Below are positions 1 through 64,000 of a DNA stretch of 64,000 bases, piece by piece; the first letter of the stretch is position 1; the number at the start of each line of letters is the position of its first letter. Below the pieces are notes generated by a model, which was not told the DNA's origin, searched no databases, and saw only the letters and a list, made by a program, of their open reading frames with translations. This DNA comes from Stegostoma tigrinum (lineage: Eukaryota). Where the stretch lies: positions 24,299,440 through 24,363,439 of the forward strand of contig NC_081371.1 of assembly GCF_030684315.1 (NCBI RefSeq), in the 5' to 3' direction. A program made the position numbers and the translations under genes.

Positions 1-125
1 GGGTTAGGAGCATATAGGCAGAAAGGTAATGAATGACTGAGGCAGGCAGGCAATGCATGAGTCCCCTGAATCTTGATTGTTTGTTTATTTTCCAATTTGA
101 TTACTAGTGAGGGAGATGGCTCCTC

Positions 126-720
126 ATGGGAATGCAATCAGAGCCAAGTTTGTTTTACCATGGGAGGGTTGGCTGTAAAGGAACGGAGGAAAATGAGGGA
201 AGAACAATAGTATTTAGGGATTCCATTGTCAGAGGAATAGACAGACATTTCTACAGCAGTAAATGTGGCTTCAGGATGGTGTATTGCCTCCCTTGTGCCA
301 GGATCAAAGATGTCACAGAACAACTGCTGGACATCCTTCTGTGGGAGGGCAAGTAGTCAGAGGTGGGGTTCCACATTTGTACCAATTACATGGGTAGGAA
401 GAGATTGAGGTTCTGAAAGCAGATTTTAGGGAGTTAGGAAGGAAATTGAAAAGTAAAATATCAACAGCAGTCATCTCAGGTTACTCTCAATGCCATGAGA
501 TACTTGAGCATAGGAATAGGAGGATTTATCATTTGAACACATTGCAAGAAAATTAGTCCAGGAGGGACTGTATCAGATTTCTGAGAGCTTGGGACCAATT
601 CTTGGGCAGGTGGGAATGGCTCAAGTTAGATATATCACACTTCAACAGGAATGGGACTGATATTCGCCCAGGGAAATTTGCCAGTGCTGTTTGGGAGGGC
701 TTAAACTAGCTTGTCAGGGG
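126..720 (+). mobile_element. Degraded CR1-type LINE ORF1 fragment (SGNH esterase-like)
   Basis: Translation RTIVFRDSIVRGIDRHF...MVYCLPCARIKDV resembles the GDSIVR/CLPGA motifs of CR1 ORF1 esterase; it parallels the copy at 25.4-25.8 kb; many stops. Confidence 0.75.
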
Positions 721-877
721 ATGGGAGCCTGAGAGATAGTTCAAATCACAACAAAGATGGTAACAGAAAGTAACAAAACTGGCAAGTGAAATCAGGAAGC
801 AAATGAATTGAAGGCAAACATCAACTATGCTTAGAATGCAAAATAATGCAAAAAAAGGAACATTAAATGTGCTTTAC

Positions 878-1092
878 CACTGGTGTGTCTTGGATAGTCA
901 ATTTCACTGCCCATGTTCCCTTGCTGTGCGTGTGTCTGACAGTTGACCTCACTGCCTGCCCACATTCTCTCACAGTCCACACATGGATCATTATGCCCTT
1001 GCATGACTACCACTTCTAGGAGTTTTGCAGCTGGAGAAAAGTGCACGCTTTTAACAGGCTTTACCATCATGTTTCTATTTGATCCAGATGGA
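878..1092 (-). pseudogene. Candidate exon with RVxF-like motif followed by an ankyrin-entry-like segment (gene or relic)
   Basis: Acceptor ...aattgtag|, donor agtg|gtaaag, open 215-nt frame PSGSNRNMMVKPVKSVHFSPAAKLLEVVVMQG...IDYPRHTSG; resemblance to PP1-binding ankyrin proteins judged by eye only. Confidence 0.35.
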
Positions 1093-1539
1093 CTACAATT
1101 GCAGATTAATGTGAGTTTTGGAAATACAAACTAATGAATAAGAAGTATATTTGGAACTGATGCATGAGGCCAGTATATTACAGTACTAAAAACAGAAGAG
1201 GTTATTCAGCCCATCATGTCCATGTGAGCTCCCTGCAAGAGCAGCTCAGCTAACCCTGCTCCACTGCCCACTTTCTGTAGACCTGCAGTTCTTTTTTCTT
1301 CAACTGACCATCAAATAAGCCTGTGCTGGATGAGAAAAATATTAGGGGAACGCTACTGCATCCCATATTCAATATCCAAGTAATCCAAATCAAGCAGGAG
1401 CTCCAAACCAAATTGCAACCACAGAATTGATCTCCAGCGCATCGCAGTTGAAAGTAGCAACATCTGGATGTTCTAGAGGTTTGGATCCAGAAGTTGACCT
1501 GATGAGTGATGTTACAAAGTACAAGGTGAAACAATACCG

Positions 1540-2235
1540 ATGAGTGGGAACCTGGGCCATTTAAAAAGAAACCAAAAACCGAAAATCCATGAAAATGATT
1601 TTCTGCTCACAACTGTAAAACAGAAGAACATTTGCTTTCTTTGTCTCTAAAGTAAATTGATAAGTAGAAGGCAATGAACTAAAGGCTGTATTTGAAAGCT
1701 GAAGCCATTTGTTTGCAAACCAGCAACAAAAGATAAGACCAACGCTGAAGCATCACTTCATGTGTGCCATCTTCTGGCAAAATCATTCACAAATGGTGAA
1801 GTAATTAAAAACACAACGATTATGGCCGTTGACTCCATATTCAAAGATTTAGTGAATAAAGAAGAAATAATGGAAATCTAGAGCTTGTCATTTGGTGCTC
1901 CCACAGGAGCATGATGTGCATTATCCATTGGCATCGTTCAGCAACTACTGCAGAATCTGCCGATATGTCTGATACAGCCCAACTGATTGTGTTTTTAAGG
2001 TCATAATGACTAAGGAGGATCTTGTCACCTTTTAGCCCCTTAATGAGGTCACAAAAGGCGAGGATAACTACAATGAATTCAAAAGGCAGACGCTTGAGAT
2101 AAGCATTCTAATGATGACACACCAGATATACTTGATGCAAATGTAGGCTTTCTTGCATTTTGTAGAAACAATCCTGATTTCTACTCTTTCATCAATTACC
2201 ACAGTATAATCCACCAGCAAACATTAATAAGTAAA
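1540..2235 (+). mobile_element. hAT (Charlie/SPIN, GTF2IRD2-like) transposase remnant
   Basis: Interrupted motifs KNICFLC, ASLHVCHLLAKSFTNGEVIK, ESADMSDTAQLIVFLR (cf. DESTDxxDTAQL) and YHSIIHQQTL (cf. HCIIHQEAL). Confidence 0.8.
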
Positions 2236-2269
2236 GATAAGATGGTAGCCATCTGAATTCACATAATAA

Positions 2270-3368
2270 AGATTGGTCATTTGAGGACCCTCTGAATATT
2301 AGCCAGTGCCTGTGAGAGCACATCCCTGTGCAAGTGAGAACCTTCAAAGGAGAGAAAAATGTTAATAATCTTGGCTTGGATGCATATCAATGCAGTGGCG
2401 TAGTCGCAAATGGCTAAGACGATCCTAAATACCTGGACTCTGACCCTGAGTTTGTTAAGATTTTTATAGCTTAGATTTTTACATGGTTTCTGCCAGGAAA
2501 TCAACATGCATCCGAGGCACGGAGATTCATCAAGCATTTATCTCCATTGCAGTTGCTGCCAGACACTTCAATAAATATTGGCATTACTAGTATCAATGGT
2601 CTTTTACCATTGCAACCATAAACTGAGAAAATGTGAAGGCATAATAAATTAAGGAAACACATTTTCATAACCATCCCAGAAATGGACAATACAGTTAGCA
2701 TGTTCACATATGCACAAAATGCTCCCATTATAAATATTGAACAATCTTCAAATTCACTATACTACTGAAAAGGGACTCACAGCAGGATGAAATAATCCTT
2801 TTCCTTTTAATATCTGGATTGCTTCTTCTCTTGTACACACTTTTTCCATCCAGTACTTTGCTTGAAGCTGTAGGGTATTCCTTGATCCTTTATGCTTGGA
2901 TCTCAATTTGCAAAAGTACTCCCTCAACTTGTCATTTTCCCTGATGTATATCTCTTTGTCTGACTATATCTGTTATAATGATTTTCTCTCAGTCCACAAT
3001 TCTGAATATGGGTGCCTTACTTTTTGTTTGTAGTTTTCTTTTCAATGACATATATGTTCATTTCTTCTGTGATTTGTATGCTTGTAATTTTTCCAGTATA
3101 TGGCTCCTATATGACTGCTTCTTTCTGTGTGTTCATCTCCCTGCACTTATGCGGATCAGTTTCAAAACAACTGCCTGGAAATATGTCTGTTTGTGACTTC
3201 CTCACTCATTTGTACTTTTCTGTGTTTGTTTTGTAACTCTATGTCTTTCTACATTCTATTTTAGTTATTAGACATTTATCTCAGTAACTCACTGTATCAA
3301 TCCCCTGCTGTCTCACTTCGTTTCTATCTTGAAGCCTCCCTCTAATGAGTTTATGTTTATGTTGTTAC
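2270..3368 (-). pseudogene. Decayed exon-like segment with protein-kinase-like remnants
   Basis: Acceptor gtctcctag| at 3369/3368; A-rich broken frame, then YSEFEDCSIFIMGAFCAYV, VMKM, HIFSVYGCNGKRPLILVMP, frameshift, IVLAICDYATALICIQAKII..LHRDV, in kinase subdomain order; ends at the hAT remnant. Confidence 0.4.
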
Positions 3369-3696
3369 CTAGGAGACCACGTACAACTAGAGCACACTAA
3401 TCTTTCAACGCAGAGGTAGTTTAAATTACTGTTACTAACCATATTTTATGATTCTTCAGCTAAACATTCAGGTTACTACCTGCACCACTGTCAGCTACAA
3501 TTATTGAAAATGATTATTAAAGTGAACAACTTCAGTAACGGAGTGAATCAACTGAACTGTTTTTGCATCCAACATTTTAATCTGGGTAATATCAAGCTTT
3601 TGTTTCACTGCATGTTACTAAGGCAAAGACAATCCAGTACAAAGATGCAGGATTCTTAATATAAAATAATTTTAACCAACCTAGAGCTAAAAACAG

Positions 3697-4945
3697 AGAA
3701 AGAATAGGAACAGGAGTAGACCATTCAGCCCTTAAAGCCTGCCCTACCATCCAATGTGATCATGGCTGAACATCCTACTCAGTACTATGTTCCTGCTTTT
3801 GCCCCTTACCCTTTGATCCCTTTACCCTGAGAACTCTATCTATCTCTTTCTTGAAAACATCAAATGTTTTGGCCGAAATCACAATCTTGGTATGGAATTC
3901 CATAGGCTCACCATACTTCTGCTGAAGAAATTTCTCCTTATCTCATATCTAAATAGCCGACCCTGCATGTTTATACTGTGACTCCTGGTTTTAGCCTCCC
4001 CTGTCTTATTAAAATTTTATAGATTTCCATGAGATTCCCTCTCATTCTTCTAATCTCCAATGAATATAGTCCAAATCAACTCAGTCTTTGTTCATACATC
4101 AGACCTGCCATCCTAGGGATCAGTTTGGTAAACTTTTGTTGCACTCCTTCCACAGCCAGAATATCCTTAATCAGATAAGGAGACCAAAATCCCACACAGT
4201 ATTCCAGCTGTAGTCTCACCAAGGCCATGTACAATTGTAGCAAGATATTCCTGGTCTTGTACATGAATTCTGTCACCAAGAAGCTCATCATATCATTTGC
4301 CTTCTTCACGGCCTACTGCACTTGCATGCATACTTTCAGTGATTAGTGTACAAGGACACCCAGGTCTCATTGCACCTCCCCCATTCCCAACCTATTGCCA
4401 TTCAGATAATAATCCACTTTTTCTGCTATAGCTACCAATGTGAATAAGCACACATCCTTTTCATAGTTCACCCACCCACCCACCTTTGTGTTGTCTATAA
4501 TTTAGAGATATTACATTTAATTCCCTGATCTAAATCACTAATATATTTTGTGAATAGCTAGGGTCCAAGTACTGGTCTCTGAGATTGCCCGAGTATACAC
4601 TGGCTGTCATGCAACAAATGACCCGTTTATTCCTACACTTTGTTTCCTGTCTGCCAATCCATTCTCTATCCATGTTGGTACACTACCTCAATCTGATGTG
4701 CATTAATTTTATATTCTAATCTCTTATGTGGGGCCTTACTGAATGCCTTCGGGAAGTCCAAGTAAACCACATCCACTGGGTTCCCCTCATCAATTCTTCA
4801 AGTGACATTCTTAATGCCAATAGGTTTGTCAAGCATAATTTCTATTTTAGAAATCCACGCTGACTCTGTCCAATCCTGTCACTGTTTTCCAAGTACTCTG
4901 CTAGTAATTATTTCATGGTGGACTGTACCACTTTTCCTACTACCG
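3697..4945 (-). mobile_element. CR1 LINE 3' fragment (RT C-terminus and 3' UTR)
   Basis: ORF 4076-4309 LYMALVRLQLEYCVGFWSPYL, typical CR1 ORF2 C-terminus; 3' UTR similar to other copies in the window. Confidence 0.9.
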
Positions 4946-4949
4946 ATTT

Positions 4950-5290
4950 CAGCCTCCACTCCCTTTGAGGGGAAATGATGACCTAGTAGTATTATCGTTA
5001 GACTATAAATCCAGAGACCTCCTGGGTTCAAATTTTGCCATGGCAGATGGTGAAATTTGAATTCAATAAGTATCTGGAATTAGGAGTCTAATGATAACTA
5101 TGAAACCATTGTTGGAATAACCCATCTGGTTTACTAATGTCCATTAGGAAAGGAAACTACTGTCCTTATATGATCAGGCCTACATATAACTCCAGACAAT
5201 ATGGTTGACAGTAAACTCTGGGCAATTAGGGATGGGGAATAAATGCTGGCCTAACCAGTGATACTTACATCCTGTGAATGAATTTTTAAA
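4950..5290 (+). mobile_element. Old tRNA-derived SINE-like element
   Basis: Degenerate A box and B box (gggttcaaat); 3' part similar to the inverted copy near 37.6-37.9 kb; family not determined. Confidence 0.5.
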
Positions 5291-5334
5291 AGCTAACCAT
5301 ATATATAATTCCCATTTTCTCTCTATCCTTTTCT

Positions 5335-5960
5335 TTAAAATACAAACAGAAATTGTTTGAAAATCACAGGACGTCTGATGGCATTTGTGAAGGGAAAGCA
5401 GAACTACTGTTCTTCAGAACTGACTGTAGCTAGGAAAAGATTAGTATATATGCTAAAGAAGGGGTAGTGGGAGAGAGGAGTAAATGGTAGGTGGAGGTGG
5501 AGCCCAGAGACAGAGTGAGGAAAACACAGTTGAGTAGACAAAGGAATGGGTGAAGGTCAGTCAATGAGAATGAACAGCTGCTAATGGGGATGACAATGGG
5601 TCATATGTGGTAGCAGATCACGTGATGTAAAAGTCTGGTGTGTGGGGATTGGAATAAGGACATGGGAGGATATGCTCAGGCCTTAAAATTATTGAACTCA
5701 GTATTGAGTACAGAAGGTGCAGGGTTCCCAAATGGAAAATGAGATGGTGTTTTTCCAGCTTGCACTGAGCTTCGTTGGAGCACTGCAACAAGCCCAAGAC
5801 AGAGATTTTAGCCAGGGAAAACCATGGTGTATTGAAATGGCAGGCAGCCAGAGCTCAGGGTCATGTCTGCAGACAGAACATATCTGTTCTGCAAAGACAT
5901 TATCCAGTCTGCACTTCTCCTTAATGTAGAGGAGACAACATTGTGAGCAGTGAAAGACTC
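5335..5960 (-). mobile_element. Degraded Penelope-like element 3' fragment
   Basis: Colinear similarity to the GIY-YIG region and terminus of the 54-56 kb element (e.g. gttctgcaaag...aatgtagagga). Confidence 0.7.
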
Positions 5961-5974
5961 TTGGGAAAATCTAT

Positions 5975-7380
5975 GATGAGAGGGTATAATCTCAGAGTAA
6001 GGAATTACCCATTTAATATACAGCTGAGTGGGCATTTCTTCCCTCAGAGGGTAGTGAATTTGCGGAATTCATTGCCAAGAGAGCTATCAAGGCTGCACTT
6101 TTAAGTATACACAAGGCTGAGAATCATAGATGTTTAATTAGTAAAGGAATCAAGGGGACAAGACAGAATAAACAGAGTTGAGGATTATCAGATCAGCCAT
6201 CATCACATTGAAGGTTGATCTCATTGAATGGTGAGCAGACTCCGTGGGCAAATGGCCTGCTACACTTACATCTTATGATCTTATTAACTCAGGTACACTT
6301 CAGCTATTTTTGCTTCTTGCGTAAATGTCAGGATCTGTAGCAAAGCTAATTTTTTTTCATCCCACCTAATATCCCTTGAGAAGGTGATAGTGAGTCACTT
6401 TCTTGAATTGCTGCAATAGGAATGTCCACAGTGATAGTAGGGATGGTATACCAGGACTTTTGATACAAAGTATCAAAAGGAATGACAAGTCAGGATTGTC
6501 TATGGCTTTGTTGGGGAACATGCAGGTAGTAGTGTGGTTTCCATTCATTTGCTGCCTTTTCTTCTAGGTGATAGATTTGGAAGATGCTGTCAAAGGAATC
6601 TTGGTGAGTTGCTGCAGGGCAACTTGTATGTATTGTGCACTACTGCCACTTTCAGTCAGTGGTAGAGGAAGTGAGGTGAAGTTGGTGCATCGGGTGCTGA
6701 TTAAACACGCTTCTTCGAACTGAACAGTGTTCAAATAAAATTAGAACTGCACTCATCTGGGCAAATAAATGTGTTCCTTCACACCTGTAACATATGTCTT
6801 TCAGATGGTGGACAGGCTTTGGGAAGTCAGAAGGTAAGTAATTAGCTCAGAATTCCCAGCCTCTGTTCTCTCTTGTAGTGACAGTATTTATGTGGCTGAT
6901 TTATTTCCATTTCTGATCAATGAAAATCCCCTGTTGATAATAGAAAATGCTGTAATGCTAATGCCGTTGACTGTTGGAGATGGCACTTGTGTGATGTAAA
7001 TGTTGCTTGTCACCTTCAAGCCTAATGTTGTCCAGGTCTTGCTACAAATGGACACAGACTGCTTCAGCTTCTGAGGCATTCCAAATGGCGCTGAGTGTTG
7101 TGCTATAATCAGCAAACATCTCCACTTGTGACCTTATGATGGAGGGAAGATCATTGATGAAACAATGAAGATGGTTGTGCCAAGGACACTTCCTTAGGAA
7201 TCTCCTACAGAAATGATTTTGGGGATCGTGGTGGTTGACTTTCAACAGCCAAAACCATCTTCCTTTCTTCAGCAATGACTCCAACCAGTTGGGAGATTCA
7301 CTTAGATTCTTATTTACCCCATTTATGATACATCACATTGAAGGCACACTTGAACAAATGTCTGATATCAATGGCAATCA
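5975..7380. mobile_element. CR1 3' end (+, ~5975-6280) followed by an older LINE RT/3' fragment (-, ~6350-7380)
   Basis: cagagggtagtgaatttgcggaattc CR1 motif; minus-strand CFINDLPSIIRSQVEMFADY RT motif. Confidence 0.75.
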
Positions 7381-7977
7381 CACATATTTTCTAATCAACC
7401 AGTTCAGAAACTAGTGGGATTTGAACCTGGGCCTCTTGGCTCAAAGGTAGGCATACCACAAGAGTCCAACAGTATGGCAGTGGGGGTTGTGTAGCCATTA
7501 GTGCAACAAATCCAAATCCACTGTGTCATCGTAACCCCCAAACAAAGTCAATCAGGAGTCATTCTCATTGACATCCATCACTTTTATTTCATCATTTTAT
7601 TCTTCAAAAGGGAATAGGTTATTTGAAAGGCAGCAAGCAAAACAAAAGCAGGGAGCAGAATTTTAAATAAATGAAATAAAGAGAATGGTTCATAAACTAA
7701 GAACAGCAACTGAAGTGAGCCAGAAAGTGAATCACATAGCAAAAGAATTACAGCAAGAAAGCTTCAACACATTGAAATGTCCAGAGTTCAGCTAACATTT
7801 AGGTTGCTGAACGTCTATCTGCAGTTCACTGCAGCCAATATCAGCGTCATCCTGCACTGGAAGCTGTTGGTCCAAACTCAGAGCCAGGAAATCAGACCCT
7901 CTCCCCATAACCAGGCCCGGCCCAGCCCAGGGTACAGGAGGTGGCTGACACGGGGCAGCAGAACCAACGGAAAAGGG

Positions 7978-8110
7978 AGAAACAAAAACAGAAATTTCTG
8001 TTCTGAGGACGGTTCACTGGTCCCGAAACGTTAAGTCTGATTTTTTTCTTCACAGACGCTGCCAGAGCTGCTGAGCTTTTCCAGCAGCTCCTGTTTTTGT
8101 TCCAGAAATG
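7978..8110 (+). mobile_element. PLE terminal fragment with degenerate hammerhead core
   Basis: ctgagga...cccgaaacgtt (8003-8032) followed by PLE-type terminus gctgccagagctgctgagcttttccagc. Confidence 0.55.
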
Positions 8111-8220
8111 GCAGCATGTGTGGGGAGCAAGCACAATTAACCTCGAAGGGTCAGTGCTGACTCAATGGGCTGCTTCCACACCATAGGGACTCTATGAAGC
8201 TCAGTGACATTCTCTTACTC

Positions 8221-8359
8221 AGATAACGATGTGTGGACCTGAATACGCACAGCAGGCCAAGCAGTATCTTAGGAGCACAATGCTGCTTGGCCTGCTGTGT
8301 TCATCCAGCTCCACACTTTGTTATCTCGGACTCTCCAGCATCTGCAGTTCCCATTATCT
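8221..8359. mobile_element. Miniature hairpin PLE derivative
   Basis: Inverted copies of the PLE terminus (cacagcaggccaagca / tgcttggcctgctgtg) with ~30-nt extra tail on the right; degenerate TSD gacattctc(tta/ctc)ctcagat at 8206-8224 and 8364-8382. Confidence 0.85.
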
Positions 8360-8459
8360 GTGGGACATTCTCCTCCTCAGATGGTGTTCACACTGAAAAA
8401 AACAGGATCGACCTGAACATCGCATGCTACATACTTCCAGCACATATAGATCCCAGGAA

Positions 8460-8860
8460 GGCACGACTTCAACCACCAGACCCGGCCAGTCAACCACCGA
8501 GCCCCGCCCCCAGTCAATTCCATTAACCATCAAACCACGCCCCCGGTCGCTTCCATGAACCACGCCCCCGATCATGTCCATCAACCACCGAGTTCCTCCC
8601 CCGGTCTCACCCATAAACCACTGTACCACGCCCCCAGTGACGCCCATCAGCAGTCCCGCCCCCTTGAGACAAATACCGTCCAGTCTGTTCTTGAAGCGGC
8701 TGACATTGTTTGTTGTCCAATGATTGTAGAGATTGTTGGAGGGTGGAAACGGTTGTACCGGGAGACAGAAGGCGCCATGTTTTGGGTAAGGACACTCAGG
8801 AGCGGATCCCGGTTCCTACAAGGTCGGAATCTAGGGAAGCCCTCGGTCAGGAGGTGAGAG
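8460..8860 (+). promoter_or_regulatory. CpG-rich promoter-like island with putative first exon
   Basis: About five SP/KLF boxes (ccacgccccc, cccgcccc) at 8500-8665, CCAAT at 8717, YY1/Kozak gcgccATGtt at 8772-8781, donor AG|GTGAGA at 8853/8854; CpG-rich within a CpG-poor region. Confidence 0.6.
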
Positions 8861-8951
8861 CTGTTTCATTAATGAGATAATTAAGCAAATTCACGCTGTG
8901 ACCATTGTTAGTGGGAAGAGGGGTAGAGAGATTGTACATGAATCGACAGAT

Positions 8952-9092
8952 GAGATAGTAGGAACTGCGGATGCTGGAGAGTCCGAGATAACGAAGTGTG
9001 GAGCTGGATGGACACAGGAGGCCAAGTAGCATTACTGCTCCTAAGATGCTGCTTGGCCTGCTGTGTTCATCCAGCTCCACACTTTGTTATCT
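8952..9092. mobile_element. Miniature hairpin PLE derivative
   Basis: Same inverted PLE termini as 8221-8359, with the tail on the left arm. Confidence 0.85.
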
Positions 9093-9339
9093 TAGTTTGA
9101 AAGTGCATGCAGGTTTTCAGAATACTATGATGAAGAATCCTCATCTGTTGAAGTTTCCTGTGTATTGTGAAGGACATTGCCGCGGGACATTTCGTTCAGT
9201 TGCACCATGCTGTCCACTTGTCTTCTTGGAGAAACTCTGCTGATCAGACGTCAGTAGGGGTTGCATGAAACATTTTTGTAATCTTGCAGAAAACAAAAAA
9301 TCGTTTTGAATAGTTTTCTGGGGAGACTAGCAAAGTCAT

Positions 9340-9460
9340 GGGGCGGCACGGTGGTTAGCACTGCTGTCTCAGAGGGCCAGGGAGCTGGGTTCAATTCCAG
9401 CCTCGGGCGACTATCTGTGTGGAGTTTGTACATTCTCCCCGTGTCTGCGTGAGTTTCCTC
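9340..9460 (+). mobile_element. HE1/V-SINE-type tRNA-derived SINE 5' part
   Basis: ggcggcacggtggttagcactgctg...gggttcaattccagcc...tgtggagtttgtacattctccccgtgtctgcgtg: pol III boxes plus V-domain-like sequence recognised from the elasmobranch HE1 family. Confidence 0.8.
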
Positions 9461-10455
9461 TGTCACCAGCAGTGTTCCACAGGGATAGGCCCTGTGAACT
9501 CGTTTGTTTGTCACTTATATAAATGATTTGGAGGAGAACGTGGAAGGTATGGTTAATAAGTTTGCAGATGACACCAAATTTGTGGCATACAGTGAAGAAG
9601 GTTTTCTGAATTTACTTAATGGATCTTGATGAGATGGGTCAATGGGCTGAAAAATGGCAGATGGAATTCAAACTGGATAAATGTGAGGTATTGCATTTTA
9701 TACAACAAACAAGCGCAGGGTTTGTACAGTGAATTGTAGTGCTTTGGGTAGTGTTGTAGAACTGAGGGACCTAGTGTTGCAGGTACATAATTCTTTTAAG
9801 TATGCATCGTAAACAGACAAAGGTGGTTAAAAAGGCATTTGGCACACTTAACCTTCATTGCTCAGTCCTTTTGAGCCATATGAGTTGCAAACTCTTGTTG
9901 ATGTTTTACAGAACATTGGTGAGACCTCTTCTGGAATACTGTGTCCAATTCTGTTCACCCAGGTATAGAAAGGATGTTATTAAGCTGAAGAGGGTTTAGA
10001 AAATAATTACCAGAATGTTGCCGGATATGGAAGGTTTGAGTAATAGACAAAGGCTGGATAGGCTAGGAAATTTTTCACTGGAACATAGGTTGAGAGGTGA
10101 CCTTACAGAAGTTTATAAAATTGTGAGTGGATACATAGAGTTAATGGTAGGTGTCTTTTGCCTAGGATGGGGTTTTCAAGACTAGGGAACATGTTTTTAA
10201 GGGAACAAGAGAGTGATTTTAAGAAAAAGAGGCTTTTTTTTAAAAGAGGGTGGTTTGTATGTGGAACAAACCTCCTGAGGAAATGGTGGATGTGGATAAC
10301 ATTGTGATGTTTAAAAGACATTTGAATAAGTAGGTGAATAGGAAAGGTTTGGAGGGATATGGGCCAGGAACAGGTAGGTGGAATAGTTCAGTTTGGGATT
10401 AGGTTCGGCATGGGCTAGTGGGACCAAAGGTTGTTTTTGTGCTGTGTGATTCTAT
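9461..10455 (+). mobile_element. CR1 LINE 3' fragment
   Basis: KFADDTK and YRTLVRPLLEYCVQFCSP motifs; 3' end gctgtgtgattctata. Confidence 0.9.
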
Positions 10456-11222
10456 AACACAATGTGCAAACTTCTTGGCAGCTGTAGTAGGGAAGACAAT
10501 GTCACCAATTTCTTAAGTGTACTTTTGCAAAACACTCAAATGCAGTCCTTTCTGTTGAGGTTCACCCTGAGCATGTCTAAACTTATATTTAATACAAGGC
10601 ACTTTTGTTTCAATATGCAACAGACCATCTAAATAAATATCAACTGGAGAATCGTCAATTTTAGGCACACTTTAGTCTGCCTGAAAAAATATTGCTGTTC
10701 CAATGCAAAGAGTTAACCATGGCTGAATGCAGACTTGAACACTTCCAAGTCTCAGGACTATGAATGAAGAATGACCATAAGTTAGGGGCACCTGCTGCAT
10801 GGGTCATTGGGCAAGTCCACAGTGTAAGCTCCTCCTGTCATGGTACACCACTGATATTGTAACATAGTTGTACAAATTTTGAGTAAATTGTTTTTTAGAA
10901 TTCTTGCAAAAAAATTGTACATTTTTATACAATATCGGGATAGCCTTATGAGCTTCACAGTCAATTGGGCATTTTCGAAAATGCAATCACTGTTGTGCTG
11001 TAGGAAATGTAACTCAGAAATGACAGGAAGCCAATGGCATTTCTAATCTTTGACCATTTTCTTTCCCTAATTTTAGAACTCATAGCTTTGGCCCACTTTG
11101 TAAATGAATGAGTCTAGGTGCTTTAAAGGAAACACTATGTAGATATGTTTCACTACCTCTGCTGACATATGATAGATGTCACGAGCTTTCCTTCTATTCC
11201 AGTAACATTAAAGTATGCCTAC

Positions 11223-12129
11223 CTTGCTGTCAGATTCTGGGCCAGGCACAACATCTGTGTTTAAAGTTTCTATGCCTGTGAAAATCATAAAGGCTTTTAT
11301 TGAAGATCCTTCCTCCTTCACCGGCTATCTGTCTCCAGAGACAATGAAACAGAATAGACTGTCTTTCTTATCCCTTTGTTCAAGAATCAACATTATAGCT
11401 GTCCCTTTATATTCCCTCCAATGATTGTCCTTCCTATCAAAAGAAAAACGTACAGAATTGAACAAATGTTCCAGATGTAACAGGTTCCAAAAAGATTGTT
11501 TAAATGGCCTAAAAATCGAAGCCCAACAATTCTTTCCAACCATTGTTTATATGTTTGAAACAATCAATGGTCCTTCTTATTCTTTAGAACTCTGTTTCGT
11601 TTTGGGATTTTGCATTTGTTGACATTGAGGTTCTCCAATGGTTTAGTGAAATTTGACGTTTCCTTGGCAATTTTATCAGGGTTTATTAATCTCCCTATTT
11701 GTAAATTCATGACAATATTGATGTGTCTGGTCACATTTTCTAATGTATTTTTTATCTTAACCCTTCTTTCCCAGAGCTGGTGGTGGGCCACATATTGAGC
11801 CCCAATATCGACAGTATCCACAACTGACCAAGAAGCAAGTACTGGAGGCTGAGTTTCTCAGTGGTTTCATGTGGTTCTGGATTTTCTGGCACCTATGGCA
11901 CGATCCTGATGCAGTCCTTGTGAGTACGTTATGAATCTCCAGTATTTCTTGTAGCATCTTACGATCTTCATTTTACAGTTTTAAAAAGAATGAAGATTCA
12001 TGTTTTGCTTTGCTATTAACATTCACTGTCAATTTACCATTTGTTAAAGAGTTTTGTAAAAATAAGTGAATGTACTTTGCCAGTTTTAGAAATTCCATTG
12101 TTTCCTGGTTATTCTTCAGTGCAATATCT
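11223..12129 (-). pseudogene. Large decayed exon of an unidentified gene
   Basis: Pyrimidine-rich acceptor ...aattgacag| (12130/12129), donor aag|gtaggc (11223/11222); four tiled ORFs (11973-12158, 11757-11957, 11564-11821, 11325-11543) joined by isolated stops and two compensating frameshifts. Confidence 0.45.
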
Positions 12130-15100
12130 CTGTCAATTTTAAGAAAAATCAAAGACATACAAGTTCCTAATTTGACAAATTGGAAATAATGTGGAAGGAA
12201 AGCACCATAAATGCTGAGGTATACATTAGGAGTGACAATACAGCTGAATAATTTTAAATTTCAAAACAGATGTTTATGCACATTCTGTGCCTTGGACCCT
12301 TCAATATTAGTACAGCAGTTAATAGAACATTTTGGGCCTTGGAATGTATAAATTGAGAGACAGAGTACAAAAGACAGTAAGTGATTCCAAACCATGTAAG
12401 ACACTAGTTCAACTGCAGTTGCAGTATTAAATTGTCTGCACCCCCACACTTTAGGAAGGATGTGAGGAACTTGGAGAATTCTAGGAATAAGGTTGGATTA
12501 GCAAAACTGGGGTTTTCTTGGAGCAGAGAAAGATGAGAGATTTGATATTGTTTAAAATCATGAAGGTTTAGATTGTCTAAACAAAGAGAAGCTGTTTTTC
12601 CTTTGGCATCAATGGTATCAAAAAGCATTTGACCTTGAGTCATATAAGAAGATATGTAAGAAGAATGACCAAAAGTTTGATCAATGAGATAGGTTTTATG
12701 GAGCATCATTAGCATGACCAGGGTAGACAGGTTTAGGAGGCTTGATTTAGGCAGCTGAGGATATGGCTGCCAAAAGTGGTGAGGTTAAAGTCAGAAAGAA
12801 ACAAGAGGCCAGAATGGCGCAGCTACAGAAATAGTGAGGGGGCAAAGTCATTGAGGAATTTGTAAACAATTATGAAATTTTTTAAAGGTCAGTGTTGGAC
12901 TAGGAACAAGTATAGGTCAGCATACACAGGAGCAACAGGAAATTCCTACTCCGTGCTAGATAGGAAATGGACAGTGAAGTTCAATGAGCTTCAACAGACT
13001 TGCCTAGTTATAGTATTATTTGTATTCTTGGCAGATTATAATGCAGAAATTAACAAACTGATTACCTTTTGGTAGATGTGAAAATTCATTTCGATCCTAC
13101 CTCTTAACTCCAAATGCTATGATTGAATCAGAGTTGGGCTCAAGTGGCTTGAAACTACTGTAAGTACAGGAATAAGATGCCTTATTAAGGAAGTAAGAGT
13201 GCTCAAAGTGTTCTGACTGAACACACTTGCCATTTGAATATTTTGTGGAAATGTTTCCAGTCCTGATTGAAATCCTTATTTAAACAAGGTTAGACAAAAG
13301 TTTGCCAACTTAACTTACTGGGATTTTTCTGGCTGGATTTTCCAGATTTGTAGTCAGCCAGGAGTTGTGGGGCTTTTGAACTCCATTACCTTTTCATGAC
13401 TAACTATAAAGGTCAATAAGTCAGAACATTAAGGCCTCGAACTGGGGACATTGTTGGAGGATTCCAGATGTTGACCACTGAAAATTTTAAACCTCATATG
13501 CTGTTAGCAGGTAGTCAGTGTCGGAATTTGAGGTGTCCCAATGTGCATCTTTCAGGGTACATCCTCGTGTCAACTTTCCAGAGAGCAGAAGATCTTGGCT
13601 AATGTCCATTTAAACTGTACTGTGCTGTACTTTTCTATGTTCTAAACTAACCAAATTAAATATGTACATAAATAATACACATTTGAATCTGTTATCTAAA
13701 GAAAATTTAAATGAATGCACTGCAAAGTTACATTGTAAAGGCTTTCCTTAGTAAAGATTACATTTTTAGTTTCAGTACCTGCAGCATAAGTTTGTTTTTT
13801 GGTTTCCTTTAATAATCTTTAATTATTTCTCTTGTACTGCAGATTTAAGTATGCTGTGACAAATATTAATCCTTACGTTTCTGGATGTAATGTTATTTAT
13901 TTCCTGGCCTATTAACTAACAGTTAATATTTTACAAAAGGGGCATTTTACTTATCCTGATCCTTCTAAATGGACTGATGAGGAGCTGGGCATACCTCCAA
14001 TTGATGAGGAATAATCTGAACTAGCTTTGCTGAAATGGTAAGTTTCATGGAACTACAGTCCACGCTTTGAGTTGTTTGTGTAGTATCTTTAATACAATAA
14101 AATTGCCCAACACGTTTCACAGGAATGTTTAAAAGCAAAATTTGATGGCAAACCACATTAGATGGTATTAGGGCAGACGACCAAAAGTTTGGAAAGAGAT
14201 TGTCAGAAGCATCTAGGAGACATCATTCTGTTTGAGAAATTGTGCTAAATTATTGCCTAGCACAGACACTTTCACACAGGACCATGTGGATCCTTGTCAT
14301 TGGCTAAGCTAATCGTGCTCTTTTGTTGTCATTAGTACTTTTTCATAATCAGCTGTTTTCTTCAACCTGCCCTAATGTAAGAAATATTAGGTTTTTGAGC
14401 CCTTACTATTGTTAAGTAACATCATGGTTCATCTTATCACCTGAACACTTCTCCTGCACAATACCCAGATTGCTTAACACATTTATTAGAAATATAAATA
14501 CAGCCTTGGAAACTGGCTTTGTGTGTTAATATTCCTAGGAGATTGAGACATTTCTACTTGTAAGTTACTGCTATTAATTGTGGTTTTTTTTTGTTGCCTA
14601 ACCTGTTTGTGGTTACTGATTTAATGCTTCAGTTCAATAGGACTCAGCAGGTCTTCAATATCTCCCTCAAGTGATCATTCTTCATGTCTGAGTTAAGATG
14701 GTGACTGAAGACTATTTAACTTTTATCAGCCTCACCCCAAACTTTGCATCGAGCAGAGTTGCTGCCAATCTGATTTTTCTTGTTTTGATTTTTAATTTCC
14801 TCCTAGGTCCACCATGTAGAAAACATGGCATTGAGCTGATAGTCATGCTCAGAATCAAACCCTGAATCTTTCCGGTCTGCATGCACATAGTTAAATAGTC
14901 ACTTCACTGTTGAATCATTAGGCAACATTTTTCTTGTAAATACTTGTTCATTTTAAAAATACCTGGATGCTAAACAATAGTGTTGTACCTTTGTTCCACA
15001 GTGTTTCCTTTGTGAGCGTTTGAGAATGTTCATCTGATACTTGGAAAAAACAACTTATTGTAAATTTAAATTGGAATAAAAGTTATTTGGTCAGTTCTGT

Positions 15101-16423
15101 TGTGCAGTTTCTTCTATCCAAATGTTTGTGCCTTTGTACAGTCAAGCAAATCAATGCAAAGTGCCAGAATTCTGATAAATGCTGTGAATGCCTGTATGGG
15201 GAATGGAGGATACAAATATTAATCACCATATTTTACACCAGTTCAATTTGTAGTAAGTCCACTGCTAAAAGGATTTGTTCAAGTCTCAAACTGTTCAACA
15301 TGGAAATAAAGGTCTTCTAGTATCAAATCTGAGTGATTGATTTGGTTTTTGTTGTGAATAGATTGCTTAAAGACATAACCTAGCATTTCAAATTTAAGAT
15401 AAAAACACTACACTTTTTCAATCCATCTTTTTAATATTAGTTTGAATAGAACATAAGGAAAATATATTGTACATCTTTTAGTAATATATTATGGCTAAAC
15501 ATAGTTCAGCATTGTCCTTTTGAACAAAAGTCATCTTGCCTGTTACCTACCTGCATACGTTTTTTCATAAGCTATTGGAGAGAACTACATTGGTGTGAGG
15601 CAGCAACACAAGTTTGAGAGAAAGCTCAGTCTTCTTGAGCTGTGCTTTCACTGTTCATTTCTAGTTTAGCAAAAAATGAATTACCTCACTTGCTGTGAAA
15701 AAGTTAACTTCTAAATTTTAACCTAGGAAATCAGGTCCTTTAGAAGATACCAGCTGAATACTTGTATTTAATAGGTGCACACTTGTTCTCCCACAAGTTT
15801 TATTCACACTGGACTAAACGTTGTCCAGTAAAAGATTTAAAATGTACTGTTTTTACTTGAACACACAGTTTGAACTCAGGTTAAAAGTGCATCAAATTAT
15901 TTTGCATGTTAACCAAATTCTTCACCGATCCTTGACAAGCACTAATTGTGGGCAGCAAGGAGTTAGGCTTCTTCTCGCAGAGTAGCAATTCAAGTTAGTG
16001 AGTGTTAATGTGACAAGTTTCTAAAGTTCACATCAGCTCTGGTTAATAATCATCTTGCTGGTCAATCTCCAAGATACTTCTATGGTTTTTATAGAAATGA
16101 AAACATACACCTCTGGATTCATACATTATAAAATCTGCATGTTTAAACTGAGCCTGAGTGGGAATTCACCATTTTAGAACTTCAAGACATATATAATCTT
16201 CATAGTCAGCACGTATCAGATTCATGTTCCTGATACTCATTTTAATGCTGCATCACTGTTCTGTGCTCCATTGTCTTCATTTCTGCATTTGGTATAATTG
16301 GTTCAGGGACTGCTGTGATCTTCTACCAGGAATCCATTTGCATGTTATTAATGAGACTATTGAAAACACTGCATTAAATCCACGAAGATGTTCTTACTCA
16401 AGACAGCCAACATTTTGCAACTC

Positions 16424-16739
16424 CTACTGACCGTCATCTTCCGTGGTGTAATTGTCATTGTTCAACTGACAGGTTCCACTACCAGACTGCAACAGTTCTT
16501 CATCCTCACTGTCTACATCCTCATCCTCATCCTCTTCCTCCAGATCTTGCATAGGCAGGCATGTCTTGGAACCTTTGCAGATCTTTAAGTGTCTGGTTAA
16601 GTGATACTTTGTTAAGTATGCCTTTGAGCACTTCTCACAGATGAAATCCCTCCTTCCTTCGTGTGAATTGAGATGTTTCTTCAGGTGTGTTGTCCTCCAG
16701 AAGAGCTTGTCACAATTTGGACACTTGATTTGCCTCTCT
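16424..16739 (-). CDS. PRDM4: PRDM4 last coding exon (final C2H2 fingers, acidic tail, TAG stop)
   Basis: Acceptor ctgtgcag|; ERQIKCPNCDKLFWRTTHLKKHLNSHEGRRDFICEKCSKAYLTKYHLTRHLKICKG...EEEDEDED...DDGQ*; phase 2 matches the previous exon. Confidence 0.95.
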
Positions 16740-18686
16740 CTGCACAGAAATGTAAATACAATTCTTTTAAAGAAGGTGTTAATTAAAATTCAATGCTCCC
16801 TTTTAGTGGATACCATGTACAGTTAAATAATACTGAGTCACATATCCCCAACACCTAATCATCTTCAATAGCCTAAAATAGTTTAGCAATATTATTGCAG
16901 CTAACTTCTAAAGTATTTTCATCATTGCAATTTATGGCACAAACTTACATGAATGAGTAATAATGCTTTAATTGCATTCAAAGCTGCACTGGCCCTTTCT
17001 TGGCAAGAAACCAGATGACATTGATTTGCTGCTTTTGAGATGATAGTATCAGTTTGGACTTATCATACTTTTGCCTCAGAGTCAGGGATTTGGTTCAAGA
17101 CCATTCCAGTGATTTGACCACAAAGTTAGGCTAACATCTGTACAGTATTGAAGGAATATTGCTGAGTCACAATTGTTATATTTTGGACAACATGTTAAAT
17201 AAAGTCTGCATGTTGAGTTCACGTGAAAGATCCCATGGCTGTGTAAGGAAGAGCAAGATAATTTTTCCAGTCTTAGAGCAACAAGACTTACTGTTGCTTG
17301 CTGCTAAATAGACTTAGATTACAATAGAATATACAGCCCAGAAATCAGACACTCCACTCTAAATTCACCAAATGGACTGCGATGGTTCAGGAAGGCAACC
17401 CATCCCCACTTCTCAAGGGAAACTCGGAAGGGCCTTGTGAATGACAACTATATCCTATCAAAAAGCAAAAAAAAACACGTTTGCAAATCTCTGTACCCTT
17501 GAGTGCCATTATATCCTTTTTTTAAAATAATGCAACCTGAACAGCAGCGTTCTCAAATACATAGTGTAATCAATGTTCAATACAGGTTTAGCACAACTTT
17601 TTTGTTTCATTTCCATCCTTCTAGAAATAAAGCCTTGTATTTTGTTTATTTTACTAAGGTCTTGCTAATCTGCAATGCAATTTTTAATTACTAATGTATT
17701 GGTATTTGCCAAGATCCATTTGTTCCTCTACTTTCCAAACAACGTGACCTTACTATTCTTCCTACCAAAATATACCACCTCACATTAATGTTGAACATCA
17801 TTTCTCGACTTGACATTCTCATTGAAAGTCCAAATCTTAATATAAATTGGGGACAGTAGTCAATCCAACCCCTAATCCTTGTGAAGCATCACTTCCTACC
17901 TTCTACCACTGAATAAATACCTTTTATTTGCACTCTTGAAGCTATCTACCAATTCTCTCTGGCATGTGTCCCCTTACTCCCCATTCTGTTACTCTATTCG
18001 TTAGCCTATGATGGGACATCTTAACCAAGGCCCTTTGAAAATCCAGATAGATTACATCTTCTACAAGACCACTGTTTATTATCTTCTCAAACAGTTCCAT
18101 AAGGTAGATAAAACAAGATTTTCTTTTCTGAAATCCATTCTGACTGTACTAAGTTTCCAATTTTTTAGATGTGTATCTGTTTACTCCTTTACTAAAGATT
18201 TGAGATTTCTCTCCTTCACTGCTTTAAACTGACTGTTTATATTATTTCTTTTATTATGTTCCCCTTCTTAAATATAGGGAATACATTAGCAATTCACCAG
18301 CCATTGCCTTTTTCTAGCAAATAATTGAAAATGTAACTAATCATTTGATATTTCTGGAAAAAAAAGAGAATGTGAAGTTTTTCATCTATCAGGACAATTC
18401 ACAAGAAATACAAGGGGAAAGCAACATTTATACGGTATGACAGGAGAATGCTGATCGATGGACAAGTGGACTTATTGGTAGGGGCACAGGAAAATCAGTG
18501 AAGTGACAAGAGTCAGTCCCACACTGCTAATACTATGATTATAAATTGATAAGGTTCTTGCTATTTTTGTCACTTATTAAAAGCCTTTAATTTATGTGGT
18601 TGTTATTGAGTTTACTGAACGTAACCGGATTTGCGATCATCTTAAAATGTAGCGATGAATAACTGATCCAGCTGCGGTCAGTTAAT

Positions 18687-18865
18687 GCCACATCAGAGGA
18701 GCAGGAAAGCTGACGTGTTGGGCTGGGACCCTTCTTCATTTTTTGTGAAGAAGGATCTTGACCCAAAACGCCAACTTTCCTGCTCCCCAGATGCTGCCTG
18801 ACCTGCTGTGTTTCTCCAGCTCCACACTTATCTCAGACTCTAGCATCAGCAGTTTTTAACTATCT
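18687..18865. mobile_element. Miniature hairpin PLE derivative with degenerate hammerhead cores in both arms
   Basis: Arms fold about 18740 (cccttcttca / tgaagaagg); 15-bp TSD ctgcggt(c/t)agttaat at 18672-18686 and 18866-18880. Confidence 0.8.
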
Positions 18866-19367
18866 CTGCGGTTAGTTAATAATGTGTGCATGATTACATG
18901 AGAACACATTAAATAGAAGATTACTAATTACATTAATCCTTCTATTAATACTAATGTATCACATTTTAATATTTTAAATTTCATATCATACTCAAATTGT
19001 TCAGCTGAAATACTGAATTAGAAATACGGTTGTGTGCAAGAGTCTTATTTCATATCAATACTACGTGCATAGTGACCGTATTTAACACGTTATCTGGGCA
19101 GTGTGAAGCATTTGCGTTGAAAAATGGTGGCTTTGCAAATCACATTTTTTTTCCACAAGGCCCTATGGTACTTTCAAGCACAAATATTAATCTACTGGCC
19201 AGCTCTCACAATGCTCCATTTTTACAGCTATACTGAAAGGGGGTGATATGTTTAATGCAGTATGTATCAGTTTGTATTGGATTGACACTAGAGATTCTAC
19301 AAGTAAACTTACCAAATACTCAATACTAATAAGAAAGAGGAGCCAGAACAGCTAGTGGATTACTTAC

Positions 19368-19536
19368 TGCGTATGGGTCAACATGTGCTGCCGAAGATCC
19401 TGTCGCCGCATGAACATTTTCTCACAATAATCACATTTCAAGTTCTTCTCTCCTGTGTGGATTATCATGTGAGAGGCCAGGTGAGCCTTCTGAGTGAAAG
19501 ACTTGTCACACATTTCACACCGATAGTTTTTTTGAC
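19368..19536 (-). CDS. PRDM4: PRDM4 coding exon (two C2H2 fingers)
   Basis: GQKNYRCEMCDKSFTQKAHLASHMIIHTGEKNLKCDYCEKMFMRRQDLRQHMLTHTQ; AG/GT flanks; 169 nt. Confidence 0.95.
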
Positions 19537-20929
19537 CTGAAAGCAAATGTAAGCATATACACATATTTTTAAAAAATGGGCCAATTCACTGCTTTGCATC
19601 AATATTACTGCTACAATTACTATTCTTATGTCGAAACACCCAGTGTTGTAATGAAGGTAGTTCCAGGATTTTGACCTGTTACAAGCAACAAGTTCTTTTC
19701 TCCCTGTCTAGTCTGTCCAGATATTTTACAATTTTGAAAACTTCTATCACATTTCCCCTAAGCCTTCACCTCTCTAAGGAATACCAAATTCTAGTCCCAA
19801 ATTCTCCAAACTTTCCTCAAAGAAAATGTCACACCCCAGAAACATTCTCATTCACCTCTCTTGTAGTCTTACCGACGCATTCACATCCTATAATATGGCA
19901 CCCAGAACTCTACACAGTATCTATTCAGTGTCCTATAAAAGTTTATTTTCACTTCCTTGCTCTTTCATTCTATGCCTCGGTAAGGAACTGCAAAATACTA
20001 TATACTTTAACAGCTCTATCTGTTCTGTCACCTTTAATGACTTGCCCAGGTCTGTCTCTTCTTGTACATCCTTTAGAATAGCACCTTTTTGTTTATACTA
20101 TCATTTTGCATTTCTTTACAATGAACATCATGTTAAACCTATCTGTCAGCTCCATCAACTTGTCAATGTCATTTAGATGTCAGTTTTGGAATATTTCTCC
20201 AAAGTACTCTGTAGCAGATAACTCCTCCCCGAAATCTCATTCCGTGCTCCAAACACCACCTTCCCCCCCCCAACTTCTTTGCCTTGAGGCAATCTCTCTC
20301 CCGTGTCACCTCTTCCACCCCGCTCCTCCCTCTACATAGCCTCTCCCTTGTAACCTCTTTTCGCCAGCCTTAACGAGTCAGAGATCAGGCAGAGTGCTGC
20401 CTCACAATCTCACTGTTCCCTAATCTAGTTATGACTATTTCGCTTCTACACTTGCTGCTGTAAAGCTCTGTAGGCAAATGAGAGAGAAACAGCCCATGTT
20501 TAAATGAGCAGCTCCTTGCAGAATCTGTCACTCTCCTTACAGGACACATATCTTGAATTCTAGTTCACCAGCGTGATAGAAATTGAGGCCTTATGTATTG
20601 GATGACCCTTGTCCAGCCTGGTGAATACAACTGCTTTATTACAACTTCATTATTTAGCATCTGAGTCCCAGCTATATTCTGTCTCAATTACAGAAAGTGG
20701 GTTTATATTTTGCCTGAGAAAATTCAGATTCTTCCAAGCAATGGAGTGTCAGCGACTGGGGCCACAAATTAAATTCCATAGCTTTGCGAAGTACAGGACT
20801 TCTTTTAAGTAATAAAGTAGATAAAATATACTTATTAATCTTTTGTGCTCTTATTGCTCTATTAACATGGAAGGTTACGGCAAAAAGTGCTTAATGTATT
20901 GGAAATACAACTTCTGAAGAGGATAGGGG

Positions 20930-22366
20930 TTGGTGAGGAGCTTGAAGACTGGAGTGTGGCTAATGCAGTGCCTTTACTTAAGAAAGGTGGTAAAGAAAAG
21001 CCAGGGAACTAGAAAATTGAGCCTAACATCAGTGGTGGGTACATTGTTGGAGGTGATTCTGAGGGACAAGATTCAAATGCATTTGGAAAGGCAAGATATG
21101 ATTAGGGATAGTCAACATGTCTTTGTGCATGGGAATTTGCATCTCACTAACTTGACTGAGTTTTTTGGAGCGATGACAAGGGATTGATTAAGGCAGACTG
21201 ATGGAACTTTTCTATATGGATTTAAGCAAGGCATTTGACATGGTTCAACATGATAGACTGGTTAGCAAGGTTAGATCACATAGCGACCGGGGGAGTTAGC
21301 CAATTGTATATGAAATTCGCCTAAAGGTAGGAGACATATTGTGTGCTGGTAGAGGATTGTTTTTAGGACTAGAGGCCTGTGCCAGCAGTGTGCTGCAACA
21401 ATCAATGCTGGGTCCACTGCTTTTCATCATTTATATGAATGATTTGGATGGTAATATAGGAGGTATTGTTAGTAAGTTTGCAGATGGCACCAAAATTATT
21501 GGTAACTGTGGGCAGTGAAGAAGGTTATCTCAACGTTCAATGGGATCTTGATCAGATGGGCCAATGCGCTGAGGAGTGGCAGATGGAGTTTAATTTAGAT
21601 AAATGTGAGGTGTTGTATTTTGATAAGGCAAATCAGGTCAGGACTTATACAGTTAATAGTAGGGCCCTGGGGAGTGTTGCCGAACAGAAACCTAGAGGTG
21701 CAGGTGCACAGTTCCTTGAAAGTGGAGTTGCAGGTAGACAGGATGAAGAAGGCGACACTTGGCATGCTTGCCTTCATTGGCCACTGCATTGATTACAGGA
21801 GCTGGGACGTCATGTTGAAACTGTTCAGGATATTGTGAAGCCATTTTAGAATATAGTATTCAATTATGGTCTCCTGCTATAGGAAAAATATTGTTAAACT
21901 TAAAAGGGATCACAAAAGATTTACAAGCATGTTGCCAGGATCAAAGAATTTGAACTATATGGACAGGTTGAATAGGCTGAGGCTATTTTCCTTGGAGTGC
22001 TGGAAACTGAGGGGTGACCTTAGAGAGATTTATAAAATCATTAGGGTATGGATAGGGCGAATAGCCCTAAGTCTTTTTCCCAGGGTAAAGGAGTTCAAAA
22101 CTATGGGGTATAGGTTTAATGTGAGACGGGCAAGATTTAAAAGGGACCTGAGGGCCAACGTTTTCACACAGAGGGTCGTGTGTGTCTGGAATGAGCTGCC
22201 AGAGGTGGTGATGGAGGCAAGTACAATTATAAAATTTAAAAGGCGTCTGGATGGTGCATGAATAGGAATGGTTTAGATGGAAATAAGCCAAATGGTGACA
22301 AATGGGACTAGATCAGATGAGAATATCCAGTCGGCATGGAGGAGTTGAACCGACGGATCCATTTCC
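20930..22366 (+). mobile_element. CR1 LINE RT and 3' end
   Basis: SLTSVVGTLLE, LTNLTEFF, WQMEFNLDKCEVL, FTQRVVCVWNELP motifs with frameshifts. Confidence 0.92.
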
Positions 22367-25300
22367 ATAAGACCATAAGACATAGGAGTGGAAGTAAGGC
22401 CATTCGGCCTATCAAGTCCACTCTGCCATTTAAATCATGGCTGATGGGCATTTCAACTCCACTTCCCTGCACTCTCCCCGTAGCCCTTAATTCCTTGTGA
22501 GATCAAGAATTTGTCGATCTCTGCTTTGAAGGCATCTAACGTCCCAGCCTCCACTGCACTCTGTGGCAATCAATTCCACAAGCCCACCACTCTCTGGCTG
22601 AAGAAATGTCGTCTTATTTCCGTTTTAAATTTACCCCCTCTAATTTTAAGGCTGTGCCCACGGGTCCTAGTCTCCCCGCCTAACAGAAACAACTTCCCAC
22701 CCCTTCTAAGCTATACATTATTTGGTAAGTTTCTATTAGATCTCCCCTCAACCTTCTAAACTCTAATGAGTACAATCCCAGGATCCTTAGCCATTCATCA
22801 TACGTTAAACCTACCATTCCAGGGATCATCCGTGTGAATCTCCGCTGCACAGGCTCCAGGGCTAGTATGTTCTTCCTGAGGTGTGGGGCCCAAAATTGGA
22901 CACAGTATTCTAAATGGGGCCTAACTAGAGCTTTATAAAGTCTCAGAAGCACATCGCTGCTTTTATATTCCAACCCTCTTGAGATAAATGACAACATTAC
23001 ATTCGCTTTCTTAATCACAGACTCTACCTGCAAGTTAACTTTTAGAGAATCCTGGACCAACACTCCCAGATCCTTTTGTACTTCTGCTTTACGAATTTTC
23101 TCACCATTTAGAAAATAGTCCATGCCTGTATTCTTTTTTCCTAAGTGCAAAACCTCACATTTGCCACATTGAATTTCATCAGCCATTTCCTGGACCACTC
23201 TCCTAAATTGTCTAAATCTTTCTGCAGCTTCCCCACCTCCTCAGTACGACCTGCCTGTCCACCTATCTTCGTATCATCAGCAAACTTCGCCAGAATGCCC
23301 CCAGTCCCTTCATCCAGATCATTAATATATAAGGTGAACAGCTGCGGCCCCAACACTGAACCCTGCGTCACCAATCGTCACCGGTTGCCATTCCGAAAAA
23401 GAGCCTTTTATCCCAACTCTCTGCCTTCTGTCAGACAGCCAATCCTCAATCCAAGCCAGTAGCTCACCTCGAACACCATGGGCCCTCACCTTGCTCAGCA
23501 GCATCCCGTGAGGCACCGTATCAAAGGTCTTTTGGAAGTCTAGATAGATAACATGTACTGGGTTTCCCTGGTCTAACCTACTTGTTACCTCTTCAAAGAA
23601 TTCTAACAGGTTTGTCAGGCATGACCTCCTCTTATTAAATCCATGCTGACTTGTTCTAATCTGACCCTGCACTTCCAGGAATTTAGAAATCTCATCCTTA
23701 ACAATGGATTCTAGAATTTTACCAACAACCGAGGTTAGGCTAATCGGCCTATAATTTTCCATCTTTTGTCTTGATCCTTTCTTAAACAAGGGGTTACAAC
23801 AGCAATTTTCCAATCATCTGGGACTTTCCCTGACTCCAGTGACTTTTGAAAGATCACAACCAAAGCCTCCACTATTTCCTCAGCCTCCTCCCTCAGAACT
23901 CTAGGATGTAGCCCATCCGGGCCAGGAGGTTTATCAATTTTTAGACCTTTTAGCTTTTCTAGCACTTTCTCTTTTGTAATGCCTACCATACTCAACTCTG
24001 CCCCCTGACTCTCCCTAATTGTTGGCATACTACTCATGTCTTCCACTGTGAAGACTGACGCAAAGTACTTATTAAGTTCTTCAGCTATTTCCTTATCTCC
24101 TATCACTAGCCTTCCAGCATCAATTTGGAGCAACCCAATGTCTACTTTTGCCTCTCGTTTGTTTCTAATGTATTGAAAGAAGCTTTTACTATCATTTCTA
24201 ATATTACTAGCTAGCCTACCTTCATATTTGATCCTCTCCTTCCTTATTTCTGTCTTTGTTATCCTCTGTTTGTTTTTGTAGCCTGCCCAATCTTCTGATT
24301 TTCCAGTGCTCTTGGCCACTTTATAGGCTGTCTCTTTTTCTTTGATATATTTCCTGACTTCCATTGTCGGCCATGGCTGTCTAATCCCACCCCGGATAAT
24401 GTTTCTTTTCTTTGGGATGAACCTCTGTACTGTGTCCTCAATTATACCTAGAAACTCCTGCCATTGTTGCTCTACTGTCTTCCCCGCTAGGCTCTGCTTC
24501 CAGTCGATTTGTCAATTCCTCTCTCATGCCCCTGTAATTACCTTTATTTAACTGTAACACCATTACATCTGATTTTGCCTTCTCTCTTTCAAACTGCAGA
24601 CTGAACTCTACCATATTATGATCGCTGCCTCCTAAGTGTTCCCTTACTTTATGAAGTCTGGCTCATTACATAGCACTAAGTCCAGAATAGCCTGCTCACT
24701 TGTGGGCTCCATCACAAGCTGTTCCAAAAAGCCATCCTGCAAACATTCCATGAATTCCCTTTCTTTGGATTCACCAGCAACATTATTCACCCAGTCCACC
24801 TGCATACTGAAGTCCCCCATGATCACCGTGACCTTGCCTTTCTGACATGCCCTATCTATTTCCCGGTGCTTCTTGCGCCCCTGGTCCTGATCACTGTTAG
24901 GAGGTCAGTACATAACTCCCATTATGGTTTTTTTTTGCCTTTGTGATTCCTCAACTCCACCCACACAGTCTCCACATCCTCTGACCCTATGTCATTCAGT
25001 GCCGTAGATTTAATTTCATTCTTAACTAACAAGGCAACCCCGCCACCTCTGCCCACCTCCCTGTCTTTTCGATATGCTGTGAATCCTTGGATGTTTATCT
25101 GCCAGCCCTGAACTCCTTGCATCCCTCTGTGATGCATACCACATCATAATCATTCAAGAGGATTTGTGCTGTTAATTCATCTACGTTGTTGCGAATTCTA
25201 TGAGCATTTAGATAAAGTGCCTTAATGCTAACTTTCTTATTATTAGAGAGATTGGAAATCCTAAAATGTCTTAAACTACCCTCCCTTTTTGCTGTATTCC

Positions 25301-25830
25301 TAGTCTGCCTCGCGCTTAAACCCACCTGTACACATGCTATCCTGTTGCTTATCTTTCCATTTAACTCCATACTCCCTGTCTCTTTCACTTTCCCTTCTGC
25401 CCGACTCAGAAGTTTAAAGTCCTACTGACCACCCTATTTATCCTTTTCGCTAGAACACTGGTTCCAGATCGGTTCAGGTGGAGACCGTCCCAACGGTACA
25501 GATCCCCCCCCGGTTCCAAAACTGATGCTAATGCCCCATGAAATGGAATTCCTCTTTCCCACACCAATCCCTTAGCCACATGTTTACTTTCTGAACTTTT
25601 TCTTCCCCCTATGCCAATTAGCACGTGGTTTAGGTAGTAATCGGGAGATTATGACCCTTGAGGACCTGTACTTCAATTCTTTCCTAGTGCTTGATAATCC
25701 CTGAACAGGCCCTCTACCCCCAGCTTTGCCTATGTTGTTAGTCCCAACGTGGACCACAACAACTGGATCCTCCCCCTCCCACTCCAATGTCCTTTCAAGC
25801 CGGTCGGAGATGTCCCGCACCCTGGCACCG
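22367..25830 (-). mobile_element. Long, relatively young CR1 LINE (ORF1 esterase, APE endonuclease, RT, 3' repeat tail)
   Basis: GARVRDI..VHVGTNN and DGLHLN (SGNH esterase); LYLNA..VCITE and IMGDF (APE); NYRPISLTS, QGSVLGP, KFADDTK (RT); terminal (ccataaga) repeats at 22366-22381; frameshifted. Confidence 0.95.
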
Positions 25831-25910
25831 TACTCCATACTGTATAACTACCACTCTCTGATATGCTGCTCAGAGCTAAAGTTCGCAAAAGCTGAATATG
25901 GTAAGCTTAC

Positions 25911-26177
25911 CCGTGTGAATTTTGAGGTGAGTTCGGAGATTGCTGGGGTCACTGAATGCCTTGCTGCAGAACTCACACTTGTGTGGTTTCATCCCCATGT
26001 GTCCCATCATGTGAACATTTAGTTTGGTAGAAGAGGTGAACGCTCTTGGACAGATGGAACATTTCCATTTCCTTTCCCGACTCTGCCCATGACTGCTCAA
26101 ATGTGACTTCAGCTCACTGTACGTACTGTATGCCTTGCCACAGTGACACATGTGCACATCTGGATGCTCTGGAACTC
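25911..26177 (-). CDS. PRDM4: PRDM4 coding exon (atypical first finger and two C2H2 fingers)
   Basis: GVPEHPDVHMCHCGK...ERKWKCSICPRAFTSSTKLNVHMMGHMGMKPHKCEFCSKAFSDPSNLRTHLKIHTG; AG/GT flanks; 267 nt. Confidence 0.95.
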
Positions 26178-26289
26178 CTTAAAAAAAAATACATGCACAA
26201 AGATACACATTCCATTCTTCAAAAGGTCATTTGGTGCATATCAAGGTCTGAAACAGAGCTATAGATGCAATGAATGTTTCTGTAACAAT

Positions 26290-27100
26290 ACATAAGAAAT
26301 AGCAGCAGTTGTAGGTCTCTTGGCCCCTTCTGGTCTTACTGAATGGTAGGACAGACTCATCTGATCACACTGTACTCTGCACTTGCTGCCTAAAACCCCT
26401 CCCCATGCCCCAGTTCTCTTTACTCCCTTATAGATAAAAATCTATCAAACTCAGTCTTCAATCATATTCAATTATTCAGTCTCCACAACTCTCTGGAGTA
26501 AGAACTGTGAAAGTTAAACATGCTCTGAGAAAAAATATCTTTATCATTTTGACTGGAAGCCTTGGCATATTTAAATCTGAATCCTGTTTCTAGATTTCTT
26601 CCAAAAGTCATCCTCTCAGCATTTAGTACTCAGAAATGTTTAACCCTCAGAACCTTTTTATTTCAAAAAGCTCACCTTTCATTCTTCAATAGCCTAATGA
26701 GTTTATATCACATGGTCAACATTTCCTTGAAGGAAAACACTAATTCCAGTAATCAACTAAGCAAATTTTCTCTGAATTGTCTCCACTGAAGTAGACTCCT
26801 CAAGTAAGGAGACGAAAAGTGCAGGCAGTACTCTCGGTGTGGTTTCACCAGTGCCCAGTACAGTTTAGCAAGACTTTGCTACTTCCATGCTTCATCCCCT
26901 CACAGAGGCCAAGGTTTTATTTCCCTTCCTAGTGACTTGCTGCAAGCTGCATGTTGACTTTTTGTCATTCATATACAATGACACCCAGATCGCTATGGAA
27001 TTCTGCAGTCTATTTTCATTTAATTAATATTCTACTCTTACATCTCTTTCTACTAGAGCAGCAATCCTCAGATTATCCTTAATTATACTCATTTGCTGAA
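26290..27100 (-). mobile_element. Degraded CR1 3' fragment
   Basis: cataagaaatagcagcag terminus and cagtactctcggtgtggtttcaccagtgccc (reverse of LVKPHREYC). Confidence 0.7.
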
Positions 27101-27705
27101 TTTTAGAGAAAAAAGAGAAAGAAAATAACTTTTTTACTCTTACTACTACCTTAAATTACAGAAGAGAAAGGTAACAACTCCAGTACCAATCCCTCATTGC
27201 ACACATATCTGAACTTCGTGAGGTAGTCGAGTACATAAAACAGGAATTTCTATACAGCAGCATACATTTTCACAAGTGACAAACAAACAGCTTTATAACT
27301 CAAATAGACATTTCAAAGAGAATTAGAATTTTTGAAGACATAATGTCAGTTTTTAATTCTGAGAAATGTCAAACTGTTTTGCTGCATGCAATGAAGGTCA
27401 GTAGTCAGTAACAAATATCGACATAATCACATTTCAGGTTTTGCAATGCTAGCTAAATTGAATTCCTCACTTTTGTATAAATTGAGACAGAAAATAACAA
27501 TTAACAAATTTAGAAGAAAGAGCACACGACGGTAAATATTTTAAACATATAAGTCGAGCCCACACTTTTTCAGTCTTTAGTCTAGACACTTTGATAAACA
27601 ACCTCTGGTTTTCACTCAGATTTTTGAGTAGGAACACAGCAAAAATATAGCTGTTAACTCCCCGATCACTTGCTTTCTGGATATCCAAGTATATAACCAT
27701 ATACT

Positions 27706-27898
27706 GAGATAATGGGGACTGCAGATGCTGGAGAATCCAAGATAACAAAGTGTGAAGCTGGATGAACGCAGCAGGCCAAGCCGCATCGTAGGAGCACAAA
27801 AGCTGACATTTCGGGCCTAGACCCTTTCCGTCGGCTTTTGTGCTCCCAAGATGCTGCTTGGCCTGCTGTGTTCATCCAGCCCCACACTTTGTTATCTT
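27706..27898. mobile_element. Miniature hairpin PLE derivative
   Basis: Left arm tail+terminus to tttcgggcctagaccct; right arm restarts at cgtcggcttttgtgctcc and ends ttatct. Confidence 0.85.
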
Positions 27899-28276
27899 CC
27901 ATAGGGCTCTTGTGGCCTATGTCCTTGCACCTGAGCCAAGTAAGGCCGGTTCAAGCCCCACCTACTCCAGAGGCATGTAATACCATCTCTGAACAAGTAG
28001 ATTGGAAAATGTCTACAACCACGTTCCATGTAATCCACATTCTACTGGTCTGAGAAGCCTAATAAGGGATCAAATGGAGAGATTTCAGCCTTGTCATAGA
28101 GCAAGTAATAAAAACTTACATTTAAACATGTTATCAAAACTCAGTTTAGGTTGGTATAACCTGATATTAAATAGCTACAGAAATTTTTGAAGTCTGGTCC
28201 CTGTTTCTTAAATTATCCAGAGTAATTAACTAAATTTAAAACAAAGTAATGGTAAGACTGACTGAGTACAACTTAC

Positions 28277-28404
28277 CAAGTTGCCTTGCATAGTCCCTGG
28301 TATAGTAAAAGAGTAGCTCATGGTTAGGAGGAATCTCTTTGGATGTACAGAAATAAATCTTCCCATTGTGAGGATAGGCTACTAGGTTTTGTTCTTCCCG
28401 TGTT
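28277..28404 (-). CDS. PRDM4: PRDM4 coding exon (PR/SET C-terminal part)
   Basis: TREEQNLVAYPHNGKIYFCTSKEIPPNHELLFYYTRDYARQL; AG/GT flanks; 128 nt. Confidence 0.95.
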
Positions 28405-29380
28405 CTACAGGAGACGTAATAATTGTTACAGACTTAAATATTTTAAGTTTTTAAAATCCCTCCAAAATCACCATTACATATTTCTGGGTTTTCATCACAA
28501 TGGCAGAATAAGCAGGCATTATTTTTCAACCTTTTAAGTAGCACTTCAGCAGGAGATGTGATACTGAAAGAAACCCAAGACGTGGAAACAAGTTGAAACC
28601 AACTTAATCAAACAGGTTTCCAATTAATTAATCCTTTGAAGAATGGACGTATATGGTTGCAAAACCCAAAACACAACATGTACTGTTAGATGTGCTTCTG
28701 TGATTGGGCACCACTTGCTGAATAATTATGAGTATACTTGGTCAAGCTCCTAATGTGGATCGTTTACACTCATTAGAAGCAACATATAAAGTCATACACC
28801 AGGAGTTATTCTCTGTAAACAAAAGGAATATCTTCTAGCTTTGCAACTTTTTTCAATTACCCACAAGCTTGGAAGCATATATTGCTGGTTTCTTCCTAGC
28901 AATGTCTTGGCCAATCAGAAGTGACTTAGTCAGTTACATTTTCTTCCGATGCATATTTTTGAGATCATTTGAAATTTGGCATTTTGGCATTTGCCCTTCC
29001 GAGTGCAGTACAAAAAGCTTCAGCATCATATCTCTTTTCACAGCAAAATTATCTATTAATTGTAATGTTTGTGGGACTTTGTGTTGCCCACATTTCACCC
29101 ATTCGGTGATAGTGAAAAGTGCAATATAATTCAAAGTCTTTTTTCTTAAAGACATCAATCAAGTTTATGGATGTTATCCCAGACCACCTAAAGACGCCAC
29201 TTCCATTAAAAAAATTCTGCGCAAAGAACATTCAGAATGGAACATTTTCTTTGTTAAATATAATTTAAGTAGATCAGCAAGAATTGTTAAACTGAGTTTT
29301 GCACAAGCAAGCTGTAGCCTGCTGTCAGTATTTTATCTTCTGTGAAATCTGCATTGCATATATCCTTACAATTGACTCAC

Positions 29381-29466
29381 CTAGCTCTGTGTACAAACAT
29401 CATCCAGTTACAGATGTTCTCATCTGCGGTCACTATCAGAAATTCCAAAACATAATTGCAAAATAT
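29381..29466 (-). CDS. PRDM4: PRDM4 coding exon (PR/SET)
   Basis: IFCNYVLEFLIVTADENICNWMMFVHRAR; AG/GT flanks; 86 nt. Confidence 0.95.
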
Positions 29467-30609
29467 CTAGATTAAAAAAAAACACATTTAGATAACATGG
29501 TTAAAATACTTTGGGACTGTAACAGGAAATAGGTACAGGGGACTTGAAAATGTTAAGAGGAAATTAGTCTACCTCAGATTCATAAAATATACAGTATTGC
29601 AATTCTGAAATTGCCAAAGGACATTACAATATCTATACTGAGATAGATATCTGTAGGTGAGGACCATTCAGTCCACCAATCGCATCTTTGTCCAGATGTT
29701 TACGATTCCCTAAACTTTTAAAATTCCTCCAACTCATCACATTTAAGTGTACAGTTTTTCACACCAGACCATTCTAGAATCACTATCAAATAGTTCCAGA
29801 CATTAAGCTTTATTTCATTTTCTGCCAGTTGCACTCAAATCTCCAACCAGATCATCACTACTTTCTGTATTACATTAAAAAAAAACTTGCAGATTCCTCC
29901 TCCATCTCTTGCCCAAAACAATCAATCAGTCTATAACCCCAAGTCTCTGATTTGGATTAAAATGTCCAATTCCATTTATTATTTTATACAGTTCCATTTG
30001 ACTCACTCATATTTCCTTTCAAGGAGTGTAATAATATTTTCAGACACCCTCTGTCCTCTGGGATTACCTCTGCTGCCCCTTTATTGTTTCCCAGGTGCCT
30101 CAGTTCATGAGATGACTGTAGTGCTCAGTTGGTTTGACAACGGCACGACAGATCTTCAAGTGCCTCAGACTGCATTCTGCTCATCTGCCAACAGATTTCA
30201 GCATTTTATGAGCTCGGTAAACACAGCTCTACAATGAGTCAAATCAGATACGTTGGGTCAATTAGCACCCTGATCTCTCTGATTTTTTATCCTAGCTCAT
30301 TTAGGGAATGTGCAAGATATAGTATGTGTGCACGTGCCTTGCCTAACTTAGTATCGAGATCACATGTCAAACAATTGTGTCTATTACTTATTACATTTCT
30401 GAATCATATATTCAACTCGTTACAACTGCATTTCTAATTAGTTGCGTATCACAGTGGCTAATACATCACACAAGACTCTGTTGGACAAGTTATTGTGTAC
30501 CTTTCCATTCGCCCGACACCTTCCACCGTCTTACAACATTATAGAGTTAAAATAATATTAAAAGTGAAGTACAAGGTTTGAGTTTATGATATATTTCAGT
30601 CATACTAAC

Positions 30610-30728
30610 CTTCCAGATATTAGTGTTACTTTTGTTCGTCCAATCAGCGACTTGCAATAAGTTAATCTCTTCTCCAATCAAAGGTCCAAAACAGGTGCGC
30701 ATAGGAATTGATTCTTGACTCCACACAC
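30610..30728 (-). CDS. PRDM4: PRDM4 coding exon (PR/SET N-terminal part)
   Basis: GVWSQESIPMRTCFGPLIGEEINLLQVADWTNKSNTNIWK; AG/GT flanks; 119 nt. Confidence 0.95.
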
Positions 30729-30751
30729 CTGCCAAAGATCAGACCAATGAA

Positions 30752-31694
30752 TGGGGCTGGGGCAGAGTCCACAGACTGACCCAGTGACTGAGGCCGGGGC
30801 AGAGTCCACAGACTGACCCAGTGACTGGGGCCGGGGCAGAGTCCACAGACTGACCCAGTGACTGGGGCCGGGGCAGAGTCCACAGACTGACCCAGTGACT
30901 GGGGCCGGGGCAGAGTCCACAGACTGACCCAGTGACTGAGGCCGGGGCAGAGTCCACAGACTGACCCAGTGACTGAGGCCGGGGCAGAGTCCACAGACTG
31001 ACCCAGTGACTGGGGCCGGGGCAGAGTCCACAGACTGACCCAGTGACTGGGGCCGGGGCAGAGTCCACAGACTGACCCAGTGACTGGGGCCGGGGCAGAG
31101 TCCACAGACTGACCCAGTGACTGGGGCCGGGGCAGAGTCCACAGACTGACCCAGTGACTGGGGCCGGGGCAGAGTCCACAGACTGACCCAGTGACTGAGG
31201 CCGGGGCAGAGTCCACAGACTGACCCAGTGACTGGGGCCGGGGCAGAGTCCACAGACTGACCCAGTGACTGGGGCCGGGGCAGAGTCCACAGACTGACCC
31301 AGTGACTGGGGCCGGGGCAGAGTCCACAGACTGACCCAGTGACTGAGGCCGGGGCAGAGTCCACAGACTGACCCAGTGACTGAGGCCGGGGCAGAGTCCA
31401 CAGACTGACCCAGTGACTGAGGCCGGGGCAGAGTCCACAGACTGACCCAGTGACTGAGGCCGGGGCAGAGTCCACAGACTGACCCAGTGACTGAGGCCGG
31501 GGCAGAGTCCACAGACTGACCCAGTGACTGAGGCCGGGGCAGAGTCCACAGACTGACCCAGTGACTGGGGCCGGGGCAGAGTCCACAGACTGACCCAGTG
31601 ACTGGGGCCGGGGCAGAGTCCACAGACTGACCCAGTGACTGAGGCTGGGGCAGAGTCCACAGACTGACCCAGTGACTGAGGCTGGGGCAGAGTC
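30752..31694. repeat. 37-bp minisatellite, ~25 copies
   Basis: Unit ggggcagagtccacagactgacccagtgactg(a/g)ggcc repeated head to tail with essentially one variable site. Confidence 0.98.
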
Positions 31695-32459
31695 AAAGAA
31701 GAAACCCAGTGAGTTTGGCTGAAGCAGTCAGAGTCAACGGATGCATTTGGTGGGGCAAATTGAATGATCAAACATTATTAGTGCTGCCAGGAGGTTTTTC
31801 TAATTCCATTAGGGCAGGCGCAGGCTGGCTTGTTGAAAAGGCTACAGGACTAGGAGGCAGCACCAATTAAGTCAGTGGATGCTTGGAATAGCACAAATTA
31901 GCCATGTACAGGGCAGGGCAAAGGGAAGGAACAGCTAGGATTGGGTCATTTAGATGTGAGTGCCATTTAATTGGCTCTGGAGAGGAGTAATTAATTTGGA
32001 ACATTAAAGGGGGTACAAAAAGCATTTGTGGTGCTGCAGTAGTGTCCTTATTTTGGACCAGGAGCCCTAGGTTTAAATTCCACGTGCTCCAGAATATTTT
32101 TAACAGCATATCTGAATAGGTTGATTAGAAAATATCTATAAAGAGGCTACACTGGGTTTAGGACATGTCAGAGGTGGCTAAAGAAGTTACATATTAAAGC
32201 TATGCTATATGAAGGACCTCCATTAAAACTACAGAAAAATGCATCATGCCTTCTTAAAATATGCAAGGATAGAAACACATTGCAGGAAATTAAAAGCACA
32301 GCAGAAAGTTACAGATTAATTCCACCATAGCCAACGCAATGAATTTTCAGTCTGAACTGTACCAGAAATTTCAGAGGTTCTCAAAACAGTCCTTAAGATC
32401 ATAACTTCCCGTTTATAAATGGGTACAACATATAATGAGATGAAAGCGTATCTGCATAC

Positions 32460-32609
32460 CAACATCTTCTCCTGTGATAGACTGTCTGAGGCTTAGCTGT
32501 TTTGGAATTGACAGTCTAGCTCGGCTGCTGACTGGTGTATCCAGTATGAAAGTTACTGCTCCATGTTCAGGACAGTCAGCAGGATAAGCACGGTCACATA
32601 GAGTACACC
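32460..32609 (-). CDS. PRDM4: PRDM4 coding exon (PR zinc knuckle)
   Basis: WCTLCDRAYPADCPEHGAVTFILDTPVSSRARLSIPKQLSLRQSITGEDV; AG/GT flanks; 150 nt. Confidence 0.95.
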
Positions 32610-33415
32610 CTGAAGGATTGTGGGAAAAAAAAATTTCTATATTAAAAGATGCACATTTTCATCAATGGCTGTTGAAGCTGCTTTTACATTAGTCTTCACC
32701 TGCCAGCTCCCAGCCCATCAAAATAAATATACCAGATTTTTAGAGCCAGTGAAAAAGCTGCACCCTGGTGGTGATAAACATGTCACACCTAGTCCAAACT
32801 TGAATAGAGTGGTGAATTCCAGAGTGTGGCCAATTTGCAGAAGGCCTGCAAAATAAGTTCAGGAGAATGGTGTAGTTAGCTGAGCCTCCTAAGATCCAGG
32901 CTATAATGTGAAAACAGTTGAAGTATTATTAGAAAATACTTTCTGCCATTGAAAATACATACCTAAACTTTAAGCAAGATTGCCATGTGATGGCAATATG
33001 AGCACTGTGACCATGAGTTGCCAGCTTCTGACACTTACTGAAACATCACTTTGCTGGTTTCTGAATTAATTACATAAACTGGCAGATTTCACATTTCTAA
33101 AAGTTGAATAAACAAATGATCAACCAATGTAAATACATCAAATTAAAATAAAATTCATGATTTCAACCACCAGTTATACAGTTGGCTGAACATTACTTTT
33201 TTGAATAAGTCTGATTTGCATCAAGTCTTTTGGAGGGATTTTTGCTGCACAGCCCAGTGGGATTTCTCACTATGTCTTATCAAACTTGCATCATTAATTA
33301 TCTACCATACCTCTCTGGCATCCCTCTCATTCAATTTTATCCCTATCTTACCACTTGCCAGAACAATTTGCCACTCTCTCGATATCTATTGAAACACCAG
33401 CATTTCTAATGCCAG

Positions 33416-33533
33416 TGATAATGGGAACTGCAGATGCTGGAGAATCCAAGATAATAAAATGTGAGGCTGGATGAACACAGCAGGCCAAGCAGCATCTCAG
33501 GAGCACAAAAGCTGACGTTTCGGGCCTAGACCC
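33416..33533 (-). mobile_element. Solo PLE terminus with TSD
   Basis: Nearly identical to 54320-54436; 11-bp TSD tctaatgccag at 33405-33415 and 33534-33544. Confidence 0.9.
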
Positions 33534-34761
33534 TCTAATGCCAGCACCACTTTAGAAGTGGACAAGCATGAAGAGTCTGGAACTGTCCTGCACAGTTACT
33601 GCCCAGATACAGCAGGCAGGGGGAAGATGGTGCTTTGCTTTTCAGTTGGGCTTGCACGCCCTGCTGGATGGGATAGTGCAGATTTGGGGTGACTTCCACC
33701 TTCATGACCAGCAAAGGAGGCCACCAGACTATACCTGCCTGGCCCGAGGTTGCCACCAAAGGCAATGCAGTATCAGCTATGTGGAGGAATGAACAGCAGT
33801 GTTGGAAGCATGTCAATGACATTCTCCGCTCAGCCTTCGTCAGTGCCATAGTCGACCCTTTGATAACTAAAACGTACCATCTTTGCTTCTTACCTAGCTC
33901 CCATCAAAGCTCATGCTGCACCACTCTCACTATTTCCTGCAACATCTTCCCTCACCTGCTGTCACCTACATTCCCTTTAATACCACTGCTGCTGCTATTT
34001 GGACTTCCTTGGTCTGACACTACAACATATTGCATGGCCCCTGCACTGCTGACTCATTCACTCAGGACACTTTCCCATCAAAAATAGGAGCTGTGCCTCC
34101 ATCTTTCATTTCAGGAGGAAAGCAAGTCCCAATGGGGCAAAGAATCATGGTGGGTGGTGGGCTGCCCAACATTCAGCTTTTTACCTTTGACTGTGACTGA
34201 CTGGCTGACTGACCATGTCTAAATCCCTAGACTGATAATGGATCGTGACCTTGACTTAGTGTACCACGACCCCTGAGTGGTGCACCATGACCCCTGAGTG
34301 CAGGTTATCTTCCCTGCTTTAACTGCTGATAACCATGACAAACTTCCTGGTTTTGTGTCTGTGCTCAACATCAAGACAAGGCAGGGATGCTGGGAGCAAC
34401 CAAGTAGGCTTGGAGTAAAGAGACACATTGACAGCAAGCAAATAGCCCAGAGATACGCCTGGTCCAGTATGGTACTGATCCATAATTGCACAGCATTCTT
34501 GCAGCAACATTACTGTGCTAGTTGCTGATGCAGCCTCAAATCAACCCTAGACTTTCTGACTTAGAGGCAAAATTGATTGCAGGTTGCAATTGCAAGCAGA
34601 CATTAGAAAGTGGCTCAAATTAACTGTTTCACTCTTCTTTTATCTATAAATCCTTGGAGAACATCAGCTTGGCAATGTGTTAACAAAAAAATGACATTTT
34701 CGTCTTCAGAACAGAAGCTTCATTCTATAAACACTAACGTTAATGAACAAACATTACTTAC

Positions 34762-35559
34762 AAATTGTAAAGGAATCTGCCAGATTCTCTTTATTGGAGC
34801 TGGAATCCTCCATTTGTAGAGATCCTGACACAAATGAAAGGTTTTCTGAAGACCCATCAACTTGATTAGTCCTCATGGAGACCTCTGTTGTAACAGTGGA
34901 AACAGAGACTCTGTCCAGTCCCACACTGGATCCATGAAGAGACACTGGCTCAAGTGAAGGCAGGGAGTGAGAAGATGAAAGTGCTACTCCTACAGGATTG
35001 GAGTTTATTGTAGCAGCATGGATGGAGTCACTCAAAGAATTCTCTGGTATATTGTTTACCCGACCAGTTATTGGTTCTGGTTCCATGACAACTGGTAACT
35101 CTATTGCGCTGGCATGAATTGGAATTATTGTATTCTGCCCTACTACTGCCTCTGCTTCCAAATTATTTCCCACAGAGTCCACAGTTATTGTTTCATGGTT
35201 TCTGGAGCCAGAGGACAATGCCTGTGGCTTTCCTGTTACACCATTCATAGTCAAATCTTCACTCATTCCTTCTGTCGAGATGGGACTGTTAACTCGAGAA
35301 ACTGTTTCCATGGAGATGTTAGCATTTAGTGGGACCTCCTGGTTGTTGCTCTGATGCAGATTCTGGGAATTGTGAGTGCCTACTTGTCTCGTGTCTATGG
35401 AAACGATGCTTGACTCCAAGCCCACAGCACCATTAGGTTCATAATGATCAAGGGTAGGTGGGTTGCTAGAAACAGGCAGTGCAGGGCTTCCATCCACACT
35501 GATAGCACTGGAATGGATGTACTGGGGAGGTGGTCTGTCAGCCAAGTAAGACAAAATAC
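34762..35559 (-). CDS. PRDM4: PRDM4 large coding exon (Ser/Pro-rich N-terminal region)
   Basis: GILSYLADRPPPQYIH...MEDSSSNKENLADSFTI; acceptor ttgctgtag|, donor |gtaagt; 798 nt. Confidence 0.95.
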
Positions 35560-35890
35560 CTACAGCAAATAACAAATCAAATTAGTGACTAAGTAATAAA
35601 CATTTATTGCATATCGAAATAGTATACTTCATTTCGATGCAACGTTCAAGAAAGGTAAAAGTACAACAGAATGGGGAGAGGTAACACCACTTTGTGGGCA
35701 GGAACAGGGTTTTTCATATCAGAATATGAATATCCAAAGTGACAACAGCCTGATTTTTTTTTGTTGTTAAATTGCCCAAAAGTTAGGCAAGTATTGAAGG
35801 AATGCATAGTACATTTTTGGCAATATGCTTAGAAGTTTAGAAGAAAGCAAACACTAAAAAGTTCCCTTATGTTGTTAGGTCTTTTCTTAC

Positions 35891-36076
35891 CTGGGAGAAT
35901 GTGCCGAAAATAGCTGTTCTCTAAATGTGGATATGGCGGAGGCGGTAAAGTATAATTTCGCTCTGGAATGCTGCACATTACTCCACGTTCTCCAATGCTC
36001 ATTGGAAGCATTAATGAAAGAGCTGAAGGGAGGGAGCCTAACGAAGGGCTAAGGTTCGGTATTGCCACTGGCATTC
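35891..36076 (-). CDS. PRDM4: PRDM4 coding exon (contains PPPPY motif)
   Basis: [25 protein letters not shown]...[22 protein letters not shown]; AG/GT flanks; 186 nt. Confidence 0.95.
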
Positions 36077-36189
36077 CTGTGATATAAAGATTTAAGAAGT
36101 CAAATGAAATATTCATGCATATACTAGACATCTTTCAAACATACTGCACAGTACGTTATGTTTTGCTGAAATAAGTGAAAGTTAACTGC

Positions 36190-36755
36190 TACAAACACAG
36201 GGATTGCTGGAAAAACTCAGCGGTCTTAATTACTTCTTCATAACTGAAATTTTGGAAGTATTTTTATACTTTTGACAGATTAGAGGCAAAGGAGAAGCAA
36301 GAGGAAGACGGTGGTGAGACCTAGTGCAAAAGAGGAAGGTGTTGTTAATGATGTTTATGATGAAGAGATTTAAAATGGGTGTGAAAGAGAGAGAATGGGT
36401 TCTCCTACCATGTACAAAATAGACCAGACACAAAGAACAAAAGGCTTCGGGACAATGGGGACAGACATAATGCAGTCACTTTCTGAAGTTATGAAATTCA
36501 AAGTCAAAACATTAAGGCTATAAAGTGTCTAAGCAGTAAAATGAAGTGTTGTTCCTCGAACTTGTGTTCTACCTGGTTGGAAATTTGCAGCCAGCCCAGG
36601 TCAGAAATGTTAGTATGATAACAAGGTGTTTTATTGAAATGGCAAGCAACTGGAAGGTCTAGGTCATCCCTACAGACAAAAGGGAGGTGCTCCACAAAGC
36701 AGTCACACAGTCTGCATTTGGTCTCACCAATATAAAAGAAATTACATTGTAAGCA
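36190..36755 (-). mobile_element. Degraded PLE GIY-YIG fragment
   Basis: CNFFYIGETKCRLCDCFVEHL...LPVACHF...EEQHFI. Confidence 0.85.
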
Positions 36756-37444
36756 GAATATTGTAAGCAGTAGGCTTCTGTCCCTCCCAATAACCATCAC
36801 AAACACTATTGTGTATGATAGATGCACACTGTGATTGTGCATTAAGGACGCACTCTACATGGTTTTGATAGAAAATAAGGTGAAATCACAGAATTGGATC
36901 TTAAAATACCAGCAAAGCTGCTAAACACAATGTTGCAGAAAATAATTTGGCATGTTCAGTTATGGCATCCCTGATTATGATTTTACAGTAAAGAATTACA
37001 TGCAGTAGTGTGAATTTGCATGAATGTTTCAGCAATTAGCGGACACTGAAATCACAGACAGCAAAGCATCTAGTTACAATGCATCAAAACCTGATAAATC
37101 TTGAAACCTGAGAAAATCAAATTACCTACCAGTATCTGGCTGAGTCTTCTACGGCTGTTCAAATGTACTTTATTGTTCAATTACCACTTATTCTAATCAC
37201 CTAACCATAACTTAGTCTGTCCTCTTACTCCTCTGGCACTGTCACTTTGTTTAGAATCTCCCCTTCCACTTTTGTTTCTTCTTTAATATCCTGTTTCTCT
37301 ACTGCCCACTGTCAAGTGCCTTTCCTCCACCCAGCTTTCCACTCAGCTACAGTATCAAACAATAAATTGCAATCTTATATGTGCGTAGCAAAGATAAATA
37401 AATCTTTTCTCTTCACAGTCATCCATCTGATATAGGGAAGGTCA

Positions 37445-38760
37445 TGGGAAACAAGAGCAGGGGCAGGCCATTTTGCTCATCATTTTTCCTCTGCCACTCA
37501 AGAACAGCATGACTGATTTGATTGTGTCTTTAACGCTATTTTCCAACCCTACCCCATTACTCCTGGTTTCCTTGTAGATCAATAATCTAACTCAGACTTG
37601 AAAGGGCACAAATTCGATTAACTAATACATCTAAAATAGAAAAAGACATAAAAGCTGGTCTCAATAATGACAACCATGAAATTATGTTCTAAAAACCAAT
37701 CTGTTCTCTCATGTTCTTTAGGGAAGGAAATCTGCAATCTTTACCTGGTCTGGCGTACGAGTGATTCTCGACCCTTAGAGTGTAGTTCATTCTTAAATGC
37801 CCAAGAAAATATCTTAAAACCATTCAGTTAAAAAAAAACTAGGGATTAGGAACAATCCTGGCTTTGCAAGTGTTGTTCACATCCCATGAAAAAACAAATA
37901 AAATATACAGAGCGCCTCCATTGCCCTCTCTGAAAGGAATTCCCAAAGATTAATGAACCTCTAATAGAAATTCTGTCTAATCTCCTGTGTTAAATGGGAG
38001 ACACATTCTGGATTCCCCCATGAGAGGAAACAAACAATCTTTCAACATCCATCCCATAATGGCCTCTTAGAATGTGACATTTTTCAATAAGATCACCTCA
38101 TCAGCAATCTGTATAAATGGGGCAAAACTTTCCTACTTGCATATTCCATTGGCCTCAAGATAAACATTCACAACATTCTATTTTCCTTCCGCATAATTTG
38201 CTGTAGCTGCATACCAAAACTTATGTACCAGGACTTCCAGATGTATCTGTAACATAGTTCTGCTGTCTCTTTTTATTTTAAATAATACACTACTTTTTTA
38301 TTCTTCTTGTCAAAGTTGACAAGTTCACACATATTACACTCCATCTGATTTTCTTACCCACTAACAACCTATCCCTTTGAAGACTCTTAGTATCCTCCTC
38401 ACAACTTGTTTTCTTACATTTGTATCACCAGCAAATTTGCAGTTGGTGCCTTTATCCATTAATATAGATTGTGAATAGTTGAGGTGACAACACTGATCTT
38501 TGTGGTCCTCAACTAGTATCAGTTTAACAGGTTAAAAATGATGCATTTGTCCAGATTTTCTGTCAATTATGAGTATCCCACCTCTAGCCATGCTAATATT
38601 ATCACCCTCAGCCCCATGTGCTCTTACATTATGTAGTAACCTTATGTTTTTTCAAAATCCAAATACACATCTACCAGCTCCCCCTTATTCACCCTCTTGT
38701 ATCCTGGAAGTACTCCATTAAATTTGTTAAACATGATTTCTCTTTCATTCTCCTCTTCTC
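37445..38760 (-). mobile_element. Degraded CR1 fragment with nested SINE-like insertion
   Basis: CR1 3' UTR similarity and VDVYLDFEK RT remnant; SINE-like segment ~37.63-37.9 kb. Confidence 0.65.
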
Positions 38761-38779
38761 TTAGCCAGTCCCTGAGTAT

Positions 38780-39470
38780 TAATGAGGACTTTCTTCTACT
38801 CCAGTGTTGTGGGTTCTGAAGTGACAACACAATCCAAACTGGATCAGCAAACCCTGCCACAGGTAGGCCAGGTGCTGTTTGCTGGGGTGGGCAGGTGGTG
38901 CTCCGATTGCTTACGCTTCTTCCACTGTTTGAGCTTGGCTTCCATCTGGGCTTATCAAGACACACTCAAAACGGGAAACAGTTGGTACCTTTGCTGATTC
39001 TCCACTTTGAGCAGTCCTGGGCTTGAGATTCCCATGAGTCAGTAGAGCTACTGCATTTGCTTAAAGGAGGCTTTCTGGATGTCCTTAAAGTATTTCCTCT
39101 GCTCTCCTGGTAACTACCTGCCATGATGAAGCTCGGAGTAAACAGCTTATTTTGGAAGTATGTGTCAGTCAATGTATTCTGCACATCACACGACTTACTG
39201 TAACCAATGCTTTGATACTAAGGGATGTCGGACTGAGATAGCGTACTGATACTGGAGCCCATCTTTCTCGTAGATTTCCGAGATTTCATGGAAATATCAC
39301 TAGTGAGGTTTCTCAAGGGGTCCGCTTTACATTGTCTGTGTCTTCAACAGGAGGGGTGGTAACACCGCTGCCCTGTAGACTGTGGGCTTGGTATCAGTTT
39401 GAGGTTTTTGTCATCAAACACACTGTTACTCTGACCGTCAAACGATGTGCTTGGTGCACGGGAAGCCACG
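38780..39470 (-). mobile_element. RTE-clade LINE 3' fragment
   Basis: Frameshifted LPK..YSELHHG / KCSSSTDSWESQAQDCSKWR, resembling the RTE/BovB-type C-terminus. Confidence 0.7.
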
Positions 39471-40260
39471 CCGAATTACCTTTCATAAACCATGTTCTGC
39501 CTGATTCTGTACTGATTTTTTAAATGTTTTGCTGCTCCTTCCTTAATTCCAACATTTTCCCAATAACAGAACTTAAGACTAACCCATGACCCATAATGCC
39601 CCCTCTTCTTTAAAGAAAAACAAAGAACTGCAAATGTTGGAAATCGGAAACAAAAACAGTAATTGCTGGAGAAACTCAGTGGATCTGGCAGCATCTGTGG
39701 AGAAAAATCAGAGTCAAAGTTTCAGGCCCAGTGGCCCTTCTTCAATCCATTCTAAACTTCAACTTAGGTTTAACTAAAAGCAAAATCCAAATGCAAATAA
39801 AATTAGCGATAGCACCTCAGGCACAATGATCTTACAGGCAAAACTCTTACAATCTCGAGAATAAGTTTAAGACCACAGAATTCCAAAGGCCCAAAAAGTA
39901 TGACAAAATTTCAATGAAAACAACATTGAGATTCTAAAATAGTACTGATCATCTACAAAATTCCCAATCTGGAGCTGACAGCAGGGGGTGCTTGCATGTA
40001 TGTATGTGTTTTTGATTGCTAATTACAAGAAAGATTTAGACTTATGCATTCAACAAGGCAAGCACATCAATGAAGATAATCACAAAAGCATCATGAGATA
40101 CTCAGAAGAAACAGTAATCCTAAGAAAGGAAAATGTAACTGGCACTCGAGATTGCTGGGTGACTAGTTAACAGGGAATGTGTAGTCTACTGTCTATTAGC
40201 TAGCGGGGAATATCACCTATGGCAACCTAAAATTTCCCAATTTACATCAGTTTTTCATAC

Positions 40261-40390
40261 CTGGAGCTGGGAGAGCATTGTGGGTGGGTGAACCCATGCC
40301 CAGGTGACTTCCTGTAACAGGTAAGGTGGTGCTAACAGATGAAGCACTCAGTTGATCCATTCCCACAGGGCTCAGGTTGATGTCATTCAT
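40261..40390 (-). CDS. PRDM4: PRDM4 first conserved coding exon (exon 40391-40261)
   Basis: [43 protein letters not shown], resembling the vertebrate PRDM4 N-terminus (MNEMNLSPVGM..); acceptor ttttaag|, donor ccag|gtatg. Confidence 0.93.
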
Positions 40391-40853
40391 GCTTAAAAAT
40401 ACACAATGTATATGTTATTAATCAGTGATTGTGGCCCGAGATTAACTGCAGATATAGCATTCTCTTGCTGGAAGTTCATTTAATCAAAATTAGGCAGGAA
40501 TTAACACTGAAAGCATATGTAACACAAGACATTTCCTTCCATCAAAGCGAAAACATCAAGTGACACTGCCAAATGTAATTACTAACAATGGTCACCTCCA
40601 TCCTACAAATCCAACAGGACAGGACTTCTAGTCCTACTTTACAATCATTTACTGAATCAGAGATTTGATTATGTAAAATCTAAAGAATTCAAATCATCCT
40701 TTACTGTAATGATGCTGACATTGCACTTCTGAACATCACAAACGTCCTTCACTTATGGGTTAGAGACAATAAACTGATTATCATAGTTCAATTTTTTAAA
40801 AATCCCACCCTTCTGACCACTGTCATTTCATAGACTCTTCTCTATTTACTCAC

Positions 40854-40872
40854 GTGCTCTCGGTGCAACCAA
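40854..40872 (-). CDS. PRDM4: Candidate PRDM4 19-nt microexon
   Basis: cttttctttgaaattacag|TTGGTTGCACCGAGAGCAC|gtgagt; phase 1 in and phase 2 out joins the upstream ATG to the main ORF. Confidence 0.55.
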
Positions 40873-40967
40873 CTGTAATTTCAAAGAAAAGAAAAACATC
40901 CAGGTACAGCACTGTACAGAAAATAAGGTGGTTCTTTCATACTGTTATGACAAAAGCAGGAATTTAC

Positions 40968-41034
40968 CTGAAGCTGTCTCCTGATTTATCAGACCCCAGG
41001 AGGTTTTTGCTGCTGAAGTATCCATCTATTCCCA
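40968..41034 (-). CDS. PRDM4: Candidate PRDM4 exon 2 with upstream ATG at 41025
   Basis: ctcttgcttttcacag| ... cag|gtaaat; encodes MDTSAAKTSWGLINQETAS plus 1 nt. Confidence 0.6.
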
Positions 41035-41708
41035 CTGTGAAAAGCAAGAGAATATTAAAGTAAAGACAAAGCATGAACCTCAGAGTACAGTTTTAAAGGG
41101 TCTTGCAGTTCTATGGTTGTATCCCTACCTCTGTGACATGACGCCCAGGTTCAAGTTCGACCTGTTCAGAGGTATGCAATTAAATCTCTGAATAGCTTGA
41201 TTAGAAATTTGTTTTTACACTACTCTTGCCCAGTTACAACATAAACCACAAAAAGTACATCGCCTATCTACACCATCCCTCACGAATCCCACCTCATTAC
41301 TAACAGAGGCACAGACCTAACCAGAATACAGTTCTGCAGCCTCAATGCAGTATCAATACAAACCCATCTTACAATCGAGTTCAAGTATCAGTGTAGATAC
41401 TCTCAGTATACATCATGCTTACTAATTACAAATGCAATCAGCACACATACATCAACAAAACCCATGGAATACCCACAGGTACCTCGTGAGATTGCAGAAA
41501 CAAACTGTAAGGCTACACCCACCAATCTATTAACAGATACAGATCTTTTACCACACGTTTTTAGTCCGTGGAACATACAAATGTTGTGCAGATGTTGCAC
41601 GTCCTGCTTAAAAATTGGCACATTTATGATAGCCAATTAGCTTTATTAGACGTGGCCTGTGCCAACTGGGTATAACACTTGCCTAGGACCTGGTGCAAGC
41701 TTGAGCTA

Positions 41709-41904
41709 GGCACACAGTGGGTGCAGGGACTGGCTGGGTACACAGTGGGTACAGAGACAGACCAGGTGCACAGTGGGTGCAAGGACTGGTCAGGCACACA
41801 GTTGGTGTAGGGACTTGCCAGGAACTGGGTAGGTGCAGGGCCTGGGTGGGCACACGGTGGGGGCAAGGGCAGGCCAGGCATAGGGTCGGTGCAGGGCCTG
41901 GCTG
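41709..41904. repeat. Degenerate 28-bp G-rich minisatellite, 7 copies
   Basis: Units such as ggcacacagtgggtgcagggactggctg / ggtacacagtgggtacagagacagacca keep exact 28-bp spacing. Confidence 0.85.
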
Positions 41905-42059
41905 GGCAAAGGGTGAGTGGCCCAGTTATAAGGCAGACAGCAGTGAGAAGATTCCCTCCCATGTGCCCTGCTGCGGTCGGGTTACATATTGCCCAGTCAG
42001 GGCTGTCAGTCTCAGGGTGACAAACACTGCTCAGCCAGGGATCAGTCAGGGAAAAGTGA

Positions 42060-42330
42060 TGCTCACTGACCCCCGCCCCCCCGAGGCAGACGGCCGACCC
42101 CAACGATCCTAATGTCTGCTGGAAACCAGGCCTGGCTCGCCCCTGTCCCCGCTTGTTCCCCGTTCTCCCGGGTTTCTTACTTCGCCTCCTTTCGGATGTA
42201 TTTTTGCGCTGATTGTTTGTCACCGACCAGACAATCTGCGCAGCCGCACACCCCCAGCCTGGCCCGCGGTGTCGCAGTACGCCTGCGCAGTCCCCACTGC
42301 GCCCCCAGTTGCTCAATCCCAGAAATGACT
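42060..42330 (-). promoter_or_regulatory. PRDM4: PRDM4 CpG-island promoter and non-coding exon 1
   Basis: CpG-rich; NRF1-like tacgcctgcgca at 42278-42289; GC box at 42070; minus-strand donor gaa|gtaaga at 42181/42180. Confidence 0.75.
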
Positions 42331-43179
42331 CGAATCAACCACAGACTGTTGGACTGAGGCTGCAGTGCAGAATGAACTGGGTTGACAAGACTATCAGGAC
42401 ATTGGAACCAAAGAAAAAAAACTTGCACTTGTTCAGTCGTATCCTGATGACACAGAGTTCTTTGTCTCCAATTAATTATGTCTGCAGTGTCACTATTTTC
42501 ATATAAGAAAACTAGGCTTATCAATTTATGTTCACTAATATACTACATTAAATAAAGCCAACATGGGTATTTCAACATACAAATGTGCAAATTGAAAGGA
42601 AAAGCACTTTTTTGTAGTTTTAATGACATTGTAAGTAATGAACTAGAAGAGGAAACAGTGTAATTTCAGCACACAGAATTGTTTGTTGTGAAGGAAAATA
42701 GAGGCAACATCAGCAATGGAAATGATCTGGGAGTTTGTTTGAAATTGGAAGAAGCCATGTTCTTGCTTCCAAATTTTCTGCAAAGCGAAAGATAGCAAAA
42801 TGCAATGAACTTCCTGGTAACTATCATTTATTTCCTGTCCAGCTTAAGTAAGGATCTCCTCTGAGCATAGATGTCTAAAAAAAGATGAATTTTTCTTGCA
42901 GAAACTAATTGTGGAAGTGCTCCAGATATAGTTTCAGAATGGGAAGATTAATCCTGCCCTCCCTCAAACTTGTCTGTGTGATTAGCAATGATGTCATATA
43001 TCCACATGTTAATCAGCACCCTCAATCCATCTGCCTTACTCATTTGATTCACTGTAATAAAATATATGTGATCTAACATTCCTAACATTAACTCAAATGC
43101 GCATGCTTTGCTTTCCAGGCTAATTTGGCATTTCTTCTATATTTGTTTGTGCATCATTCTCTTTCACGCTGCCACTCTG

Positions 43180-43480
43180 TATTCCACCACCCTGCCAAAT
43201 TAGTTTAAACCACTACAAACAGCACCATCAACAGCCCTCTGCAGCTGCAACTAGTTGGTTTTGTACAGGACCTACTGTCCCCAGAAACAGACCAAGTGAA
43301 ACAGTAATCCAAAGCCCTCTTTCTCATAGCAACTCTTCAGCTATGCATTCGTTTAGTTATCTGCCTACTCACTAGCACATGGCACCAGGAGTAATCTAGA
43401 GATTACAACCTTTGAGATCCTGCTTTTCAAGCTGCTGCCTAGCTCCCTAAATTCTTGTTGCAGGGCCTCATCTTTGTTTT
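43180..43480 (-). mobile_element. CR1 ORF1 esterase fragment
   Basis: Similar to 25.4-25.7 kb (ctagcacatggcaccaggagtaatctagagattacaacc). Confidence 0.7.
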
Positions 43481-46400
43481 TCAAAACTCAACCAAGCAGC
43501 TCAGGAAAGAAACTCGTTGCTCTCCCATGTCTCAGCATTATATTTAGAATGAATTCTGCCCCCACTCTTCTTAGCCTTGCTGCCAATCGTTCCTCATCCC
43601 TGTATTTGTAATTAATTTTACCATTCTTCCTAAACTCACTGTGTCCCCATCTCAGAAATGTGTTTAGTATGAATCCTCTCCTTTCTCCACACTCTTTTAA
43701 AACTTGCTGGTGCTCCGCTCTTGGCACTATGGTAGAAACGTTGACTGTGCACTGAAGCTGTTCAATATAATCCCATCTTTCCATGATAAAGTGATGGGTA
43801 ACATCCACAATGATTACACAATATTTAACCCTTTGAGATGCTGAGTAGGGTCAAATAAAGTTGTATGATGGCACTGACACTCTTTAATATATCCTTGCCT
43901 TTGCTGCAGTTAAATGCCTTCAGATCATCCACAGAGATTGTTTACTTATATTCCAGAACTGACAGCAAGCTTTGTTTATCTGACATCCAAGTCAAAGTTG
44001 TGTCACACTGTCATTATTCAGCAACGACAATGTGACATTGGAGGTTATGATGAGATGGAGCAATATATGCCAGGTAGGAGAAAAGGCTGGACAGTTTCCA
44101 ACTTCACTGTCTCATCGTAACCATTTACTGAATTTTTCCACCCAGTTTACCTGGTCTTCCATCTTTCAGTTTAGCTTCAACTTTTTACCTATCTTTATTA
44201 ATGTTTCCATCTGAGTATAACTCTTATGCTATCTTAATGTTTCCATCAATGTTTAACTATTGTGCTATCTTTAGTGTAAATCCCATGTATCACCAGGTAT
44301 ATGTTTGCATATATTTGTCTTTGTATTAATGTAGCTCTATATTTCTGACTAGGTCTGATTTTCAGCTCCCTTCCCGTTTATCCTGTTCATCTTTGTGGTA
44401 CTCTTCATACCAAAGCTGAAATCTGATCACTGATCTATGCAGTAGTGATGTTATTTCAATCACCACAATTCAAATGTTTCTAAGTGTCTGGGTGGGAGGA
44501 GGCAGGACTCTGAAGAATCTGTGCTACTCTTTGATCTGAGAGAAATTATCTGATCCCAAAACACGAGAGCCTGAAGCAGTCTTCAGTATACCTTGAAAAT
44601 CAGCACAAGAAGCCATCCGTTTGCTTCTGGTTTGTGAAGCTTTCGTCAACTCTTTGAGGTCAAAAGCCAGGAACTTGAAAAGCTACTTAAAACATTGGAA
44701 AAATCTCAGAAGACTTTTCAAGTTTTAAGAAGTCAGAAGTGCCTGTGCTTCCTGTTTCCCTCGGAGAAATATCAACCTGCAGAGAGTGTGGCGAACAGTA
44801 AAATGGCCAGAAAATCGTAAACCAAAGGTAAGAAAAGTTGTACCCAAATCACTCACAGTAATTGAAAATAATATTTATGAGCATTGTGCTTTTTCAAAGA
44901 AAACTTGCTTTTTTTATTCTTGTATAACAATTATTTGTGCCATCTTTATTTTCATCTTGTTTGATTATCTTTCTCCTTCTCTTTGCCACTATTTTAAATC
45001 CACATCTCTTTCCTGTCTTTTCTATATTTTCATCTGGTGGATTGTGTTTCTTTCTTATTCTTTCCTTTCTTCATTATTTTGATTTTTGTTTTCAACCATT
45101 ATAGGAATGTTTTTCTCCGTTTGATTTTCTCTATGCATTTCACTCCTCATCCTGGTTCAATTCTCCAGTTGGACTTTGATGTTATTCAATTTTTCAAACC
45201 TCTTTTTTCAGTTCAAACTCACTACTGCATGTTTTTCTAATGTTGCAATACTTGTATAAATTTCCATGTCAGGGATATTCACCAGTAAACATCAATTTCT
45301 CTTTCGTTATGTCTGTGCCAAGCTTCCTCTTCTACCTTCTCTTCGTTTTCTGTGTATTAGGATTGAGATTAAGTACTATTTCCTCTTTATAATCATGCCT
45401 CCCCCCACCGTTATCCATTTCTTTTTAATGCTTTTCATTGTCTTACACCTCTCATTTTACGTTATTTCTTTGTTATGAAGATTAATTTCTAGTTCCACCT
45501 ATTTTAATGCAGTGGCACAGATATTAATTCCTGAATATTCATACACAATCTCACGTAAAAGGTAAATAGTTTGGAACTTTACATTGATGTCTGACGCTAT
45601 TTCTTTCTGCAGTATTTATAAATGAAATTTAAGCCGTGATGCAAGGAAAATTTTGGGCAAACAAGCAAAGGTCTGCTCAAAATTCACAGTAAGTTATATC
45701 TAAACTTGGCATTCAATATTTCAATATCTCACTGACCTGTTGCTTTGAAGATATTTTCCTTATGATGCCATCTCAGCCTTTGTCCCATCTGATTGAGTCA
45801 ATGAAGAGACAATTCTCCGTCATGTTAACTTACAGAACATTTAGTGACGTGGTGACAATGTAAATTGCTGATTCAAAATGTGATGGAAAAATATTATCAG
45901 TTAGGAATACTTTTCACATTTTACAGAGACAATAGATTCAGTTCAGTCCAACGTCCTGGTTAGATTGTGACCAAGCAAATTACCAGTACTAGGTCCATCT
46001 GACTTTAATGGCCAGGGGTCATTAATATTCTGTGGGACAAACTAATTACTTGAACACAGTGAGAATAACAAAGAGGTTGACAGGCAGGAATGAGACTTCT
46101 GGTGGCAAGAGGTCACATCCAGAGTTTTAAGGGAAAGGTGCCTGGCATCAAGTCTGGAGAGCAGAGTCTGGAGGTGATTATGGTTTTGTGGAAAGTATTG
46201 GGGCTGAGAACAAACGGAAACCTAGAGTAGGTGTGTTTCAAAGTTTCCTTGTGAGGGTCATACCTGCTTCTCTGGCATCACAGTAAAACTCAATTTAAAG
46301 AAAAACTCGTTGAAGCTTTTCTAGCAGTTTGGCCTGCCAGGGAAGTTGGTGCTAGTGGTTAATATTGCAATAGGATTCCAATTGTACCATCTGGACTCAA

Positions 46401-47156
46401 TCAGCATATTCAGCAAAAGACCCGCTGGTTTATGGTGGAGGTTGTTGGCTAGTAGATGAATTTCCGAATCAATTTTAATTGACAATCCTCTCCCTTGCAT
46501 CTCCTCCTCTCACTGCTGGGCAAAGAGTAGTTTGAATATTTCCCAAAGTCACAATTGAGAATGGGTGAACAAATAATATTAACTCAGAACTTTTCACTGG
46601 ATGCATAATGTAACAAACAAATCTACAGATTTACAGCTGTTAGGCCACACATCAGGCGATGGCTAATACCACAGGGTGATTACAACAGGTCTTTCTACAT
46701 TCTCAGTGACCACGAAAGTTAATTTAAGAACCATTTCCTATTGTCATATCTGCATGCTCCTATATCACCATAACATATCTAATATATGTTACTTCTACCA
46801 ACGTGCTAAAATGTTGTTTGCCAAAATATCATGTGTAAGATGTCAGTCGATGCTGTGAATATTTAAGTGCTGGCATAAATTCAGAGAAAGATCAGTTCAA
46901 ATATTTTTTGTTTAACTGACATTCTTTGCATTTTAATTTTGGAACAGAGAATTCCAGCAAGGACACATAGAACAGCTTCTGTACCATTTAACATTTATTG
47001 ACCTTTTGTCTGAAGTTTGAAAGAGACTAATGTGACATGAGGTCCATTTGAGAATTTCAAGCTAAGAATATTGGCATTACCAACATTAACATAATTTTTG
47101 AAAGTAAATTGCCATAAAGGGTGGTAAACTTTTCTGCTCAAGTATTGGAATTCGAA

Positions 47157-47717
47157 ATGGATGACAATCAGCGAGGTTCAACACTGGAAAGAATTCCTTA
47201 CCCAAGACCCATCGGAGTGCCCATGGCAAGGGTACATGAGTGCCTTGGGATGACTTTTGCAGAGGGTTTGCCATTATCTTTTCCTGTTGATTCTGCATAC
47301 CTGGATGGTACATATCATGAAGGATATGTCAGAAGGTTGTCTTATCTACCTTTCCACAGCCACTTGGGGATCTATGATTATTCCTTTGAGCCAGCTTTTA
47401 TCAGAAAACGCAATGAAAGGGAACGGCAGCGGGTACGTTACGTTAATGAAGGCTATGCACGACTCAGAGAACATCTCCCTGATGATTTTGCAGACAAAAG
47501 ACTGAGCAAAGTAGAGACCTTAAGGGCTGCGATCAACTACATAAAACACCTTCAGGAGTTACTGAACCCTTCAGAGATTAAAGAGAGAAGGTCTCAATCT
47601 CCAAGAGCTGTGGAGGTCCACAAGCTTCCTTGCCCTGATCAACGGAGAGATGGTAATAGTGATGGAGAATCCAAATCCTCTTCACCCTTTAGCGAACTTG
47701 GTGAGCTAAGCAGCTAA
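47157..47717 (+). CDS. ASCL4: Achaete-scute family bHLH transcription factor, 186 aa (ASCL3/4/5 group)
   Basis: YSFEPAFIRKRNERERQRVRYVNEGYARLREHLP...RLSKVETLRAAINYIKHLQELL; single coding exon. The ASCL4 symbol rests on known PRDM4-ASCL4 adjacency rather than on phylogeny. Confidence 0.88.
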   Translation: MDDNQRGSTLERIPYPRPIGVPMARVHECLGMTFAEGLPLSFPVDSAYLDGTYHEGYVRRLSYLPFHSHLGIYDYSFEPAFIRKRNERERQRVRYVNEGYARLREHLPDDFADKRLSKVETLRAAINYIKHLQELLNPSEIKERRSQSPRAVEVHKLPCPDQRRDGNSDGESKSSSPFSELGELSS

Positions 47718-47733
47718 CCGACATACTTGATGT

Positions 47734-47739
47734 AATAAA
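47734..47739 (+). other. Candidate polyadenylation signal
   Basis: AATAAA 16 nt after the bHLH gene stop codon. Confidence 0.35.
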
Positions 47740-49589
47740 TGCAGTCTATTTAACAAGCAGTCATCTATTGTCTTTGCAACATACTGTTTGCCCGACCTTT
47801 TTTAGTATGAACTGTAGTCTGTTCCATCATGCAGAAATGGTCATGCAGCAATTCATATCTATATGAACCATGAATGCTTTCTCATTAGCCAATCCATCTC
47901 CAAGGCTTGGCAGGTAAACAGATGGAAACAAGAAGTAAGAAGGTAGAACATACAAAATTTACAAAATTCACACAGTAAATATAAAATTCACAAAAGGTTA
48001 CATAGTGAAGGTAATTTTGGATAAATCCTTGCTATTCAAACAATGGAGGATGTTTTAAAGTTTGTCCACGTTGACATTTTCATTTGGAGCTTCAATTATT
48101 TGTCTCACTCAAAGCAAAATCTATATACAAACAAAGCTGAAGAGGAGGGAGAAGACACAGCAGAAACTTTGTTGGTGACTGAGATCTGGATCAACACTTT
48201 TTCACAAAACCACATATATCCAAGTAATTCAAGAGTATTGTGTAGAGTGGAAATAAAACTTGAGGAAAAAATATGATTTTTTTTCATTTGTATAAAATGA
48301 ATCAAACAAACACCTGTATTTTTTTAGTACTGGTACCAGAACAAACTATTACAGGAGCATTATAAAACAAAATATGTCATCAAACCACACAAAAAGATAT
48401 TAGGTTAGATGAAAAACAAAAGACTGTTGAAGGAGACGTGTTTTAAGGAGAATCTTAAAGGAAGATAGTGAAGCAGAGATTGATTAGTTAACTGCAGGTG
48501 CCAACAATGATAAATAAATTAAATTTGGGATGCTAATGAGATTGGGATTAGATAGCAAATTTCTTGGATAGTTGTGGGCCAGAGGAGAAGGGTGGAGCCA
48601 AAGAGGGATTTGAAAAGAAAGGTGAGAATTTTAAAGTCATGAAACAAACAAAGAGGATGCTGGAGAAACACAGCATGTCTGGCAGCATCTATGGAGAGAG
48701 AAACAGAGTTAATGTTTCGAGCACGGTATGAAGTTTCTTCATTTCTGAAGCACAAGAATGTCAGGTGAACAGGACTTGGTGCAAATTAAGGCACAGTCAG
48801 CAGATTCTCAGGGTTAATTATGATACCAAAGACATAATCCAAAGTTGGCAATTGGGGTTTTGGTGTGTGGAAATTAGCTGTGAAATTACTCAATGCCCCA
48901 AAAAGCTTTTCTCTGGGAGGTTTAACATTGTTCCAACATAATCAAGCACTTACCTGTACAGGGTTGAGACTCCCATCAAATTAAGCCCCGAAAAGGGCAG
49001 AAATCCTATCGTCATTGCTTTCAGGCCTTTACCAGAAATTGTCTCTGGATCTCTGGGTGAGGCAAAGTGAGGATCTCGAGGAGAAGATGGTGTACAAAGC
49101 AAGGGCAGGTGCTGGTTTTGGGACCATCCTCTCCTGTTCCTTTATTAAATGTAGAATGCCTTACAATGAGTGACCCACTAGATAGCAGACAAATCTAACA
49201 GAGCTTGATGTATAATTTTCCTGCATGGTGAATTGTCTGTCCACCAGCGTTTGAATACTAGCGAAAGCAGGATGAGGCCTTCAAGTGATTTTTTAAGAGT
49301 TTTAATTGGCCAATGAGCTGGATGACCACACTGCACCATTCCAACTTGAAACTTAAATGAATGAGACAGGATAGCAGCAGGATATTCATCCTCTCAAATC
49401 CTGCCCGGTAGCTTCCAATACCAAACCTCCAGATTTGTCTTTGCAGAGATATTAAATTCCCCCCCAAGATCAACAATAGATAGGTCAGATAGATTTCCAA
49501 CAACTGAAGAGTTTAGAGAAGCTGCACTCATCTAAGTTAAAGGGAAAGTTGTCACAGCCCTATCAGACCATATGGCTGCTCTCTCATTA

Positions 49590-49611
49590 GAGAGAGAGAG
49601 AGAGAGAGAGG
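49590..49611. repeat. (GA)n microsatellite inside an old SINE-like repeat
   Basis: agagagagagagagagagagag. Confidence 0.9.
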
Positions 49612-49824
49612 GGTGTTGGTGATTTAACCTGAGGGTCACTATGCCTCAGGCAAGGCATGAGATTTAGAAGGAGAGATCTTCAATGGTAACATCAGCTGGT
49701 GCTGGAAAGGACCCTTATCTTGGCATTACACTGCGTTGCAAACCAGCCGTCCAGCCAAGTGAGTTAGTTACTCCAAGCAACAATAAATGAAACAAAGTGA
49801 GCACAATAGGAAACTAGTTGGGTT

Positions 49825-52160
49825 AGAAACATAGAAGATATGAGCTGGAGGAAGCCATTTGGCCCATTGAGCCTACTCCACCATTCTTCACGTTCATGGC
49901 TGATCGTTCAACTCAATAGCCTAATCCTGCTTTCTCTGCATAAAATTTGACCCCATCTGCCCCCCCAAGTGCTATATCTAGTCACCTCTTGAATACATGC
50001 AACCTTTTGGCATCAACTACTTCCTGTGGTAATGAATTCCATGGGCTCACCACTCTTTGGGTGAAGAAATATCTCCCCATCTCCGTCCTAAATCGTCTAC
50101 CCTGAATTCTCAAACTGTGACCCCTGGTTCTGGACACACCCACCATTGGGAACATGCTCCCTGCATCTACCATGTCCAGCCCTGTCGGCATTTTATAAGT
50201 CTCTGTGAGATCCCCCCTCATTCGTCTGAACTCAAGCAAAAACAATCCTAACCTAGTCAATCTCTCACAGCTTCAAACACATCCCACTGTGCTTTCAGAA
50301 ACATACAGACACTATTTATAACATATAAAGATCCAGGCATGCAGTTACACAGACAGCATGTCATGAATATTTGCGTCGTCAAATGTAAAGGTCATCTGTT
50401 GTTACTTCACAAGGACATAAGGGAATCAAGTGTCAAACCATGAGCATTTGAACACACAAATTTGGAACAGGAGTTGCTAATCTGGCCCCTTGTGCCTATT
50501 GTGCCAATTGTTAAGATTGTGATCCAATTGTGGTCTTTACTTCGATGTCATCCCACTTACCCTCTGACACCCTTACCAGATAATTATTTCACTCAGCCCT
50601 AAAGATATTCAATGATCCAATCTCCTATGCTGTTTAGGGAAGAGAATTCTTTGGCTAACAAACCTCTAAAAGAGACAAAAATCCTCATCTCTGTCTTAAA
50701 TGGGAAATTCCTTGTTGTTAACCTGTGTCTCCTGGTTCTGGTTGCTGCCACAAGGGGAAATATCATTTCAATATCCACCCGGTTAAGTCTACTCAAGGCT
50801 TTTATGTTGCAAAACGATCACCTCTTACTCTACTACACTCAATTGTTGCACATCCAACCTTTCCCCATAAGGCAGCCCCTTCCTCCGAGGAATGAATTGA
50901 GTGAACCTTCTTTGCATTTCTTCAAAAGGAATTAAATCCTTGTATAAATAAAAAGCAAAACTTCAGACTGTGCTCCAGATATGGCCTTGCCAATGCCCTC
51001 TAGCATCGTAACAAAACTTCCCTATTTTCGTATTCCATTCCCTTTAACAAGATTCTATTTGCTTTCCTAATCACTCACTCCACCTGCTACTAACATTTTG
51101 TACCAGAAAGCTCTCTATACTACAGATTTTAGCAACCTCTCTCTATATAAATAATATTCTGCTTTCTATTCTTATTCCAAAAGTGGACATGTTCACTTCT
51201 TTCCACATTATGCTCCACCTGCCTTTTTTTTGACAACTCATTCAACTTATCAATATCCCTTTGCACACTCCATATGACTGCTTCATTGTTTACTCTCCTG
51301 TCTAAGTTTATGCCATCAGCAAATTGAGCAACCATATATTTGGTCCCTACATCCAAACCACTGATGTAGCTTGGAATTGTGGGTCAGAGTTGATTCCTGT
51401 GACACTCCACATCTTGACAACATGAAAAGGCACATTCATCCCTACTCTCTGTTTCTGGAGACCTAACCAATCTTTTATTCATGCTAATATGTTAACTCCT
51501 GCATTACGAACTCTTATTCTCTGTAATATCATTTAGTGTAACAACTTATCAAATGACTTATGGAAATCCAGCAGACCACAGGAAGTGTGGTGGAAAGAGA
51601 TACACTGCATCTACAGGTTCCCTTTCATCCATGTTGTTTGTTAGTTCCTCAAAGAACATTAATACATTAGTCAAACTTTGATTTAGCTTTCAGAAAACCA
51701 TATTGATCTACGTGATTGCATTCAGATTTCTGAAGTGTCCTTTGAGAACCACTTAATAACGGATGCCAGAATTTCCCCTTCAACAGATGTTAAGTTAACT
51801 GATCTGCAATTGCTTGCTTTCTGTCTGTCTCCATTATTGAATTTGGGATACGTTCACTATTTTCCAATCTTACGGAACCTTCAATAGAACTTTGGGAAAT
51901 TAAAACCAATGTATCTACTATCTCAGCAGCAACTCCTTTTAAGGCCTTAGGATGGACCCCATTGGACTAGAAGATACATCAGCCTTCAGTTCTAATAATT
52001 TTCTCAGTACTCATTCCCTGTTGATTGTAATCATTTTAAATTCCTCATTCCCTTTAACTTCCTGATTTACAATTTTTGGTATATTACTTGTGTCTTCCAC
52101 AGAGAAGACAGACACAAAATGTGTTCAATACATCCATCATTTCTTTATTTCCCCTTATTG
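49825..52160 (-). mobile_element. Two CR1 3' fragments (49825-50265 younger; ~50455-52160 older)
   Basis: EFRRMRGDLTETYK..FFTQRVVSPWNSLP; AQFADGINL RT remnant. Confidence 0.85.
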
Positions 52161-54414
52161 GCCCAGACCTTCCAGAATCAGAGGCCAGATATGCCCTGAA
52201 ACCTTTTTAAAATCCTACTGTATTGATGACAAGGGAATTGTTCAGGAAGTTTTAACTTTCAATGGGCAATTATCCTGCATCCACAACCGTCTGAAAAACT
52301 TCCAACTCTGAGCTAAAGATGGAGACTTCAGAGGTCCTGACCTACTTAATTGATATTAGAGTAGAGCAGCTGAAGATATGGATTTTCAGAGTTAAAAGAG
52401 AGCCCGTTATTGAAAACAAGAAGAAATCAAACAACTACGGTATGCAGCTTTGAATTACTGGCTGAATAAAAAGGTCTGTATATTTGCCTACTGTGTTCAA
52501 AGAATTAAAACCAGTTCTGGCTTCCATGCAGCTATACTATTCACCAGACCCCTCCAATTGCCCACCGACCCCCTCACTAATGCTCTACTCATACCCTCTG
52601 ACTCTCTGCATACCCTCTGCATCCCTCCCAATTACTCTCCTGATACTGTCTCTGAATTCAATTGTCTGTTCTGTTCAACTACCCTGAAGCACTCACTCTG
52701 ACATTACTGAAAACCCCAACTCATGTATGCTGAGGCTTACTAATTACTGCTGTACTTATTTCATAGTTTTGCCACTGAGCATGGAAAACAAAATCCAATA
52801 CTGTCTCCTTTATCTTCCACAACAGCAGGAAATTACAGTTGCAAACTCAACCCGCTTGATCCTGCAAAGTTCTCCTTACTAACATCTAGGACTGGTTTCA
52901 ACATTGGGAAAGCTATCTCACAGACTGTTCAAGCAACAGTCAGGCATTGTCATAATCATGGTATCATACCTTACAGTCAATGCCTAAACATCAAGAATAA
53001 CACCACCATCCTTGGGTAGATCCTGCCTCAATGCCTGGATAGAACCACAGTGTTTTAAATTTAGGAAGGAGTTCAGAGTTTTCAAATTGTCTTTATACCC
53101 CAAGACGTTTCATTGCATCAGGTCAACCATGGTCAAGAAAGCCATCTGCTGATTACCATGTGCTGATCTTACTCTGTTGATGAATCAGTACTCCTCCATG
53201 TGGAACACTGCTTGGAGGAAGCTCTGAGGATGCAAGGGTGCAAAATGTACTATCGGTGGAGTACTTCAACATCTATCACCAAGAGTGGATCAACTGCAGA
53301 ACTACTGGTTGTATCTGTGAGACTGGGTCTGCAGCAGGTGGTGAGGGAACCAACAAGAGGGAAAAATATACTTGACCTCAATCTTACCAATCTGCTGGCT
53401 GCAGATGCATCTGTTTGTGACAGTATTGGTAAGAGTGACCATTGCACAGTCCTTGAGGAGTCATAGTATCAATCATGGTTTAGTGGAGAGTGCAGGAGGT
53501 CTTGCCAGAAGCAGAAGAACGAGGGCTATGTAAAAATGAGATGTCAAGCTTGTGAAGTTACCAAACACAATTACTTGCATGCCAAACAACCAAAGCAGAA
53601 AACTGTAGACAGAGCTATGCGATCCCACTGCCAAAGGATCGGATCTGAATTCTACAGGCCGTTACATCCAGTCATAAACGGCTGTGCACATCAACAACTG
53701 ACTGGTAGGTGGGAGGAGGGTGTGGTTTGCGGTAGCAGGACAGGCTCCACAAATGTCCCCATCCTCAATGATGAGGGAGGCATCAAGGCTGCATTTGACT
53801 GCCTTTGACTAAAAGGAACAAAAAGCAGAAACTACTGGGAATATTCAGGAAGGTCTGGTAGCATCTGTGCAGACAGAAAAAAAGCAAGTTAATTTTTTGA
53901 GTCCAAGGGTCACTGGACTTGTAGCATTAGCTCTGTTTTTCTCTCCACAGATACTACCATACTTGCTGACTTTCTCCAGCACTTGCTATTTTTTGTTTCA
54001 GATCTCCAGTAAACATAGTTTGTTTTACATTAGCATTTGGAGCCCTAGCAAAACTGGAGTTAATGGGAATTGGGTGAGGAGAGATGCTCTTCATTAGTTG
54101 GGATTATAGCTGACACAAAGGAAGATGGTTGTTGTTGGAGGTCAGTCATCTGAACTCTAGGATATTTTTGCAGGAGTTCCACAGACAGTGTCATCTGTAG
54201 TAGTGTCCTAGCCTCAACCATGTTCAACATCTTCATCAATGACTTTCCTTTTCTCATAAGGTCTGAAGTGCGGCAGAAAGCACATGTATCCAAATGCAGC
54301 AAACTGGATAATATCCAGGGATAATGGGAACTGCAGATGCTGGAGATTCCAAGATAATAAAATGTGAGGCTGGATGAACACAGCAGGCCAAGCAGCATCT
54401 CAGGAGCACAAAAG

Positions 54415-54446
54415 CTGACGTTTCGGGCCTAGACCCTTCATCAGAG
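54415..54446 (-). ncRNA. Minimal type I hammerhead ribozyme motif (left arm)
   Basis: Reverse complement reads ct-CUGAUGA-a-gggucuaggccc-GAAA-cgUC-ag. Confidence 0.75.
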
Positions 54447-56340
54447 AGAGGATGGGGGGAGGGAACTGGAATAAATAGGGAGAGAGGGGGAGGCGGACCG
54501 AAGATGGAGAGTAAAGAAGATAGGTGGAGAAGGTGTGGGTGGGGAGGTAGGGAGGGGATAGGTCAGTCCAGGGAAGACGGACAGGTCAAGGAGGTGGGAT
54601 GAGGTTAGTAGGTAGCTGGGGGTGCGGCTTGGGGTGGGAGGAAGGGATGGGTGAGAGGAAGAACCGGTTAGGGAGGCAGAGACAGGTTGGACTGGTTTTG
54701 GGATGCAGTGGGTGGGGGGGAAGAGCTGGGCTGGTTGTGTGGTGCAGTGGGGGGAGGGGATGAACTGGGCTGGTTTAGGGATGCAGTGGGGGAAGGGGAG
54801 ATTTTGAAACTGGTGAAGTCCACATTGATACCATATGGCTGCAGGGTTCCCAGGCGGAATATGAGTTGCTGTTCCTGCAACCTTCGGGTGGCATCATTGT
54901 GGCAGTGCAGGAGGCCCATGATGGACATGTCATCAAGAGAATGGGAGGGGGAGTGGAAATGGTTTGCGACTGGGAGGTGCAGTTGTTTGTTGCGAACTGA
55001 GCGGAGGTGTTCTGCAAAGCGGTCCCCAAGCCTCTGCTTGGTTTCCCCAATGTAGAGAAAGCCGCACCGGGTACAGTGGATGCAGTATACCACATTGGCA
55101 GATGTGCAGGTGAACCTCTGCTTAATGTGGAATGTCATCTTGGGGCCTGGGATGGGGGTGAGGGAGGAGGTGTGGGGACAAGTGTAGCATTTCCTGCGGT
55201 TGCAGGGGAAGGTGCCGGGTGTGGTGGGGTTGGAGGGCAGTGTGGAGCGAACAAGGGAGTCACGGAGAGAGTGGTCTCTCCGGAAAGCAGACAGGGGTGG
55301 GGATGGAAAAATGTCTTGGGTGGTGGGGTCGGATTGTAAATGGCGGAAGTGTCGGAGGATAATGCGTTGTATCCGGAGGTTGGTAGGGTGGACACCACCC
55401 TACCAACCTCCGGATACAACGCATTATCCTCCGACACTTCCGCCATTTACAATCCGACCCCACCACCCAAGACATTTTTCCATTCCCACCCCTGTCTGCT
55501 TTCCGGAGAGACCACTCTCTCCGTGACTCCCTTGTTCGCTCCACACTGCCCTCCAACCCCACCACACCCGGCACCTTCCCCTGCAACCGCAGGAAATGAT
55601 ACACTTGTCCCCACACCTCCTCCCTCACCCCCATCCCAGGCCCCAAGATGACATTCCACATTAAGCAGAGGTTCACCTGCACATCTGCCAATGTGGTATA
55701 CTGCATCCACTGTACCCGGTGCGGCTTTCTCTACATTGGGGAAACCAAGCGGAGGCTTGGGGACCGCTTTGCAGAACACCTCCGCTCAGTTCGCAACAAA
55801 CAACTGCACCTCCCAGTCGCAAACCATTTCCACTCCCCCTCCCATTCTCTTGATGACATGTCCATCATGGGCCTCCTGCACTGCCACAATGATGCCACCC
55901 GAAGGTTGCAGGAACAGCAACTCATATTCCGCCTGGGAACCCTGCAGCCATATGGTATCAATGTGGACTTCACCAGTTTCAAAATCTCCCCTTCCCCCAC
56001 TGCATCCCTAAACCAGCCCAGTTCATCCCCTCCCCCCACTGCACCACACAACCAGCCCAGCTCTTCCCCCCCACCCACTGCATCCCAAAACCAGTCCAAC
56101 CTGTCTCTGCCTCCCTAACCGGTTCTTCCTCTCACCCATCCCTTCCTCCCACCCCAAGCCGCACCCCCAGCTACCTACTAACCTCATCCCACCTCCTTGA
56201 CCTGTCCGTCTTCCCTGGACTGACCTATCCCCTCCCTACCTCCCCACCCACACCTTCTCCACCTATCTTCTTTACTCTCCATCTTCGGTCCGCCTCCCCC
56301 TCTCTCCCTATTTATTCCAGTTCCCTCCCCCCATCCCCCT

Positions 56341-56372
56341 CTCTGATGAAGGGTCTAGGCCCGAAACGTCAG
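56341..56372 (+). ncRNA. Minimal type I hammerhead ribozyme motif (right arm)
   Basis: CUGAUGA 56343-56349, stem II gggtctaggccc, GAAA 56363-56366, self-complementary ACGU in place of stem III, GUC triplet ending at 56370. Confidence 0.75.
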
Positions 56373-56513
56373 CTTTTGTGCTCCTGAGATGCTGCTTGGC
56401 CTGCTGTGTTCATCCAGCCTCACATTTTATTATCTTGGATAATATCCAGGCTTGGGCTGACAAGTGGCAGGTAATATTTGGGCCATACAAGTACTGGGCA
56501 GTGATAATCTCCT

Positions 56514-56805
56514 GAGAAACTGAGGTTGTCGACTTGCTCACTGACCTGGCTTGTTTTTGTTCAGATATTTCGTCACCATGCTAGGTGACATCATCAGTGG
56601 AGCCTCCGATGAACCGATGTTATTCTACTCCACTTGGAATTTATACTGTCCGGTCCGTTATGGTGGGTACAATTATTTCCAGTTTTGAACTGTATGGGTT
56701 TATATACAGGGTTCAATTCTATACATTTGTTGATTAAGTATGGGTGCAGAACCATACCTCTAGGCATTCCTATGTGTGTCTATGTTTGGCTTGGGCTACT
56801 GTGGC
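56514..56805 (-). mobile_element. 3' fragment of a second PLE family (Poseidon-like) with its own hammerhead
   Basis: Minus-strand remnant QAKHRHT*ECLEVWF..INKCIELNPVYKP (cf. REFLEAW..INR..ELDPIY); hammerhead motif at 56561-56600. Confidence 0.7.
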
Positions 56806-59100
56806 TCTTAATACTTTAAAGGTAGAATCTAACAATCTCCCCTTAATAATCATTGTCATTGCTATTGCTGAATTTCCCTTCTATCAACCTCCTGAGGTTA
56901 CCACTGACCAAAAACTGGACTAGCCATACAAATCCTTTGGTTATAACAGCATGTCAGAGGCTAGGAAGCCTGGAATCAGTAATTCACCTCCTGAGTTTCC
57001 AAAGCCTGACAACCATCTACAAGGCAGAAGTCAAGAGTGTGATGGAATAGTCCCTACTTGCCTGAATAAGTGCAGCTCAAAAAACAGTCAGAAAGCTTGA
57101 TACCATCCAGGACAAAGCAGTCAGCTCCTACCTCCATTCTTACCACTTCCATCACCAGGGATGTACAGTAGCTGGAAGACATACTATCTATAAGATGCAC
57201 TGCAAAAATTCACCAAGGTTCCTTTGCTAACACCTTCCAAACCCATGATCTCTACCATCTAGAAGGATAAGGACAGCAGATACATGGGAACAGCACAACC
57301 TATGAGTTCCCGTCCACGCCGCTCACCATTCTGACTTGGAAATATATTGTTCGTCCTTCAGCGCCAGTTCAAAATCCTGAACTCCCTCTCCAATAACATT
57401 GTGGGTCTATCTACAGCAAGTGGGCTGCAGTGGTTCAAGACGACAGCTCACCACTATCGTCTTAAGGGCAATTAGGGACTTGTGGTACTTACAGTAAAGT
57501 CTACATTCTCAAATAAACATCAAAAGTGATTATGGCAAGTCAGCCAACACACTAAAGGACATTGCATTCCTCCATACAGTCATACACACTTCTTCTATGC
57601 AATGAGTGTCAGCCATGGTTTATTTGATAAAACTCTTACCTCTCAGCAACAGGGCATTAGGTTCAGGCCCTTTTTGATTGCAAAACTCACAGGAGATACT
57701 CTATCATAGCATTGAGAGGGCATTGCACTGTTGGAAGATTCTTCAGGTGGATATAACAAATCCCATGGCAACATGATCCAGACTATCAGGGGAGTTATCC
57801 CAAGTATTCTCACCAATGTTTATTTCTTAATCAACATCACAGTAAGAATATCATCTGGTCATTACTATCACTGTCATTTTGGCTGTTTGCTGTGTGTAAA
57901 TTGTCTGCTGTGTTTCCTACATTGCAGCAATGAATTGCAGATCAAAAATATTTCATTTTCTATAAGGTGTTTGGGGTGTCAGGTTGTGGTTAAAGTCGCT
58001 ATATGAACACAAGACCTGCTTTCATCATAACATCAACAGTAAAGATATTAATTTTTGTTAACTGTCTGAAAATATCATAAATCAACGTGGTTATTTATGT
58101 TGAGGAATTACCACTGTGCAAGTAAAAATACCTACAGATGCTGTACCTTTAAAATAATTTTATCTGCTTGCTGAATGAAGCAATCACCCCTATGCTTCCA
58201 CCACACGCATGAGATTAGAGATCGACCAGCACTAGATCATATCTTCAACTTCCTGCACACATTTTATGCTAACTGACAGAGTGAGCTCATTAACTGAACG
58301 CTGGGAGATTTGACAGAGCATTAGGAGTATCTTGTATTCTACCTGAAATGAAGTTGGCTTGTTCTCAGCCTAATTCAGAGTTGATGTGAAACTGCAGCAC
58401 AAATTTGAAACAAAGGGACTAGAGTTTGACCAGATTAAGTCAAGTTCTGTTAGTGTGGTACACAAAGGATAGAAAATGCTGTCACTCTCAGACCTCCAGT
58501 TCTTTAAAATGATAATTAATATTAATAATTTTAAAATTATAGTTTCCATTCTGTACCAAGTTTATGGTGAAGTATGTAACACCAAAGTGGCATGTTGTTG
58601 TAAAATGCCATTTTTCACTTTTTCATTGAGGAGTAATAATGAGACTGCATGAGCTGGATTAGGATAAAACCTCCTCCATTATTAAGCACCGTCCCTGCAA
58701 TTACAGCAAAGCCGAGGGCCACTGCACAAAACTACGGTGAAAGAATTTCTAGGAAGAGGAGCATTCAGGCCAAACAGCATTGCTGTGTGATTAATGGCAG
58801 TTTCTTTCAGAAATCACCTACAATTCTTCCATATAAGTATTTAAATTTTCAGGGGAGTGGGGAAATTGACAAGAAAAATATAATATGACTAAAATGAACC
58901 TGTGTTCAGTTTCATAATAAATATTTCCCACATTTGGAAACAAACGAATTTGCAATTTTTTGCAGATAATATACCTTTTAGAGTGTCATATCTTGATGCT
59001 GTTGTTTTTGATGATGCTTGATTCTCTCAAGTTTCAATTAATGCAAATGCTTTACATGCCTCAATTGTCTGTTTAGCAGCTGAACTTTAAAGGATAGCAC

Positions 59101-61950
59101 CTGCTTCGGGTAATCAACATGAAACACTTCCTTATACAATAAACTGTAGTTATGATTTCACCAGATCCTTTGATCGTACAAGAAGAACTGTTCATAGGGA
59201 CAGAGTTAATAGTTATTATCTGGACATCCCATTTAAGGGACTGAATGGATTGTAATTAGAAATGAGCTACAGCCTGAACGCTGGACCTCAACTTGGACTG
59301 GGCCTTTGAATAATAACTTCCTGCCAAGAAAGTTGCACAAGACTTTCATCTGAAGCAAGAAGATGCAGAAAGGGTTCCTTCAAATTGCACTCCTGATGAA
59401 CATTACCAAACTACAATCACCTCTACTTGTTCTTCTTCTTCTGCCCTGCTCTTAGGGGGCAGGGGACATGGTTAATAAGTTGCGAATGACACGAAAATAG
59501 TGGTATAGTTAATAATGTAGGTCATCTAAGATTACAACAAGATATTGATCAATTGGACTAATGATTTGAGGAGTGGAAGATGTAGTTTAATTTGGATAAA
59601 TGAAAAGAATTGCATTTCAGTAAAACAAACAAGGGCAGGGCTTACAAATTAATGGCAGGGCCCTGGGTGCTTGAACAGAGAGACCCCTGGTTGAACAGGG
59701 TTCGGGTACTTAGTTCCTTCAAAGTTGTGTAACATGTAGGCAGGGTGGTTAAGAAGGCATTTAGCATGTTTGCCTTCATTGCTGATACCATTAAGTACAG
59801 GTGTTAGGACATCATGTTGAGGTTGCACATGACATTGGTGTGGCCACTTTTGGAATACTATGTACAGTTCTGGTCACCCTGCTATAGGAAGGACATTATT
59901 AAATTGGAGACGATTCCAAAAAGATTCCCCAGGATATTGCCGGGACTGGAGGGTTTGAATTATAAGGCGAGGCTCGACAGGCTGGGACATTTTTCACTGG
60001 AGTTTAGGAGGTTGAGGGTGACCTTATAGAGGCTTATAAAATCATGAGGGGCATAGATAAGGTAAATAGCAAAGGTCTTTTCCCTAGGCTGGGGTGAGTC
60101 CAAAACTAGAGCGCATGTTTTAAGGTCAGTGGAGAAAGATTTAAAAGGGACCTGATGGGCAACTGCTTCACACAGAGCTGGCACAGCCTCTGAGGGTGGA
60201 AGGGCTTCATCCTCAGAGGTGGAAGTGGAGACGATGTCACGAGCAATTTTGGAAAGTGCCCCACTACTCCCAGAGTGGTCACAAAAATTAATGATTTGAT
60301 CAAAGTCGTACATTGACTTGCCTGATGGACTCAGGTTAACAGGACAGGATTCTATACTGAATAAGAATGACTATTTATTACAAATTAATCAGTTCCAAAC
60401 ATAGGAATGCAAAATATGAATTATCAACATATAATTGAAACCCTAAACCCCTACAACACACACAGACGCACACACAAACAAACACACACAGACACAAAAG
60501 CAAACAAACACAGTTGTTATGGGTGGAGGAAAAAGTGCTGGGGCACCACAGTTCAAAATCACTGGCGCGCAGAATCTGAAGGGGTGACCTTCTTGCTTCC
60601 CAAAACTTCCTGTTCTCAACTCTTCTTATTTCCACATTCTTTCAAAACTTTACAGAATACACAGGGTTATTTGCATATTAATTGTAAAGTCTTTCAGTTA
60701 TTGATTAGGACAACAGCTTACAACAACTATCATTACCTCCTGAGATTTGGTTATTTTACTGTAGAAGGAGAGACAGAGAGACAATATATTTTTGCAGTCT
60801 GGAGGCTTCTCCTCCTTTATTGTAAGCACACAAGATATTCACCTGCCCAGGACCCCATCAGAGAGTTGTTGTCATGATGTCCATAACAGATCCCAATTGT
60901 ACAAAACAATCAGCAATCTGTCATTGAGTGAAATTCACTCTATACACATACACAGTTTGTATGTGTTGTGGCATCTTAGATATTTTCCCTCAACCACTTA
61001 AGTAAATCAACCATGTAAACACAACTCACAATGAGTTCCAGTAAACTGTTTGTGTAGGTGCAGCAACTCCGTCTTCAGTCCTTGGTTTATAGCCATGACC
61101 TTTAGGCCTACAGTCCAAAATAAAGAAAAATTTAAAAATGCAGTATTTTCACTAAGGATCTATGACATTTGTCTTTCCGGGGGGGAGGTGCAAGGTGCTG
61201 CTGGTACGTACATAAAGAAGACAGGCAATTAATTACGTAAGGAGAGTAATAGCTTGCGCTTGTCGAAAATGAATTAGCAGTGGTGGTGATGGGAGACCAG
61301 CACAAGACAACACAATGAAGCTTACTGGTGAGAAACATTTGTGAAAACAAGGCACAGTGGCAAAATGACAGTGACCAGTGGTTTTGTAAATGTGAAGTAG
61401 TAGGGAGAAGATGATTGCACTTACACTTTTGATGCGTGGAAGATCTTCTTCCTGTACTGCAGTGCATTGCGTTTCACCCAGGATGGGCCTGGTCGTGTGG
61501 CTTCCTATGCCATTCAGCAGGATGTAGCACTGCCCTCCTCTACGTCTCTCTATCTGCCAACACATACAGGTCTCTCTTTGCAACCTGAGGAGTTAACCTC
61601 CCAACTCCTCCCTCTCCAGGCTGTTTTCCTTGGATCTAACAGTGCAGAGCCATACTGTGAAAGATAGTTACTCGCTTGCAGAGTCTGAAGTATTTTGGAG
61701 CTGGAATTTAAATATGGTGCCAGTGAATGGAATCCCTGACAATCCTGGCAGTGATGAGCATGTCCACCATCCCTGCTGCCTGACTGCAAGAGAGAGGCTC
61801 CATAGAGGCCGATACATAGTTGATGAGGTGAGGAGTGGAAGAGTACATAAGAAAAGCTGTCCTGAGACATAGCAGACTGGACACTGCAGACCTCACGCAA
61901 ACAAACACTTTGCCCAAAAATGGGAACATTTTGCCAGTTGCTGTATTAAC
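59101..61950 (-). pseudogene. Cluster of decayed exon-like segments of an unidentified gene
   Basis: AG/GT-bounded blocks 61950-61425, 61107-61030 (78 nt), 60917-60843 (75 nt) and 60356-59101 (split by a CR1); the last three join in phase 2, with one in-frame TGA before the CR1. Confidence 0.4.
59466..60177 (+). mobile_element. CR1 3' fragment
   Basis: LVWPLLEYYVQFWSPCYRKDIIKLE motif; truncated after FTQ. Confidence 0.9.
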
Positions 61951-62834
61951 CTGGAAATCATACTGTGTAAAGCTGCTGGATAAGTTCCATGTCTGATGTC
62001 AACACCTGATGAGCTAAAGCAGGTAACAACTAGATGCTCTGTCTGCAGCCCATATCATTTGGCCTCCAGAGGCCATCAACCTTTTAGGTGCCATCTCCAG
62101 CTGAGTCAGGATGTGAGCAACTTGGGTGCTCTGCCAGACACTCACCTCAGCATGTTCGAGTACCACAACCACAGGGATTGCAGCAGTTTTAAGTCAAAGC
62201 CCACCAGTTATTAGAGATGGATAAAACCTGCAGGCTTATGAGCATCATTGCCATCATGAAAATAAATATATTTTCTCCAATACCAAGCAGCTTAACTCTA
62301 CCTCTGCACTGTTGCCTGCCTCCATACTCTCTCTTCCCTTCTCACGATGAAACCATGATCTACACTTTCATAATCTCACAGCTTGACTTGCTGTAAGGCA
62401 TTCCTGGCCAGTCTCCCACCCTGCACCCTTTGAAAGTGTTCAATACGTTTGAACTTTTAGCTACCTGTATTCTATTTTGCACAGCCTTGCACACCAATCT
62501 CCCATCTCTAGCAAGCTAACAGTCACTTTATCTTTTCATCTCTACCACCACCAATTCTCCTCATAATATCAGTCATGGCTTTCAGGACCAGTTTCTAATA
62601 AAGTGCAGTAAGTCCTAACAGCAATTCTCCCAGACACCTCAAAGTATAAGCTGTGCATTACTAGATTTGACTTTACTATTAAGGTAGATATCTACCTTTT
62701 GATTTCCTACTCAGATTAACCCACTGATGCTTTCCAGCCTCTTTTTACTAAGGAACAGGTTTGGTTCCATTTGTCAGCCTTTCAGAGCTGTGAATAACCA
62801 GGAATTATTCTCCTTATAAAATGTAAGAAGGGAT

Positions 62835-63327
62835 CCCTTGCGAAGGGATATACTAGCACTAGAAGGGGGTACAGAGGAGATTCACTCAGTTGATTGCAGA
62901 GTTGAGAGGGTTGGATTATGAGGACAGACTGAGTAGAATGGGATTATACTCATTGGAATTCAGAAGAATGAGGGGAGATCTTATGGAAACATATAAGATT
63001 ATAAAGGGAGTAGATAACGTGGAGGCAGGGAGGTTGTTTCTGCTAGCAGCTGAAACTAAGCCTCAAAATGAAGGGAAGCAGATGTAGGACTGAGGTCAGG
63101 AGGAACTTCTTCACCCAAAGGGTTGTGAATCTGTGGAATTCCCTGCCCAGTGAAGCGGATGGAGCTACCTCGCTGAATGTGTTTAAGGCAAGGCTAGATA
63201 AATTTTTGAAAAGTAAAAGAGCTAAGTGGAGCTGAGTCTCCAAGATTAGCTATGATCTTATTGAATGGCAGGGCAGGCGCGAGGGGCCAGATGGCTTATT
63301 CCTGCTCCTAGTTCTTATGTTCTTATG
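62835..63327 (+). mobile_element. CR1 3' end with terminal repeats
   Basis: GLYSLEFRRMRGDLMETYK; ends ttcttatg ttcttatg. Confidence 0.92.
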
Positions 63328-64000
63328 TAATAGGTTCAATTGTTTGACATGACCCTCAGTTACAGCTTCCAGCAGAATTCCTAAAGTGTAACCAGTCTAC
63401 CACTTCTTGGTGTTTCCTCAAAATCCTTGGCTGAGAGTTTTTACAATTTATGTGATTATTTGTACAGCCACAACTTGTGCTTCGTGCTTTTTAATCAGGC
63501 TTGTAATCTTGATTACTAGATTACAAGAGGCACACATCTTTGAATATCAGTGAGAGAGCTGGAAACATTAAGCAGCTTACATCAAAGTACTTTCTTTAAA
63601 CCTGTAAGAGGCTTTGATTACAACGCCAGACTTTATTTTGAAATGTTACTAAAACCTTCAGAAGAAGTCAAAACACAGGAAAGAGACTGAACTCCAGAAG
63701 GGGGCAGGGCTGCATTCCTACATTAATTTTTGGGAAACCTTTGGGAAAGATTATTTGCACCAAAGCTGCACACAAATGTAGCAGTCAGAATAAATATGAA
63801 TGGATAATTCAATAGAATCAAAAGTTGTCTGCAATTAGTATGAAACAAAGCGTAATGGTGGCCATGCAAAACATCAGATATACCATTGAGATCATGGTAT
63901 TCATTGCAAGATAGGAGACAAAATAATAGTTACAACAATTTAAGAAGCTATGTTGGGCAAGTAACAGATTCTCAGATATCAAGTATGCCATTACTGTTGC

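Follow-up and report, generated by a model that had tools for sequence, protein, structure and literature searches.

Within 54305..56450 of a 64,000-nucleotide stretch of Stegostoma tigrinum contig NC_081371.1 (the whole of it hereafter called the window) lies a palindrome of about 2.1 kb, built from two head-to-head copies of a Neptune-like Penelope element that meet across the three letters ACA. The palindrome is real. What is new concerns its center: ACA, described in an earlier note on this DNA as a loop, is element sequence reached without microhomology, and both strands of the target likely primed cDNA, while a single fold-back fits poorly.

Anatomy of the palindrome and its target site

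The inverted arms run from 54348 to 55391 and from 55395 to 56439 around ACA, where the earlier note had placed them, or to a net 1,040 and 1,041 nt once the TGGA that they have in common is assigned to the target site (Table 1). With a spacer of at most 10 nt, the longest perfect arm in the window is 89 nt, as opposed to 8 to 11 nt in 10 of 10 base-shuffled windows, so the palindrome is not a product of chance. The arms are 56% G+C, the flanks outside them are not mirrored, and the sense direction of the element runs outward from the center at both ends. Three substitutions and one slippage-type change separate the arms in total. A Q/R codon (55035/55751), a TGC-to-TGA change that places a stop in the right arm (55187/55599), and a 1-nt indel with a neighboring mismatch near 54449/56335-56338 had been recognized before and are confirmed, but an S/F substitution at 55302/55484 had been overlooked. 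Also, the tail on the left, previously put at 28 nt, measures 32 nt, the length found in five of the five tailed ends measured.

The two arms are framed by an exact direct repeat, TGGATAATATCCAGG. A target site duplication (TSD) of 15 bp had been claimed; because the first 4 nt of the repeat match the element too, its true length is 11 to 15 nt. The host is a LINE reverse-transcriptase remnant, presumably CR1-like, the left part of which matches another LINE remnant at window positions 7123-7190 at 77%. Its frame resumes across the insertion, as had been said, translating to LDNIQ at the left boundary and to DNIQAWADKWQV at the right one. The neighboring bHLH frame is ASCL4-like; 6,588 nt separate its stop and the left TSD, in agreement with the earlier estimate of about 6.6 kb, and the palindrome is downstream of ASCL4 on the ASCL4 sense strand. 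The zinc-finger gene is one that we take to be PRDM4.

Table 1. Features of the palindromic insertion, its host, and related insertions in the window
Feature	Position	Strand	Description
Host LINE reverse-transcriptase remnant, left part (…VLASTMFNIFINDFPFLIRSEV…LDNIQ)	54202..54319	+	frame translation
Left TSD TGGATAATATCCAGG	54305..54319	+	initial 13 nt near-palindromic (TGGATA-A-TATCCA)
One-sided tail, 32 nt	54320..54351	-	spans two family 3' end points, each ending TTATC(T)
Left arm	54352..55391	-	element 3' end, 5'-truncated, 1,040 nt
Putative minimal hammerhead motif, left copy	54417..54444	-	CUGAUGA, extra A, stem II, GAAAC-GUC; by inspection and fold
Open frame, left arm	54668..55390	-	end of RT thumb, CX4CXXC linker, GIY-YIG endonuclease with CCHH residues
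Center ACA	55392..55394	+	element sequence, part of the right arm; lacks microhomology and untemplated bases
Right arm	55395..56435	+	element 3' end, 5'-truncated, 1,041 nt; stops at internal (tail-less) end point
Endonuclease frame, right arm	55396..56118	+	interrupted by TGA at 55597-55599 inside the zinc linker
Three 39-nt tandem units, frame end	55987..56103	+	mirrored in left arm
Putative minimal hammerhead motif, right copy	56343..56370	+	by inspection and fold
Right TSD TGGATAATATCCAGG	56436..56450	+	leading TGGA also matches element past its internal end point
Host LINE remnant, right part (DNIQAWADKWQVIFGPYKY…)	56436..56513	+	frame translation
Sibling pair	8221-8358		head to head, one tail, center offset ~13 nt
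Sibling pair	8954-9093		head to head, one tail, center offset 13-18 nt
Sibling pair	18691-18866		head to head, one tail, offset 0 with 7-nt insert
Sibling pair	27708-27898		head to head, one tail, center offset 18 nt
Solo sibling copy	33417-33534		single 3' end

The view that this is a true insertion and not a read fold-back stands, as evidenced by the unmirrored flanks, the TSD, the continuous host frame, a junction contig at single-copy depth, and a contig from a relative that ends at the TSD. The junction contig comes from run X3; it is 202 nt long, spans 54132-54333 without differences, and has a depth of 19.2, against 20 to 22 in flank contigs. It enters the element by 14 nt, which is below the 31-letter bridging rule, and X3 may have been produced in the same study as the assembly. 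The relative's contig, 211 nt long and from run X8, matches 54123-54319 and stops exactly at the end of the TSD, with 14 letters left unaligned; this relative, about 5% diverged, likely has an empty site. The runs compared were 4 of the 23 listed, and three 2026 bisulfite libraries were left out; none of the runs listed is recorded as RNA. A coverage hole of run X2 near 54284 is uninformative.

The center itself is taken from the assembly, and its junction is not among the best 15 of 1,242 contig joints. An assembly artefact, either a fold-back read or a mis-join of repeat copies, would be in keeping with this, as no listed contig spans the stretch or shows the center, as the sole junction contig holds so few element letters and possibly shares its study with the assembly, and as the read comparison covers the left junction, not the right. 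Nevertheless, we consider an artefact very improbable: besides the unmirrored flanks, the exact TSD, and the continuous host frame, the right end coincides with the inner end point of the family, and each side has derived changes specific to its arm.

Element identity and family

Both arms carry the GIY-YIG/CCHH residues VVYCIHCTRCGFLYIGET, RFAEH, and VANHF, and PMC8557442 defines endonuclease-bearing Penelope-like elements by a GIY-YIG domain with CCHH, with cysteines between GIY and YIG. The PF01541 match to the arm frame, at an E value of 4.5e-4, is below the cut-off. The zinc linker reads CNRRKCYTC in the left arm and is broken by the stop in the right-arm copy; the same pattern is found in five of seven homologues. 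These seven are longer proteins, of which the best is an unnamed Stegostoma protein (94%), followed by one from Rhincodon (92%). In the latter, P0002, an RVT_1 match (E value of 9.3e-5, below the cut-off) lies upstream of GIY-YIG, and the window copy is truncated before this RT. No solved structure matches P0002. Taken by themselves, these homologues point to a carpet shark as the likely host.

By the definitions in PMC8557442, the zinc linker before the endonuclease excludes the Penelope/Poseidon clade, and a C-terminal endonuclease, with the RT upstream in homologues, excludes the Naiad/Chlamys clade. The element thus appears to be Neptune-like, a placement by domain order and linker to which Nematis would be an alternative. 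With the Neptune clade it shares the C-terminal GIY-YIG, the CCHH residues with two cysteines inside the GIY-YIG motif, and the CX2-5CxxC linker between RT and endonuclease, although the window copy is without RT. Having neither an RT nor a start codon, the copy is dead, and it has likely been accumulating point mutations as neutral DNA since, with a derived Q at residue 119 of the left-arm frame and a derived F at residue 30 of the right.

Each arm also bears a core motif of the minimal hammerhead kind expected in a terminal repeat, which makes it a candidate ribozyme. As in the metazoan minimal hammerheads described by Cervera and de la Pena (2014, PMC4209133), there is a CUGAUGA/GAAA core with an extra base after position 9, a G10.1-C11.1 pair, and a palindromic ACGU replacing helix III, whereas stem II of the putative ribozyme has 4 bp here and 7 to 8 bp in the Schistosoma motifs of that source. 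An Rfam scan of the sequence returned no hammerhead family, only two chance matches at E values of about 9.5.

The family is very large. In same-species runs, 260,470 and 370,472 contigs align to the stretch with depth concentrated on the arm, numbers that do not translate into a copy number. Loose contig ends cluster at 54352 and 54445-54448; they occur at 54352 in 630 contigs of run X3 and at 54320 in 15 contigs of run X15. Contig joints recur at 54320 and 54352, and end-to-end joints between the two 3' end points recur in same-species contigs too (54 and 51 contigs). Run X15, a small run of unrecorded kind from the same species, reaches the arm and 18 of 30 bins, leaves parts of the unique flank uncovered, and speaks neither for nor against expression. 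A 31-nt family motif had no match in contigs from metagenomes or prokaryotes; at the protein level, metagenomes yielded one locus, L001, at 33% identity.

In the window, the same or a related 3' end is present at five other places, as four short head-to-head pairs and one solo copy. Sibling arms are about 60 to 120 nt long, a TSD is recognizable in three of the five sibling insertions, and the centers differ among all five palindromes of the window. Head-to-head inverted copies with a junction palindrome, a one-sided tail, and a TSD have already been described (PMC3846280; PMC8557442). Together with the likeness of four of the five siblings, these descriptions bear out the earlier statement that Penelope-like elements often insert as inverted 5'-truncated repeats. 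They also weaken any claim that the form is unusual, as it is both published and the local norm.

Compared with the typical unit in the same two sources, the insertion shares the inverted 5'-truncated copy, the head-to-head palindrome, the 30- to 40-nt tail at one end (32 nt here), and the outer TSD (11 to 15 nt here). The junction palindromes described there are 18 and 38 bp and the TSDs 8 to 10 bp, with longer cases possible, whereas this insertion has 1-kb arms and a 3-nt center because the truncation points of its two copies nearly coincide. A literature search, mostly of titles and abstract openings and with thin coverage of subscription journals, found no account of such palindromes in sharks.

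The center and the route to a palindrome

Ordinary copies of the element show to which arm ACA belongs. In one run, X2, 53 contigs align from 55392, and their upstream consensus, ending in GTTCTCAC, translates to PLVLTHHPT, as in the homologue P0001 (PLVLTHHPTN). Because these contigs run upstream through 55392 into ordinary element, ACA is right-arm element sequence; three untemplated bases would equal the native ACA 1 time in 64. The right arm therefore extends 3 nt beyond the left at the center, and the left arm alone has a tail. With the tail on the top-strand side only and ACA templated on the bottom-strand side only, both sides contributed templated sequence. A single cDNA fold-back was rejected as the full mechanism on these grounds, since the cDNA of neither strand holds both tail and ACA, barring the same 1-in-64 chance. 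Moreover, six of the six family-variable alleles checked are common to both arms, including minority alleles at 54835 and 55064, so the arms derive from one source lineage, a point that holds under either of the two leading models.

We lean, by a little more than even chances, toward a single insertion event: cDNA synthesis would have begun from each of the two cut target strands, with the products then joined end to end. The endonuclease would nick the two strands 11 to 15 nt apart, leaving 3' overhangs. The top strand would then prime at an outer RT start site, which would yield the tail, and the bottom strand at an inner one, lying 32 nt upstream and offering a UGGA in the RNA with which the TCCA end of that strand could pair. 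Both cDNAs would end 3 nt apart, most simply at the 5' end of one broken RNA, and would be joined without microhomology, through either an end-to-end template jump or host end-joining. In support of this model, the ends of the family cluster genome-wide at the same two points, and four of the five short siblings share the head-to-head form, with a single tail per pair and a center that differs from pair to pair (offsets of 0 to about 18 nt). Against it, cDNAs stopping independently would fall within 3 nt of each other in 0.2 to 0.7% of cases under a uniform model, a coincidence rare enough that either an RNA end common to both or a coupled enzyme would have to be assumed. The native upstream consensus, moreover, comes from the 53 contigs of a single run.

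Biochemical precedent comes from a Poseidon-type protein, which cuts and extends both strands in vitro and begins reverse transcription at two neighboring RNA positions, with the tail lying between them; a dimer is predicted (PMC11167929). Its application here would be by analogy, from an element of another clade whose in vitro work left the center unreconstituted. Like the insertion described here, that element, green anole PAc (Frangieh et al. 2024, PMC11167929), has two tail-bounding RT start sites and a hammerhead motif upstream of them. Its clade is a different one, with no zinc linker, and PAc starts at sites non-homologous to the cut DNA, whereas the inner end here shares a 4-nt microhomology with the target. 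L1 twin priming (PMC11702581; 10.1101/2024.08.27.596794) likewise involves priming from both ends, an inverted segment, a TSD, and microhomology at the second primer. According to these sources, however, the second L1 primer starts where the first cDNA ends, so that the segments barely overlap; here, starts 32 nt apart would copy the same 1 kb, and a palindrome results.

A possible but distinctly less probable origin is that the bottom-strand cDNA looped on 3 nt and copied itself, and that its returning portion then paired with a short cDNA that had been primed on the other target strand and carried the tail. Matched arm lengths are better accounted for in this way, given that arms of 1 kb and of about 60 to 120 nt alike end 0 to 18 nt apart. 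The shared arm alleles would follow as well, self-priming has been put forward for such junctions (PMC3846280), and the tail-less arm is the longer one at the center in three of five palindromes. The center offers no pairing for such a turn, however, and the base preceding ACA is G where the element has C. Also, one sibling has a longer tailed arm, and another has equal arms separated by 7 nt.

Two further origins place the making of the palindrome elsewhere or later. That a palindromic master or a self-primed antisense RNA was copied whole is unlikely. Antisense self-priming is a published suggestion for head-to-head junctions (PMC3846280), and the recurrent joints between 3' end points indicate that complex arrays occur. 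But each of the five window palindromes has a different center, no joint at 55391-55392 is among the best-supported 15 of 1,242, and the 53 contigs run on there into ordinary upstream element. Even less probable is a solo insertion that was later duplicated by a replication template switch, or two insertions into one site. Solo copies do exist in this very abundant family, as at 33417-33534; yet a single TSD frames both arms, the outer ends are the two characteristic end points of the family, and each arm has sequence that the other lacks, 3 nt on the right and 32 nt on the left.

Age, stability, and meaning

The earlier note called the insertion very young. Recent it is, but both arms hold derived changes of their own relative to homologues: the Q of the left arm, a CpG transition, and the stop of the right arm stand against R and C in six of six homologues, and the right-arm F stands against S in four of six. 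The indel form of the right arm makes up about 12% and 8% of family depth, so that change may have been a standing variant or a slippage event. Across the 2,081 arm sites, three substitutions amount to 1.4e-3 per site (95% range, 0.3 to 4.2e-3). This corresponds to about 6% of the interval since divergence from the relative in run X8, which differs at 61 of 1,251 letters of the flank.

On a zebra-whale shark clock, with a dS of 0.061 to 0.111 over about 50 My (PMC13100897), the age would be 1.3 to 3 My, up to 4 My if the fourth change is counted, with a range of 0.3 to 10 My; a rate of 7e-10 (PMC10587355) gives about 2 million generations. These figures presuppose that the arms started out identical, that gene conversion did not act on them, and that RT errors were few, and they treat the arm substitutions as postinsertion. 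The 40 family variants listed, beyond which there are 321 more, include none of the three substitutions. Errors of the RT or two templates would make the age younger. If the arms were born identical, then, the insertion is estimated at about 1 to 4 My: recent, not brand-new.

The earlier note also proposed a potential cruciform or fragile site and, if the locus is transcribed, a source of hairpin RNA of about 1 kb directed against the endonuclease of the family. On a functional reading, such RNA would silence the family, or fragility at the cruciform would matter to ASCL4. Either role would be compatible with other readings of the palindrome, but we think it improbable. Long, near-identical, short-spaced arms belong to the most breakage-prone class, and an inverted Alu pair spaced by 12 bp stalls forks, as reported in PMC7999016; rotifer Penelope families yield antisense small RNAs (PMC3846280); and the locus lies downstream of ASCL4 on the sense strand of that gene. 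However, the center is intact and has no deletion scar, and the arms have had time to mutate. With the sense direction outward, a hairpin transcript would need either an antisense promoter or read-through (e.g., from ASCL4). Given the abundance of the family, a single locus would supply a small share of any double-stranded RNA. The base composition of the arms is also unlike that of AT-rich human PATRRs. A fragile palindrome of the PATRR type, for which PMC7999016 gives more than 90% A+T, was set aside in view of the G+C content of the arms.

Taken singly, the locus is minor, a dead copy among the very many of its family, in an arrangement already described; it is useful as a clean specimen, of modest mechanistic value. 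Its center and two ends argue for two-strand priming and would link the two start sites seen in vitro to the head-to-head form. If the age holds, a palindrome with 1-kb arms and a 3-nt center has lasted on the order of a million generations, a point of interest for the question of whether palindromes are generally unstable in vertebrates. More tentatively, we propose that Penelope palindromes of kilobase length and with almost no spacer may number in the thousands in carpet-shark genomes and may last for millions of years without collapse. Their centers would record separately primed cDNAs that stopped a few bases apart and were joined without microhomology. If this is true, these genomes would be a natural assay for the joining step of Penelope insertion and for an unusual tolerance of palindromes in a vertebrate germ line.

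Related copies around the main insertion

Four of the five short insertions related to the main one, the head-to-head pair of 5'-truncated Neptune-like Penelope 3' ends, are hairpins, and their centres lie within or just past the hammerhead motif. The fifth, a solo copy, carries an 11-nt TSD and matches the main insertion's element at 99% identity. Two decayed, older remnants of the GIY-YIG endonuclease retain 43-48% identity to the arm's protein. Exons of a C2H2 zinc-finger gene, presumably PRDM4 given its synteny with ASCL4, are interspersed with three of the short Penelope insertions: the solo copy and two of the hairpins. The window also holds LINE fragments and tandem repeats.

Features and recurrent joints (joints: same-species contig counts, among the joints listed)
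Feature	Position	Detail
Endonuclease remnant	5717-5952	
Short insertion	8221-8358	hairpin
Short insertion	8954-9093	hairpin
Zinc-finger gene exons	16427-35581	minus strand
Short insertion	18691-18866	hairpin
LINE reverse transcriptase fragments	21460-24511	both strands; one matches RVT_1
Short insertion	27708-27898	hairpin
Tandem repeat	30596-31857	37-nt unit; minus-strand open frames
Short insertion	33417-33534	solo copy
Endonuclease remnant	36531-36761	
28-nt repeat	41680-41903	7 copies
Joint	54320/54352	opposite strands; 54 and 51 contigs
Joint	54320/54354	opposite strands; 31 and 33 contigs
Joint	54316/54353	opposite strands; 39 and 36 contigs

Target site and possible priming

The target of the main insertion (54305-54319) is a near-palindrome, TGGATA-A-TATCCA, and contains ATTATC, the motif that closes the element. 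Judged from sequence, the bottom primer can form a 4-nt pairing with the element RNA. The top primer may likewise pair over 4 nt, including one G-U, provided that the element continues TCTG past its tail, a continuation suggested by one sibling insertion and the recurrent 54316 joint.

Joined 3' ends and short hammerhead units

Opposite-strand joints linking the family's two 3' end points recur among the joints listed for same-species contigs; among those listed for the relative's run, no end-point-to-end-point joint was found at 54316-54354. Such joints could arise where palindromic units are arrayed in tandem, where a circle has closed, or where an element has inserted into its own end.

Most loose contig ends, from up to 918 contigs, fall at 54445-54448, directly upstream of the hammerhead core. 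Head-to-tail tandems of 129 nt are also recurrent within 54320-54448 (34 and 33 contigs). Together, the loose ends and tandems suggest a large population of ~126-129-nt hammerhead-plus-tail units, which would resemble solo terminal repeats or retrozymes.
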